Shown in pieces: positions 1-35,104 of a stretch of DNA of 35,104 bases. The translations under genes were made by a program, and so were the position numbers. Location of the stretch: UHGV virus genome UHGV-2053148, one strand, 5' to 3'. How positions within the stretch are numbered: the stretch's first letter is position 1; each line of letters begins with the position of its first letter. The notes under the pieces were generated by a model. That model was given only the letters and a program-made list of their open reading frames with translations, had not been told where the DNA came from and ran no database searches. Source of the stretch: a virus.

Positions 1-142
1 ATGAAGCCGGAGGCATCATCCCCTGTGAATGGGCTTCTTTCCGGGAATTGAGAGAAGAAGCGGAACAGGGAGGATGAAGGATAATCGACTGTCACCCATT
101 GAATCTTGATTCCGTTTCCATGAACCATTAAACTACAACCGC

Positions 143-652
143 AGGAAAAAGAAACCTACCATCAAAAGAAAACCGGGGCGGCCGAGCCTCTACACCGAGG
201 AACTGGCCGCCGAGATAGCCTCCCGCCTGGCCAACGGGGAAACCATGAAATCCATCTGCTCCGATGACCACATGCCGGATGTTTTAACTGTCTGGAGATG
301 GAGACACGAGCGGGAAGATTTTTGTAAACTCATTCAACGCGCGCGGGAAGCGCAATCGGAAGCCATGCTTGACGCCTGCCAGGAGCTGGCCGACGAGGCC
401 GCGAAAGTCGCCCTCGACCCGGAATGCGGCTCCGCTGCTGTCGCCGCCAAAAAGCTGGCCATTGAAACGCGGTTGAAAGTCGCCGCCCGATTCGCGCCGG
501 AAAAATTCGGCGACCGGGTCCGTCAGGATGTCGCCGGCGTTCCCGGCGCGCCGCTGGAACGGAAAATCACCCTGGACCCCGAGCAGCTGGCCCAGCTGCA
601 GGAAGACGAGAAAACCGCGCTGGAAACCATCGCCGGCAAACTCCACGCTTAA
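143..652 (+). CDS. Terminase small subunit (DNA-packaging protein). The first canonical start is ATG 245, but the conserved N-terminus is encoded upstream of it. Proposed AGG start at 143.
   Basis: Translating the same frame upstream of ATG 245 gives KKKPTIKRKPGRPSLYTEELAAEIASRLANGETMKSICSDDHMPDVLTVWRW. This is the hallmark HTH N-terminus of this small-terminase family (GRPS.YT.EL...I..RLA.GE). There is no ATG/GTG/TTG in frame between the TGA at 107-109 and 245. An in-frame CAGG lies at 142-145, with an AACCATT motif 13 nt upstream. Confidence 0.75.
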   Translation, partial: RKKKPTIKRKPGRPSLYTEELAAEIASRLANGETMKSICSDDHMPDVLTVWRWRHEREDFCKLIQRAREAQSEAMLDACQELADEAAKVALDPECGSAAVAAKKLAIETRLKVAARFAPEKFGDRVRQDVAGVPGAPLERKITLDPEQLAQLQEDEKTALETIAGKLHA

Positions 653-658
653 CAGACC

Positions 659-2032
659 AGGACACGCCTCCCCGTCAGCTTCTTCCTCCGCCATGTCCTC
701 CGCCTGGATCCCTATCCCTGGCAGGTGGAGGCCATCAAGGCGTTGTCCCTCGGCAAGCTGACCCTGGGAGGGAAAAGCGTGGCTCTGGTCGCTCCCAACG
801 GATCCGGCAAGACGAGCAACTGCATCGCTCCGGCCATCCTGTACTTCCTCACCTACTTCCCGCGGGGGCAGGTTCCGGTCACGTCATCGTCGTGGATGCA
901 GGTGGAAAAGCAGCTCTTTCCCGCGCTCCGCCGCTACATGGACAACCCTTTCTTTGACGGCTGGACATTCAACAAAACCGAGATTCGCACGCCGGAGGGA
1001 GGCTTTGCCGTGGGCTTCTCGACCGACAACGCCGGCCGCGCGGAAGGATGGCACCCGAAAATCTCGCCCGACGTGGACCCCGTCTTTTACGTCCTCGACG
1101 AGGCTAAAACCATCCCGGACTCCATCTTCACCGCCGTTTCCCGCTGCACGCTCTTTCACGCGTTCATCACCTCGTCGCCTGGTGCCGATTCCGGCACCTT
1201 CTACGATTGCTTTCACAAAAATTCATCCCTCTACTACAAAATCCGCGTCAAATACGAGGATTGCCCGCACATTGAAATCAACGACCCGGGCAAGGCCGAA
1301 CGACTGAAAAAAGAATACGGAGAGCAGTCCTCCTTCTATCGCTCGGCCATCCTCGGCGAATTTACTGACCTTGATGGACAATCCGTCATTTCCCGGCGCT
1401 CTCTCATGGAGCTGGTCAACAACCCGCCTCCCTTCCTGGACACCGGAGAGACCTGCGGCGGCTTTGACTTCGCGGCCGGAGGCGACGAAAACGTCTTCGC
1501 GGCGGGACAGGGCAATCGTTTTTTCATCGCCGACCACTGGGCCGACCCGGACACCGTAGGAGCGCGCGGACGTTTCCGCCGGAAGGCCGCCGAGCTCGGC
1601 ATCTCCGCCGACCGCATCTTTGCCGACGGCGACGGCCTGGGGCTCCCCATCATTGACGACTTCCGCGCCGAGGGCTTTCCGGTGCACTCCTACCGGGGAG
1701 GCTTTCCGGCGGATGACACACAAGCCTTTGTCAACCTGCGCGCCCAGGCATGGCGGGCCCTGGCACGCGCCATCGAGGAAAAAGAACTCATCCTCGACAT
1801 TGACGAGGATACGATTGAACAGCTTGTGGCGCCCCGAATCCAAACCGACGCAATAGGCCGCGTCCGAATTGAGAGCAAGGAAGATATGGCGAAACGGGGC
1901 GTTCGCTCCCCAGACCGGGCTGACGCCCTCGTCATGGCCTGGCACGCGCGCCGGAACAGCGGACTGGCGCGGACGCTTGGAGCCTGGTACGCCCGGCCCG
2001 TGTCATCAAAACGCGCTTACGGAAGATATTAG
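659..2032 (+). CDS. Terminase large subunit (ATPase plus nuclease). The ORF-track start is GTG 725; the conserved LDPYPWQ motif begins upstream, so an AGG start at 659 is proposed.
   Basis: Walker A VALVAPNGSGKT, Walker B FYVLDEAKTI, nuclease motifs (FDFAAGGDENVFAAG ... SPDRADALVMAW). Same frame as terS, separated only by TAA 650-652. GTG 725 would cut through the PYPWQVEAI motif. CAGG at 658-661. Confidence 0.85.
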   Translation, partial: RTRLPVSFFLRHVLRLDPYPWQVEAIKALSLGKLTLGGKSVALVAPNGSGKTSNCIAPAILYFLTYFPRGQVPVTSSSWMQVEKQLFPALRRYMDNPFFDGWTFNKTEIRTPEGGFAVGFSTDNAGRAEGWHPKISPDVDPVFYVLDEAKTIPDSIFTAVSRCTLFHAFITSSPGADSGTFYDCFHKNSSLYYKIRVKYEDCPHIEINDPGKAERLKKEYGEQSSFYRSAILGEFTDLDGQSVISRRSLMELVNNPPPFLDTGETCGGFDFAAGGDENVFAAGQGNRFFIADHWADPDTVGARGRFRRKAAELGISADRIFADGDGLGLPIIDDFRAEGFPVHSYRGGFPADDTQAFVNLRAQAWRALARAIEEKELILDIDEDTIEQLVAPRIQTDAIGRVRIESKEDMAKRGVRSPDRADALVMAWHARRNSGLARTLGAWYARPVSSKRAYGRY

Positions 2033-2033
2033 G

Positions 2034-2062
2034 GTTGACAATATATCAACGTATCAATATAT
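2034..2062 (+). promoter_or_regulatory. Sigma70-like promoter (TTGACA - 17 nt - TATATG) upstream of the tRNA-like gene
   Basis: TTGACA at 2034-2039, 17-nt AT-rich spacer, TATATG at 2057-2062. Sits in the 243-bp non-coding gap after terL. Confidence 0.4.
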
Positions 2063-2079
2063 GAAGATATGTAATTAAT

Positions 2080-2153
2080 CGCAGGGTGGTGAAACGGTAT
2101 CACGCGGGGTTCCTGTCCCCGAATCGAAGGTCCAACTCCTTCCCCTGCAACCA
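2080..2153 (+). tRNA. tRNA-like gene, anticodon CCU (decodes AGG), with initiator-tRNA hallmarks (C1xA72 mismatch, three G:C pairs at the anticodon-stem base), CCA encoded
   Basis: Hand fold: acceptor CGCAGGG / CCCTGCA (6 bp plus a C1.A72 mismatch), U8. D stem GTGA/TCAC, D loop AACGGTA (A14, G18G19, A21). Anticodon stem CGGGG/CCCCG, loop TTCCTGT (U33, anticodon CCT, purine 37). Variable loop AATC. T stem GAAGG/CCTTC, T loop TCCAACT (atypical C55). Discriminator A then CCA. The acceptor stem differs from E. coli tRNA-fMet (CGCGGGG...CCCCGCAACCA) at one base pair. Confidence 0.55.
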
Positions 2154-2275
2154 AACTTTTCCTTTCTTTTCGCCGCAGGTTTAACGCCGTCAAAAATATC
2201 CTCAACGCCCCGAAGCTGGTCGCCCAACAGGAGACCAGAATCAAGGATCTTGAAACGGAACTCACCCGGCGAGCG

Positions 2276-3541
2276 TTGACGGAACAGAGCCGGAAGCCTA
2301 ACCGGCCACAGTGGTACGAATACTGGGATCCGTTACAGGGAGCCGACCTGCAAACCCTGATTGACGCCCGGAACGAAGCGCGGCGTGGAGCCTTTGCCCG
2401 CCAGATGCTCATCTGGGACGAGGTCATCTATTCGGACGGGCTGCTGGGCATGCTCTACTCCCGGCTCATTGAAAGCGTTTCCATGCAGGGATGGAAGATT
2501 GACGCCGCGGACGACAGCCCGGAAGCGCAGAGCCAGAAAAACGCGCTGGAAGAATTCTATCACTCCGTCACCGGACTTCAACAGGCTTTCGGTCAGCTGG
2601 CTTCCGCCATGTTCTACGGTTACGCCCACCTCCAATACATTGAGGACGCCTGGGGCCGCCGCTTTGAATTCATCCCCCAACGCTATTGGGTCCGCCCCGG
2701 CGCGCTGAATGAATGGCAGTTCAACCCCCAGTGCTACATTGGGGTCGACACAGGGGAAAGCGTGGAAGAAGAAACGCTCGTGATCATGGAGCACCGGAAC
2801 CCCATTCTTTTCCCGGCAACCCGCGCCTCTTTTGAGCGCAACCACGCCAAAGTGACGTGGGACAACCACATGGACCGCTACGGAAGCGCCCCTGCCATCA
2901 TCACGGCTCCCAAAGACGCGAGCCCCGCCATCATGGACGCGCTGGAACGGGCCTGTGAGCAGCTTAAATCCGGCGCATCCATCGTGCTGCCTCCAGGCTG
3001 CACCGCGGAACCGTTGAAAGCCTCCAACATCAACGAAAACTATTTCCTATCCCGCATCAACATGGCCGACAAGGACCAGGTGCGGTTTGTGATGGCCGGC
3101 ACCCTGACCGTTCTGAATGAATCAGGATCCGGCACGCTGGCCGGGGGAGCGCACACGGATAGCTGGAATTCGGTCGTCTCCGCGGTCTGTTCCAAGGTCG
3201 CCGAAGCTTTTAACGCCGCCATCAGCCCGCTTGTTCTGGGAGACGGCGAACCGCTGGCCCGCCTCCACATCACCTTTGACACCGTCCAGACGCCATTGCA
3301 GAAGGCCGAGGAAATCGCCGCCCTTGCGGACGGAGGCGTCCGTCCGGAGAAAACCGAAATCGAAGAAAAGATCGGCATGTCGATCGAGGACTCGAGGGAG
3401 CCCGTTCCGGCGATGGCGGCAGTCAACAGGGATGGCTCCGCATCCCTCATTCCTCCCGACGCCTACGAACAGCTGCAGCAGATGATTTACGCCGGCCTCA
3501 TGAAAGGATTTACCGATGATCAGTTCCAGACAAATCAATGA
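2276..3541 (+). CDS. Portal protein (Mu gp29 / DUF935-like). ORF-track start is TTG 2276; the alternative in-frame CAGG start at 2177 is 24 nt after the tRNA-like gene.
   Basis: Sits immediately after terL. N-terminal region resembles DUF935 portals (ADLQTLIDARNEARRGAFARQMLIWDEVIYSDGLLGMLYSRL). The upstream in-frame stretch from 2177 reads MFNAVKNILNAPKLVAQQETRIKDLETEL, which looks coding. Confidence 0.65.
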   Translation: MTEQSRKPNRPQWYEYWDPLQGADLQTLIDARNEARRGAFARQMLIWDEVIYSDGLLGMLYSRLIESVSMQGWKIDAADDSPEAQSQKNALEEFYHSVTGLQQAFGQLASAMFYGYAHLQYIEDAWGRRFEFIPQRYWVRPGALNEWQFNPQCYIGVDTGESVEEETLVIMEHRNPILFPATRASFERNHAKVTWDNHMDRYGSAPAIITAPKDASPAIMDALERACEQLKSGASIVLPPGCTAEPLKASNINENYFLSRINMADKDQVRFVMAGTLTVLNESGSGTLAGGAHTDSWNSVVSAVCSKVAEAFNAAISPLVLGDGEPLARLHITFDTVQTPLQKAEEIAALADGGVRPEKTEIEEKIGMSIEDSREPVPAMAAVNRDGSASLIPPDAYEQLQQMIYAGLMKGFTDDQFQTNQ

Positions 3542-4631
3542 CCTGTCCAGGCCCGCCAACGGCTGGTTCCACATTGAAAAAAGCGGGGACCATGACGTCG
3601 ACTACGGCGAAGGCCCCGCCGTGCTGCGCATCGACGAGCAGGCGATCAGGGACATGGTGGACGACTTCAACGCCCGCACCTTTGACGGCCCTGGCATGCT
3701 CATCGACGGCGACCACCTGAGCCACGACCTTTCCCGCGATACGCGGGCGCTCGGATGGCTCAAGAAGCTGGACACCTACCGAGACCCTTCCGGCACGCTG
3801 GAACTGTACGGGTTCATCGAATGGACGCCGCGCGGACTGAAGATGCTGGAGGACAAAGAATACACGCAATCCTCCACGGAATACGGCGACGGGATGTCCT
3901 TCAAAGACGGAGTTTATCGCCCGTCACGGTTGACCGGATTTGCCCTGACCAACCGCCCCCGAATCAAGGGCAAGCGGCCGCTGGTCAATCGACAGACTTC
4001 CCCCGCCTCTGACGAGGCCGGGGGCGACACCAAAAGCCCCACCGAAGAGGGGGAAACAAACCAGAACACCAATATGGACAACGACGATAGAGAATATCCG
4101 TCCAAGGAAATGGACAAGGCCCAGCGGGCCCTGTTTGATTCCCTGCTTGACAAGCTGGATGTCGAATTTGACGGCACCGACGACATGAGCAGGGCTATCC
4201 TCGGACGCCTTGACGAACTGCTCTCGCTGGAAAAGCGTGAGAAAGACCACGTGAACGCCGAAGTGGACGACGCCGTCAGCACGTACGAAAACGCGCTGGA
4301 CGAAGAAGAACGCAAGGAATTCACGGAAGAACGCCGGGAAGAGCTGAAAAACTCTCTCCGGGAAAGCCCCGCCGCGCTGGACGCCTTTGTCAGGGCGCTC
4401 AACCGCCAGACTCAGCCCAAGAACAAAGAGGAGACGGAAAGGAAAGATCCGCCGAAAAGGCAGCCCCTGAACCGCCGCGCTACCCTGACGCCTCCCAACC
4501 CATTCCGCAAGAAGGAATCCATTGACGGATTCAACAACCGCGTGAACGAACTGATCAAGGACGGCATGAAGCGCTATGACGCCTACCAGAAAGCGACCGA
4601 AGAAGGCTTCATTGTCTCCGCCAACCGATAA
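3516..4631 (+). CDS. Prohead protease / scaffold fusion (Mu I-like protease N-domain plus acidic coiled-coil scaffold C-domain)
   Basis: N-terminus GWFHIEKSGDHDVDYGEGPAVLRIDEQAIRDMVDDFNARTFDGPGMLIDGDHLS matches the Mu-like prophage protein I family. C-terminal half is acidic and coiled-coil. Overlaps the portal stop. Confidence 0.65.
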   Translation: MISSRQINDLSRPANGWFHIEKSGDHDVDYGEGPAVLRIDEQAIRDMVDDFNARTFDGPGMLIDGDHLSHDLSRDTRALGWLKKLDTYRDPSGTLELYGFIEWTPRGLKMLEDKEYTQSSTEYGDGMSFKDGVYRPSRLTGFALTNRPRIKGKRPLVNRQTSPASDEAGGDTKSPTEEGETNQNTNMDNDDREYPSKEMDKAQRALFDSLLDKLDVEFDGTDDMSRAILGRLDELLSLEKREKDHVNAEVDDAVSTYENALDEEERKEFTEERREELKNSLRESPAALDAFVRALNRQTQPKNKEETERKDPPKRQPLNRRATLTPPNPFRKKESIDGFNNRVNELIKDGMKRYDAYQKATEEGFIVSANR

Positions 4632-4649
4632 CTCAATCCATATCAACAA

Positions 4650-5081
4650 ATGCCATCACTCAACGTAACCCAGAAAAGCGCCATCGTCTATTTCAACGCC
4701 CCGGAAGGCGTTGACCTGTGCGGACAGGAAGGAACCGTCGTGGCGCTGACCGCCAATCCTGACATCCCCGAATTTGTTGGGACTCCATTGTCCGCCATTC
4801 CTACGCAGACGCAGCTGCTCGGCGTCGTCCTGCAGGGACAGCCCAACAAGGGGACCTGCGTCGCCGCTCTCGTCGGCATGTATGCCGGCCTGATCAAGGC
4901 GGCCCTATCCGACACGCCCGGAACCATCAACGCCGGAACGCCCGTCACCATCACGGCCAACGGGACATGGAAGGCCGCCGCCAGCGGCGACACCGTCTAC
5001 GCGCGCGTCATTCATGCCCAGTGGGAACAGGGCCTTGTGGAAATCGGCTTCGTTCCGTCCTACCAGGTCGCCGCAGCCTAA
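4650..5081 (+). CDS. Hypothetical head protein (possible decoration or accessory capsid protein)
   Basis: 143-aa Gly/Thr/Ala-rich beta-type protein between the scaffold and the major capsid gene. Confidence 0.35.
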   Translation: MPSLNVTQKSAIVYFNAPEGVDLCGQEGTVVALTANPDIPEFVGTPLSAIPTQTQLLGVVLQGQPNKGTCVAALVGMYAGLIKAALSDTPGTINAGTPVTITANGTWKAAASGDTVYARVIHAQWEQGLVEIGFVPSYQVAAA

Positions 5082-5241
5082 CTATTAACCCCAACCAACA
5101 GAAAGACCAAGAACAAGGGCTACTCCATTTTGCTCCGCCGTTCAGTTCACCGATGTCCTGACCTCCTATTCCGCGGGGTCCGGCAACACTGAAGAGAACT
5201 CCATCATCAGCCGCATCGCTCCGATCGTCCCGGTCTATGAC

Positions 5242-6042
5242 ATGAATTTTCAGTATAAGGTCTGGGACAAGAAAGCGGCCTTCACCGTCCAGCCCATCCA
5301 GGTGGGACCGGGCGAATCTCCCCGCCAGACCGTCCTGCGCGGAAGAAACGAAACAGACACCCTTCAGGGCTACGGCTTGACGCTGCCCATCCCTGACGCC
5401 TTGCTGGGCGTCAACCGGGAAAAGGCGCAGGCCATCACCCTGGCGGAATACAAACTCATCGAATCCCAGTTTGTGACGTCGTACGAATACGAACGCGCCA
5501 AGCTTCTGATGAGCCAGCTTCCGGCCGCTTCCGGGATGGGCGACTGGGCCAACCAGCAGAAAAACCCGTTGGCGGATCTGGACCAGGCGATCCTGTCCAT
5601 CAATGCCGCAACCGGACACATGCCGAACACGATTGTCTTCGGCATCAACGCATGGCAGCTGCTTCGCTCCAACACGCTCGCGCGTCAGGTGGTTTCCTTC
5701 AACAGCGTCGGCCTGTTCAACGAAGACCTGCTTCGCATGGCGCTGATCCGTCCCATCCGGGATATTTACATCGCCTCCATGCCGTACCGCGACGCTTCCG
5801 GCGACGCGAAAACCATCATGGAAAACGAAGTCTATGTCTTATACAAGGAAGATTCCCCGACGCAGTTCGACGCCTCCGCCGTCAAAACCTTCGGGCTTTC
5901 CGGCAAGCTTCGCCGCGAAGTCATCACCGAATACAAGCCGACGCCGGCCTTGACGCTCGTCACCAACCGGGTCTACTCGCTGACCAAGCTGACCAACCCC
6001 GGCGCCATCATCCGCATCGACGCGACGGCCTCCTCCGATTAA
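5242..6042 (+). CDS. Major capsid protein (Mu T-like / HK97 fold)
   Basis: 266-aa protein placed after protease/scaffold in a Mu-like head module. Canonical ATG start. The upstream in-frame region is Pro/Arg-rich and non-coding-like. Confidence 0.7.
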   Translation: MNFQYKVWDKKAAFTVQPIQVGPGESPRQTVLRGRNETDTLQGYGLTLPIPDALLGVNREKAQAITLAEYKLIESQFVTSYEYERAKLLMSQLPAASGMGDWANQQKNPLADLDQAILSINAATGHMPNTIVFGINAWQLLRSNTLARQVVSFNSVGLFNEDLLRMALIRPIRDIYIASMPYRDASGDAKTIMENEVYVLYKEDSPTQFDASAVKTFGLSGKLRREVITEYKPTPALTLVTNRVYSLTKLTNPGAIIRIDATASSD

Positions 6043-6061
6043 CCCCAACCCCGCCTCCATC

Positions 6062-6538
6062 ATGTCCGCCTTTCCTGCCTGGTCCACGATTTCCACCGAC
6101 GAAGCCGATCGGCTGCTCGGCCTCAACACCGCCGAACGCGACGCCCTGGTGACCGCCGGGGAGCAGCGCAGCCTGGACTATCGGGACGTCATGATGGAGG
6201 CGGTCAACGATGTCTGCATGACCATCCGCGGGGCGCTGGCCAACAACCTCGCCCTGCGGCAATCCCTACAAAACAGCGGCATGTACGACATCCCGCAAAG
6301 CATGCGGTCACTGGCATGGCCGCTAATCATCCGGCAGCTCTACCTGCGCTACCAGATCAACCTGACCGAGACGCGCCAGAAGGCCGCCGAATCGGCGGAC
6401 GCGATGCTGGCGCTCTACGCCAAAGGGGACATGCTGCCGGAAAGCGTGGACGGTTCCGCGCCCGCGGATCCCGCCTACATGATGCCGCGCTACACGCGCC
6501 GCCCCTGGTTCAACCCCATGCGAAGCACCTACCGATGA
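6062..6538 (+). CDS. Hypothetical head completion or head-tail connector protein
   Basis: 158-aa ORF directly after the capsid gene. Its stop overlaps the next gene's start (ATGA). Confidence 0.4.
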   Translation: MSAFPAWSTISTDEADRLLGLNTAERDALVTAGEQRSLDYRDVMMEAVNDVCMTIRGALANNLALRQSLQNSGMYDIPQSMRSLAWPLIIRQLYLRYQINLTETRQKAAESADAMLALYAKGDMLPESVDGSAPADPAYMMPRYTRRPWFNPMRSTYR

Positions 6539-7671
6539 TGACCGCCGCCCAGATGGAGATGATCGCCAACGACTACGCCGAACGCGCCTTCTTCGTGTCC
6601 GGGGTAGAACCCGGCGTCATCCTGTCCGATTTCGAGGACAAGGCGTCCCAGGTCGCCTCGGGGGCCTTGAGCTACGAGGAAGCGCAGCAGGCCATCCGCG
6701 AAACCCTGCGCCAGCAGGGCTACCGCCCCCCGGCGACGGGGCAGGGAGGCATTCAGGATTTGTCCTCCTGGGTCCGTATCCAGGTCGTCATGGAAACAAA
6801 CGCGGCCATGGCCCACGGCTACCGGAACTGGTACAACTGGACGATGGACGACGACACGGCCGCCTTCAAATTTTACCGCTCCCAGGGGCGGGAAGACCCG
6901 CGCTATTGGGCCGAACGCTGGAACCGTGCCCGGGCCGGGCTGGAAGAAGAAGCCACGGAAGCGGTATCATCCGGTTTCATCCGCGGAGAAACAGTCGGCT
7001 ATGCGCTGGCGGCCTCCGACATCTGGATCCGCCTCTCGCGGTTCGGAACTCCCTACCCGCCCTTTGACTACCTGTCCGGAATGAACATTGCTCCCATCGG
7101 AGCCGAAGAAGCCCGCGCTGCCGGGCTGGACGTTTCCAGCGTCCGTCCCGCTCCGGCCAGCTTCAACGCCACACTGGAAAGCAATGCCCAGGGTGTGACG
7201 GAAGCCAACAAGAAGAAGATACGCGGCATCCTGAAAGACGCCCTGCGCGTCAACAACGAAAGCGACGGCAATACCACCTTTGTCTATACCGACCCGAACG
7301 GCACGCGGCCTTACACGGACGCGGAACTGGCGGAACTCCTGTCCGGGGATTTCCCGGAAGAGATCCCCTTGCGGCAGGCCCAGGCCTTCCGCCTGGCGGC
7401 AGCCGGGGGAGCGGTGGCCGGAACGCTGGCATCCCTCTACCTGGACCGCCTGCTGGACCGCCTGTTTTCCGAACCGGAAGGCGTCTGGTTCGCCCGGCCC
7501 GCTGATGTGGCTGCCGCGTCGTCCCGCCAGTTCATCCCCGTCTCCCGGAAGGAAGAGGGGGAATTCACCTGGCGCCTTACCTCCGGGCACGTCAAAAAAG
7601 TGGAAGACGTCGCCGGAGCTATCCGCGTGGAACTTCCAACCCCTTACGTTTTGCCCGTCAAATGGCTGTAA
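6535..7671 (+). CDS. Hypothetical virion protein (378 aa). The long ORF-track N-extension from 6316 was rejected.
   Basis: ATGATG at 6535 overlaps the upstream stop (translational coupling). The ORF-track N-terminus from 6316 overlaps the previous gene out of frame and is Arg/Ala/Pro junk. Confidence 0.45.
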   Translation: MMTAAQMEMIANDYAERAFFVSGVEPGVILSDFEDKASQVASGALSYEEAQQAIRETLRQQGYRPPATGQGGIQDLSSWVRIQVVMETNAAMAHGYRNWYNWTMDDDTAAFKFYRSQGREDPRYWAERWNRARAGLEEEATEAVSSGFIRGETVGYALAASDIWIRLSRFGTPYPPFDYLSGMNIAPIGAEEARAAGLDVSSVRPAPASFNATLESNAQGVTEANKKKIRGILKDALRVNNESDGNTTFVYTDPNGTRPYTDAELAELLSGDFPEEIPLRQAQAFRLAAAGGAVAGTLASLYLDRLLDRLFSEPEGVWFARPADVAAASSRQFIPVSRKEEGEFTWRLTSGHVKKVEDVAGAIRVELPTPYVLPVKWL

Positions 7672-8327
7672 CCGTCCATATCGACCAGACCGCGATTGAC
7701 CGGGCGTTTGCCGAGATGGAGCCGTCCGCGGCCCGGCACAAAACAGCCATCCGCAAAGCGGGCGTCGCCCTCAGCCTGCTCATCCAGGAAACCCTGCGCC
7801 AGCAGGGCAAGGACTACTACGATGGCGCGGCGGACGCCACCTCCATGGAAGAAACCGCCGAGGGCGTCAGCGTCTCCATCGCCTGGCGCGGCATCGGCCT
7901 GCACTGGCTCGGCACGCAGGGCTATCTGGGCGGCCCGCTCCGGCCCACCGGGCGCACCTCGGAAATCACGGGGCAGCCGATCCAAAACCTCGCGATTCCC
8001 ACCCTCAACGCCCCGCGCGGGCATGGAGGGGCCCGGAGCATTTACAGCGCCGGGTTCCGCAAAGACGATTTACAATTCATCCCGTCCAGAAACGGAGGAC
8101 GCAACGGCAATGTGACCGGCGTCCTCATCCTCAAGACAGCGCAGTCGTCCACCGGAAAGAAAGCGGCCCGGAAGCTGTTCCGCAAAGGAGCCAGAACCGG
8201 GGACGTCCTCTACGTGCTGTGCCGCGAAGTCACGATCCCGCCCACGCCGGGGATCCTCCCGACGCTGGACCGGATGGCGCAGCGCGCCGCGGAAACCTAC
8301 CTTGCCAACATCGGAAACGAACCATGA
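7662..8327 (+). CDS. Hypothetical virion morphogenesis or neck protein
   Basis: 221-aa ORF. Its start overlaps the previous stop by 10 nt. Structural-module context. Confidence 0.4.
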   Translation: MAVTVHIDQTAIDRAFAEMEPSAARHKTAIRKAGVALSLLIQETLRQQGKDYYDGAADATSMEETAEGVSVSIAWRGIGLHWLGTQGYLGGPLRPTGRTSEITGQPIQNLAIPTLNAPRGHGGARSIYSAGFRKDDLQFIPSRNGGRNGNVTGVLILKTAQSSTGKKAARKLFRKGARTGDVLYVLCREVTIPPTPGILPTLDRMAQRAAETYLANIGNEP

Positions 8328-8836
8328 TCCCATCCATCGACCAGACCATGTGCCGGCGCCTCATTGAACGCCTCAAGAGCCTGGGAGCGCTGAAGTGCCA
8401 CATCTTCGAACGGCCCTTCGACCCCCAGTATGCCGCCAATGACATCATCATGTCGGCGATGGGAAACAACGGCGTGGTGCTGGTGTGTCCGGGAGACGCG
8501 GACGAATACCAGGACGGGCACGGGCAGACGGAAGCGCCGACCATGTGGCGGCAGTATTTCATCATTGCCGCCGTCTACCACAACGCGGCCCTGTTCCCCC
8601 CGGAATGCCTGACGCCCGCCTACTACCTGCGGGCGGTAGGCGACGAAATTGAAGAAGCCCTGTGGAACTGGAACCCTTTTCCCTTTGCCGCGCCTGCGAT
8701 GATGAAACCGAAAATCAAAGGCCGTTTTTCCTCTTCCGCCGTCATCGACGGCGAGAAGCGGCAAATGAACGTTTTGACCGTGGATTACCGCGTCCCGGTC
8801 AATATTAACATCAGAAACAACCCACAATTCCAATGA
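8324..8836 (+). CDS. Hypothetical neck or tail-completion protein (170 aa)
   Basis: ATG 8324 overlaps the upstream TGA (ATGA). Sequence MIPSIDQTMCRRLIERLKSL... Confidence 0.4.
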   Translation: MIPSIDQTMCRRLIERLKSLGALKCHIFERPFDPQYAANDIIMSAMGNNGVVLVCPGDADEYQDGHGQTEAPTMWRQYFIIAAVYHNAALFPPECLTPAYYLRAVGDEIEEALWNWNPFPFAAPAMMKPKIKGRFSSSAVIDGEKRQMNVLTVDYRVPVNINIRNNPQFQ

Positions 8837-9141
8837 GCAGAAGAGCAACAAAGAAGAAACAGGACGCCAGGCAAGTCCCGGCGGAACCCGAAGCAGCCGG
8901 GGAATCTCCCGACCAAACACAGGCAACGCCGGATGAACTCCGGGAATCCGACGATGAACCATCGTCCACGACCGGCCAAACGCCGGCAACGCCCGGCAAG
9001 AAGGCCGTCCGGGTCATTTGCACCCGTGCGGAACTGGACGGGGGGCTGGTCATCAGCCTCTCCATGAAAACCGACACCCCGGAACTTCCCGCGACCATCG
9101 CGGAAGCTCTGGCAACCCTCAACCTTGTTGACATCAAATGA
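8833..9141 (+). CDS. Hypothetical protein (102 aa, low-complexity acidic N-terminus)
   Basis: ATGA coupling to the previous gene. Confidence 0.35.
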   Translation: MSRRATKKKQDARQVPAEPEAAGESPDQTQATPDELRESDDEPSSTTGQTPATPGKKAVRVICTRAELDGGLVISLSMKTDTPELPATIAEALATLNLVDIK

Positions 9142-9335
9142 GCAAAGCAACTGCAGCCAACACCGAACCGGAGAAGAAGACGGAGCAGGCCGCCGTCATC
9201 GACACGAAGATCCGTTTTCTCGCAAGGAAAACACATATAGGGCGTTCAACGTTCTTGAAAGGAGCCGAAATCCGTGTTACGAAAGAACTCGCCGATAAGC
9301 TGGAAGCCGACGGCAAGGCAACCATCATCTACTAA
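9138..9335 (+). CDS. Hypothetical small protein (65 aa)
   Basis: ATGA coupling. Lys-rich. Confidence 0.3.
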   Translation: MSKATAANTEPEKKTEQAAVIDTKIRFLARKTHIGRSTFLKGAEIRVTKELADKLEADGKATIIY

Positions 9336-9442
9336 CCATTTCAAGCATCAGGGCAACTACATACGATCCCACCTTTACCAACCGCAATGTAACGCCGCAG
9401 ATTACCGGCGTTCTGGCTATTTTCCTCCCCGACGGCATCAAA

Positions 9443-10000
9443 GTGACCGAGGATGAGGGAGCCTCTTACGTTACCGGCCCCGGGCAATATCCGGAGCCTC
9501 CCGCCAATCCTCCGACCGATCCGACCGCCGGTCCGGAAGCGCCCTGGGTGAGTTTCGGGCTGTTGGGCGCGTTCCAGTCCGTCGCCACACAGGTTGAAGG
9601 GGAAGTAACGCGCTTTTACGGCGGCAATCTCGGCTACCGGCAGCAGCGCAAGAACACGACCACCGGCAAGCGGTTGACGTTCACCACGCCGGACATGTCC
9701 CCGGAATATTTCCAACTGGCGTTCGCGCTGGGAGCTGCCCCCGCCAACGGAGAGGAATCGACCACCGTCGGCCATGGCGGGGATAATAAAATTTCCGGCC
9801 ATATCCGTTTCTGGTATCAGAACGACGTGGGGACGGTGTACTTGACGGGCGTGGCGCACGGAGATTTGCGCCTCCTGCAGGACCCCGAACACACCACGGC
9901 GATCGCTTCACCCCAGTTCGAGTTCGAAATGGATTACCGCGGCGACTACAATTTCACGCCTTCCAATGTGCAGGACGTGACGCCGACGCCGGGTTCCTGA
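9443..10000 (+). CDS. Putative major tail (tube) protein. ORF-track start is GTG 9443; an alternative in-frame CAGG start at 9350 is preceded by AACCATT.
   Basis: 185-aa beta-rich protein after the connector genes, followed by a strong terminator (typical for abundant tail tube genes). The upstream in-frame stretch MATTYDPTFTNRNVTPQITGVLAIFLPDGIKV looks coding. Confidence 0.4.
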   Translation: MTEDEGASYVTGPGQYPEPPANPPTDPTAGPEAPWVSFGLLGAFQSVATQVEGEVTRFYGGNLGYRQQRKNTTTGKRLTFTTPDMSPEYFQLAFALGAAPANGEESTTVGHGGDNKISGHIRFWYQNDVGTVYLTGVAHGDLRLLQDPEHTTAIASPQFEFEMDYRGDYNFTPSNVQDVTPTPGS

Positions 10001-10001
10001 C

Positions 10002-12059
10002 GTGTTTCACCAGGGGGCGCGCTGCGCCCCCGCATCCTCTTTTTTTCCCAGGCAGCAGGCAGGCAAATACGATATCCGGACCGTCACGGGGCTGAACCAG
10101 TCGCTGGTCGTCCGTGTGGTAGATTTTCAGGGGGATCCCGTGGACATGAGCGGCGTCACCCTGCGCGGCGCTGTCCGTCTCAAGACGGGCGTCGCCGAGT
10201 TCGGCTTTTCCCGCGATGACGAGGGTAACGGCGTGCTTTCCTGGGCTTCGGTGCCTGCGGGCAGGTGGTCCTACGACGTCTTCATGGACGACGGAAACGA
10301 GGAAAGTCCGCTGCTCTACGGCTGCTTTGTTTCTGCGGGCCGGGTGACGCCGGACTTGCCCGACGAACAGCAGGCCGTGGCGGGCGCGGTCGTCGTGCAG
10401 CTGCCGGAAGGAAGCGGCTGCGTGCAGGTCATGCTTGACAACGCGTCCAGCGCCGCCTGGTACGCGGAACAGGCCAAAAAGTACGCCGAGAATTTTAATC
10501 TGTCCGTGGGTCAGGTCACCACCGGGGAACCGGGGACGCCCGCCAACGCGGAAGCCGTCAAGGGAACTGAATCAGGATCCTATCTGCTCAATTTCACGAT
10601 TCCCCGCGGGGATGTTGGTCCTCAGGGACCGTCAGGCCCGCAGGGTGAACGGGGTGAAACCGGCCCCGAAGGGCCGCAAGGCCCACGCGGCGAAACCGGG
10701 GAACGTGGACCTCAGGGAGATACGGGCGAGCAGGGACCGAAGGGAGAGACAGGCCCGGCGGGGCCCCAAGGCCCGGAGGGCCCCCAGGGGCCGGAAGGTC
10801 CGGCAGGACCCCAGGGACCACAAGGGGAAAAGGGAGAGCCCGGGACGCTGACGTCCAACGTCGGCGACGTCAACATCGGGGGAGCCCTGACCGCTGAATC
10901 GGCTACTATCAACGGGCCTCTGGTCGTCAACAACCCGGACGGAAGCGGAAGCGCCGGAACCCTGAATCAGATTTACGGAATCACCAGGTTTTATCAGTCC
11001 GTTGATCTTCGTTCGGGCGGCTGGCTGCGCGGGACATTCATGGTAGAGACCGGCATCCTGAATATTTCCCAGGGCGCCAGCTTCAACTGCGCGGGGGCGG
11101 CCACGTTCTCAAGCGCCGTCAACGCCAACGGCGGCATCAACATCCCGCTTGCCGCGGGCGCGCCGGCCAATGAATCCGGCGTCAACCGGCTTTATGCGGC
11201 GGGCATGGGAGGCGCGGCCAATACTTATACGGCAGGGGCGTTTCTGAATACGGACTCCCTGACCACGACCGGGACGGCCACGGTTACTAAAACGGTTCCC
11301 TGGCAGATGGCCCGCATCGGTATTCCCGCGGGATCTCACACAACCATTCAGGCTCCCTTTGAAGGACCCTCTTCCCAATGGAATTACTCTTCCTGGGCCG
11401 GCTTTTCGTTTGTCTGGCGGGCTACCGCCGCCGCAAAGCTGACGATGGGCATCGGACGCGGAGCGAAAACAATCAGGACGGACCTCACCACGGATTCCTA
11501 CACGATCATTCCGGGGAATGGCCTGGCCTTTAATTCCGGGGAGATTCTGGACATCACCTTTGACAATGTGAGAGACACGGCCCGCAACGGCTACACGGTG
11601 CGGGTGCGTGAGATTTACGCGCTCAACTCCACGGATGGGTGGCAGGTCAAGACGACGACCAGCTTTATTCCCGCGACGCAGAACGAGCCCATCCCGTGGA
11701 CGGTCTGCAAGATTATTTACCAGCAGCAGGCGGTTGCCAACAGCAGCGTTTATGAAAACCTGGGAGGGCTCTGGCTGATGGTCACGGGAGCGCAAACCAA
11801 TAATCTGTACAAAATCGCCACTTGCCGCGGCGTCTCCAATTTTGAGACCGGCGTCGGCGTTTCCCGGTGGGTGACGGACGTGATCAACATCACCAGCGGA
11901 ACGGCTTCCGTTTACGCCGGGCCCGGCGAATATGCCTATTACCAGCCGGGGAATATCAACCCGCTTTTCTACGGGTTGGACGCGATAGGAACGAATGCCG
12001 TTGAATCCGAGGAAACCGCAGCTTTTGAAGATATTAACGTACCCATTGAAGAATCATGA
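10002..12059 (+). CDS. Tail fiber protein with collagen-like triple-helix repeats. The true start is probably downstream of the terminator (CAGG 10050 or ATG 10146).
   Basis: 26 consecutive G-X-Y triplets ([76 protein letters not shown]). C-terminal beta-rich receptor-binding region. Confidence 0.8.
10013..10046 (+). terminator. Rho-independent terminator or attenuator (8-bp GC stem GGGGGCGC/GCGCCCCC, loop GCT, then TCTTTTTTT)
   Basis: Perfect 8-bp GC stem at 10013-10031 followed by a T7 run at 10040-10046. It lies inside the ORF-track N-terminal extension of the fiber gene. Confidence 0.6.
10608..10844 (+). repeat. Collagen-like (Gly-X-Y)n coding repeat inside the tail fiber gene
   Basis: About 79 codons of GXY. 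Gives a GGNCCN-periodic DNA repeat and spurious ORFs on both strands. Confidence 0.8.
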
Positions 12060-12460
12060 ACGACGGAGAAATACAAATTCAGTTTCCTAAGCCCGGTAAC
12101 TGGCAGGAATTCATCCTGACAGCCATCTATCAGGATGCGGACGGGTTCACCCGTGTGGCCCGTTACACGCCTGCCGAAATTCCAGCGGAACAGGCCCCGG
12201 CCATGCAGGCGGTAGTGGCCGCGTTGGTTGGATTGTCGGAGCCATGGAAGGCCTGTCAGGTATGGGCGCGGCTGTGTGTGACTATGAATTATGATACTGC
12301 AAATGATCATAGCGAATATGTTTTTGCCGTGGATTTGACCGTGGAGGCCGTCAATCCTCAGGGCGGGCGCAGGGTGTTTACTTCCCGTGATTACCCGGCT
12401 TTTGTGATCACTGATCCTGCCGCCGTGGAGTTTTTCAAGTTTTTCACTACTAATCAATAA
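12056..12460 (+). CDS. Hypothetical protein downstream of the fiber (possible fiber assembly or accessory protein)
   Basis: ATGA overlap with the fiber stop. 134 aa. Confidence 0.4.
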   Translation: MNDGEIQIQFPKPGNWQEFILTAIYQDADGFTRVARYTPAEIPAEQAPAMQAVVAALVGLSEPWKACQVWARLCVTMNYDTANDHSEYVFAVDLTVEAVNPQGGRRVFTSRDYPAFVITDPAAVEFFKFFTTNQ

Positions 12461-12472
12461 CAACATAATCAT

Positions 12473-12925
12473 ATGACTACTAATAATCAATGCAATCATG
12501 CCGAGGCGATAGCCAAGGATTTTTACAGGGTAGTTTCCGAGGATAACGGCGGCGGCTGGAAGTCCTGGGAAGATTTAACCGATTCACAGCGGTCCGCGTT
12601 TGTGCGATTGGCGCAGCAAGCCCTGCCCATTATTGGCAGGCATGCGCTGGGGGATGTCCGTGACTATCTCGGTATTAAGGCTGCCGGCAAGTCTAGCTGG
12701 TGGGAAAAGGCCCTGTATGCCGCCGGAGCAGTTATTGCCGGGGCTATCCTTGGCGGCTTGGGAATGTCCCTCTCCGGCTGCGGGCACTCCGTGGACGTGA
12801 CGCCGGAAAAGACGGTGGTCTGTAAGGACGGCTCCTGCCTGGTGCTGGAACCGGGGCATATCTCCTACAGTCAGTCCCAGCCGGAAACGGATGTTCCTCC
12901 CATCGTGCAAACCATCAAGAAATAA
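12473..12925 (+). CDS. Membrane protein (single central TM), possible lysis-associated protein
   Basis: TM segment ALYAAGAVIAGAILGGLGMSL followed by a Cys-containing C-terminal tail. Heads a cluster that ends in the endolysin. Confidence 0.35.
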   Translation: MTTNNQCNHAEAIAKDFYRVVSEDNGGGWKSWEDLTDSQRSAFVRLAQQALPIIGRHALGDVRDYLGIKAAGKSSWWEKALYAAGAVIAGAILGGLGMSLSGCGHSVDVTPEKTVVCKDGSCLVLEPGHISYSQSQPETDVPPIVQTIKK

Positions 12926-12929
12926 CGCC

Positions 12930-13181
12930 ATGTGTAAGCTCTCCGAAGTACCGGCGCGGTTCCTGGATTTTGCCAAGGCTTCCCCCCTGCTTGCCTGCGT
13001 CATACTCTCGCTGGTCATTTGCGGTGCCGCCTGCTGGTACATCGGAGATGTCATGGGGCACCACAATGACAGGCTTTGCGACCTGATGACCATGCAGACA
13101 CAGGCCCAGGTGGAGACCGCCAAAGTGCTCCAACTGCTTGCCGTCAGAATCGAAAACATAGAAAGAAAACTGGAAAAGTGA
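12930..13181 (+). CDS. Small membrane protein with N-terminal TM plus coiled-coil C-terminus (holin or i-spanin-like)
   Basis: ATG 12930 (MCKLSEV...). TM ASPLLACVILSLVICGAACWYIG, then a heptad-like C-terminus ending RIENIERKLEK. Confidence 0.4.
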   Translation: MCKLSEVPARFLDFAKASPLLACVILSLVICGAACWYIGDVMGHHNDRLCDLMTMQTQAQVETAKVLQLLAVRIENIERKLEK

Positions 13182-13330
13182 ATAAGCTGCTGAACCCTTC
13201 CGTTCTGCTTCCCTTGATAGGGTGCGTGATGGGCATTGCTTTTGCCGCATTCGACGACACGGTGGCGGGTGTTGCGGCGTTCTGTTTTCCCATCGCTACT
13301 ATGGTACTCTTGCGAGCATCGGGAAACTGA
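13178..13330 (+). CDS. Small hydrophobic two-segment membrane protein (holin-like). Has a possible lipobox LIGC.
   Basis: GTG 13178 overlaps the previous stop. VNKLLNPSVLLPLIGCVMGIAFAAFDDTVAGVAAFCFPIATMVLL. Immediately upstream of the endolysin. Confidence 0.35.
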   Translation: MNKLLNPSVLLPLIGCVMGIAFAAFDDTVAGVAAFCFPIATMVLLRASGN

Positions 13331-13395
13331 CCAACTGTAAAGTTTTTCTTACAAGTTCAACAATATTAACAATCAACCATTAAAGGAGAATAATC

Positions 13396-13926
13396 AGGAA
13401 AATAGCCATTGATATAGGCCACGCCAACAACACCGGAACCCGCGGAAACGGGCTTGAAGAACACGCCGTCGTCACGACTATCGCCGAACGCCTCGCCCCC
13501 ATGCTGGAACGGCTGGGAGCCCGGGTGGACGTGATTGACTTCCCCAAGATGACCAATGCCCAGGACTTGAGCGATACCATCAAGGCCGCCAACGAAGGAG
13601 GCTATGACTTCGGAATTTCATTGCATTGCGATTCGGCCGACAATCCCCAGGCTCATGGCGCTCATGTATGTTTCTACCCGGGAAGCGTTAAAGGAAGCCG
13701 GCTTGCCATATGCATCGCGGAACCTCTTTCCCGGCTGCTGCCCGGACGGGCCAACACTGTGCAGTCGCGCCCGGGACTGGCCGTCCTGAAAAAGACCCGC
13801 TGTCCGTGGGTGCTCTGCGAATGCGGCTTCATCACCAATCCTGAAAACGCCTCTATTTTGAAGGACCATCCCGGACGCATTGCCGAAGCCATTGCGGAAG
13901 GGGTGAAGGACTACCTCAACCAGTAA
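13396..13926 (+). CDS. N-acetylmuramoyl-L-alanine amidase (Amidase_3) endolysin. The first ATG (13501) is internal; proposed AGG start at 13396 with a perfect SD.
   Basis: The upstream in-frame stretch encodes KIAIDIGHANNTGTRGNGLEEHAVVTTIAERLAPMLERLGARVDVIDF, the conserved Zn-binding N-terminal core of Amidase_3. Only TAA 13381-13383 lies upstream of it. AAGGAG at 13383-13388, a 7-nt spacer, then CAGG at 13395-13398. The C-terminus carries amidase motifs (VLCECGFITN). Confidence 0.85.
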   Translation, partial: RKIAIDIGHANNTGTRGNGLEEHAVVTTIAERLAPMLERLGARVDVIDFPKMTNAQDLSDTIKAANEGGYDFGISLHCDSADNPQAHGAHVCFYPGSVKGSRLAICIAEPLSRLLPGRANTVQSRPGLAVLKKTRCPWVLCECGFITNPENASILKDHPGRIAEAIAEGVKDYLNQ

Positions 13927-13932
13927 CCGCCC

Positions 13933-15447
13933 ATGACTTACCAGGCCCCCTACGCGGCGCGCTACGTTTCCGCCGCCGGCAACCAGATCCAGCTGCTCAA
14001 CCTCTGGGACGATACGCCGGAGCCTCCCCGCTTCGGCGGGTCCATGGAGGCATTTGAAACGTCGCTGGTAGACGGACCGCGAGCGTTCGCGCAGGGGCTG
14101 GGAAGCGCTGTGGAGCAGCGCACCATCGCGTTTTACCGCTGGTTTACGGATTATCAGGATATGGCCTCCTATCAGGAGAACCTGGCGTTGTGGCTGGCCA
14201 GCAATCAGAACGGCTATCTGTACCTGCAGTTCGCCGAACAGCCGCAATGGCGGTTTGCCGCCGTCATCACCGGCTACCAGTTTGAGACGGAGAACTTCGT
14301 TCCTCCGCCGTCTCCCGAAGACGGCTATCTGTGCCTGCTGGTCACGCTGACCATGACGGTCACCGACCGGACCCCGGACAATTCCAACTGGATATTCAGC
14401 GTGACGCCCTCTTCTTTCGACGTTCCCGTCAAGGGAGGCGAATACACCGTTAATGTGGAATCGTCGTTCAGCCCTGGACCGGTAGGTCAGGGGTGGCAGA
14501 TTGCCGACGTTTCCGAAGGATTAACCGTTTCCGATATCGTCAACGGCAACAACGGGACATTCAAGGTTATCGTCGCGGCCAATGAAGGAGACCAGGACAG
14601 GACCATGTCGCTCCAGGTCATTCAGGACGGAACAGGACAGGCTGTTGAGGTTGAATTTCGTCAGCTTCAACCCTCTTACTCATTCAGCCTTGCTCCAACC
14701 CAGGTACAGGTTCCCGTTACTGGCGGAAGCTACCAGGTCCAGGTGACTTCCTATTATGACCCGGGAGCAGTCAGCGTTGACTGGACGCCCAATTCTCCCA
14801 GCTCTTCCGTTGTCATTTCCGATATCACGAACGGAAATAACGGGTCATTCACGTTAACCGCGGCGCCCAATGAAGGAGCGGCCGGCTCCGTCGTCGTTTC
14901 CGCGACACAGGCGGATTCCGGTTTAAAACAGACAATCCGCGTATTGAGGGCAGGACTGGTCACCCGAAATCATCAGCTTCCCCCGCCCGGAGGGGAATAC
15001 TCGGATAATCCGATGAGTTATTCCTCATGGAGGTTTATTCCCTCGGACGTTTATCCGGACTTCCCGGAAGGCAACCCCGAAGGAAAGGGACTGACGCTGC
15101 AGGAAATCATCACGACGAACCCCACCAGCTCCAATTCCGGCACGTTAACGCTTTACCGGGTGGAAAACGGGTCTGCCTCTCTTCTGGCGACCAGCAGCGA
15201 GGCGGTTTCCACCGGAGAGGGCGGAAACGTGAAATGGACGTTTTCTCCCGGCGTGGAAATCCGCTCGGACTGGCAGCTGGTCGTGGAAAACCAGAACGGA
15301 ATCTATGAGCAGCATGCCATGCTGGAAAGCCCCCAGTCATTTGACGGTCTCGGAGACGAGGCCTACCCCGCGGCAGCCACGGCGGCCGGGCGTACGTTCG
15401 GATTATCCCTCGTCATCCGCTACACTTCCACCGAATACCCATCTTAA
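13933..15447 (+). CDS. Tail protein with two tandem Ig-like/BACON-like beta-sandwich repeats (possible major tail protein with decoration domains, or an adhesin)
   Basis: Two internal repeats of about 90 aa (residues ~155-245 and ~250-340) with conserved W...G.G...V.V..N.G..R pattern. Lies upstream of the chaperone-like ORF and the TMP. Confidence 0.5.
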   Translation: MTYQAPYAARYVSAAGNQIQLLNLWDDTPEPPRFGGSMEAFETSLVDGPRAFAQGLGSAVEQRTIAFYRWFTDYQDMASYQENLALWLASNQNGYLYLQFAEQPQWRFAAVITGYQFETENFVPPPSPEDGYLCLLVTLTMTVTDRTPDNSNWIFSVTPSSFDVPVKGGEYTVNVESSFSPGPVGQGWQIADVSEGLTVSDIVNGNNGTFKVIVAANEGDQDRTMSLQVIQDGTGQAVEVEFRQLQPSYSFSLAPTQVQVPVTGGSYQVQVTSYYDPGAVSVDWTPNSPSSSVVISDITNGNNGSFTLTAAPNEGAAGSVVVSATQADSGLKQTIRVLRAGLVTRNHQLPPPGGEYSDNPMSYSSWRFIPSDVYPDFPEGNPEGKGLTLQEIITTNPTSSNSGTLTLYRVENGSASLLATSSEAVSTGEGGNVKWTFSPGVEIRSDWQLVVENQNGIYEQHAMLESPQSFDGLGDEAYPAAATAAGRTFGLSLVIRYTSTEYPS

Positions 15448-15461
15448 CAGAATAATCCATC

Positions 15462-15743
15462 ATGAACGAACAACAACAAAACGGAATAGAACGGCTTTTC
15501 GTCGAATTTGCCGAAGAGTGCGGCAAGAACCCGAACCTGAACCAGGCGGTGCAGGAATTGAAGGAAAGCGTCTTTGCTGCCTCTCAAGCCGCCGGCGTCG
15601 ATCCTTCCCATGCCTTCGGCGTCATCATCCGCGATATGATGATTCTGGAATCCTTGCAGAAACGCGTGGAAGAATCCCGCAACGCCCTCACCGCCGGGAA
15701 ACTGCCCGCTTTCGTCATCGAAGAAGCCCGCGAACAACAATAA
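15462..15743 (+). CDS. Putative tail assembly chaperone (93 aa, acidic, helical)
   Basis: Small acidic ORF immediately upstream of the tape-measure-like gene. Confidence 0.35.
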   Translation: MNEQQQNGIERLFVEFAEECGKNPNLNQAVQELKESVFAASQAAGVDPSHAFGVIIRDMMILESLQKRVEESRNALTAGKLPAFVIEEAREQQ

Positions 15744-15761
15744 CCCTCCACCTTTACCACC

Positions 15762-17648
15762 ATGGCCACCAAGAAAGAAATTGAAATCAAACTCAAGTCC
15801 ACGCTGGACGGAAAAGGCGTGGAAGAAGCAAAACAGCAGATCGACGCGCTGAACAAGTCGACGGAACAACTTGATAAGGGGAGCCAGCAGGCAACCCGAA
15901 GTGTGAAGAACATGGGGCAGGGGGCCTTGCAGGCTGCCTACTTCGTTGATGATTTGCAGTACGGAATCCGGGGAATCATGAACAACATTCCCGGGCTGGT
16001 GATGGGATTCGGAGGCGGCGCAGGGCTGGCCGGCGCGATGTCGCTTGCCGTCCTCGCCGGGGCGAAGCTTTACGAATGGATGGGGAAGACGGAAGACAAG
16101 TCGGCGGATCTCGCCAAAAAAATGAAGGAGCATAGCAAAGAGATTGCCGAAGCTTCTCGTCAGGCTATCCGGGCAAGTTATCAGGCTTTGCAGGAATTCA
16201 ACCAGCAAGAACGCACCAAGACCGTTAATGAAGAGTATCAAAACTATGTAAAGGGAATTACCCGGGAATTTGAATATCAGACGGAAGAGCTTGAAAAACA
16301 AATTCGCTTGAGACGGGAGGAAGCGGCTCGCCAGAAAGGCATTGATACACGCCAGGCGGAGCTTGACCGCGTCAACTTGGAAGTGGGCTACCAGGAAGGA
16401 AGAATCACTAAGAGGCAGCGAGATTACGGCTTGATGATGGTTGATCAGAATCTGGACCAGAAAATCAGACAGCGTGATTTAGGCGTGGAGCAGGCTAATT
16501 ATATGGATATTGGCAAACAGCTTGCGGAGGCAGTCAAGGCCCGAGATGCTGCGGAAGCTCATGCTTTTGATATGCAATTCAAGCAAGGGAACCTTCCTTC
16601 TCTTCAAAATGTTCTTGGCCTTTTACAGCAGCAAGAACGATCTCAACGGAGTATTGATAGCTTAGAAAGTCAACTTCCTGATTTACGCGGGGAAATATGG
16701 GAGAAAAATAAAGAGTATAATAAAGTTTTGAAGAGAAATGGTGGTTATGAAACTACATATTCCAGTCTAGTAAAAAAAGAAATTGATGATTTAGTTGCGA
16801 AGCAGGATCGGCTTGTTGAATTAATCAAAACGGCGAGGGAAGAGGCTAATCAGGCAAATGATCAGTTGAAATCTTTTCAAGATGTGCTTGGAGAAGGAGG
16901 CGTAAATCTTGAATTAGACTATAGCCAAGGAACAGATGTCAATAGTCGCTTCAAACAAGTATCAGATGCAGTAGAAGAGTTTAAGAAGAATACGGATGCC
17001 GCGAAAAAACAGTTTGATAAATTAACGGAGAAAGCCGGTTCTTTGGGGGATGCAATGGCTTCGACCGAAGCATCTATCAAAAACATGGAACAAATTGATG
17101 CTATTCAAAATCAAATAGACGCCGGCAAGGTTAAATCATTTAACATGCAAAGAGACAGGGAAGAAGCAGAGGAAGCCCGAAGAAATGAAGAAAAAATAAA
17201 GAAGGCTCGTGAACGGGCCGAAAGGGAGGCTCAAAAGCAGACTGCCGAGAGGCAGCAGGCGATGATCCGCGGCATTACTCTTGAAGGCGTTCCCGAGCAT
17301 CCTACAGCCCAGCAACGCGCCCGGATTGCGGCTGCCCGCGAAGCTTTGAATGCAGGGAAGAAACGCCTTGCGGAAAGCATTTCTGACAAAGATACGGAAA
17401 TCGACCCCAGCGAGATTCAAGGGGCGTTTGACGTGATGGAAAACGTATTGAGAGAAAGCGGACAATACACTAAAAAATTGATGGATTATTTGAAAATCAT
17501 AGCAATAGCACAGGCTAGTAAGGTAAATGCCGTGCAAGCAGATACAAAAAAATATGTAGATGCTAAATTCGAGGAAATCTTGAAAATAGTACAGAAGGGC
17601 AACGGAAGATTGCAAACAGGGATAAACCGGCTTGCCGGAGGCTTTTAA
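15762..17648 (+). CDS. Tape measure protein (putative). Coiled-coil-rich with a Gly-rich hydrophobic segment. The 3' half is low-GC.
   Basis: 628 aa, long heptad-rich helices, hydrophobic GFGGGAGLAGAMSLAVLAGA segment. GC drops sharply from about 16560 onward. Confidence 0.5.
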   Translation: MATKKEIEIKLKSTLDGKGVEEAKQQIDALNKSTEQLDKGSQQATRSVKNMGQGALQAAYFVDDLQYGIRGIMNNIPGLVMGFGGGAGLAGAMSLAVLAGAKLYEWMGKTEDKSADLAKKMKEHSKEIAEASRQAIRASYQALQEFNQQERTKTVNEEYQNYVKGITREFEYQTEELEKQIRLRREEAARQKGIDTRQAELDRVNLEVGYQEGRITKRQRDYGLMMVDQNLDQKIRQRDLGVEQANYMDIGKQLAEAVKARDAAEAHAFDMQFKQGNLPSLQNVLGLLQQQERSQRSIDSLESQLPDLRGEIWEKNKEYNKVLKRNGGYETTYSSLVKKEIDDLVAKQDRLVELIKTAREEANQANDQLKSFQDVLGEGGVNLELDYSQGTDVNSRFKQVSDAVEEFKKNTDAAKKQFDKLTEKAGSLGDAMASTEASIKNMEQIDAIQNQIDAGKVKSFNMQRDREEAEEARRNEEKIKKARERAEREAQKQTAERQQAMIRGITLEGVPEHPTAQQRARIAAAREALNAGKKRLAESISDKDTEIDPSEIQGAFDVMENVLRESGQYTKKLMDYLKIIAIAQASKVNAVQADTKKYVDAKFEEILKIVQKGNGRLQTGINRLAGGF

Positions 17649-17695
17649 CCAGCTTTTAGGCTTGCACTAACGCCGATTTATAGCACCATACCACT

Positions 17696-18280
17696 ATGGC
17701 TAATTATTACGTTGCTTTTGACTCAAACCATGTTGATGGGCCTTACTCATTTGAAGAACTTGAAGCCTTGTACAAGGAAGGGAAAATCTTGTCAGAAACT
17801 CTTGTTTGCCCTGAAGGAGGTCAGGAGTGGCTATCCTTTGGAAGGATTTATCATCTGACCAAAAACACCAACAGAAAATCAGAAGAAAAAGAAACGGAGT
17901 GGCAACCAAAGAAGAGATTTGTTGACATTCTTTTAGATAAGTCAGAAAAAAGAAGAGAAGAAAGACTATTAAAGGAAAAAGTTCCTAAAGGGAATCTTAT
18001 TGAGTCAAAAAAAGAATCTATTTTAGAAAAAGATCCTTCTTGGAAAGAAAGTCAAGAATGGGATGAACAAGAACCTCTAAAAATTACAGTTGAAGGTATA
18101 TTTCGTTTTGTAGGCATAATTGCCCTCATTGCTGGATTTATATTGTTTTGTAACAATGTAGAAGAAAAGCAAACCGAAATAGGCTTTATTTACTTGGTTT
18201 CCGGGGCCTTCTCCTGCCTTGGCTGTTTCTGGTTCGCGAAGGTTCTGACGTTGCTCCAAAAGATCGCCGATAAGAAATAA
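17696..18280 (+). CDS. Membrane protein with N-terminal GYF-like (DUF4339-type) domain, Lys/Glu-rich linker and two C-terminal TM helices. Low-GC moron.
   Basis: YYVAFDSNHVDGPYSFEELEALYKEGKILSETLVCPEGGQEWLSFGRIY motif. About 38% GC inside a ~60% GC tail module. Confidence 0.5.
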   Translation: MANYYVAFDSNHVDGPYSFEELEALYKEGKILSETLVCPEGGQEWLSFGRIYHLTKNTNRKSEEKETEWQPKKRFVDILLDKSEKRREERLLKEKVPKGNLIESKKESILEKDPSWKESQEWDEQEPLKITVEGIFRFVGIIALIAGFILFCNNVEEKQTEIGFIYLVSGAFSCLGCFWFAKVLTLLQKIADKK

Positions 18281-18331
18281 ACCACTAACCATTTTACAAG
18301 CAGCAGGAACCACGACATCACCATCAATGAC

Positions 18332-20488
18332 TTGCTGGGCCTCAAGCCGTCGAGCCTGACCCACGACCAGCAAAGCTTTTCCGCCTCCGCCATCACCGCG
18401 GTTTATCCCGTCCGCACCTTGGGCGAGGTCTTGCCCTTCCAACAGTTCGACACTGTCACCATTTCCCAAAACGGGAACACCATTCTTTCCGGTCTCGTTT
18501 CCAGCATCGAAAAGACCTACAGCGGCTCTTCCCGTGCGTGGAAAATCGTCTTTTCCGACCCCTGGTATTGGCTGGACAACTGCTTTGCGCTGGATTCCGA
18601 ATGGAAGCCGGTCTTTTCCATGTGGAATAAAGTCAGCGGAGGGGGCGGCATCATTCCGAAGATAAGCATTTCCTCCGCGCTCTCCCGGGTGCTGAACCTT
18701 GCCAAACACCACCCGGCGGACTACGAGCTGCGTATCAGCGACGACAAGATGCTGATTCCGTGGAACGCCTCCTGCGATACGCTGGGCAGCCTCCTTCAAT
18801 CCATCCGCCGCTGGTCGCCCCGGATGGTCTCGTACTACGACTACAGCGGAGCGCGCCCCAAGCTCATCATCACGGACTATGACGCCCTGACGCCCATTGC
18901 GCTTCCCTTGCAGCCGACGGAAACGGTCAAGTCCATGGACGTCTCCCTGATCCCCCGGGGCGACCTCGTTCCGCCCTGCGTGGCTATCGTCGCGGAAACG
19001 ACCGGCAGCAACGGCTACCGCGTCTCCTACCTGTCCAAATACCCGGAAGACGGGGACCCGACCTTGCCGCACTCCATTGTTTACCGAACGTCAGTAGACT
19101 TCTACTACTCCAAATACAGTTCTACGGGGGAGCCGGTAGAAGATCCGCAGCCGGTGCAGGGCACCAGGGCCGGCAGCCTGTCTTACCAGCGCATGAAAGT
19201 GACGGGGACCAGGATTGACCAGAACGACATGATCAACAGTTTCTGGAAACATCATTTCCCGTGGATGAAAGATGTAGGAGCAATCGCCGTCTATGACCAG
19301 GATCCGACCATCACCGGGAAGCCCTGGGACGGAACGGAGGAAGACAAGCCGCGAGGCTACAACACCGCCGCCACAGGCTATGAACTGACGGACGGGCAAA
19401 TTCATACCAAATCCATCCGCCCGCAATGGTGCAACGCCACCGTCAAGCAGCGTCTTGCCATCCCGGAAAGCGCCCCGGCCAAGTGGAGGGAGAAATTCAA
19501 GAATGTGGGAACGCTGCAAGGCGTGCCCTGCTTCTGGGAAGAATTCTCGGTGGATCTGGTCACCATGGACCGCCCCTACGCGAGCTACCCCATTGACGGC
19601 ATCTACAACGGGGAACAGCCCTCCAACGGTCCGGAAGAAGGGGAATCGCCGGAACCGTCGGAAGGAGTGCCCTATGGGGACATTGCGAAAACGGTCTGGG
19701 AATCCATGCAGGAATTGCCGTGGGACGGCTCTATTTCCTTTGTCGCGCTGGGAGAAGCGCAGACGCGGCAATACATGGGCCGCCGCGTCTCGCTGCTGGG
19801 AGGAAACCCCGCCTGGCAGAACATCAACACCATGATTCAGACTGTTTCGCGCGACCTGCAGACCAACGTGATTTCCCTGTCCTACGGCGCGCCGGAACAA
19901 CTAGGGATTGAAGAATGGGTAGAATTGAAGCGCGTGAATGCTACGTCACGCAGATCCTCCACGCTGGAAAACATGCAGGGGGCGCCGGAATCGACGGAAT
20001 ACGGCTTTGACCCCAAGCCGGAATCCCCTACCATCAGCCAGCATATCACCAAATCCACCGGAGAATCCACGCCCGCGCCGGAATACGGCTTCCAGGTGCG
20101 CTTGCAGAAAGATACGGAGGGAGCCATCACCGGGGCGCAGATGAAGCCCGGCGCGCTCTACCTGAACGGCTCGCTGCTCGGCAAATACCCGCAGGGGGGC
20201 GGTTCCGGTTCCTCGTGGGTAACTATCCCCCAAACCAGCGGGGAAGTATGGCTCAACGTCCACTTTGACAAGAACGCCAAATTGACGGGCGTGGATGTCT
20301 CGGGCATCCCGGGCCCAGTCTATCCGATTCCTCTTATGGACTACTCTTTAGGAGAGCCTCCTGATCTCAACTACGATTATGCTTTTCAAATTGCCGACAT
20401 TGAAGACGACCAGGTGACGCAGTACGCGCTGGGCATGATTCAGGTACCCGTCTTCGGAGGCACCTTCTACCCTTACGGACCAGCTTAA
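18332..20488 (+). CDS. Large distal tail / baseplate / host-specificity protein. ORF-track start is TTG 18332; an alternative CAGG start at 18305 is preceded by AACCATT.
   Basis: 718-aa beta-rich protein after the TMP region. The upstream motif is near-identical to the one before the tail tube gene. Confidence 0.45.
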   Translation: MLGLKPSSLTHDQQSFSASAITAVYPVRTLGEVLPFQQFDTVTISQNGNTILSGLVSSIEKTYSGSSRAWKIVFSDPWYWLDNCFALDSEWKPVFSMWNKVSGGGGIIPKISISSALSRVLNLAKHHPADYELRISDDKMLIPWNASCDTLGSLLQSIRRWSPRMVSYYDYSGARPKLIITDYDALTPIALPLQPTETVKSMDVSLIPRGDLVPPCVAIVAETTGSNGYRVSYLSKYPEDGDPTLPHSIVYRTSVDFYYSKYSSTGEPVEDPQPVQGTRAGSLSYQRMKVTGTRIDQNDMINSFWKHHFPWMKDVGAIAVYDQDPTITGKPWDGTEEDKPRGYNTAATGYELTDGQIHTKSIRPQWCNATVKQRLAIPESAPAKWREKFKNVGTLQGVPCFWEEFSVDLVTMDRPYASYPIDGIYNGEQPSNGPEEGESPEPSEGVPYGDIAKTVWESMQELPWDGSISFVALGEAQTRQYMGRRVSLLGGNPAWQNINTMIQTVSRDLQTNVISLSYGAPEQLGIEEWVELKRVNATSRRSSTLENMQGAPESTEYGFDPKPESPTISQHITKSTGESTPAPEYGFQVRLQKDTEGAITGAQMKPGALYLNGSLLGKYPQGGGSGSSWVTIPQTSGEVWLNVHFDKNAKLTGVDVSGIPGPVYPIPLMDYSLGEPPDLNYDYAFQIADIEDDQVTQYALGMIQVPVFGGTFYPYGPA

Positions 20489-20496
20489 CAAACACC

Positions 20497-21252
20497 ATGA
20501 TCAGAATCTATCTATTCACCTATGCCGGAGACGCGGATGAAGCCCTAGTTTGCGTACAATGCGCAGCCGCGGCTCTGCCTGAAGCTGTCATTACGGTTGT
20601 GGACGACAGCGCCGCTCCGCTTCCTGAACGCGTCAGATCCGTCCTTATGTTAACCGGGGCAAGGTATTGTCAAACCGGCTGGACAAGGAACGGCAACCTG
20701 CGCGGCCCGGAATGCGTCCGGGGCATCATTTCCACGCTGGCCGGGGAAGCGGAGGATGAAGACGTCATCGTCAAAATCGACTCCGACACGCTCCTGTTGT
20801 CGGGCGGCTGGATCCTCGACATGCAGCGCAACGGGCTGGCGTTGCACGCCTCCGGCTACCAGGTCCCCAGCCACCCGTCCGAACGCTCCGCCTATGGGCC
20901 GTGTTACGCGATCAGCGGACGGGCGGCCAGACTGGCGGCTGAGGAACTGATGCAGGCTGACATCCCCGCGCTTGCTCCCGAAGACCTGACGATCTGCCGT
21001 ACCATCCAGGGGCTCTTTCCCCAGGAGCGGATCAGGCTTGACGAACCTTGGACGCCCTTCAACAGGGAAGGGAAGTGGACAGCCTGGAACTGGTTCAGCA
21101 TCGCCGTAACGCCGAAAAAATACGCCGAATTCTGGATGGTCACCTTCGGCAACCCGCGCCCTACGAACATTCCCAAATCCGAGCGCGCCCGCGCCATGGA
21201 CGCCTTGTACCGTTACCGGTTCCACAAGGAAGAAGACGGATCATCTTGTTGA
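20497..21252 (+). CDS. Putative GT-A fold (GT2-like) glycosyltransferase at the lysogenic-conversion position next to attP/int
   Basis: N-terminal beta strand RIYLFTYAG, VITVVDDSAAP, and the DXD-like motif VKIDSDTLL. It is the last plus-strand gene before the convergent integrase. Confidence 0.45.
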   Translation: MIRIYLFTYAGDADEALVCVQCAAAALPEAVITVVDDSAAPLPERVRSVLMLTGARYCQTGWTRNGNLRGPECVRGIISTLAGEAEDEDVIVKIDSDTLLLSGGWILDMQRNGLALHASGYQVPSHPSERSAYGPCYAISGRAARLAAEELMQADIPALAPEDLTICRTIQGLFPQERIRLDEPWTPFNREGKWTAWNWFSIAVTPKKYAEFWMVTFGNPRPTNIPKSERARAMDALYRYRFHKEEDGSSC

Positions 21253-21285
21253 TGTCAACAAAATGATCGTCTTAGGGAAGGAAGG

Positions 21286-22473
21286 CTAACGGGCCAGTCC
21301 GACGGCAATCTTGCTCATGGCCTCCTGAACGTCCGCCGAATCCGGGCGGAAATACACCCGTTCAATCTCTTCGGAGTCGTGGCCGACGATGAAGCGGCAC
21401 AAATCCGGGGACACACCGGCCAGGCGCAGGACGGTCACGGCGGTCGCCCGTAGGCTGTGGAAGCTCTTTTCCGAAAGCCGGTGCCGGTCGCCTCTCACTT
21501 CCCCGGGCATCTCTCGGATGATTCCGTACGTTTTCAATAACGTCGTGAACTCCGTGGAAAGCTTGTCGGAACGTCCGCCGGCATGGGCATGGCGAAGCGC
21601 GGCCAGGGGAAACACATAATCGTTCACCCGGTTGACCAGACGCCTTTCCAGAACCTCTTTCAAGGGTTGGATGATCGGCTTGTTCATGCGGCGCCGGCTC
21701 TTCTGCGTGGTCATGAACAGGAAGGAGTTCTTCAGGTCAATCTGGTCCCATTTCAGCGTCGCCAGGTCTCCGAGGCGCTGTCCTCCGGTGTAGAGGCACA
21801 CCCGCACCAGATCCGGCCATTCATCCGGGAACCGTTCAATGATGGTGTTCACTTCCTCCATGGTGAAGGCGCCGCGCAACTGCTTTTCCGCCTGGTGGTC
21901 CGCCCGGGAAGGCATGACGCCCCGGAACGGATTCCGGGAAAGGATCTCCCGGTCTACAGCGATATTGAACGCGGTGGACAGCGTGGACACATAGCGGATG
22001 ACGGTTCCGGCGGAAACGCGCTCCATTTCCGTTTCTACAAAATCCTTCGCCATCCCTTTATTCAGGGCGGCCAGCGGCATATTCCGCCGGTCCCCCAGGA
22101 ACGCCAGAAGCCGGCGGACGGCCATGCCGTCCCGCTCATAGGCCCGCTTCTTGTTTTTCCTCCCGTCCAGCCAGTCAAAAAGGAACCGCGTCACCGTCAT
22201 GCCGTTCATGGTGGCTTTCAGCACGCCGGCCTGGTCCCCGGCAATGGCCTTCACCTTGTCCAGGTCAAAAACCCCGTACCGGGCTTCTTTCTCCATCTCC
22301 TGGGCCACCAGCCGCGCCCGTGCTTCATTCTGGGACATGACCGATTTCTTATTGGCTCCCGGAAGAAGCGCCTTGGGAACCACGTCGATGCCGGTGGTCT
22401 TCCGAAGCTCTTTGCCGTCCAGGGAGCGGAAGACGGCCACCCATTTGTTGTTGCGTTTGATGATGCCTGCCAT
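21286..22473 (-). CDS. int: Tyrosine site-specific integrase
   Basis: 395 aa. C-terminal catalytic motifs (HSLRATAVT, IVGHDS, RVYFR). N-terminal SAM-like DNA-binding region. Confidence 0.9.
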   Translation of the reverse strand: MAGIIKRNNKWVAVFRSLDGKELRKTTGIDVVPKALLPGANKKSVMSQNEARARLVAQEMEKEARYGVFDLDKVKAIAGDQAGVLKATMNGMTVTRFLFDWLDGRKNKKRAYERDGMAVRRLLAFLGDRRNMPLAALNKGMAKDFVETEMERVSAGTVIRYVSTLSTAFNIAVDREILSRNPFRGVMPSRADHQAEKQLRGAFTMEEVNTIIERFPDEWPDLVRVCLYTGGQRLGDLATLKWDQIDLKNSFLFMTTQKSRRRMNKPIIQPLKEVLERRLVNRVNDYVFPLAALRHAHAGGRSDKLSTEFTTLLKTYGIIREMPGEVRGDRHRLSEKSFHSLRATAVTVLRLAGVSPDLCRFIVGHDSEEIERVYFRPDSADVQEAMSKIAVGLAR

Positions 22474-22520
22474 AGTGCTGTACAGTCCTTAGACAATGTA
22501 CAGTCGCATGTACAGGGCGC
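22474..22520 (-). promoter_or_regulatory. Integrase upstream region with three direct TGTACAG boxes (a fourth at 22662-22668)
   Basis: TGTACAG at 22479-22485, 22497-22503, 22509-22515. Palindromic TGTACA core. Confidence 0.35.
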
Positions 22521-22772
22521 TTTTTTCTGTCAGGCGCTTTCAGGTGCGCTCAAAACTGCGCAAAATGTAGGAAAATCAAGGGTCATTCCGTCACGTGCTG
22601 ACGAGAATTGGCATCGCGTACGGGATTTAGTGTCTTGTCCATAAACTTTTAGCGGGCCACATGTACAGCATACCGTATAGCACTGCCGGAAAGTCGCGCC
22701 ATTTATTACTCCGTCGGAAGCTTCATCTAAAGGTTGACATGTCATGACACAGAAAAAATGAACCCTGCGAGG

Positions 22773-22802
22773 ATAAAAAACCGCCCGCGTCTCCCGACGC
22801 GG
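22773..22802 (-). terminator. Rho-independent terminator for leftward (minus-strand) transcription, insulating int
   Basis: Stem CCGCGTC/GACGCGG with loop TCCC at 22785-22802. On the minus strand it is followed by a T6 run (plus-strand A6 at 22775-22780). Confidence 0.5.
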
Positions 22803-23000
22803 ACGGAAAAGAATGAATAGAAAGGACGTAGTCAGGAATCTGAATACGTGCCTTTTATATCACATTTTACCCGTTAGGCAATCCTTTTCGGCGTTTCAGG
22901 AAACGTCATGACTTGTCATCCCCTGAACGGGAAATTGATGACAAAACGTCTTACCGGAGTCACAAGACATCAAATCTCATGAAAAAACAGGAATTATTAC

Positions 23001-23019
23001 CCCCCCCCCCCCCCCCCCC
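23001..23019. repeat. Homopolymeric C19 tract (G19 on the minus strand)
   Basis: Read directly. Lies in an AT-rich non-coding region about 67 nt upstream of the small membrane-peptide ORF. Confidence 0.9.
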
Positions 23020-23085
23020 GCATTTGTAACGCCTTAAATATTAGCGCATTAGGAGATAAATTTTCAGCAAGAAAGGGTTGCAACC

Positions 23086-23232
23086 ATGTCGGGTAGTGTG
23101 ATGCTTGTATTTTTCTTGCTGGCCGTCCTGTTCGGGTTCACTTGTTTCCGCCTCGGCATTATTGAAGGTTGCCGGAGAACCACGAAAAGGATCTTGGAGA
23201 ACATTTCAAAGGGGATGAAGAAAGGGGAATGA
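23086..23232 (+). CDS. Small hydrophobic membrane peptide (48 aa). Moron, toxin or exclusion candidate.
   Basis: MSGSVMLVFFLLAVLFGFTCFRLGIIEGCRRTTKRILENISKGMKKGE. RBS-like AGAAAGGG 9 nt upstream. Convergent with the repressor. Confidence 0.3.
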   Translation: MSGSVMLVFFLLAVLFGFTCFRLGIIEGCRRTTKRILENISKGMKKGE

Positions 23233-23242
23233 TTCATTCCCC
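23224..23242. terminator. Hairpin between convergent genes (GGGGAAT-gattc-ATTCCCC), possible bidirectional terminator
   Basis: 7-bp perfect stem overlapping both stop codons. Confidence 0.3.
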
Positions 23243-23644
23243 TGCATCTTCCTTCTTATCGTTCTCGCATTCAGATCTTTCTGCTATATATTTATATTGC
23301 TTATCCAGTCCGGTGCAGAGATCTATTACTTTACTTCGAAGATAACTTTCTAAATCAATACCGGGAAAGTTTTTCTGAAACCCTCTGACGATCTCCATTT
23401 CTTCTGGAGAGAAATTCAGGGATGAAAGCAGACTCTCATCACTGGAACATTCTGAAACCGTAGAAGCTTCAGTAGTGTTTTTCATAAGATTTTGAATCAC
23501 TAAAAGCGCATAAGAGGGAACGCGCCCTCGGGAAGTAAACCAGCCATCAACGGAGACTTTCTCCACTCCGCATTTATCAGCTAGCCAAAATCGGTCTTTT
23601 CCAATTCCTTTAAGCCAGTCTTTGATCTCTTCTTTGGTGGGCAT
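23234..23644 (-). CDS. CI-like repressor (Cro/C1-type HTH N-terminus, no peptidase domain)
   Basis: N-terminus EEIKDWLKGIGKDRFWLADKCGVEKVSVDGWFTSRGRVPSYALLVI is a YdaS/Cro-type HTH. Divergent from a Cro-like gene across an operator-rich region. Confidence 0.55.
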   Translation of the reverse strand: MPTKEEIKDWLKGIGKDRFWLADKCGVEKVSVDGWFTSRGRVPSYALLVIQNLMKNTTEASTVSECSSDESLLSSLNFSPEEMEIVRGFQKNFPGIDLESYLRSKVIDLCTGLDKQYKYIAERSECENDKKEDAGE

Positions 23645-23779
23645 GAGGAAAGGATATGCATTTATTACATAATTGCAAGCCTTTTATTGTGAATGGGTAT
23701 GCAATAAGTACATAATTATTGTTGACAATCATGTAGAAATTACATATTTTTAACCACGTAAAGCAACACTACAAAAAAC
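23645..23779. promoter_or_regulatory. Genetic switch region: two 18-bp operator repeats plus a rightward TTGACA-17-TATTTT promoter
   Basis: TGCATTTATTACATAATT (23657-23674) and TGCAATAAGTACATAATT (23700-23717) match 15/18. TTGACA at 23722-23727 and TATTTT at 23745-23750. Confidence 0.55.
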
Positions 23780-23995
23780 ATGATCGACGTATCATCATCT
23801 CTTAATCCGGACTTCTCCTTGCCTCCATCAATCATGGCAACTGTCAGACGATTAGCCAAAGCTTCAGGAAAAACGGAAGAAGTTTTTTTGAGGCAATATC
23901 TCATAGAATGCATGAAAGAAGAAAATGAGGCATTGGAGAATTATAACAATTCTAACAAAACGCAGCCGAAGAACACTGAACCCGCCAAGCGATAA
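23780..23995 (+). CDS. Cro-like small DNA-binding protein (possible ribbon-helix-helix)
   Basis: 71 aa. The SIMATVRRLAKASGKTEEVFLRQYLIECM pattern is RHH-like. First gene of the rightward operon. Confidence 0.45.
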   Translation: MIDVSSSLNPDFSLPPSIMATVRRLAKASGKTEEVFLRQYLIECMKEENEALENYNNSNKTQPKNTEPAKR

Positions 23996-24006
23996 TCATG
24001 GATTAC

Positions 24007-24492
24007 TTATTCCAGCAAGTTGGGATTATTTTTGAGATACTCCCAGGCAACATCGGTGATGTTGACGTCAAAACCGGACACGATACTTCCGTACCAGGAA
24101 AGACGAATAAGAATGCCGGCTGCTATCAGACCATTTACGACGCCATCCCTGTCATCAAATTTCTGTGTTCGGGTATTGAAAAAGATATATCTAGCCAGAA
24201 CATTTTTCTCTTCTGGAGTGAGAGCATGGAGACGCTTGATCACCTTTTTACGGGATTCTGCCTTGGAGCGAGAGGTTTTGATAGTGTTCCAAACCTTTTC
24301 CAGCAGGGCGCATCCGGAAATAAGGAACACGAATCCCGCAATATCGCGGTAATCATGGGAAGAATAGCTGATATGCAGGGCCTCAAGAAGGCTTTGAGGA
24401 GCGAAAAGATAAATTGCCGCTGCGGAAAAGATTATGCCTGCATAATTGCAAGCGAATTTAAGCAGTTCTGCCAAGTATTGGAAAAAAACCAT
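24007..24492 (-). CDS. Membrane protein on the opposite strand (two TM helices plus a C-terminal domain), possible superinfection-exclusion (SieB-like) moron
   Basis: Chosen internal Met (MVFFQYLAELL...) to avoid overlap with the antirepressor. TM segments, low GC. Confidence 0.4.
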   Translation of the reverse strand: MVFFQYLAELLKFACNYAGIIFSAAAIYLFAPQSLLEALHISYSSHDYRDIAGFVFLISGCALLEKVWNTIKTSRSKAESRKKVIKRLHALTPEEKNVLARYIFFNTRTQKFDDRDGVVNGLIAAGILIRLSWYGSIVSGFDVNITDVAWEYLKNNPNLLE

Positions 24493-24540
24493 AAACCCAG
24501 AGGATAGTCTTAAACGGATGTATAGGCAATAGCTTTTACA

Positions 24541-25353
24541 TTGAACCCAATAAGAAGAAACATGAACAACAACATAGTACCATTCAACAATGCCGCGCTT
24601 GGCTGTTCTGTCCGGACAGTCATCATCAACGAAGAACCGTGGTTCGTCGGTAAAGACGTGTGCTCCGCTCTTGGCTACGCCAATGAAACCGACGCAATGA
24701 ACCGCCATTGCAAGGGGGTCGTGAAACGCTACCCCCTTCAAACTTCCGGTGGAGTACAGGAGATTCGCGTTATCAGCGAACCGGACATGATGCGTTTAAT
24801 CTGCGGTTCCAAGCTGGAATCAGCAAAGCGATTCGAGGCATGGGTTTTTGAAGAAGTCCTCCCGACGATACGCAAGCACGGCATTTACGCCACAGGCGAG
24901 AAACTTCTTGAACTGATTTCCAAGCCGGAGAACGCCCTTAAAGTCTTTCAGGCTCTCAAAGATGAACAGGACAAGAGGAAGTCTCTTGAAGCGAAGATAG
25001 AAGAGGACGCGCCCTACACGGAATTCGGAAAGAGCGTGGAAGTTTCCGAAGGCTGCATGCTGATAGGAGAATTTGCCAAGGTCCTTGCGCAGAATGGAAG
25101 GGAAATCGGACAGAACCGTCTTTTTGAGCTGCTTCGCAATGAAGGCATTCTCGGGAAGGTTGGCAATCGCCGCAACGTCCCGTCACAGGAACATGTGGAA
25201 GCCGGTCGTTTCCGTGTCAGCTACCGGATTATCCAACACGCGAGCGGAAGAGCGGAAAGTAAAGCAACTCCGTATTTGACGCCCAAGGGTCAAGTTTGGC
25301 TGTTGAAGCGGATGACTGGGAAGAAAACCGAACAGAAGGAGGTGAAGAAGTGA
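24541..25353 (+). CDS. Antirepressor (Bro-N N-terminal domain plus KilA-C/ANT C-terminal domain)
   Basis: VRTVIINEEPWFVGKDVCSALGY (Bro-N). C-terminal KilAC-like region. Confidence 0.8.
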   Translation: MNPIRRNMNNNIVPFNNAALGCSVRTVIINEEPWFVGKDVCSALGYANETDAMNRHCKGVVKRYPLQTSGGVQEIRVISEPDMMRLICGSKLESAKRFEAWVFEEVLPTIRKHGIYATGEKLLELISKPENALKVFQALKDEQDKRKSLEAKIEEDAPYTEFGKSVEVSEGCMLIGEFAKVLAQNGREIGQNRLFELLRNEGILGKVGNRRNVPSQEHVEAGRFRVSYRIIQHASGRAESKATPYLTPKGQVWLLKRMTGKKTEQKEVKK

Positions 25354-25633
25354 AAGATTTGCTAACTATTATTTTAAGCACCATTTCCATCACTCTTTGC
25401 ATATTTGTTTTACTTACAACGAAAAATCATGACTAAAGAACAAACAATAGTAAGCCTACTCGTTGAGCTGGACAAAATGCTCAAAATCGAAACTCACTAG
25501 GACGAAGGTTAGAAATAATAACGAGTTATGAATGATGGCGTGTTTCTAATTCTTCTGGGCGGCATTATCGTTTTTTTGATGCTTATCATATCAAATTTAG
25601 ATGGACGTTAAACAATAAACCAATATAAAGAAA

Positions 25634-25972
25634 ATGGATTTACCTCACGAATTAAAAGAAATTCCTTATAGGAATCGGCATCATTTTGCGTTGGTTAACA
25701 ATGTTGACGGGATATTTCCAGGCCAAATTGTCAGACACAAAAGAACTAAAAAACTATTAGGATCGGTCGGAAAAATAAAAGGGGATCAGATATCGATAGG
25801 TCATGTTTGTCCTGATTGGCATAACGCTTGGTACAGTACAGATGATCTTGAACCAGCTTTTCCGGGAGAATGCTGCGGTCTGTGGACATGGCATCAAGAC
25901 GAACCTAAGTTAAACAAAGGAGATATTTCTTTCCATAGCTGGATGGTAAATCAAATTGTAGGGGAAAACTAA
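25634..25972 (+). CDS. Hypothetical protein (112 aa), low-GC moron
   Basis: ORF with plausible composition in the rightward operon. Confidence 0.35.
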   Translation: MDLPHELKEIPYRNRHHFALVNNVDGIFPGQIVRHKRTKKLLGSVGKIKGDQISIGHVCPDWHNAWYSTDDLEPAFPGECCGLWTWHQDEPKLNKGDISFHSWMVNQIVGEN

Positions 25973-25974
25973 TT

Positions 25975-26331
25975 ATGAATAAGAAATACCCGGAAGTAAT
26001 AATTAAAAACGGTTTATTGGATCTCGCAGAAAAACAATCAACAGAAATTGAACTAATCATGGAAAAGGGTAAAAGCATCGTCGATCTGCTCATTGAGCTG
26101 GATAAAATTCTTAAAGTCGAAACTCACGAGGACACCTCTCCTTATTACATCTCTGGCGACTCCGAAGATAAAATTCTCCGAGCGAAATACGCAGGGCATA
26201 TTTACATAGCCCGGCGTCTGTTAGGGTTGAGCCTTGAATGTAAACCCGGCGCATTATTGCCCTGCGAGCCAGTAGACGAGTTTTCCGACTTGGTGAATAA
26301 ATCTCAACCCTCCGAAAACAATGATTATTGA
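25975..26331 (+). CDS. Hypothetical protein (118 aa). Shares a 17-aa motif with an upstream 23-codon mini-ORF.
   Basis: IVDLLIELDKILKVETH here versus IVSLLVELDKMLKIETH encoded at 25429-25500. Confidence 0.35.
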   Translation: MNKKYPEVIIKNGLLDLAEKQSTEIELIMEKGKSIVDLLIELDKILKVETHEDTSPYYISGDSEDKILRAKYAGHIYIARRLLGLSLECKPGALLPCEPVDEFSDLVNKSQPSENNDY

Positions 26332-26488
26332 ATACGACGAAGAAGACCGGTGCATCCGGGTGGACGGAGAACCTATTTCCTACGGTGTCGCGGTTGGACT
26401 CCTGGAGCAGATAGAGCAGGCAATCGACGAGTGGGATTTTGACCACGCTCCCCAATGCTACAACCCGGACGGACACTATGACGACTAA
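26321..26488 (+). CDS. Hypothetical small acidic protein (55 aa)
   Basis: ATG 26321 overlaps the previous gene's end. MIIEYDEEDRCIRVDGEPISYGVAVGLLEQIEQAIDEWDFDHAPQCYNPDGHYDD. Confidence 0.25.
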   Translation: MIIEYDEEDRCIRVDGEPISYGVAVGLLEQIEQAIDEWDFDHAPQCYNPDGHYDD

Positions 26489-26619
26489 CTGACTTTTAAC
26501 CAATCGCCCGGCCCAGGTGGGGCCTAAAACCAAAACCAAAACATCAATAGGTATATAGAGTAATACGGTCTGGCAGGCGCGGGGAAACCCGTCCGGGCGG
26601 CCAATTCAGAAGAACGAAC

Positions 26620-26931
26620 ATGAGCGAAAACGACACAACCATGACCACCCTTGCGACCGCGCTGGAAACGCTGGCCGGAGTATTGCGGGAGCTGGCAACC
26701 ACGCCTGTTCCTTCTACGCCTGAATCGTCTTCCGTTTCCATTTTCGGAGCAATCGAAAAGAAATACGCTAAAAGCTCCACCTTAGCCACTTATTATGACA
26801 TTTCATCCCGGCAGATGGACAACATTCTGGCACGGGCGGGGAAGAATGTAAGAAGGCTGGAAGGAGTCGGAAAAGGAACCCTTTATAACATGGAAGACGT
26901 GGAAAAATACTTAACTAACAAAAGAAAATGA
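26620..26931 (+). CDS. Excisionase-family / MerR-like HTH DNA-binding protein (candidate Xis or regulator)
   Basis: C-terminal half STLATYYDISSRQMDNILARAGKNVRRLEGVGKGTLYNMEDVEKYL resembles excisionase-type winged HTH. Confidence 0.4.
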   Translation: MSENDTTMTTLATALETLAGVLRELATTPVPSTPESSSVSIFGAIEKKYAKSSTLATYYDISSRQMDNILARAGKNVRRLEGVGKGTLYNMEDVEKYLTNKRK

Positions 26932-27308
26932 CCACACATCAACACATCATTGACCGGGGCCCCTTCAAGGGGATGGTGGAAACGCTCACCAACAACCCGC
27001 ACCCCGCCAAGACGGCGCGCTGCTACATGTGCGCAGCACCGCTGAAAGCCTCGACATCATGGATGTCCCTGGTAGGAGACCATCAGGACGGCGTCTTCAC
27101 CGCGCGCTTTCTGTGCCAGTTATGCGCCAGGGAACGCCTCAACGGCATCCCTGACGAAGCGGAACGTTGCTGGAACTATACCCAAGCCGCCCAATCAGGG
27201 CCCCGGATTACCAAAATCCTCGCTTACCTGATTTTCTGGTGTGGACTGGTTACTGCCGGAGGAACAATCCTCTTCTTAATTTTCCTCCTGCTCAAAAACA
27301 TTTTTTAA
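26928..27308 (+). CDS. Tail-anchored membrane protein with a Cys4 zinc ribbon (CYMC...CQLC)
   Basis: Two CxxC pairs and a C-terminal TM helix. Confidence 0.4.
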   Translation: MTTHQHIIDRGPFKGMVETLTNNPHPAKTARCYMCAAPLKASTSWMSLVGDHQDGVFTARFLCQLCARERLNGIPDEAERCWNYTQAAQSGPRITKILAYLIFWCGLVTAGGTILFLIFLLLKNIF

Positions 27309-27329
27309 CTGATTAACTAAATAAATAAA

Positions 27330-27932
27330 ATGAAATTTAAAGATTGCACTGTTGGAACTAAAGTACACCTCGGGGGAGAAATCGTTGATATATCAAACGA
27401 TAAAAAAGCCGTATTGATTAAGTTGGAAAACGGGAAGGAATTCTACATCGGCATTGACTTACTTGAACGAGATTTTAATCAATACGACCCGAAGAGGAAA
27501 TTCCGAAAGGGCGATATCGTCAAGCCTGATTACAAGGGGAGGAAATGGGAAGGCATGCTTCCCGAAGAAATAGAATATGAAGTTCTGGAAGATGAAGATG
27601 ACGAGGGACTGGTACTCATTAAAATAGACAAAAGTATTGACCCGACCGGAGAAGGGCTTGTGTCTTTCTCAAGATTGGTCTTGATTAAACCAGTAGAAGA
27701 AATTGAGAAGAATAATCTCTATTATATTGAAGAAACAGAAATTAGTTTTAATGTCATCCGTAAAGGTATTGAAAGAGATTTATTAGTCTATTCCATTTCT
27801 TTAAGAAACGGCAACGGAGTAAGCAGAGACGAAGCTAAAAAGAAAGCTGAAGAGCTTTGCGACGAAAAGAATCGCATCTATCAGGAAGTACTAAAACAAA
27901 TCAGAAAAAATAGCCGGGTCAGCGGCAACTGA
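27330..27932 (+). CDS. Hypothetical protein (200 aa). Very low-GC moron just upstream of recT.
   Basis: About 36% GC. Lys/Glu-rich. Confidence 0.4.
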   Translation: MKFKDCTVGTKVHLGGEIVDISNDKKAVLIKLENGKEFYIGIDLLERDFNQYDPKRKFRKGDIVKPDYKGRKWEGMLPEEIEYEVLEDEDDEGLVLIKIDKSIDPTGEGLVSFSRLVLIKPVEEIEKNNLYYIEETEISFNVIRKGIERDLLVYSISLRNGNGVSRDEAKKKAEELCDEKNRIYQEVLKQIRKNSRVSGN

Positions 27933-27963
27933 ACCCGGCCTGTTAAACACAACATGAACGAAT

Positions 27964-28836
27964 ATGAATAACGAAAAACCTTATAAACCAAAATATGAAT
28001 ACAGGCAAGGACAACAGGCCCTTACCCTGTCAACCCCGAAAGAGCTTGCTGGCTTTTTAACCAGGTCAAAAACCTCCATTGCCGCCGCTCTGCCGGCCCA
28101 TCTCAACCCGGACCGTATGATTCGTCTCGCGGTAACTTGCTTTTCACAAAACCCAGCCTTGCAGCGGTGTTCCGCTGTAAGTATCTTTTCCAGCTTGCTC
28201 ATTGCCTCCCAGCTTGGGCTTGAGCCGGGAGTAGGCGGGCAGGGATATCTTATCCCCTACAAAGGTAAGTGCACCTTTGTTCCCGGCTGGCAGGGCCTTG
28301 TAGGACTGCTCAACAACACGGGCAGGGCTACCGCCTGGACGGGGGTAGTTTACGAGGGCGACCAGTTCCAATTTGAGCTTGGAGCCTATCCTATCCTCCG
28401 CCACATCCCCGGCATCAACTACGGGGATGAGGACAAAATGACATGGGCCTATGCCTGCGCCCGGGTTAACGGAGCGGAAACCCCTGTCATTGAGGCATGG
28501 CCCATGGAACGCATCTGGCGCCACAGAGACGCACACAACGAGGTCGGAGAAAAGCATTACTCCTACAAAAACCGAGAAATGTACGCCCGCAAGGTGGTTC
28601 TGCTGCAAGTTCTCAAATACATGCCGAAAAGTGTGGAAGTGGCAAATGCCATTGAAGTCTCCCATGCCGCGGAAACGGGGCGTGTCGTCAAAATCGACGA
28701 CGGCGTTGTCATTGACGGCGAAATTGTATCGGAAGATGACCCCGGCATAGATGACTATCCGCTCGACCGTCAAGACCTGAACCCGACGCCGAAACCGGCC
28801 CCAGCCTCCGACCCCTCCACTCCAAACCTCCTTTAA
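27964..28836 (+). CDS. recT: RecT-family single-strand annealing recombinase
   Basis: RecT motifs (PALQRCSAVSIFSSLLIASQLGLEPGVGGQGYLIPYKGKCTFVPGWQGLVGL). Confidence 0.85.
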   Translation: MNNEKPYKPKYEYRQGQQALTLSTPKELAGFLTRSKTSIAAALPAHLNPDRMIRLAVTCFSQNPALQRCSAVSIFSSLLIASQLGLEPGVGGQGYLIPYKGKCTFVPGWQGLVGLLNNTGRATAWTGVVYEGDQFQFELGAYPILRHIPGINYGDEDKMTWAYACARVNGAETPVIEAWPMERIWRHRDAHNEVGEKHYSYKNREMYARKVVLLQVLKYMPKSVEVANAIEVSHAAETGRVVKIDDGVVIDGEIVSEDDPGIDDYPLDRQDLNPTPKPAPASDPSTPNLL

Positions 28837-28840
28837 ACGC

Positions 28841-29827
28841 ATGAGCGAACAACTTCAAATCATCCCCCTGAATGTGAGCGCCAAAGGCGAAGTACTCTCT
28901 TCCAATCTTGACGAATTCCGCGCCTCGGTCAAAACCGTCCTGGACAGTATCAGTCTCACTCCTGAAACCGATGAAGAATTCGGATTGGCTGAACAAAACG
29001 TCAAAATGCTCAAGGGCGCGGAAGATACCGTTAAGGCTGCCAAGGAAAAAGCCTTGAAGGATGCCGAGAGCCTCCATGAATTCTTTGCCGCGCTGGACGA
29101 ATCCAGTGAAGAAATCCGGCAAGCCCGGCTCACCCTGGAAAAGAAGATCGCCGGGGAGAAAGAGAAAATCCGCAATAAGCTAATCGATGACGCCCTTGCC
29201 CGCCTGGAATGCGCTCCCCATTTGAGGAAGAAATTATTTGGCGGTACAATGGCGGAATCCATCAAGAACAAGCGCACCATTAAAAGCATTGAGGCCGCGC
29301 TTGATGCCGCCGTGGCAAAAGCAAACAAAGACATCACAACCAATCGTGAAATCATTTGTGAATTCATTGATTTGTACGGTGGCAACCTCGTGTTGGACGA
29401 AGACGAACTTGAAACGAAATCCACTATCTATGTTGAGGCTGAGCTGCGTCGCCGTCAGGATGTTGCCAAAGCCGCCGCAGAACGCGCCAGACTGGAGGAA
29501 GAGGCCCGAAAGGCACGGGAAGAAGCTCAACGGGCAAAAGCGGAATTGGAAGAACAGGGAAAACCTCCTGTCCCTCCGGCCCTCACATCCATCAACATGA
29601 CCGCGTTTGACCAGGAACCGGTACAGGCTCCTGAAACATTCCCGGCTCCAAAGAGCGAATCAGAAGAATGGAGGCAATTCCAGGAATCCGTTTTTGAAGC
29701 CTTTGCAAAACTTAAGGATGCCCGAGAGAAGCTTACTCACCCCGCCAACAAAAGCCGCGTTGCCTATTTTGCTCAAGCCGTCAACGAGGCCTGGAAAGCC
29801 TGCATAGCGGAAGGAGGTGAGAAATGA
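28841..29827 (+). CDS. Hypothetical coiled-coil protein between recT and the exonuclease (328 aa)
   Basis: Helical, acidic and basic heptads. Confidence 0.45.
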   Translation: MSEQLQIIPLNVSAKGEVLSSNLDEFRASVKTVLDSISLTPETDEEFGLAEQNVKMLKGAEDTVKAAKEKALKDAESLHEFFAALDESSEEIRQARLTLEKKIAGEKEKIRNKLIDDALARLECAPHLRKKLFGGTMAESIKNKRTIKSIEAALDAAVAKANKDITTNREIICEFIDLYGGNLVLDEDELETKSTIYVEAELRRRQDVAKAAAERARLEEEARKAREEAQRAKAELEEQGKPPVPPALTSINMTAFDQEPVQAPETFPAPKSESEEWRQFQESVFEAFAKLKDAREKLTHPANKSRVAYFAQAVNEAWKACIAEGGEK

Positions 29828-30468
29828 AAATCTGGCCCTCCTTGGAACAACGTTCGGAAGCTTGGTTCCGTGCCCGTGCCGGCCGTCTGACAGCCAGCAA
29901 TTTTCACCGGGTTTTAACTCCCTCGGGAAAAGACTCTTCCCAATGGCGAGAACTTGCCATTGAAATGTGTTGCAGCCGCATCCGTCCTGATGAAATACAG
30001 TGGGAAGGAAACCGCCACACGGACCGCGGGGAAGAACTGGAACCGGAAGCGCGGGAAGAATTCAGCCGAATCATGGGGCTGGAAGTGGAACAGGTGGGAT
30101 TTATCGTCCAAGACAATGAACTGGTGGGCTGCTCCCCTGACGGCATGATCAAGATCAATGGGCAGTACGCGACGGGTGTGGAGCTGAAATGCCCTCTTGC
30201 AAAAAATCACGCGGAATACCTGCTGGACGGCGTATTACCCGTCCAATACAAGGCGCAGGTACACGGTTCCATGATTGTGACTGGATTGCCCTACTGGTAC
30301 TTCATGAGCTACTGCCGGCGTCTCAAGCCCCTGATTTTACGGGTGGAGAGAGACAGCTATACCGACACGCTACAAGATGCCCTTGAACGGTTTATCATTT
30401 ATTACGCAGACGTTTATAAGCGCATCATGCCTCAAATCCGTCCGGTTGTAGAAGGGAGGGCTGCATAA
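29824..30468 (+). CDS. YqaJ-type (lambda Exo-like) 5'-3' exonuclease
   Basis: RSEAWFRARAGRLTASNFHRVL and ELKCP motifs. ATGA coupling. Strong SD AGGAGGTGA. Confidence 0.8.
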   Translation: MKIWPSLEQRSEAWFRARAGRLTASNFHRVLTPSGKDSSQWRELAIEMCCSRIRPDEIQWEGNRHTDRGEELEPEAREEFSRIMGLEVEQVGFIVQDNELVGCSPDGMIKINGQYATGVELKCPLAKNHAEYLLDGVLPVQYKAQVHGSMIVTGLPYWYFMSYCRRLKPLILRVERDSYTDTLQDALERFIIYYADVYKRIMPQIRPVVEGRAA

Positions 30469-30980
30469 TGAGCAAGCGCATCTTAGGCCTTGATCTGTCG
30501 CTCACCGCTACAGGCTGGGCGCTGGTGTGGGATGGTTCTCCTAAATGGGGCGTCATCAAATCCAGGAACAGGAGCGTTAAACGTCTCTCTGAAATCCGCA
30601 ATGCGGTGCTGGACATCATCAACCAAACACAGCCTTCCCTTGCTGTTATTGAGGGGTATTCCTATGGATCTTCCCATGGCATGGCCGGGCTGGCGGAATT
30701 GGGCGGCGTTATTCGCCTCCTGCTCCTGGACATGGGAATACCTTTCATCGTTGTTGCACCTGCCACCAATAAGAAATTTGCAACGGGGAAGGGCAATGCG
30801 GAAAAGGATTTGATGCTCAAACGCGTTTTTCAGCATTGGGCGGCGGATATGAGCAATAATAACGAGGCGGACGCTTTTGCCCTGGCCCAGTTTGGCCGCT
30901 GCTACCTCAACCAGGAGGGCTTTTGTGATTATCAAACAAAAACCGTTGAAACCTACAAAAGAAAGGAACTCGGAAAATGA
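30468..30980 (+). CDS. RuvC-like Holliday junction resolvase
   Basis: ILGLDLSLTATGWALV N-terminus, VIEGYSYGS, DEADAFALA. TAATG overlap with the exonuclease gene. Confidence 0.75.
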   Translation: MSKRILGLDLSLTATGWALVWDGSPKWGVIKSRNRSVKRLSEIRNAVLDIINQTQPSLAVIEGYSYGSSHGMAGLAELGGVIRLLLLDMGIPFIVVAPATNKKFATGKGNAEKDLMLKRVFQHWAADMSNNNEADAFALAQFGRCYLNQEGFCDYQTKTVETYKRKELGK

Positions 30981-31288
30981 GCCCGGAAGAAAGAGAGAAA
31001 AAACGGCTCTGGATGGTGGAGTACAACAAACGGAGAAAGTCCGCTTTGGTTGATGATTTAAACGCCAAGTACGGCACCCATTTCAGCCTGGGACAGTATA
31101 TCACCTACAAAGGGGGAAAATATATCATCAGTGGGACTCACGGTCATTTATTAATCATCAAAAATGATAGGCTGGAAACTTTAGCGCATCCTCTTGATGT
31201 CTACCCGGCTATCAAACTATCCGGCACCGTCACTTTTGACGGCTGGACCATGGGTCCGAACGGAAAACTTAAAATCAAGAAAGGATAA
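30977..31288 (+). CDS. Hypothetical protein (103 aa)
   Basis: ATGA-coupled ORF. Confidence 0.35.
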   Translation: MSPEEREKKRLWMVEYNKRRKSALVDDLNAKYGTHFSLGQYITYKGGKYIISGTHGHLLIIKNDRLETLAHPLDVYPAIKLSGTVTFDGWTMGPNGKLKIKKG

Positions 31289-31294
31289 ATTAAA

Positions 31295-31576
31295 ATGAAC
31301 AATGTCTATTGCGACAAACCCGGCCATGGCGCTTACCCGCTCCGGGCTTATGAAAAAGACGGGAAAATTTTTGTGGACATGGATTCTTGCACGGAATGCG
31401 GGCCGCAGAAAATGGAAGAAGAAGAGGTATATCAGTCCTTTTTGGATAGACTGCGTATCCTTTCCAATCAGCTGAACAGCCTGAAATGGGATCTGGACGG
31501 ATTAAAGGATGATAGCGAGTCATTAAAGGATGACGTGGATGAACTGATTAAAGACTATGAAAAAGAAAACGCCTAA
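31295..31576 (+). CDS. Hypothetical Zn-binding protein with acidic coiled-coil tail (93 aa)
   Basis: CDKPGH...CTEC. Confidence 0.35.
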   Translation: MNNVYCDKPGHGAYPLRAYEKDGKIFVDMDSCTECGPQKMEEEEVYQSFLDRLRILSNQLNSLKWDLDGLKDDSESLKDDVDELIKDYEKENA

Positions 31577-31598
31577 ATGACCTATTTGCGGCACACCT

Positions 31599-31937
31599 TT
31601 GAAAGCCATACGAGGATATGATGTCCAGGGGATAACAACCGATTGGGTTGCTGGTTGCTACAACTGCTTCTTCCAGAGTTCCCATTTTTGGAAAACCAAG
31701 AAGGCATGTATTGAAGATATGGATAGGCTTGTTTCTTTGTTTCCGCCCATCATGAGGTGTTGGCCGGGGGACAAGCTCGTATATAGTGGCAGTATTTATC
31801 CCGTTACGATTGTCTCTAAAGACCTTGATTTATGCAAAATAGCCGTTCGCGACTACGCAGGAGACTCTTTCATCATTTACTGTGATGAGGTGGATCAATG
31901 GCCCTGGGAGCTTGAGCAGAAAGGAGTCCAGCCATGA
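31599..31937 (+). CDS. Hypothetical protein (112 aa)
   Basis: ORF in the early operon. Confidence 0.35.
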   Translation: MKAIRGYDVQGITTDWVAGCYNCFFQSSHFWKTKKACIEDMDRLVSLFPPIMRCWPGDKLVYSGSIYPVTIVSKDLDLCKIAVRDYAGDSFIIYCDEVDQWPWELEQKGVQP

Positions 31938-32034
31938 TAATTATTGATTTATTCGATATTTTAACATTTTCAGTTTTAGTTATATTGTTAGTTATTCTTA
32001 CTATCCAATATATTATATTCAAAATAAAAGAAAA

Positions 32035-32364
32035 ATGAAACTGACACCTGAACAGAAAGCTTTTTTTGAGTACGGCGGAGCATGGGAACAGGTTGTTTTA
32101 ACTCACAAGGGTATCAGGTCGACCGTTAAAGCGTTGCCCGGGAAAACTCGCCAAAAACTTTTAAGGCAAGCCAGAAACGAGACTCATCAACATGAGCTTG
32201 TGCTTAACGCTTGGCAGAAACGAGCCGTATGCCGGGCGTGGGTGCATCCTATGCAAAGGAGATGCTCTAATTGTAAGTATGAAATGTCACAGTACAAATG
32301 GTGTACGGTGTGCGCCAATGAAGGATTGCCTATTTACTGGGAGCCGAGAAAGGAGGGAGAGTGA
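32035..32364 (+). CDS. Hypothetical protein with C-terminal Zn ribbon (109 aa)
   Basis: CSNCKYEMSQYKWCTVC. Preceded by a 97-bp AT-rich gap. Confidence 0.35.
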   Translation: MKLTPEQKAFFEYGGAWEQVVLTHKGIRSTVKALPGKTRQKLLRQARNETHQHELVLNAWQKRAVCRAWVHPMQRRCSNCKYEMSQYKWCTVCANEGLPIYWEPRKEGE

Positions 32365-33173
32365 ACACGAGCGCACTACGTAAACGGGCTCTGGTCCGAT
32401 ACCTCGGAGGAAAGAACAGAATCGCCCCCTGGATTATCAGCTTTTTCCCGCCTCACAAAATCTATGTTGAACCCTACGGCGGTTCCGGTGCGGTGCTGCT
32501 CAACAAGCAACCTGCATGGATGGAGGTCTACAACGATCTTTATGACCGGGTGGTGAACTTCTTTGAAGTTTTGAGGGATCCGGAAAAATCCGCACGGCTG
32601 GCCAGTCTATTGGAATTGACACCCTATGCCCAAGCGGCCTATGCCCGGTCTTTTGAAATCGCGGAAGATCCAGTCGAAGATGCTCTCCGCTTTGCCGTCA
32701 ACTCCATAATGTCCTACGGCGGAGGCATCCACAAGCCAGGGTTCAAGCGTAATGGACTCTTGCGGACAACTCCCTACCCGCAGACGTGGCGGGAATATCC
32801 CGAAGTTGTCCGAGAATGTGCGGCCGAACTGCGAAACCGGAATATCGAGATCAACAACATGGACGCTCTGCAGGTCATGGCTCGCTATGACTCACCGGAC
32901 ACGCTGCACTACGTGGACCCGCCTTATGTACAGTCCTCGCGTAGTAGCCGCATGAGGTACGCGCATGAGTACGACCAGCAAGACCATGAGCGGCTTCTTG
33001 TCTTTCTCAAGACGCTGAAAGGCAAGGTTATCTTGTCAGGTTATGATTCCGAGCTTTATGACCGGCATCTGGACGGCTGGCGGAAGGAGTGCAAAGTTGC
33101 TCACGACACGCAGGGCGGCAAGAAAATCGAATGCCTGTGGCTTAACTACAACCCCCAACTGACGCTTTTTTGA
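32361..33173 (+). CDS. Dam-family (D12 class) N6-adenine DNA methyltransferase
   Basis: YLGGKNRIAPWI, EPYGGSGAVLL, HYVDPPY (DPPY motif). SD AAAGGAGGGAGA. GTG start. Confidence 0.9.
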   Translation: MNTSALRKRALVRYLGGKNRIAPWIISFFPPHKIYVEPYGGSGAVLLNKQPAWMEVYNDLYDRVVNFFEVLRDPEKSARLASLLELTPYAQAAYARSFEIAEDPVEDALRFAVNSIMSYGGGIHKPGFKRNGLLRTTPYPQTWREYPEVVRECAAELRNRNIEINNMDALQVMARYDSPDTLHYVDPPYVQSSRSSRMRYAHEYDQQDHERLLVFLKTLKGKVILSGYDSELYDRHLDGWRKECKVAHDTQGGKKIECLWLNYNPQLTLF

Positions 33174-33174
33174 T

Positions 33175-33699
33175 ATGGCACGTAAACCAACATCTTTAAT
33201 ACCGAGGACTCACCGGGAACTATGTGAGATCGCTGAACGCTGGCTCATGGGCTCCCAACGTTGCCGGGTGGCGATTGCTGAACCGAACTGCATCGTTACG
33301 GACGAGCAGCCCGACGCCATAGGGTTCAGCGGGGAAAAAAGTGTTCTTGTGGAGGCCAAAACCAGCCTGAACGACTTCCGGGCAGACCTCAAAAAGCCGT
33401 TCCGCGTTTATCCACAGAAGGGGATGGGGCAGGCACGCTATTACATCTGCGAGCCAGGGATCATCATGGAAAATGACCTGCCGGAACGGTGGGGCTTGTT
33501 GCATGTCCTACCTGGCGGACGGGTTCGGATAGTTCGGTACAGTGGACACTTCCCCGAATCAAATTACGCCGCTGAAAGGAGGCTTTTGACCGCGTGTTTG
33601 TACATCCAGAAGCCGCTAAAAATCAATACTGTCCAAGGCAGGAAAATACAGCTTTCGCTTGCATTTGGAGCAGGAGCAAAAGAGAAAGAAGGGATATAG
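33175..33699 (+). CDS. PD-(D/E)xK superfamily nuclease (Hjc/VRR-NUC-like core)
   Basis: ELCEIAERWL ... PDAIGF ... VLVEAKTS has the E / PD / ExK arrangement. Starts 2 nt after the methyltransferase stop. Confidence 0.5.
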   Translation: MARKPTSLIPRTHRELCEIAERWLMGSQRCRVAIAEPNCIVTDEQPDAIGFSGEKSVLVEAKTSLNDFRADLKKPFRVYPQKGMGQARYYICEPGIIMENDLPERWGLLHVLPGGRVRIVRYSGHFPESNYAAERRLLTACLYIQKPLKINTVQGRKIQLSLAFGAGAKEKEGI

Positions 33700-33704
33700 T
33701 ATAT

Positions 33705-34460
33705 ATGGCCGGAGACTGGATCAAAGTGGAAAAAGAACTGAACGATAAGCCGGAAGTGCGCCGCATGGCCCGCGCTCTTCATTTATCCAGGTTTGACATT
33801 GTAGGACGTCTTGTTTCCGTATGGTCCTGGGCGGACACTCATTCTTTCACAGGTTCCGGGATGGACATCTCGGAAGAAGACATTGACGACATTGCGGACC
33901 TGAACGGGTTCGCCGATGCGCTTCGCCAGGTGGGCTGGCTCAAGGGACGCGCTGCCTCCCTTGAGTTCCCCAACTTTGGACGGCACAACGGCCAATCCGC
34001 GAAACGCCGCGCAATGGAAGCAGAAAGAAAACGCCTGGAAAGAATGGGTTACGACGATAATGCGGACAAACGTCCGCACAGGAAGCGGACAACATGCGGA
34101 CAACATGCGGACCAGAGAAGAGAAGAGAAGAAAGAAAACATTGTCCCTCTAACGAGGGCCAATGAAAAAGAAAAACGCGCCATTCCGTTGCCGGAGACGT
34201 CCGAAGAGGTGGAGGCTTTCCTGACAGCAGAGGCCTTCAAAGGGGCTCTTCCTCTTCAACATTCCGATGTTAAACAAATTGCTTTGCTTTTCTTCAACGA
34301 CCGGGAAGCTTCCGGATGGGTAGACAGGCAGGGGGTGCCGGTAGCCAATTGGCGGGCCGCTGTGAGGGCGTTCGCTTTGCGATACCTCGACAACATCCGG
34401 AAAAGAAACACTCCGGAACCACAACAAACTACTCAACAATCAAAAACTTATGGCTATTAA
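33705..34460 (+). CDS. Replication initiation / replisome organizer protein (phage O/DnaD-like N-terminus), carrying internal iterons
   Basis: MAGDWIKVEKELNDKPEVRRMARALHLSRFDIVGRLVSVWSWADTHS. The internal ATG was chosen because the ORF-track N-terminus overlaps the nuclease gene. Confidence 0.55.
   Translation: MAGDWIKVEKELNDKPEVRRMARALHLSRFDIVGRLVSVWSWADTHSFTGSGMDISEEDIDDIADLNGFADALRQVGWLKGRAASLEFPNFGRHNGQSAKRRAMEAERKRLERMGYDDNADKRPHRKRTTCGQHADQRREEKKENIVPLTRANEKEKRAIPLPETSEEVEAFLTAEAFKGALPLQHSDVKQIALLFFNDREASGWVDRQGVPVANWRAAVRAFALRYLDNIRKRNTPEPQQTTQQSKTYGY
34061..34140. repeat. Candidate origin of replication: GCGGACAA(C) iterons (four copies, two in perfect tandem, one palindromic pair) followed by a 26-nt pure-purine (AGAAG)n tract
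   Basis: TGCGGACAAAC-GTCCGCA palindrome, then GCGGACAACAT GCGGACAACAT GCGGACC, then AGAGAAGAGAAGAGAAGAAAGAAAAC. Lies inside the replication gene. Confidence 0.45.
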
Positions 34461-34461
34461 C

Positions 34462-35104
34462 ATGAACAATGTACATTCCGCCGCCGCCATGTGCGACGAC
34501 CAGGAAATAGCCGGGATCCTGAACCGCCTGGAAGCCTTGGTAACGGACGACCCGGAAACGGAGGAACGCGCCGCCCTGGAGGCAGCCATGAGGGAAGAGC
34601 TGCGGCGCCGGGAGGACGAGTTCTGCCTCCTGTCATCTTCCGGATTCCCGCGCCGGGCCCTTCATGCCCTGGATACGTTGCCGGACGGCGAAACGCCGTG
34701 GAAAGCCGCCAGGCGTCGCGTAAGCGCACTGGTGAAAACGCCCGGCGCGATTGTAGCGCTGCATGGCCCATGCGGCACAGGGAAAACCGTCATGGCTTCA
34801 TCCATTGCCCGTGGGCTGACGAGCCTTGGCAGGTCTTGCCGGTACAGCAAGGCTTATGATTTTTGCCTTGCCCTGCGTCAGGACGAAAAAGCTCGCGAAA
34901 AGGGTGTGATGTCCCGTTTCAAGCGGCCCTACTTTCTGGTTCTTGACGAATTCCACGAGCTGAAGCGTTCAGACTTCGCGGCCTACTCAATCGATAGGCT
35001 GGTAGATGCCCGCTTCCAGGCAGGGAAACCCACTTGCATCATTTCCAACCTCCGGGCGGAAGAGGTTGAACCTGCGTTGGGCCCCGCTATTGTCAGCCGG
35101 ATGC
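34462..35104 (+). CDS. DnaC/IstB-like AAA+ helicase loader (3'-truncated by the window end)
   Basis: Walker A LHGPCGTGKT, Walker B FLVLDEFHE. Open to the last base of the window. Start is 1 nt after the replication-gene stop. Confidence 0.8.
   Translation, partial: MNNVHSAAAMCDDQEIAGILNRLEALVTDDPETEERAALEAAMREELRRREDEFCLLSSSGFPRRALHALDTLPDGETPWKAARRRVSALVKTPGAIVALHGPCGTGKTVMASSIARGLTSLGRSCRYSKAYDFCLALRQDEKAREKGVMSRFKRPYFLVLDEFHELKRSDFAAYSIDRLVDARFQAGKPTCIISNLRAEEVEPALGPAIVSRM

Follow-up and report, generated by a model that had tools for sequence, protein, structure and literature searches.

Late genes of a temperate Akkermansia phage appear to initiate translation at the codon AGG through a dedicated, initiator-like tRNA with the anticodon CCU that the phage itself encodes, a reading to which we assign a probability of about 0.72 on the basis of comparative sequence analysis. 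Initiation at codons of the AUG family by tRNAfMet(CAU) is regarded as near-universal, and the only initiator tRNAs known to us with other anticodons are engineered tools. The DNA analyzed here is the 35,104-nt virus genome UHGV-2053148, referred to below as the window, which represents a temperate Akkermansia phage with a head of the Mu type. It was compared with about 50 related loci obtained from a scan of IMG/VR and from look-ups of database proteins. Akkermansia phage DTMo-2021a shares 90.5% identity with the window across the structural genes, and the two sequences are circularly permuted relative to each other.

Start of the small terminase gene

The first gene of the window encodes the small terminase (TerS) and is preceded by a promoter-like element.

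106..134, + strand: promoter-like element; -35 TTGATT at 106-111, 17-nt spacer, -10 TAAACT at 129-134; ends 8 nt before AGG143
143..652, + strand: TerS coding sequence, Sf6 gp1 type; proposed AGG start at 143-145 with C at 142, stop TAA at 650-652; 169 aa

The TerS frame is closed upstream by TGA at 107-109 and contains no ATG, GTG or TTG between 110 and 244, so that its first canonical start is ATG245. The same-frame translation 5' of that codon, FRFHEPLNYNRRKKKPTIKRKPGRPSLYTEELAAEIASRLANGET-M(245), had been recognized in a sequence-only reading as the signature N terminus of a small terminase family, normally found within 10 residues of the start, and AGG143 had been put forward as the place where it begins. 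Family searches with the extended translation bear this out. The segment 5' of ATG245 encodes ...RRKKKPTIKRKPGRPSLYTEELAAEIASRLANGET in the TerS frame, and the residues encoded by 143-244 contain the beginning of the N-terminal helix-turn-helix (HTH) domain. PF20901 (Sf6_terminase) matches with 101.9 bits (cutoff, 27; E = 2.6e-29) over profile positions 1-105 of 106, and its position 1 falls on the Tyr encoded by 191-193, 18 codons 5' of ATG245. With AGG143 counted as codon 1, the alignment to PHROG1482 (E = 4.9e-33) begins at residue 5-8, and the structure of Sf6 gp1 (3HEF; E = 1e-19, residues 8-139) pairs its residue 7 with TerS residue 8. The N termini of TerS and its homologs then agree to within 1-2 residues. 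Only with this codon as the first does the HTH segment lie within about 10 residues of the N terminus, and a start at ATG245 loses the segment. The gene lies directly 5' of that for the large terminase (TerL), whose frame is reached 6 nt beyond the TerS stop. By its family matches, TerS is an ordinary Sf6 gp1-type small terminase whose start codon is its sole unusual feature.

The related loci give the same picture. A canonical start 5' of the GRPS motif is absent from 42 of 48 of them, and the open frame begins just 13-24 codons before GRPS. Over the 23 codons that start with GRPS and end immediately before ATG245, dN/dS is 0.08 (26 unique sequences), and an in-frame 6-nt indel is tolerated just upstream in the TerS of relatives; the segment 5' of ATG245 is therefore translated in the TerS frame. 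This bears on an alternative in which TerS starts at ATG245, the 102 nt before it being either untranslated or the remains of a decaying sequence, and the first helix of the DNA-binding domain is absent. ATG245 is invariant and is the start chosen by gene callers in a cluster of 460 member sequences, but its Met is a residue conserved within the protein (GETMK), all three alignments (Pfam, PHROG and Sf6 gp1) span the segment that would be discarded, and this reasoning would likewise cut into the zinc-binding start of the endolysin domain described below. We regard this alternative as very unlikely. On the comparative evidence, the gap is neither a sequencing error nor the mark of a pseudogene, and the start is most likely AGG143 rather than ATG245.

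The proposed N terminus, xKKKPTIKRKPGRPSLYT from AGG143 with C at -1, is supported by comparison, since AGG is invariant in 22 of 22 distinct upstream variants. Upstream of it the loci carry DNA of several unrelated types, in which an in-frame stop frequently precedes AGG by 2-3 codons, and all of these types converge on C-AGG-AAA-AA, the only invariant feature at the onset of TerS coding conservation. No other candidate or near-cognate codon is conserved near the N terminus. ATC161 was considered as a weak start and rejected; it aligns with Met/ATA of P0002 but is ACC in DTMo-2021a and many other loci. An ATA just 5' of GRPS, a codon that NCBI uses ad hoc, was likewise discarded, as it is confined to the L010 and L044 types. 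A few loci have an in-frame upstream ATG, and differences within the resulting extension are exclusively nonsynonymous, which argues against the extension being coding.

It could also be supposed that ribosomes enter the TerS frame from an upstream open reading frame by recoding, through readthrough of TGA107 from ATG74, through frameshifting or hopping from the mini-ORF ATG120-AAC-CAT-TAA, or through transcriptional slippage on the A-run. ATG74 is in frame and has GGGAGG before it, the start of the mini-ORF is kept as TTG in DTMo-2021a, and A AAA AAG looks like a slippery site. Against readthrough, the ATG74 frame is not conserved among relatives: a 1-nt indel in DTMo-2021a throws that ORF out of frame, loci of the L030 type have two in-frame stops, the upstream ORF of L028 is frameshifted, and the other upstream types are unrelated and lack a consistent ORF. 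The mini-ORF ends before the A-run, frameshifting from it or slippage on the A-run has an unworkable geometry, and the feature is missing from other upstream types. Relative to the TerS stop, moreover, the AGG of TerL can lie in either of two frames. Recoding from upstream therefore seems to us highly improbable. A fusion of TerS to TerL by readthrough of the TAA was rejected as well, as TerL is not in frame with the TerS stop in L010-type loci.

How TerS is transcribed is less certain. The pattern TTGAnn-17/18-TAnnnT occurs in all 22 unique TerS upstream variants and ends 6-8 nt before AGG; the mean match is 8.4/12 over these variants versus 6.2 ± 0.2 after shuffling. A stricter generic sigma-70 scan found no promoter at its threshold, including at the 106..134 element. 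An element ending so close to AGG suggests that the TerS mRNA may be leaderless or near-leaderless. Van Etten and Janssen are said to have found in 1998 that leaderless mRNAs in E. coli need AUG itself, which counts against this subsidiary hypothesis. The motif AACCATT, placed correctly at 123-129 by the sequence-only reading, overlaps the promoter-like element. It shows a positional association with AGG starts in the window, lacks conservation across the remaining TerS upstream types, and is also found ahead of endolysin genes that begin with ATG.

AGG codons in other late genes

At least eight late genes most likely start at AGG, judging from their alignments: those for TerS, TerL, the portal, the major head protein, two tail genes, the endolysin and a 727-aa protein. 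In the seven besides TerS, an invariant AGG lies at the N terminus defined by homology, in a position consistent with family profiles or lengths.

659..2032, + strand: TerL coding sequence; proposed AGG start at 659-661, 6 nt after the TerS stop; 457 aa
2177..3541, + strand: portal coding sequence (Mu type); proposed AGG start at 2177-2179, first canonical start TTG2276
5116..6042, + strand: major head protein coding sequence; proposed AGG start at 5116-5118 with A at -1, first ATG at 5242
9350..10000, + strand: g11, a structural gene of unknown function; proposed AGG start at 9350, first canonical start GTG9443
10013..12059, + strand: intrinsic terminator (hairpin and T-run, 10013-10046), then the collagen-repeat tail fiber coding sequence (g12); proposed AGG start at 10050
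13383..13926, + strand: endolysin (Amidase_3) coding sequence; Shine-Dalgarno (SD) sequence AAGGAG at 13383-13388, 7-nt spacer, proposed AGG start at 13396, first ATG at 13501
18305..20488, + strand: g19, 727-aa late protein; proposed AGG start at 18305, first canonical start TTG18332

In TerL, the pattern stop-xxx-xxC-AGG-xxx-xxx-CTC-CCC-GTC has an invariant AGG in about 27 variants, with variable flanking codons; the most divergent member, L047, has instead an ATG one codon downstream. TerL homologs with an ATG start are 455-465 aa long and begin MSKPYFPVSLFF or MKIPAAWFL, matching the xTRLPVSFFL that is read from AGG. The first canonical start, GTG725, would cut off the conserved LDPYPWQ. 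The portal gene keeps "CAGG TTT AAC GCC" in all loci after a spacer of variable length, and its residue 36 coincides with position 35 of PHROG113. For the major head protein, AGG is invariant in 8 unique variants and residue 13 corresponds to position 14 of PHROG1005. All 10 unique variants of g11 keep the AGG, and the codons after it show synonymous changes. In the tail fiber gene, which matches collagen and tail fiber families, "C AGG CAG CAG GCA" is invariant in 7 variants, the terminator hairpin shows compensatory changes, and GTG10002 lies 5' of the terminator. Position 1 of the Amidase_3 profile aligns with endolysin residue 3 counted from AGG13396. The weakest case is g19, where "AGC AGC AGG AAC CAC GAC" is identical in DTMo-2021a, the single relative compared. 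Among the eight AGG starts, seven lack an SD sequence and seven have C at -1. A further in-frame CAGG, at 26575 in an early gene, was rejected; it is noncoding and differs from DTMo by a 5-nt indel. Ordinary ATG or nearby canonical codons serve as starts in another eleven late genes and in those early genes that were examined.

Two features of these codons are those expected of functional starts. The first is an invariant codon with variable flanks and constraint only downstream, which was seen for TerS, TerL, portal, major head, g11 and g12. The second is a canonical start at the homologous position in relatives, which was seen for the endolysin and major head genes and, nearby, for TerL in L047. 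Across 41 loci, about 18 have AGG as the endolysin start, while about 12 of the same family have ATG, as do all more distant relatives; AGG and ATG alternate at the identical codon, 7 nt after the conserved SD sequence TAAAGGAGAATA, and DTMo-2021a has ATG where the window has AGG13396.

The distribution of AGG starts follows that of the phage tRNA. The syntenic outgroup loci L131 (TerL 68% identical) and L132 (64%) are without the tRNA and have ATG, GTG or TTG at the homologous starts. In L131 the major head gene begins ATG CCT AAT AAT TTT TGC.., with its Met aligned to AGG5116, and the portal gene has a TTG start in the equivalent place. L133 (TerL 75%) still has a tRNA(CCU), diverged but retaining C1xA72 and the G:C pairs, together with an AGG portal start.

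A final alternative at the level of the codons themselves is that the start is made posttranscriptionally, for example by AGG-to-AUG editing, or that the DNA sequences are systematically wrong. Nothing speaks for this directly, although it would restore a canonical AUG. The same AGG codons recur in dozens of independently assembled metagenomes and genomes and in a phage genome derived from an isolate, we know of no G-to-U editing in bacteria, and the co-occurring CCU tRNA would be left unexplained. We consider this explanation extremely improbable.

A phage tRNA with a CCU anticodon

The tRNA lies between TerL and the portal gene.

2080..2153, + strand: phage tRNA with anticodon CCU, complementary to AGG; called by ARAGORN; Rfam tRNA model, 52.7 bits

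ARAGORN and Rfam find this one tRNA in the window, with the sequence CGCAGGGUGGUGAAACGGUAUCACGCGGGGUUCCUGUCCCCGAAUCGAAGGUCCAACUCCUUCCCCUGCAACCA, and a promoter-like TTGACA is present 5' of it at 2035-2040. Like bacterial tRNAfMet (E. coli metZ/metY), it has a C1xA72 mismatch, G2:C71, C3:G70, A73, G:C pairs in the anticodon stem (29-31:39-41) and an encoded CCA. The mismatch, G2:C71, C3:G70, A73 and the anticodon-stem G:C pairs are hallmarks of bacterial initiator tRNAs. A single base pair separates the acceptor stem from that of E. coli tRNAfMet, and G4:C69, the E. coli type, occurs in one phage variant. In other respects the phage tRNA is unlike tRNAfMet: the anticodon is CCU and not CAU, position 37 is G and not A, U11:A24 replaces A11:U24 in 19 of 19 variants, the D loop is short, the T loop is odd (UCCAACU) in most variants, and the tRNA is phage encoded and probably not charged with Met. 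The CCU anticodon excludes tRNAfMet proper, yet it does not exclude initiator function.

The tRNA was found in every locus of the family that covers the TerL-portal gap. Among 19 variants, 99.7% of stem positions are paired and 10 of the 20 pairs show compensatory double changes, while C1, A72 and the CCU anticodon are invariant in all 19. Since the stems covary and the 1:72 mismatch never changes, the mismatch must be under selection. The three G:C pairs of the anticodon stem are present in the window tRNA and in most variants; two variants have A29:U41 (with G30:C40 and G31:C39 kept), and two others have U31:G39. An elongator tRNA-Arg(CCU) would be expected to have a Watson-Crick 1:72 pair for EF-Tu binding, and the invariant C1xA72 departs from this. 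Of the ArgRS identity elements C35, U36 and A20, the first two are present; position 20 is apparently U in a 7-nt D loop, where the numbering is uncertain.

These features bear on a further alternative, in which the AGG starts are real but are read near-cognately by the host tRNAfMet, tRNA(CCU) being an ordinary elongator that serves codon supply, defense evasion or as an att site. AGG is one position away from AUG, and E. coli does initiate at AGG at a low, measurable level (PMC6868393). The elongator-like U11:A24 and the insertion of a satellite-like element in the neighborhood of the tRNA gene also agree with this view. However, IF3 suppresses AGG starts read by tRNAfMet (PMC6868393), yet the genes concerned include those for the most abundant virion proteins; C1xA72 is invariant in variants whose other stem pairs covary; and the outgroups that lack the tRNA have canonical starts at the same positions. 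AGG is also not enriched in late-gene bodies, where it accounts for 9.4% of Arg codons versus 16% in early genes, so that codon supply does not explain tRNA(CCU), and codon supplementation was rejected as its role. Reading by the host initiator is in our judgment unlikely.

Two degenerate patterns for initiator-like tRNA(CCU), which are strict, need an encoded CCA and would miss variants like that of L133, matched in IMG/VR only this phage family. The same scan of 185,579 species-representative genomes gave only three chance matches, none of which ARAGORN called a tRNA.

Proposed initiation mechanism and known systems

We propose that tRNA(CCU) would be transcribed with or beside the late operon and then charged. 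Arg is the likely amino acid, because C35 and U36 are ArgRS determinants and MetRS needs CAU. The charged tRNA would be accepted by IF2 and the 30S P site, perhaps in formylated form, its initiator features steering it away from EF-Tu. Basic residues are reportedly poor formyltransferase substrates in E. coli, according to literature from the RajBhandary laboratory. IF3 checks complementarity and not AUG itself, and cognate pairing of tRNA(CCU) with AGG would let the complex escape its rejection. Because Akkermansia is SD poor, the start would be selected chiefly by codon-anticodon pairing within unstructured, A-rich surroundings (AGG AAA AAG AAA in TerS); A. muciniphila is among the organisms in which SD sequences are scarce (PMC10783764), which fits their absence from seven of the eight AGG starts. 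The C at -1 might form a fourth pair with G37, much as A37:U(-1) quadruplet pairing has been demonstrated in E. coli (PMC10018350). Clean G37:C(-1) covariation was not found; C at -1 is retained in loci whose tRNA has A37, and the -1 base of the major head gene is A.

The first residue of proteins with AGG starts need not be Met. We lean toward the view that the phage has a natural orthogonal initiation system, in which the Arg codon AGG has been reassigned as the start for packaging, capsid, tail and lysis genes and is served by a matching initiator tRNA(CCU), with proteins that probably begin with a residue other than Met. A possible purpose is that late protein synthesis would be gated on the phage tRNA, for example against leakiness in the lysogen, or would be insulated by it from host attack on tRNAfMet, as by tRNAfMet-cleaving toxins.

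Recoding in phages is known in another form. In crAss-like and Lak phages, stop codons are reassigned with phage-encoded suppressor tRNAs. As proposed here for AGG, a phage tRNA redefines a codon that is concentrated in late genes for structure and lysis, and translation by the host alone would fail. In those phages, however, a stop codon is reassigned in elongation, whereas here a sense codon would serve as a start and is still an internal Arg codon. Rare natural noncanonical starts that are read by the normal tRNAfMet include the AUU of infC. Another is the GTC of Streptomyces sigR (PMC5472188). These resemble the AGG starts in being conserved codons other than ATG, GTG or TTG, in their case conserved for regulation; they differ in that they concern single genes, depend on near-cognate pairing with the host initiator, are regulated by IF3 and have no dedicated tRNA.

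The closest counterpart is engineered. Anticodon-mutant initiator tRNAs have been constructed in the laboratory, and an E. coli initiator tRNA with a CCU anticodon paired with an AGG start was the most efficient noncanonical pair tested across E. coli strains (bioRxiv 10.64898/2026.04.16.719103; see also PMC11744186). The engineered tRNAs, such as the amber initiator and i-tRNA-CCU/AGG of E. coli, share their principle with the phage tRNA, and the latter construct shares its codon-anticodon pair. They are laboratory derivatives of metY, whereas the phage pair is apparently natural and fixed in a lineage over at least eight genes. Full-text searches of the literature returned no natural initiator tRNA with a non-CAU anticodon, no natural AGG initiator tRNA, no mention of AGG starts in Akkermansia phages and no proteomic or ribosome-profiling results for these starts.

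If the proposal is correct, the identity of the start codon can evolve, and a mobile element may carry a private start codon. This would be a new layer of phage gene control or counterdefense, parallel to stop-codon recoding. It would also offer synthetic biology a naturally optimized orthogonal pair of initiator and start codon, and a tractable system for the handling of a cognate non-AUG pair by IF3, IF2 and formyltransferase in an SD-poor bacterium. The proposal would further explain a problem of annotation, as these genes are truncated or given ad hoc ATA starts in public databases, with hundreds of deposited proteins of abundant Akkermansia phages of the human gut affected.

A satellite-like element inserts next to the tRNA gene and carries its own copy of the tRNA. 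If AGG initiation operates as proposed, this copy presumably taps the same initiation system.

Sequence 5' of the proposed AGG start codons

The sequence-only reading had placed an AACCATT motif at 123-129, upstream of the AGG proposed as the start of the Sf6-type small terminase (TerS), and the motif was indeed present there as one of five copies in the window:

123-129, AACCATT
9334-9340, AACCATT
11342-11348, AACCATT
13375-13381, AACCATT
18287-18293, AACCATT

Five copies is the number expected by chance; all except that at 11342-11348 lie 9 to 14 nt 5' of AGG starts. The motif was retained upstream of the endolysin gene in relatives, in AGG and ATG versions alike, and was not present in the other types of TerS upstream sequence found among related loci.

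Directly 5' of the tail-fibre AGG (10050) is a rho-independent terminator, whose stem showed compensatory changes in relatives:

10013-10046, hairpin followed by a T-run

Among the early genes examined in the window, no AGG starts were found. An in-frame CAGG at 26575, 5' of ATG26620 of an early gene, was considered and rejected as non-coding DNA, with a 5-nt indel relative to the related Akkermansia phage genome DTMo-2021a.

The TerS 5' edge and public gene calls

A three-codon mini-ORF (ATG-AAC-CAT-TAA, 120-131) lies just 5' of the TerS AGG in a different frame and overlaps the promoter-like -10 region of TerS; its DTMo-2021a counterpart reads TTG-AAC-CAG-TAA, and it is probably incidental. 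The region 5' of about position 74 is poorly conserved, and bases 1-41 did not align to DTMo-2021a, relative to which the window is circularly permuted.

Public gene calls place wrong starts on TerS, TerL and portal (P0004, P0002 and P0022; L087-L089). A cluster of 460 members begins TerS at the equivalent of Met245; in NCBI records the annotated start is ATA for TerS and an internal codon for both TerL (TTG) and portal (ATG). Frameshifts in TerS or at the TerS-TerL junction of some assemblies yield chimeric predicted proteins (L043 TerS; P0008, P0011 and P0012); these are likely to be assembly errors or defective copies.

Surroundings of the tRNA(CCU) gene

Immediately 5' of the phage tRNA(CCU) gene, positions 2035-2079 contain TTGACA, which is conserved, and after it an AT-rich sequence that is partly palindromic (ATATATCAACGTATCAATATAT). 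Possibly the tRNA has a promoter and operator of its own in this segment; a generic promoter scan called no promoter in it.

In some relatives (L052-L055), a satellite-like element with an integrase lies directly 3' of the phage tRNA(CCU) gene, in the place expected for portal:

L052 4406-12459, element encoding integrase, Sf6-type TerS paralog P0014 (ATG start), pRha and Toprim primase
L052 7094-7167, the element's own tRNA(CCU) copy, full-length and diverged

This copy retains the initiator-type C1xA72 mismatch and is accompanied by a TTGACA box similar to that of the phage tRNA.

Follow-up and report, generated by a model that had tools for sequence, protein, structure and literature searches.

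The closest described counterparts of the leaders analysed here are the A/C/U-rich leaders that act independently of a Shine-Dalgarno (SD) sequence, namely, those of S1-dependent initiation in the SD-scarce Bacteroidota and Akkermansia, the CA-repeat enhancers and the epsilon element of T7 gene 10. The phage leaders resemble these in the lack of anti-SD complementarity, the low content of G, the little structure and the location 10–26 nt upstream, and also in that the feature is common to genes of either start codon. The word enriched in the phage is AACC(A/C), in contrast to the A-rich or A/U-rich tracts of the known SD-independent leaders, and the original epsilon model differs in that it includes a 16S rRNA complement, of which the phage leaders have none. 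Leaderless mRNAs, such as that of lambda cI transcribed from pRM, have a probable counterpart in the phage terS gene, for which a 5′ end at or within 1–2 nt of the start is predicted in 11 of 12 upstream variants; the differences are that the 5′-terminal codon of terS would be AGG, not AUG, and that the likeness does not extend to the genes starting at 9350, 13396 and 18305.

Two further systems concern the pairing between the start codon and the initiator tRNA. Pairing of the base at −1 with nucleotide 37 of the tRNA was shown earlier in chloroplasts. For the E. coli initiator tRNA, this fourth base pair has been demonstrated experimentally and, when A37G tRNA-fMet was tested, mRNAs complementary at −1 to position 37 were favoured (PMC10018350). 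The phage is similar in that C at −1, complementary to G37 of a phage tRNA, precedes most of the AGG genes and is invariant in relatives, but differs in that a natural tRNA (CCU/G37) reads AGG, compared with tRNA-fMet(CAU) and its A37, in that the capsid gene has A at −1, and in that the pairing in the phage is predicted. Engineered E. coli initiator tRNAs (amber and other non-AUG) share with the phage tRNA an initiator body (C1×A72 and three G:C pairs) combined with a non-CAU anticodon, which should direct starts at the cognate non-AUG codon; the phage tRNA, unlike the engineered ones, is natural, phage-encoded and serves eight late genes. An invariant −1 base facing G37 would be natural evidence for a four-base interaction between start codon and anticodon, which until now has been demonstrated with engineered E. 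coli tRNAs only.

The DNA analysed here (the window) is the 35,104-nt stretch of the virus genome UHGV-2053148. Positions 9328–9352 are a 14-nt spacer and the start codon of an AGG-initiated late gene of an Akkermansia phage. The heptamer AACCATT in this spacer, for which the initial annotation proposed a role as an initiation enhancer of the AGG system or as a late promoter element, is best explained, with a probability of about 55%, as a recurring ordinary word of G-poor late leaders and not a discrete AGG-initiation signal. It would then fall, as a variant, under the unstructured leaders without SD that SD-scarce bacteria are known to have, and should not be read as an ‘AGG enhancer’. AGG starts can be recognised by two rules, namely, few G in the leader and a −1 base that does not vary (C as a rule, A in the capsid gene); AACCATT is not among them. 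AGG initiation at eight late genes of a widespread Akkermansia gut prophage family, with an adjoining initiator-type tRNA(CCU), is more remarkable than AACCATT; neither a natural AGG initiator in a phage nor the AACCATT motif turned up in the literature searched.

Late genes with AGG starts

143–652, + strand: CDS of the Sf6-type small terminase (terS), AGG start; Pfam PF20901, E = 2e-29, from residue 17
659–2032, + strand: terL CDS, AGG start, separated from the terS stop by 6 nt; spacer without AACCATT
2080–2153, + strand: tRNA with anticodon CCU and initiator hallmarks (ARAGORN; Rfam tRNA, 52.7 bits)
2177–3541, + strand: Mu-type portal CDS, AGG start, separated from the 3′ end of the tRNA by 23 nt; Pfam PF06074
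5116–6042, + strand: major capsid protein CDS, AGG start, A at −1; PHROG major head protein
9350–10000, + strand: CDS of a 216-aa late protein, AGG start, kept in 13 distinct leader variants
10013–10046, + strand: intrinsic-terminator-like hairpin with a T run (8 bp, G+C-rich), in the gap that follows the 216-aa gene, before the tail-fibre AGG
10050–12059, + strand: collagen-like tail-fibre CDS, AGG start (CAGG); PHROG tail-fibre matches; leader without AACCATT
13396–13926, + strand: endolysin (Amidase_3) CDS, AGG start; position 1 of the Pfam PF01520 profile aligns to residue 3
18305–20488, + strand: CDS of a 727-aa late protein, AGG start

Eight AGG starts were found in the window (143, 659, 2177, 5116, 9350, 10050, 13396 and 18305), compared with seven in the initial annotation. 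That AGG is the start codon is shown by alleles in which ATG occupies exactly its place, as in the endolysin and, in the most divergent relative (L015), in the capsid gene; in addition, AGG is kept at residue 1 of the eight genes across ~30 relatives, and the wobble phase agrees with the frames. The AACCATT sites do lie in leaders of genuine AGG-initiated late genes, as had been proposed. In L015, terL has an ATG one codon downstream. The portal gene has AGG with C at −1 in all 12–13 distinct leader variants, and the tail-fibre gene has AGG in 12 of 13 and C at −1 in 13 of 13.

At the individual loci, the 216-aa gene has no ATG, GTG or TTG between the in-frame stop at 9296–9298 and 9443; its coding frame begins at the AGG, with a 1-nt indel immediately 5′ of it in relatives. 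No canonical terS start is present before 245, and the AGG is kept in relatives. For the endolysin, wobble phase places positions 13331–13395 (65 nt) between genes. Additional AGG starts near 6043–6540 and 7700–8330 were ruled out by wobble phase and sequence, the genes there beginning with ATGA-overlap ATG starts at 6535 and 8324. Gene callers truncate the AGG genes: in public gene calls, the amidase has 141 aa instead of 176, and gene 18305 starts at a downstream TTG, with 718 aa instead of 727. Neither the 216-aa nor the 727-aa protein has a Pfam or PHROGs match, and the names ‘tail tube’ and ‘distal tail’ are labels of the initial annotation. The hairpin at 10013–10046 shows compensatory stem changes in relatives.

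AACCATT and the composition of the late leaders

123–129, + strand: AACCATT copy 5′ of terS; bases 1–6 close the 17-nt spacer of the predicted sigma-70-type promoter and the final T opens its −10
9331–9352, + strand: translation initiation region of the 216-aa late gene
11342–11348, + strand: fifth AACCATT copy, inside the tail-fibre gene, without start function
13375–13398, + strand: endolysin initiation region, with AACCATT (13375–13381), AAGGAG (13383–13388) and AGG (13396–13398)
18284–18307, + strand: initiation region of the 727-aa gene, ACT AACCATT TTACAAGCAGC AGG

The four strings reported initially, at 123–145, 9331–9352, 13375–13398 and 18284–18307, are all present as written, and the distance from the end of AACCATT to AGG is 13 nt at terS, 9 nt at 9350, 14 nt at the endolysin and 11 nt at 18305. 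The fifth copy (11342) is followed, one base further on, by CAGG, and an extra AGG start behind it can be ruled out since this AGG opens only a 30-codon out-of-frame ORF. The five copies in the window, all on the + strand, compare with 5.0 ± 2.1 expected on both strands. The genome-wide total is accordingly at chance, and what stands of the reported enrichment is the concentration in the late-gene spacers: these 485 nt hold four of the five copies, with 0.16 expected under a first-order Markov model of the spacers (P(≥4) ~1e-4). The chance of any 7-mer being common to at least four late-gene spacers is ~0.01, so that the recurrence is moderately beyond chance. Within the window, the exact 7-mer precedes four of the eight AGG starts (it is absent from the leaders of the terL, portal, capsid and tail-fibre genes) and none of the 16 ATG starts of late genes.

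The late-leader set comprises 24 genes, the eight with AGG starts and the 16 with ATG starts, and the leaders of both classes have the same composition (A 0.34, C 0.34–0.36, G 0.10–0.11). Both are weakly folded, with a mean minimum free energy (MFE) of −3.0 kcal/mol for the AGG genes and −2.1 kcal/mol for the ATG genes, compared with −10.0 kcal/mol in windows taken at random (P = 6e-5 and 5e-10, respectively), so that two marks of SD-independent unstructured leaders, a scarcity of G and weak folding near the start compared with the rest of the genome, are both present. At 9350, the MFE of the 71 nt is −2.3 kcal/mol, a value equalled or bettered by 198 of 200 shuffles; the 18305 leader, also at −2.3 kcal/mol, is no more structured than its shuffles, which leaves no RNA structure involving AACCATT. 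The word AACC occurs in 15 of the 24 late leaders, compared with 7.2 in shuffles (6/8 AGG, 9/16 ATG), and CAACC in 11, compared with 2.5, again in both start classes. Words of the AACC type sit 10–26 nt 5′ of the start and persist in relatives; loose positioning, irrespective of the start codon, is what is seen in SD-independent leaders. The longer AACCA is found in 6/8 AGG leaders as against 1/16 ATG leaders, a contrast that is weaker across relatives.

According to a published report, Akkermansia is SD-scarce although its CCUCC is canonical (PMC10783764). The canonical 16S 3′ end, GGAUCACCUCCUUUCU, was confirmed in Akkermansiaceae sequence. The Akkermansiaceae rRNA operons were retrieved with the AM1 primer sequence. 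In the two Akkermansiaceae 16S sequences, there is no complement of AACCATT (AATGGT, ATGGTT or RRTGGTT), and the energies of leader-16S duplexes are equal to those of shuffles. Pairing of AACCATT, or of whole leaders, with host 16S rRNA is thereby ruled out: the word is not an SD sequence, having no complementarity to the 16S 3′ end, nor is it an rRNA-complementary enhancer of the epsilon type. The only SD-like sequence among the AGG starts is the AAGGAG of the endolysin, which is separate from AACCATT and pairs with the Akkermansiaceae 16S 3′ end. Nor does the phage offer an antisense partner, the + strand of the window being without AATGGTT.

All late genes of the phage family, whether they start with AUG or AGG, have A/C-rich, unstructured leaders without SD and with ~10% G, the host being SD-scarce. 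AACC, often as CAACC or TAACC, is strongly over-represented 10–26 nt before the start, AACCATT being one of its extensions. We infer that such words help to hold the landing zone of the ribosome in single-stranded form and clear of G, AGG and SD-like triplets, which the tRNA(CCU) initiator could otherwise misread as starts; the leader region may also bind protein S1. The AGG start itself has been shown to be specified by the AGG codon together with the invariant −1 base, which is C in seven of the eight genes.

The four exact copies would arise because the leader composition favours the word, because it overlaps the TAA stop at 9350 and the −10 hexamer TAAACT at terS, and because two pairs of leaders are similar. 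At 9350, the order is the TAA stop of the upstream gene (9333–9335), AACCATT (9334–9340), TTCAAGCATC and AGG (9350–9352). Judging by their extended similarity, the four copies form two pairs and are not independent events: the genes at 9350 (216 aa) and 18305 (727 aa) have a common ~21-nt leader, TAACCATTT(0-2)CAAGCANCAGG, whose CAAGCANCAGG block has exact matches at these two starts only, and the terS and endolysin leaders have AACCATTAAA in common. It is conceivable, then, that the word has no function whatsoever and reflects two duplicated or exchanged leader segments, the overlaps with TAA stops and the terS −10, and chance in an A/C-rich background. The pairing of the copies, the drift of the AACCATT columns in relatives and the genome-wide count at expectation are all consistent with this possibility. 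We nevertheless consider it unlikely, since AACC words exceed what composition predicts, persist in diverged relatives and occur in an unrelated Akkermansia phage, all of which point to a selective cause, and since the 18305 leader is kept across recombination junctions.

Alternative roles of the word

A dedicated cis-enhancer, in which AACCATT or the longer TAACCATTT..CAAGCANC leader recruits ribosomes or the tRNA(CCU) initiator to an SD-less AGG, was suggested initially and would account for the occurrence of the exact word before AGG only in the window (4/8 versus 0/16), for its recurrence (P ~0.01) and for its presence before the capsid AGG in some relatives. Relatives and other phages argue against it. 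Endolysin alleles with ATG and with AGG are found on the same AACCATTAAAGGAGAATA leader, with the word unchanged. In Akkermansia phages without a tRNA, AACCATT also precedes ATG: it lies 7 nt before the tape-measure ATG and 18 nt before the endolysin ATG of Moulinsart, and abuts the ATG of gene 27724–28275 of Chantilly. The word is thus not restricted to AGG starts, being kept at AUG starts as well, and half of the AGG starts in the window do without it.

Nor is the word better conserved than the flanking leader bases. The leaders of the 216-aa gene in relatives have AACCATT, AACCGTT, AATCATT, AACTTTT or AAACCCATT, whereas the proximal AGCA.CAGG is invariant; those of the capsid gene have AACCATT, AACCAAC (the form in the window) or AATCAAT, next to an invariant TAGAAAGAC; and at terS, the bases of AACCATT are wholly replaced in other promoter variants. 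Conservation is seen at gene 18305 only. The spacing between AACCATT and AGG varies from 9 to 16 nt, there is no 16S rRNA complement for the word to pair with, and the terS copy lies upstream of the predicted transcription start. Taken together, these findings make an AGG enhancer very unlikely. Moulinsart and Chantilly are unrelated to the phage of the window.

The near-identical leaders of genes 9350 and 18305 also speak for such an element. At 18305, AACCATTTTACAAGCAGC is kept even though mosaic breakpoints join it to at least four different upstream sequences, the stretch from AACC to AGG being conserved. The shared leader together with this conservation across junctions looks like a functional unit and not bare composition. 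There is a slim chance that the ~21-nt leader TAACCAUUU(0-2)CAAGCANC-AGG of these two non-homologous genes serves as a dedicated module for initiation, AACCAUU forming its upstream half; it would be recognised by a phage or host factor, or by a 30S subunit carrying tRNA(CCU), so that an internal AGG would be chosen without SD.

A late promoter element is less likely still. AACCAT has the A at position 2 and the T at position 6 of a −10-like hexamer, and it could alternatively be the target of a late activator, with leaders of 2–9 nt at four late units (packaging, tail, lysis and distal tail); the four sites indeed precede functionally distinct late blocks, and AACCAT is the best −10 candidate at 9350 and 18305. 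A scan for sigma-70 promoters at the AACCATT sites found support at terS only:

106–134, + strand: predicted terS promoter, −35 to −10

This putative promoter consists of the −35 hexamer TTGATT (106–111), the 17-nt spacer and the −10 hexamer TAAACT (129–134), and ends 8 nt before the AGG at 143. The architecture is present in 11 of 12 distinct upstream variants, whose spacer sequences are unrelated, and scores 8–11 out of 12 (a score of 8 is reached by 2% of random positions). A sigma-70-type promoter of this kind would place the 5′ end of the mRNA at or near the AGG, giving a leaderless terS transcript or one with a leader of 1–2 nt. The same promoter speaks against AACCATT itself being the promoter element, as the terS −10 is TAAACT and AACCAT is part of the non-conserved spacer. 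At 9350, 13396 and 18305, at most 6–7 of 12 promoter positions match and there is no conserved −35; at 18305, moreover, conservation stops at AACCATT, which leaves no room for upstream promoter elements. At the endolysin, a transcription start 7 nt past the word would remove the SD sequence that the ATG alleles keep, and the T critical for a −10 is lost in some variants (AACCGC, AAACCC).

Two incidental candidates were rejected. TTAACA-17-AATAAT, the sole hit of a generic sigma-70 scan, ends 1 nt before the endolysin AGG; its predicted transcription start is downstream of the AGG and its −10 T is lost in relatives (AATACC). The mini-ORF ATG-AAC-CAT-TAA (MNH*) before terS, which appears as TTG-AAC-CAG-TAA in relatives, was taken as a coincidence, being located upstream of the predicted transcription start and having its TAA as a part of the −10 hexamer.

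Least likely of all is RNA processing, in which an RNase E-type enzyme or tRNA 3′-end maturation would cut at an ACCA-UUU junction to leave very short leaders and leaderless-like translation: the junction resembles a tRNA 3′ end with a U-rich trailer (GCAACCA followed by CCAUUUU before the portal gene in relatives, many of which have the tRNA 3′ AACCA and then CCATTTT directly 5′ of the portal AGG), the 9350 and 18305 leaders begin with CCAUUU right after TAA and the terS mRNA is apparently near-leaderless, but this is a resemblance in sequence alone, with no acceptor-like helix before the word at 9350 or 18305 (both −2.3 kcal/mol), and AACCATT also precedes ordinary ATG genes.

The base at −1 and the phage tRNA

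The initial annotation had C at −1 in all proposed starts. This holds for seven of the eight AGG genes; the capsid gene (5116) has A in every relative. Among 51 distinct AGG leader variants, C is found at −1 in 46, and the other five, with A, are all from the capsid gene; the ATG genes have C in 34, A in 34, G in 15 and T in 14. The preference does not vanish in relatives: in none of the seven AGG genes measured does −1 vary (diversity 0), as against a diversity of 0.28 at −1 of the ATG genes and of 0.46 at −2, which varies more than any other position of the leader. Selection acts on C at −1.

The C faces G37, its Watson-Crick complement in the tRNA(CCU), in seven of the eight genes, with the A of the capsid gene as the exception, and probably forms a fourth base pair with it. 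The presence of G37 was confirmed, and a search of IMG/VR for loop variants at positions 37 and 38 gave 40 extra matches, none of them a CCU tRNA, so that no G37/U38 variant was found and G37 is invariant in what is a narrow family.

The tRNA combines features of initiators and elongators. The acceptor stem, CGCAGGG...CCCUGCA-A-CCA, has the C1×A72 mismatch of initiators (cmscan flags 1:72 as non-standard) and an encoded A73-CCA, and the anticodon stem, CGGGG/CCCCG, has the three initiator G:C pairs (G29-31:C39-41). The D stem GUGA/UCAC gives U11:A24, of the elongator type, in place of the A11:U24 of initiators, and the anticodon is CCU, not CAU. The same tRNA, C1×A72 included, is present in 27 of the 32 IMG/VR contigs that match its anticodon stem-loop.

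The AGG starts and the phage tRNA(CCU)

Over its left 21 kb, the window has 89% identity to Akkermansia phage DTMo-2021a. This part carries terS, terL and the genes for a Mu-type portal, the major capsid protein, a collagen-like tail fibre and an Amidase_3 endolysin. A prophage copy of the element occurs in Akkermansia metagenome contigs, adjoining a tRNA-Glu gene and a Na/Ala symporter gene. In contigs L155/L153, the tRNA-Glu(UUC) gene (9790–9865) lies between the host symporter gene and the prophage integrase and is probably the attachment site. The system present here combines an initiator-type tRNA(CCU), natural and encoded by the phage, with eight AGG-initiated late genes and an ATG/AGG polymorphism in the population. 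It resembles the engineered non-AUG initiator tRNAs but is natural, and literature searches turned up no natural counterpart of tRNA(CCU)/AGG initiation.

143: AGG start of terS
659: AGG start of terL
2080–2153, + strand: single tRNA gene between terL and portal, with the anticodon CCU
2177: AGG start of the portal gene
5116: AGG start of the capsid gene
9350: AGG start of a 216-aa late gene
10050: AGG start of the tail fibre gene
13396: AGG start of the endolysin gene
18305: AGG start of a 727-aa late gene

The eight AGG starts are real. In none of these genes does an ATG, GTG or TTG occur from the in-frame stop upstream to the conserved N-terminal sequence, whereas an in-frame AGG is found there, and in the relatives the aligned residue 1 is a conserved AGG. 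Every late frame is confirmed by the third-position variation seen in comparison with about 30 relatives, and the same variation assigns two doubtful boundaries, 6535 and 8324, to ordinary ATG starts in ATGA overlaps. In the 216-aa gene, the alignment immediately 5' of the AGG has a 1-nt indel and lacks codon-like variation, and third-position changes appear immediately 3' of it. Most tellingly, ATG replaces AGG at the same codon, in many endolysin alleles and in the capsid gene of L015, the most divergent relative; in the terL of L015, the ATG lies one codon downstream of the AGG position. Near-cognate AUC is rejected as the start because the in-frame ATC that precedes some of the AGGs is not conserved, ACC, CCC and TCC being found in its place as well.

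Genes with an AGG start are shortened in public gene calls (L153–L156, ENA metagenome contigs): the amidase has 176 aa in the ATG allele but only 141 aa, beginning at an internal ATG, in the AGG allele, and the gene at 18305 is given 718 aa with a TTG start. At the aligned start of the 96-aa gene at 12891, roughly half of the relatives have ACG rather than ATG when the tblastn alignments are extrapolated, which may reflect misalignment or another non-canonical start.

The tRNA(CCU) combines a C1xA72 mismatch, a GGG/CCC anticodon stem (three G:C pairs), an encoded A73-CCA and G37. The mismatch, the anticodon stem and the encoded ACCA end are hallmarks of bacterial initiator tRNAs; the exceptions to this type are the U:A pair at 11:24 (U11:A24) and an anticodon other than CAU. 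Of the 32 IMG/VR contigs matching its anticodon stem-loop, 27 carry the same tRNA, whose T and D arms show compensatory changes; G37 is invariant within the family. A promoter-like TTGACA-17-TATATG is located just 5' of the gene (about 2035–2063).

The base preceding the AGG

The initial annotation reported C at position -1 of all seven proposed starts. Seven starts do have this C, but the starts number eight, and the capsid gene, the sole AGG start without C at -1, carries an invariant A in every relative. The preference is kept in related phages: among 51 distinct AGG leader variants, 46 have C, the other five are the A of the capsid gene, and G and T never occur, compared with C 34, A 34, G 15 and T 14 in ATG genes. 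Each of the seven AGG genes for which diversity was measured has 0.00 at -1, compared with 0.28 for ATG genes; the most variable leader position of the AGG genes is -2 (0.46). The contrast is weaker in the window alone (C in 7 of the 8 AGG starts and 7 of the 16 ATG starts; one-sided P = 0.05). The -1 base of the AGG genes is under selection. The proposed fourth base pair, C(-1):G37, is well founded as a hypothesis, given the invariance of -1, the invariant G37 and the finding, with position-37 variants of E. coli tRNA-fMet, that mRNAs with a -1 base complementary to nucleotide 37 are favoured (PMC10018350).

The endolysin start is polymorphic in the population, with AGG or ATG behind the same leader (13396–13398 in the window; related contigs L001, L035, L043, L045, L048 and L050). 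Its AGG alleles always have C at -1 and its ATG alleles have C or A, with T only in more distant homologues.

AACCATT, AGG initiation and promoters

All four AACCATT strings originally quoted (terS, endolysin and the genes at 9350 and 18305) are present where they were placed. A fifth copy, at 11342 within the tail fibre gene, is also followed by CAGG, and this AGG opens only a 30-codon out-of-frame ORF, so it was rejected as a start. Genome-wide, the count of 5 is exactly the expectation (5.0 ± 2.1), and it is the placement that is unusual: 4 copies fall within 485 nt of late-gene spacers, where a first-order Markov model of the spacers predicts 0.16 (P(≥4) about 1e-4). Because the word was picked after the fact, the chance of any 7-mer being common to four spacers, about 0.01, is the fairer figure. 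Moreover, the four copies cannot be counted as independent. TAACCATTT(0–2)CAAGCANCAGG is common to the leaders at 9350 and 18305, the exact CAAGCANCAGG block occurring only at these two starts in the window and all relatives, and AACCATTAAA is common to the terS and endolysin leaders.

The suggestion that AACCATT is a dedicated enhancer of AGG initiation does not hold: the evidence indicates that the motif is not tied to AGG. The endolysin leader AACCATTAAAGGAGAATA is identical in ATG-start and AGG-start alleles, and all more distant endolysin homologues start with ATG, so the motif in this leader is older than the AGG. Four of the eight AGG starts in the window (terL, portal, capsid and tail fibre) are not preceded by a copy. 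Conservation is weak: at 9350, the relatives have AACCATT, AACCGTT, AATCATT, AACTTTT or AAACCCATT next to an invariant AGCA.CAGG, and in the capsid gene AACCATT, AACCAAC or AATCAAT with TAGAAAGAC invariant. The motif is kept only in the leader at 18305, which is conserved from AACC to AGG over at least 4 different upstream junctions. Finally, AACCATT precedes ATGs in Moulinsart and Chantilly, unrelated Akkermansia phages without a tRNA gene and with only ATG or GTG annotated as starts: in Moulinsart, it lies 7 nt 5' of the tape-measure ATG and 18 nt 5' of the endolysin ATG, and in Chantilly, it abuts an ATG.

The invariant TAGAAAGAC of the capsid leader (5090–5115 and relatives) is a purine-rich block about 15 nt before the AGG. 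Although Moulinsart (L157) is otherwise unrelated to the window phage, its pre-endolysin intergenic region (18082–18124) is partly homologous to 13340–13398 of the window, with TTACAAGTTC...AAC..TAACAAT in common, and the two lysis cassettes may share a regulatory region. The endolysin leader also contains an SD-like AAGGAG, whose AGG (13384–13386) shares the reading frame of the start and directly follows a TAA; it might serve as an extra start for an AGG-reading initiator, adding four residues.

The alternative reading, a late promoter element, fares no better, as AACCATT overlaps a promoter at terS only.

106–111 (TTGATT) and 129–134 (TAAACT), + strand: predicted terS promoter, with its architecture kept in relatives

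The region upstream of terS exists in 12 distinct, mostly unrelated sequences among the relatives, 11 of which have the sigma-70-type arrangement TTGAnn, 17–18-nt spacer, TAnnnT, with the -10 ending 6–9 nt (usually 8) before the AGG. AACCAT forms the last six spacer bases, a segment that is wholly different in the other variants. From this geometry, the terS mRNA is predicted to start at or within 1–2 nt of the AGG, as a near-leaderless AGG message. A promoter scan at all other AGG starts gave at most 7/12 matches (8 is reached by just 2% of random positions), and the conserved stretch at 18305 reaches upstream only as far as the motif, too short to include a -35. The sole hit of a generic scan near a motif, TTAACA-17-AATAAT ending 1 nt before the endolysin AGG, was discarded: the TSS that it predicts would lie 3' of the AGG, and relatives do not keep its -10. 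A G+C-rich 8-bp hairpin with a T7 run (10013–10052), which looks like an intrinsic terminator, separates the 216-aa gene from the tail fibre gene and shows compensatory stem changes in relatives; the tail fibre AGG follows 3 nt after the T run.

AACCATT as a probable general leader word

Pairing does not account for the motif either. The 3' end of the host 16S rRNA, drawn from Akkermansiaceae rRNA contigs, is canonical (...GGAUCACCUCCUUUCU); the complement of AACCATT is absent from this rRNA, leader–16S duplex energies equal those of shuffles, and the anti-SD is matched only by the separate AAGGAG of the endolysin. The reverse complement of AACCATT is absent from the coding strand of the window. 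At 9350 and 18305, the 71-nt leader regions fold at just -2.3 kcal/mol, and of 200 shuffles of the 9350 leader, 198 are at least as stable.

The late leaders have the same composition at AGG and ATG starts (A 0.34, C 0.34–0.36, G 0.10–0.11) and are far less structured (-3.0 and -2.1 kcal/mol, respectively) than random windows (-10.0). AACC occurs in 15 of the 24 late leaders (7.2 in shuffles; 6/8 AGG and 9/16 ATG) and CAACC in 11 (2.5 in shuffles). Such words lie 10–26 nt upstream of the starts and persist across relatives, and Moulinsart leaders are also enriched in AACC (7/20 versus 1.9). Akkermansia has been reported to be SD-scarce and to have a conserved CCUCC (PMC10783764). From the AACC enrichment, shared composition, low structure and SD-scarce host, the most plausible interpretation of AACCATT is that it extends a general AACC-type word and belongs to a single-stranded region on which ribosomes land independently of an SD. 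Thus, of the original interpretation, the 'leader' label and the -1 C stand, whereas the dedicated enhancer and the late promoter do not. AACCATT resembles known SD-independent leaders and does not qualify as an SD, as an enhancer complementary to rRNA, as a promoter element or as an AGG-specific element. Its recurrence in the window is favoured by overlaps with a TAA stop codon (9333–9335) and the terS -10 hexamer, and by the two pairs of locally similar leaders. These results clarify what defines the AGG starts, and the wider AGG system is more remarkable than the motif alone.

SD-like cores occur in 2 of the 24 late leaders compared with 6 of the 20 right-arm (early) genes (1–21252 versus 23780–34859), and AGG triplets number 2 and 12, respectively. 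This scarcity is consistent with false AGG starts being avoided in the presence of the tRNA: the avoidance of G would remove SD-like AGG triplets, possible false starts for an AGG-reading initiator.

Nearly all late-gene stops (650–20488) are TAA with C as the next base; of the 13 TAA stops preceding the listed late-gene spacers, 12 have this C. TAAC is 15-fold enriched in these spacers, and in E. coli, C after the stop codon is regarded as a weak termination context.
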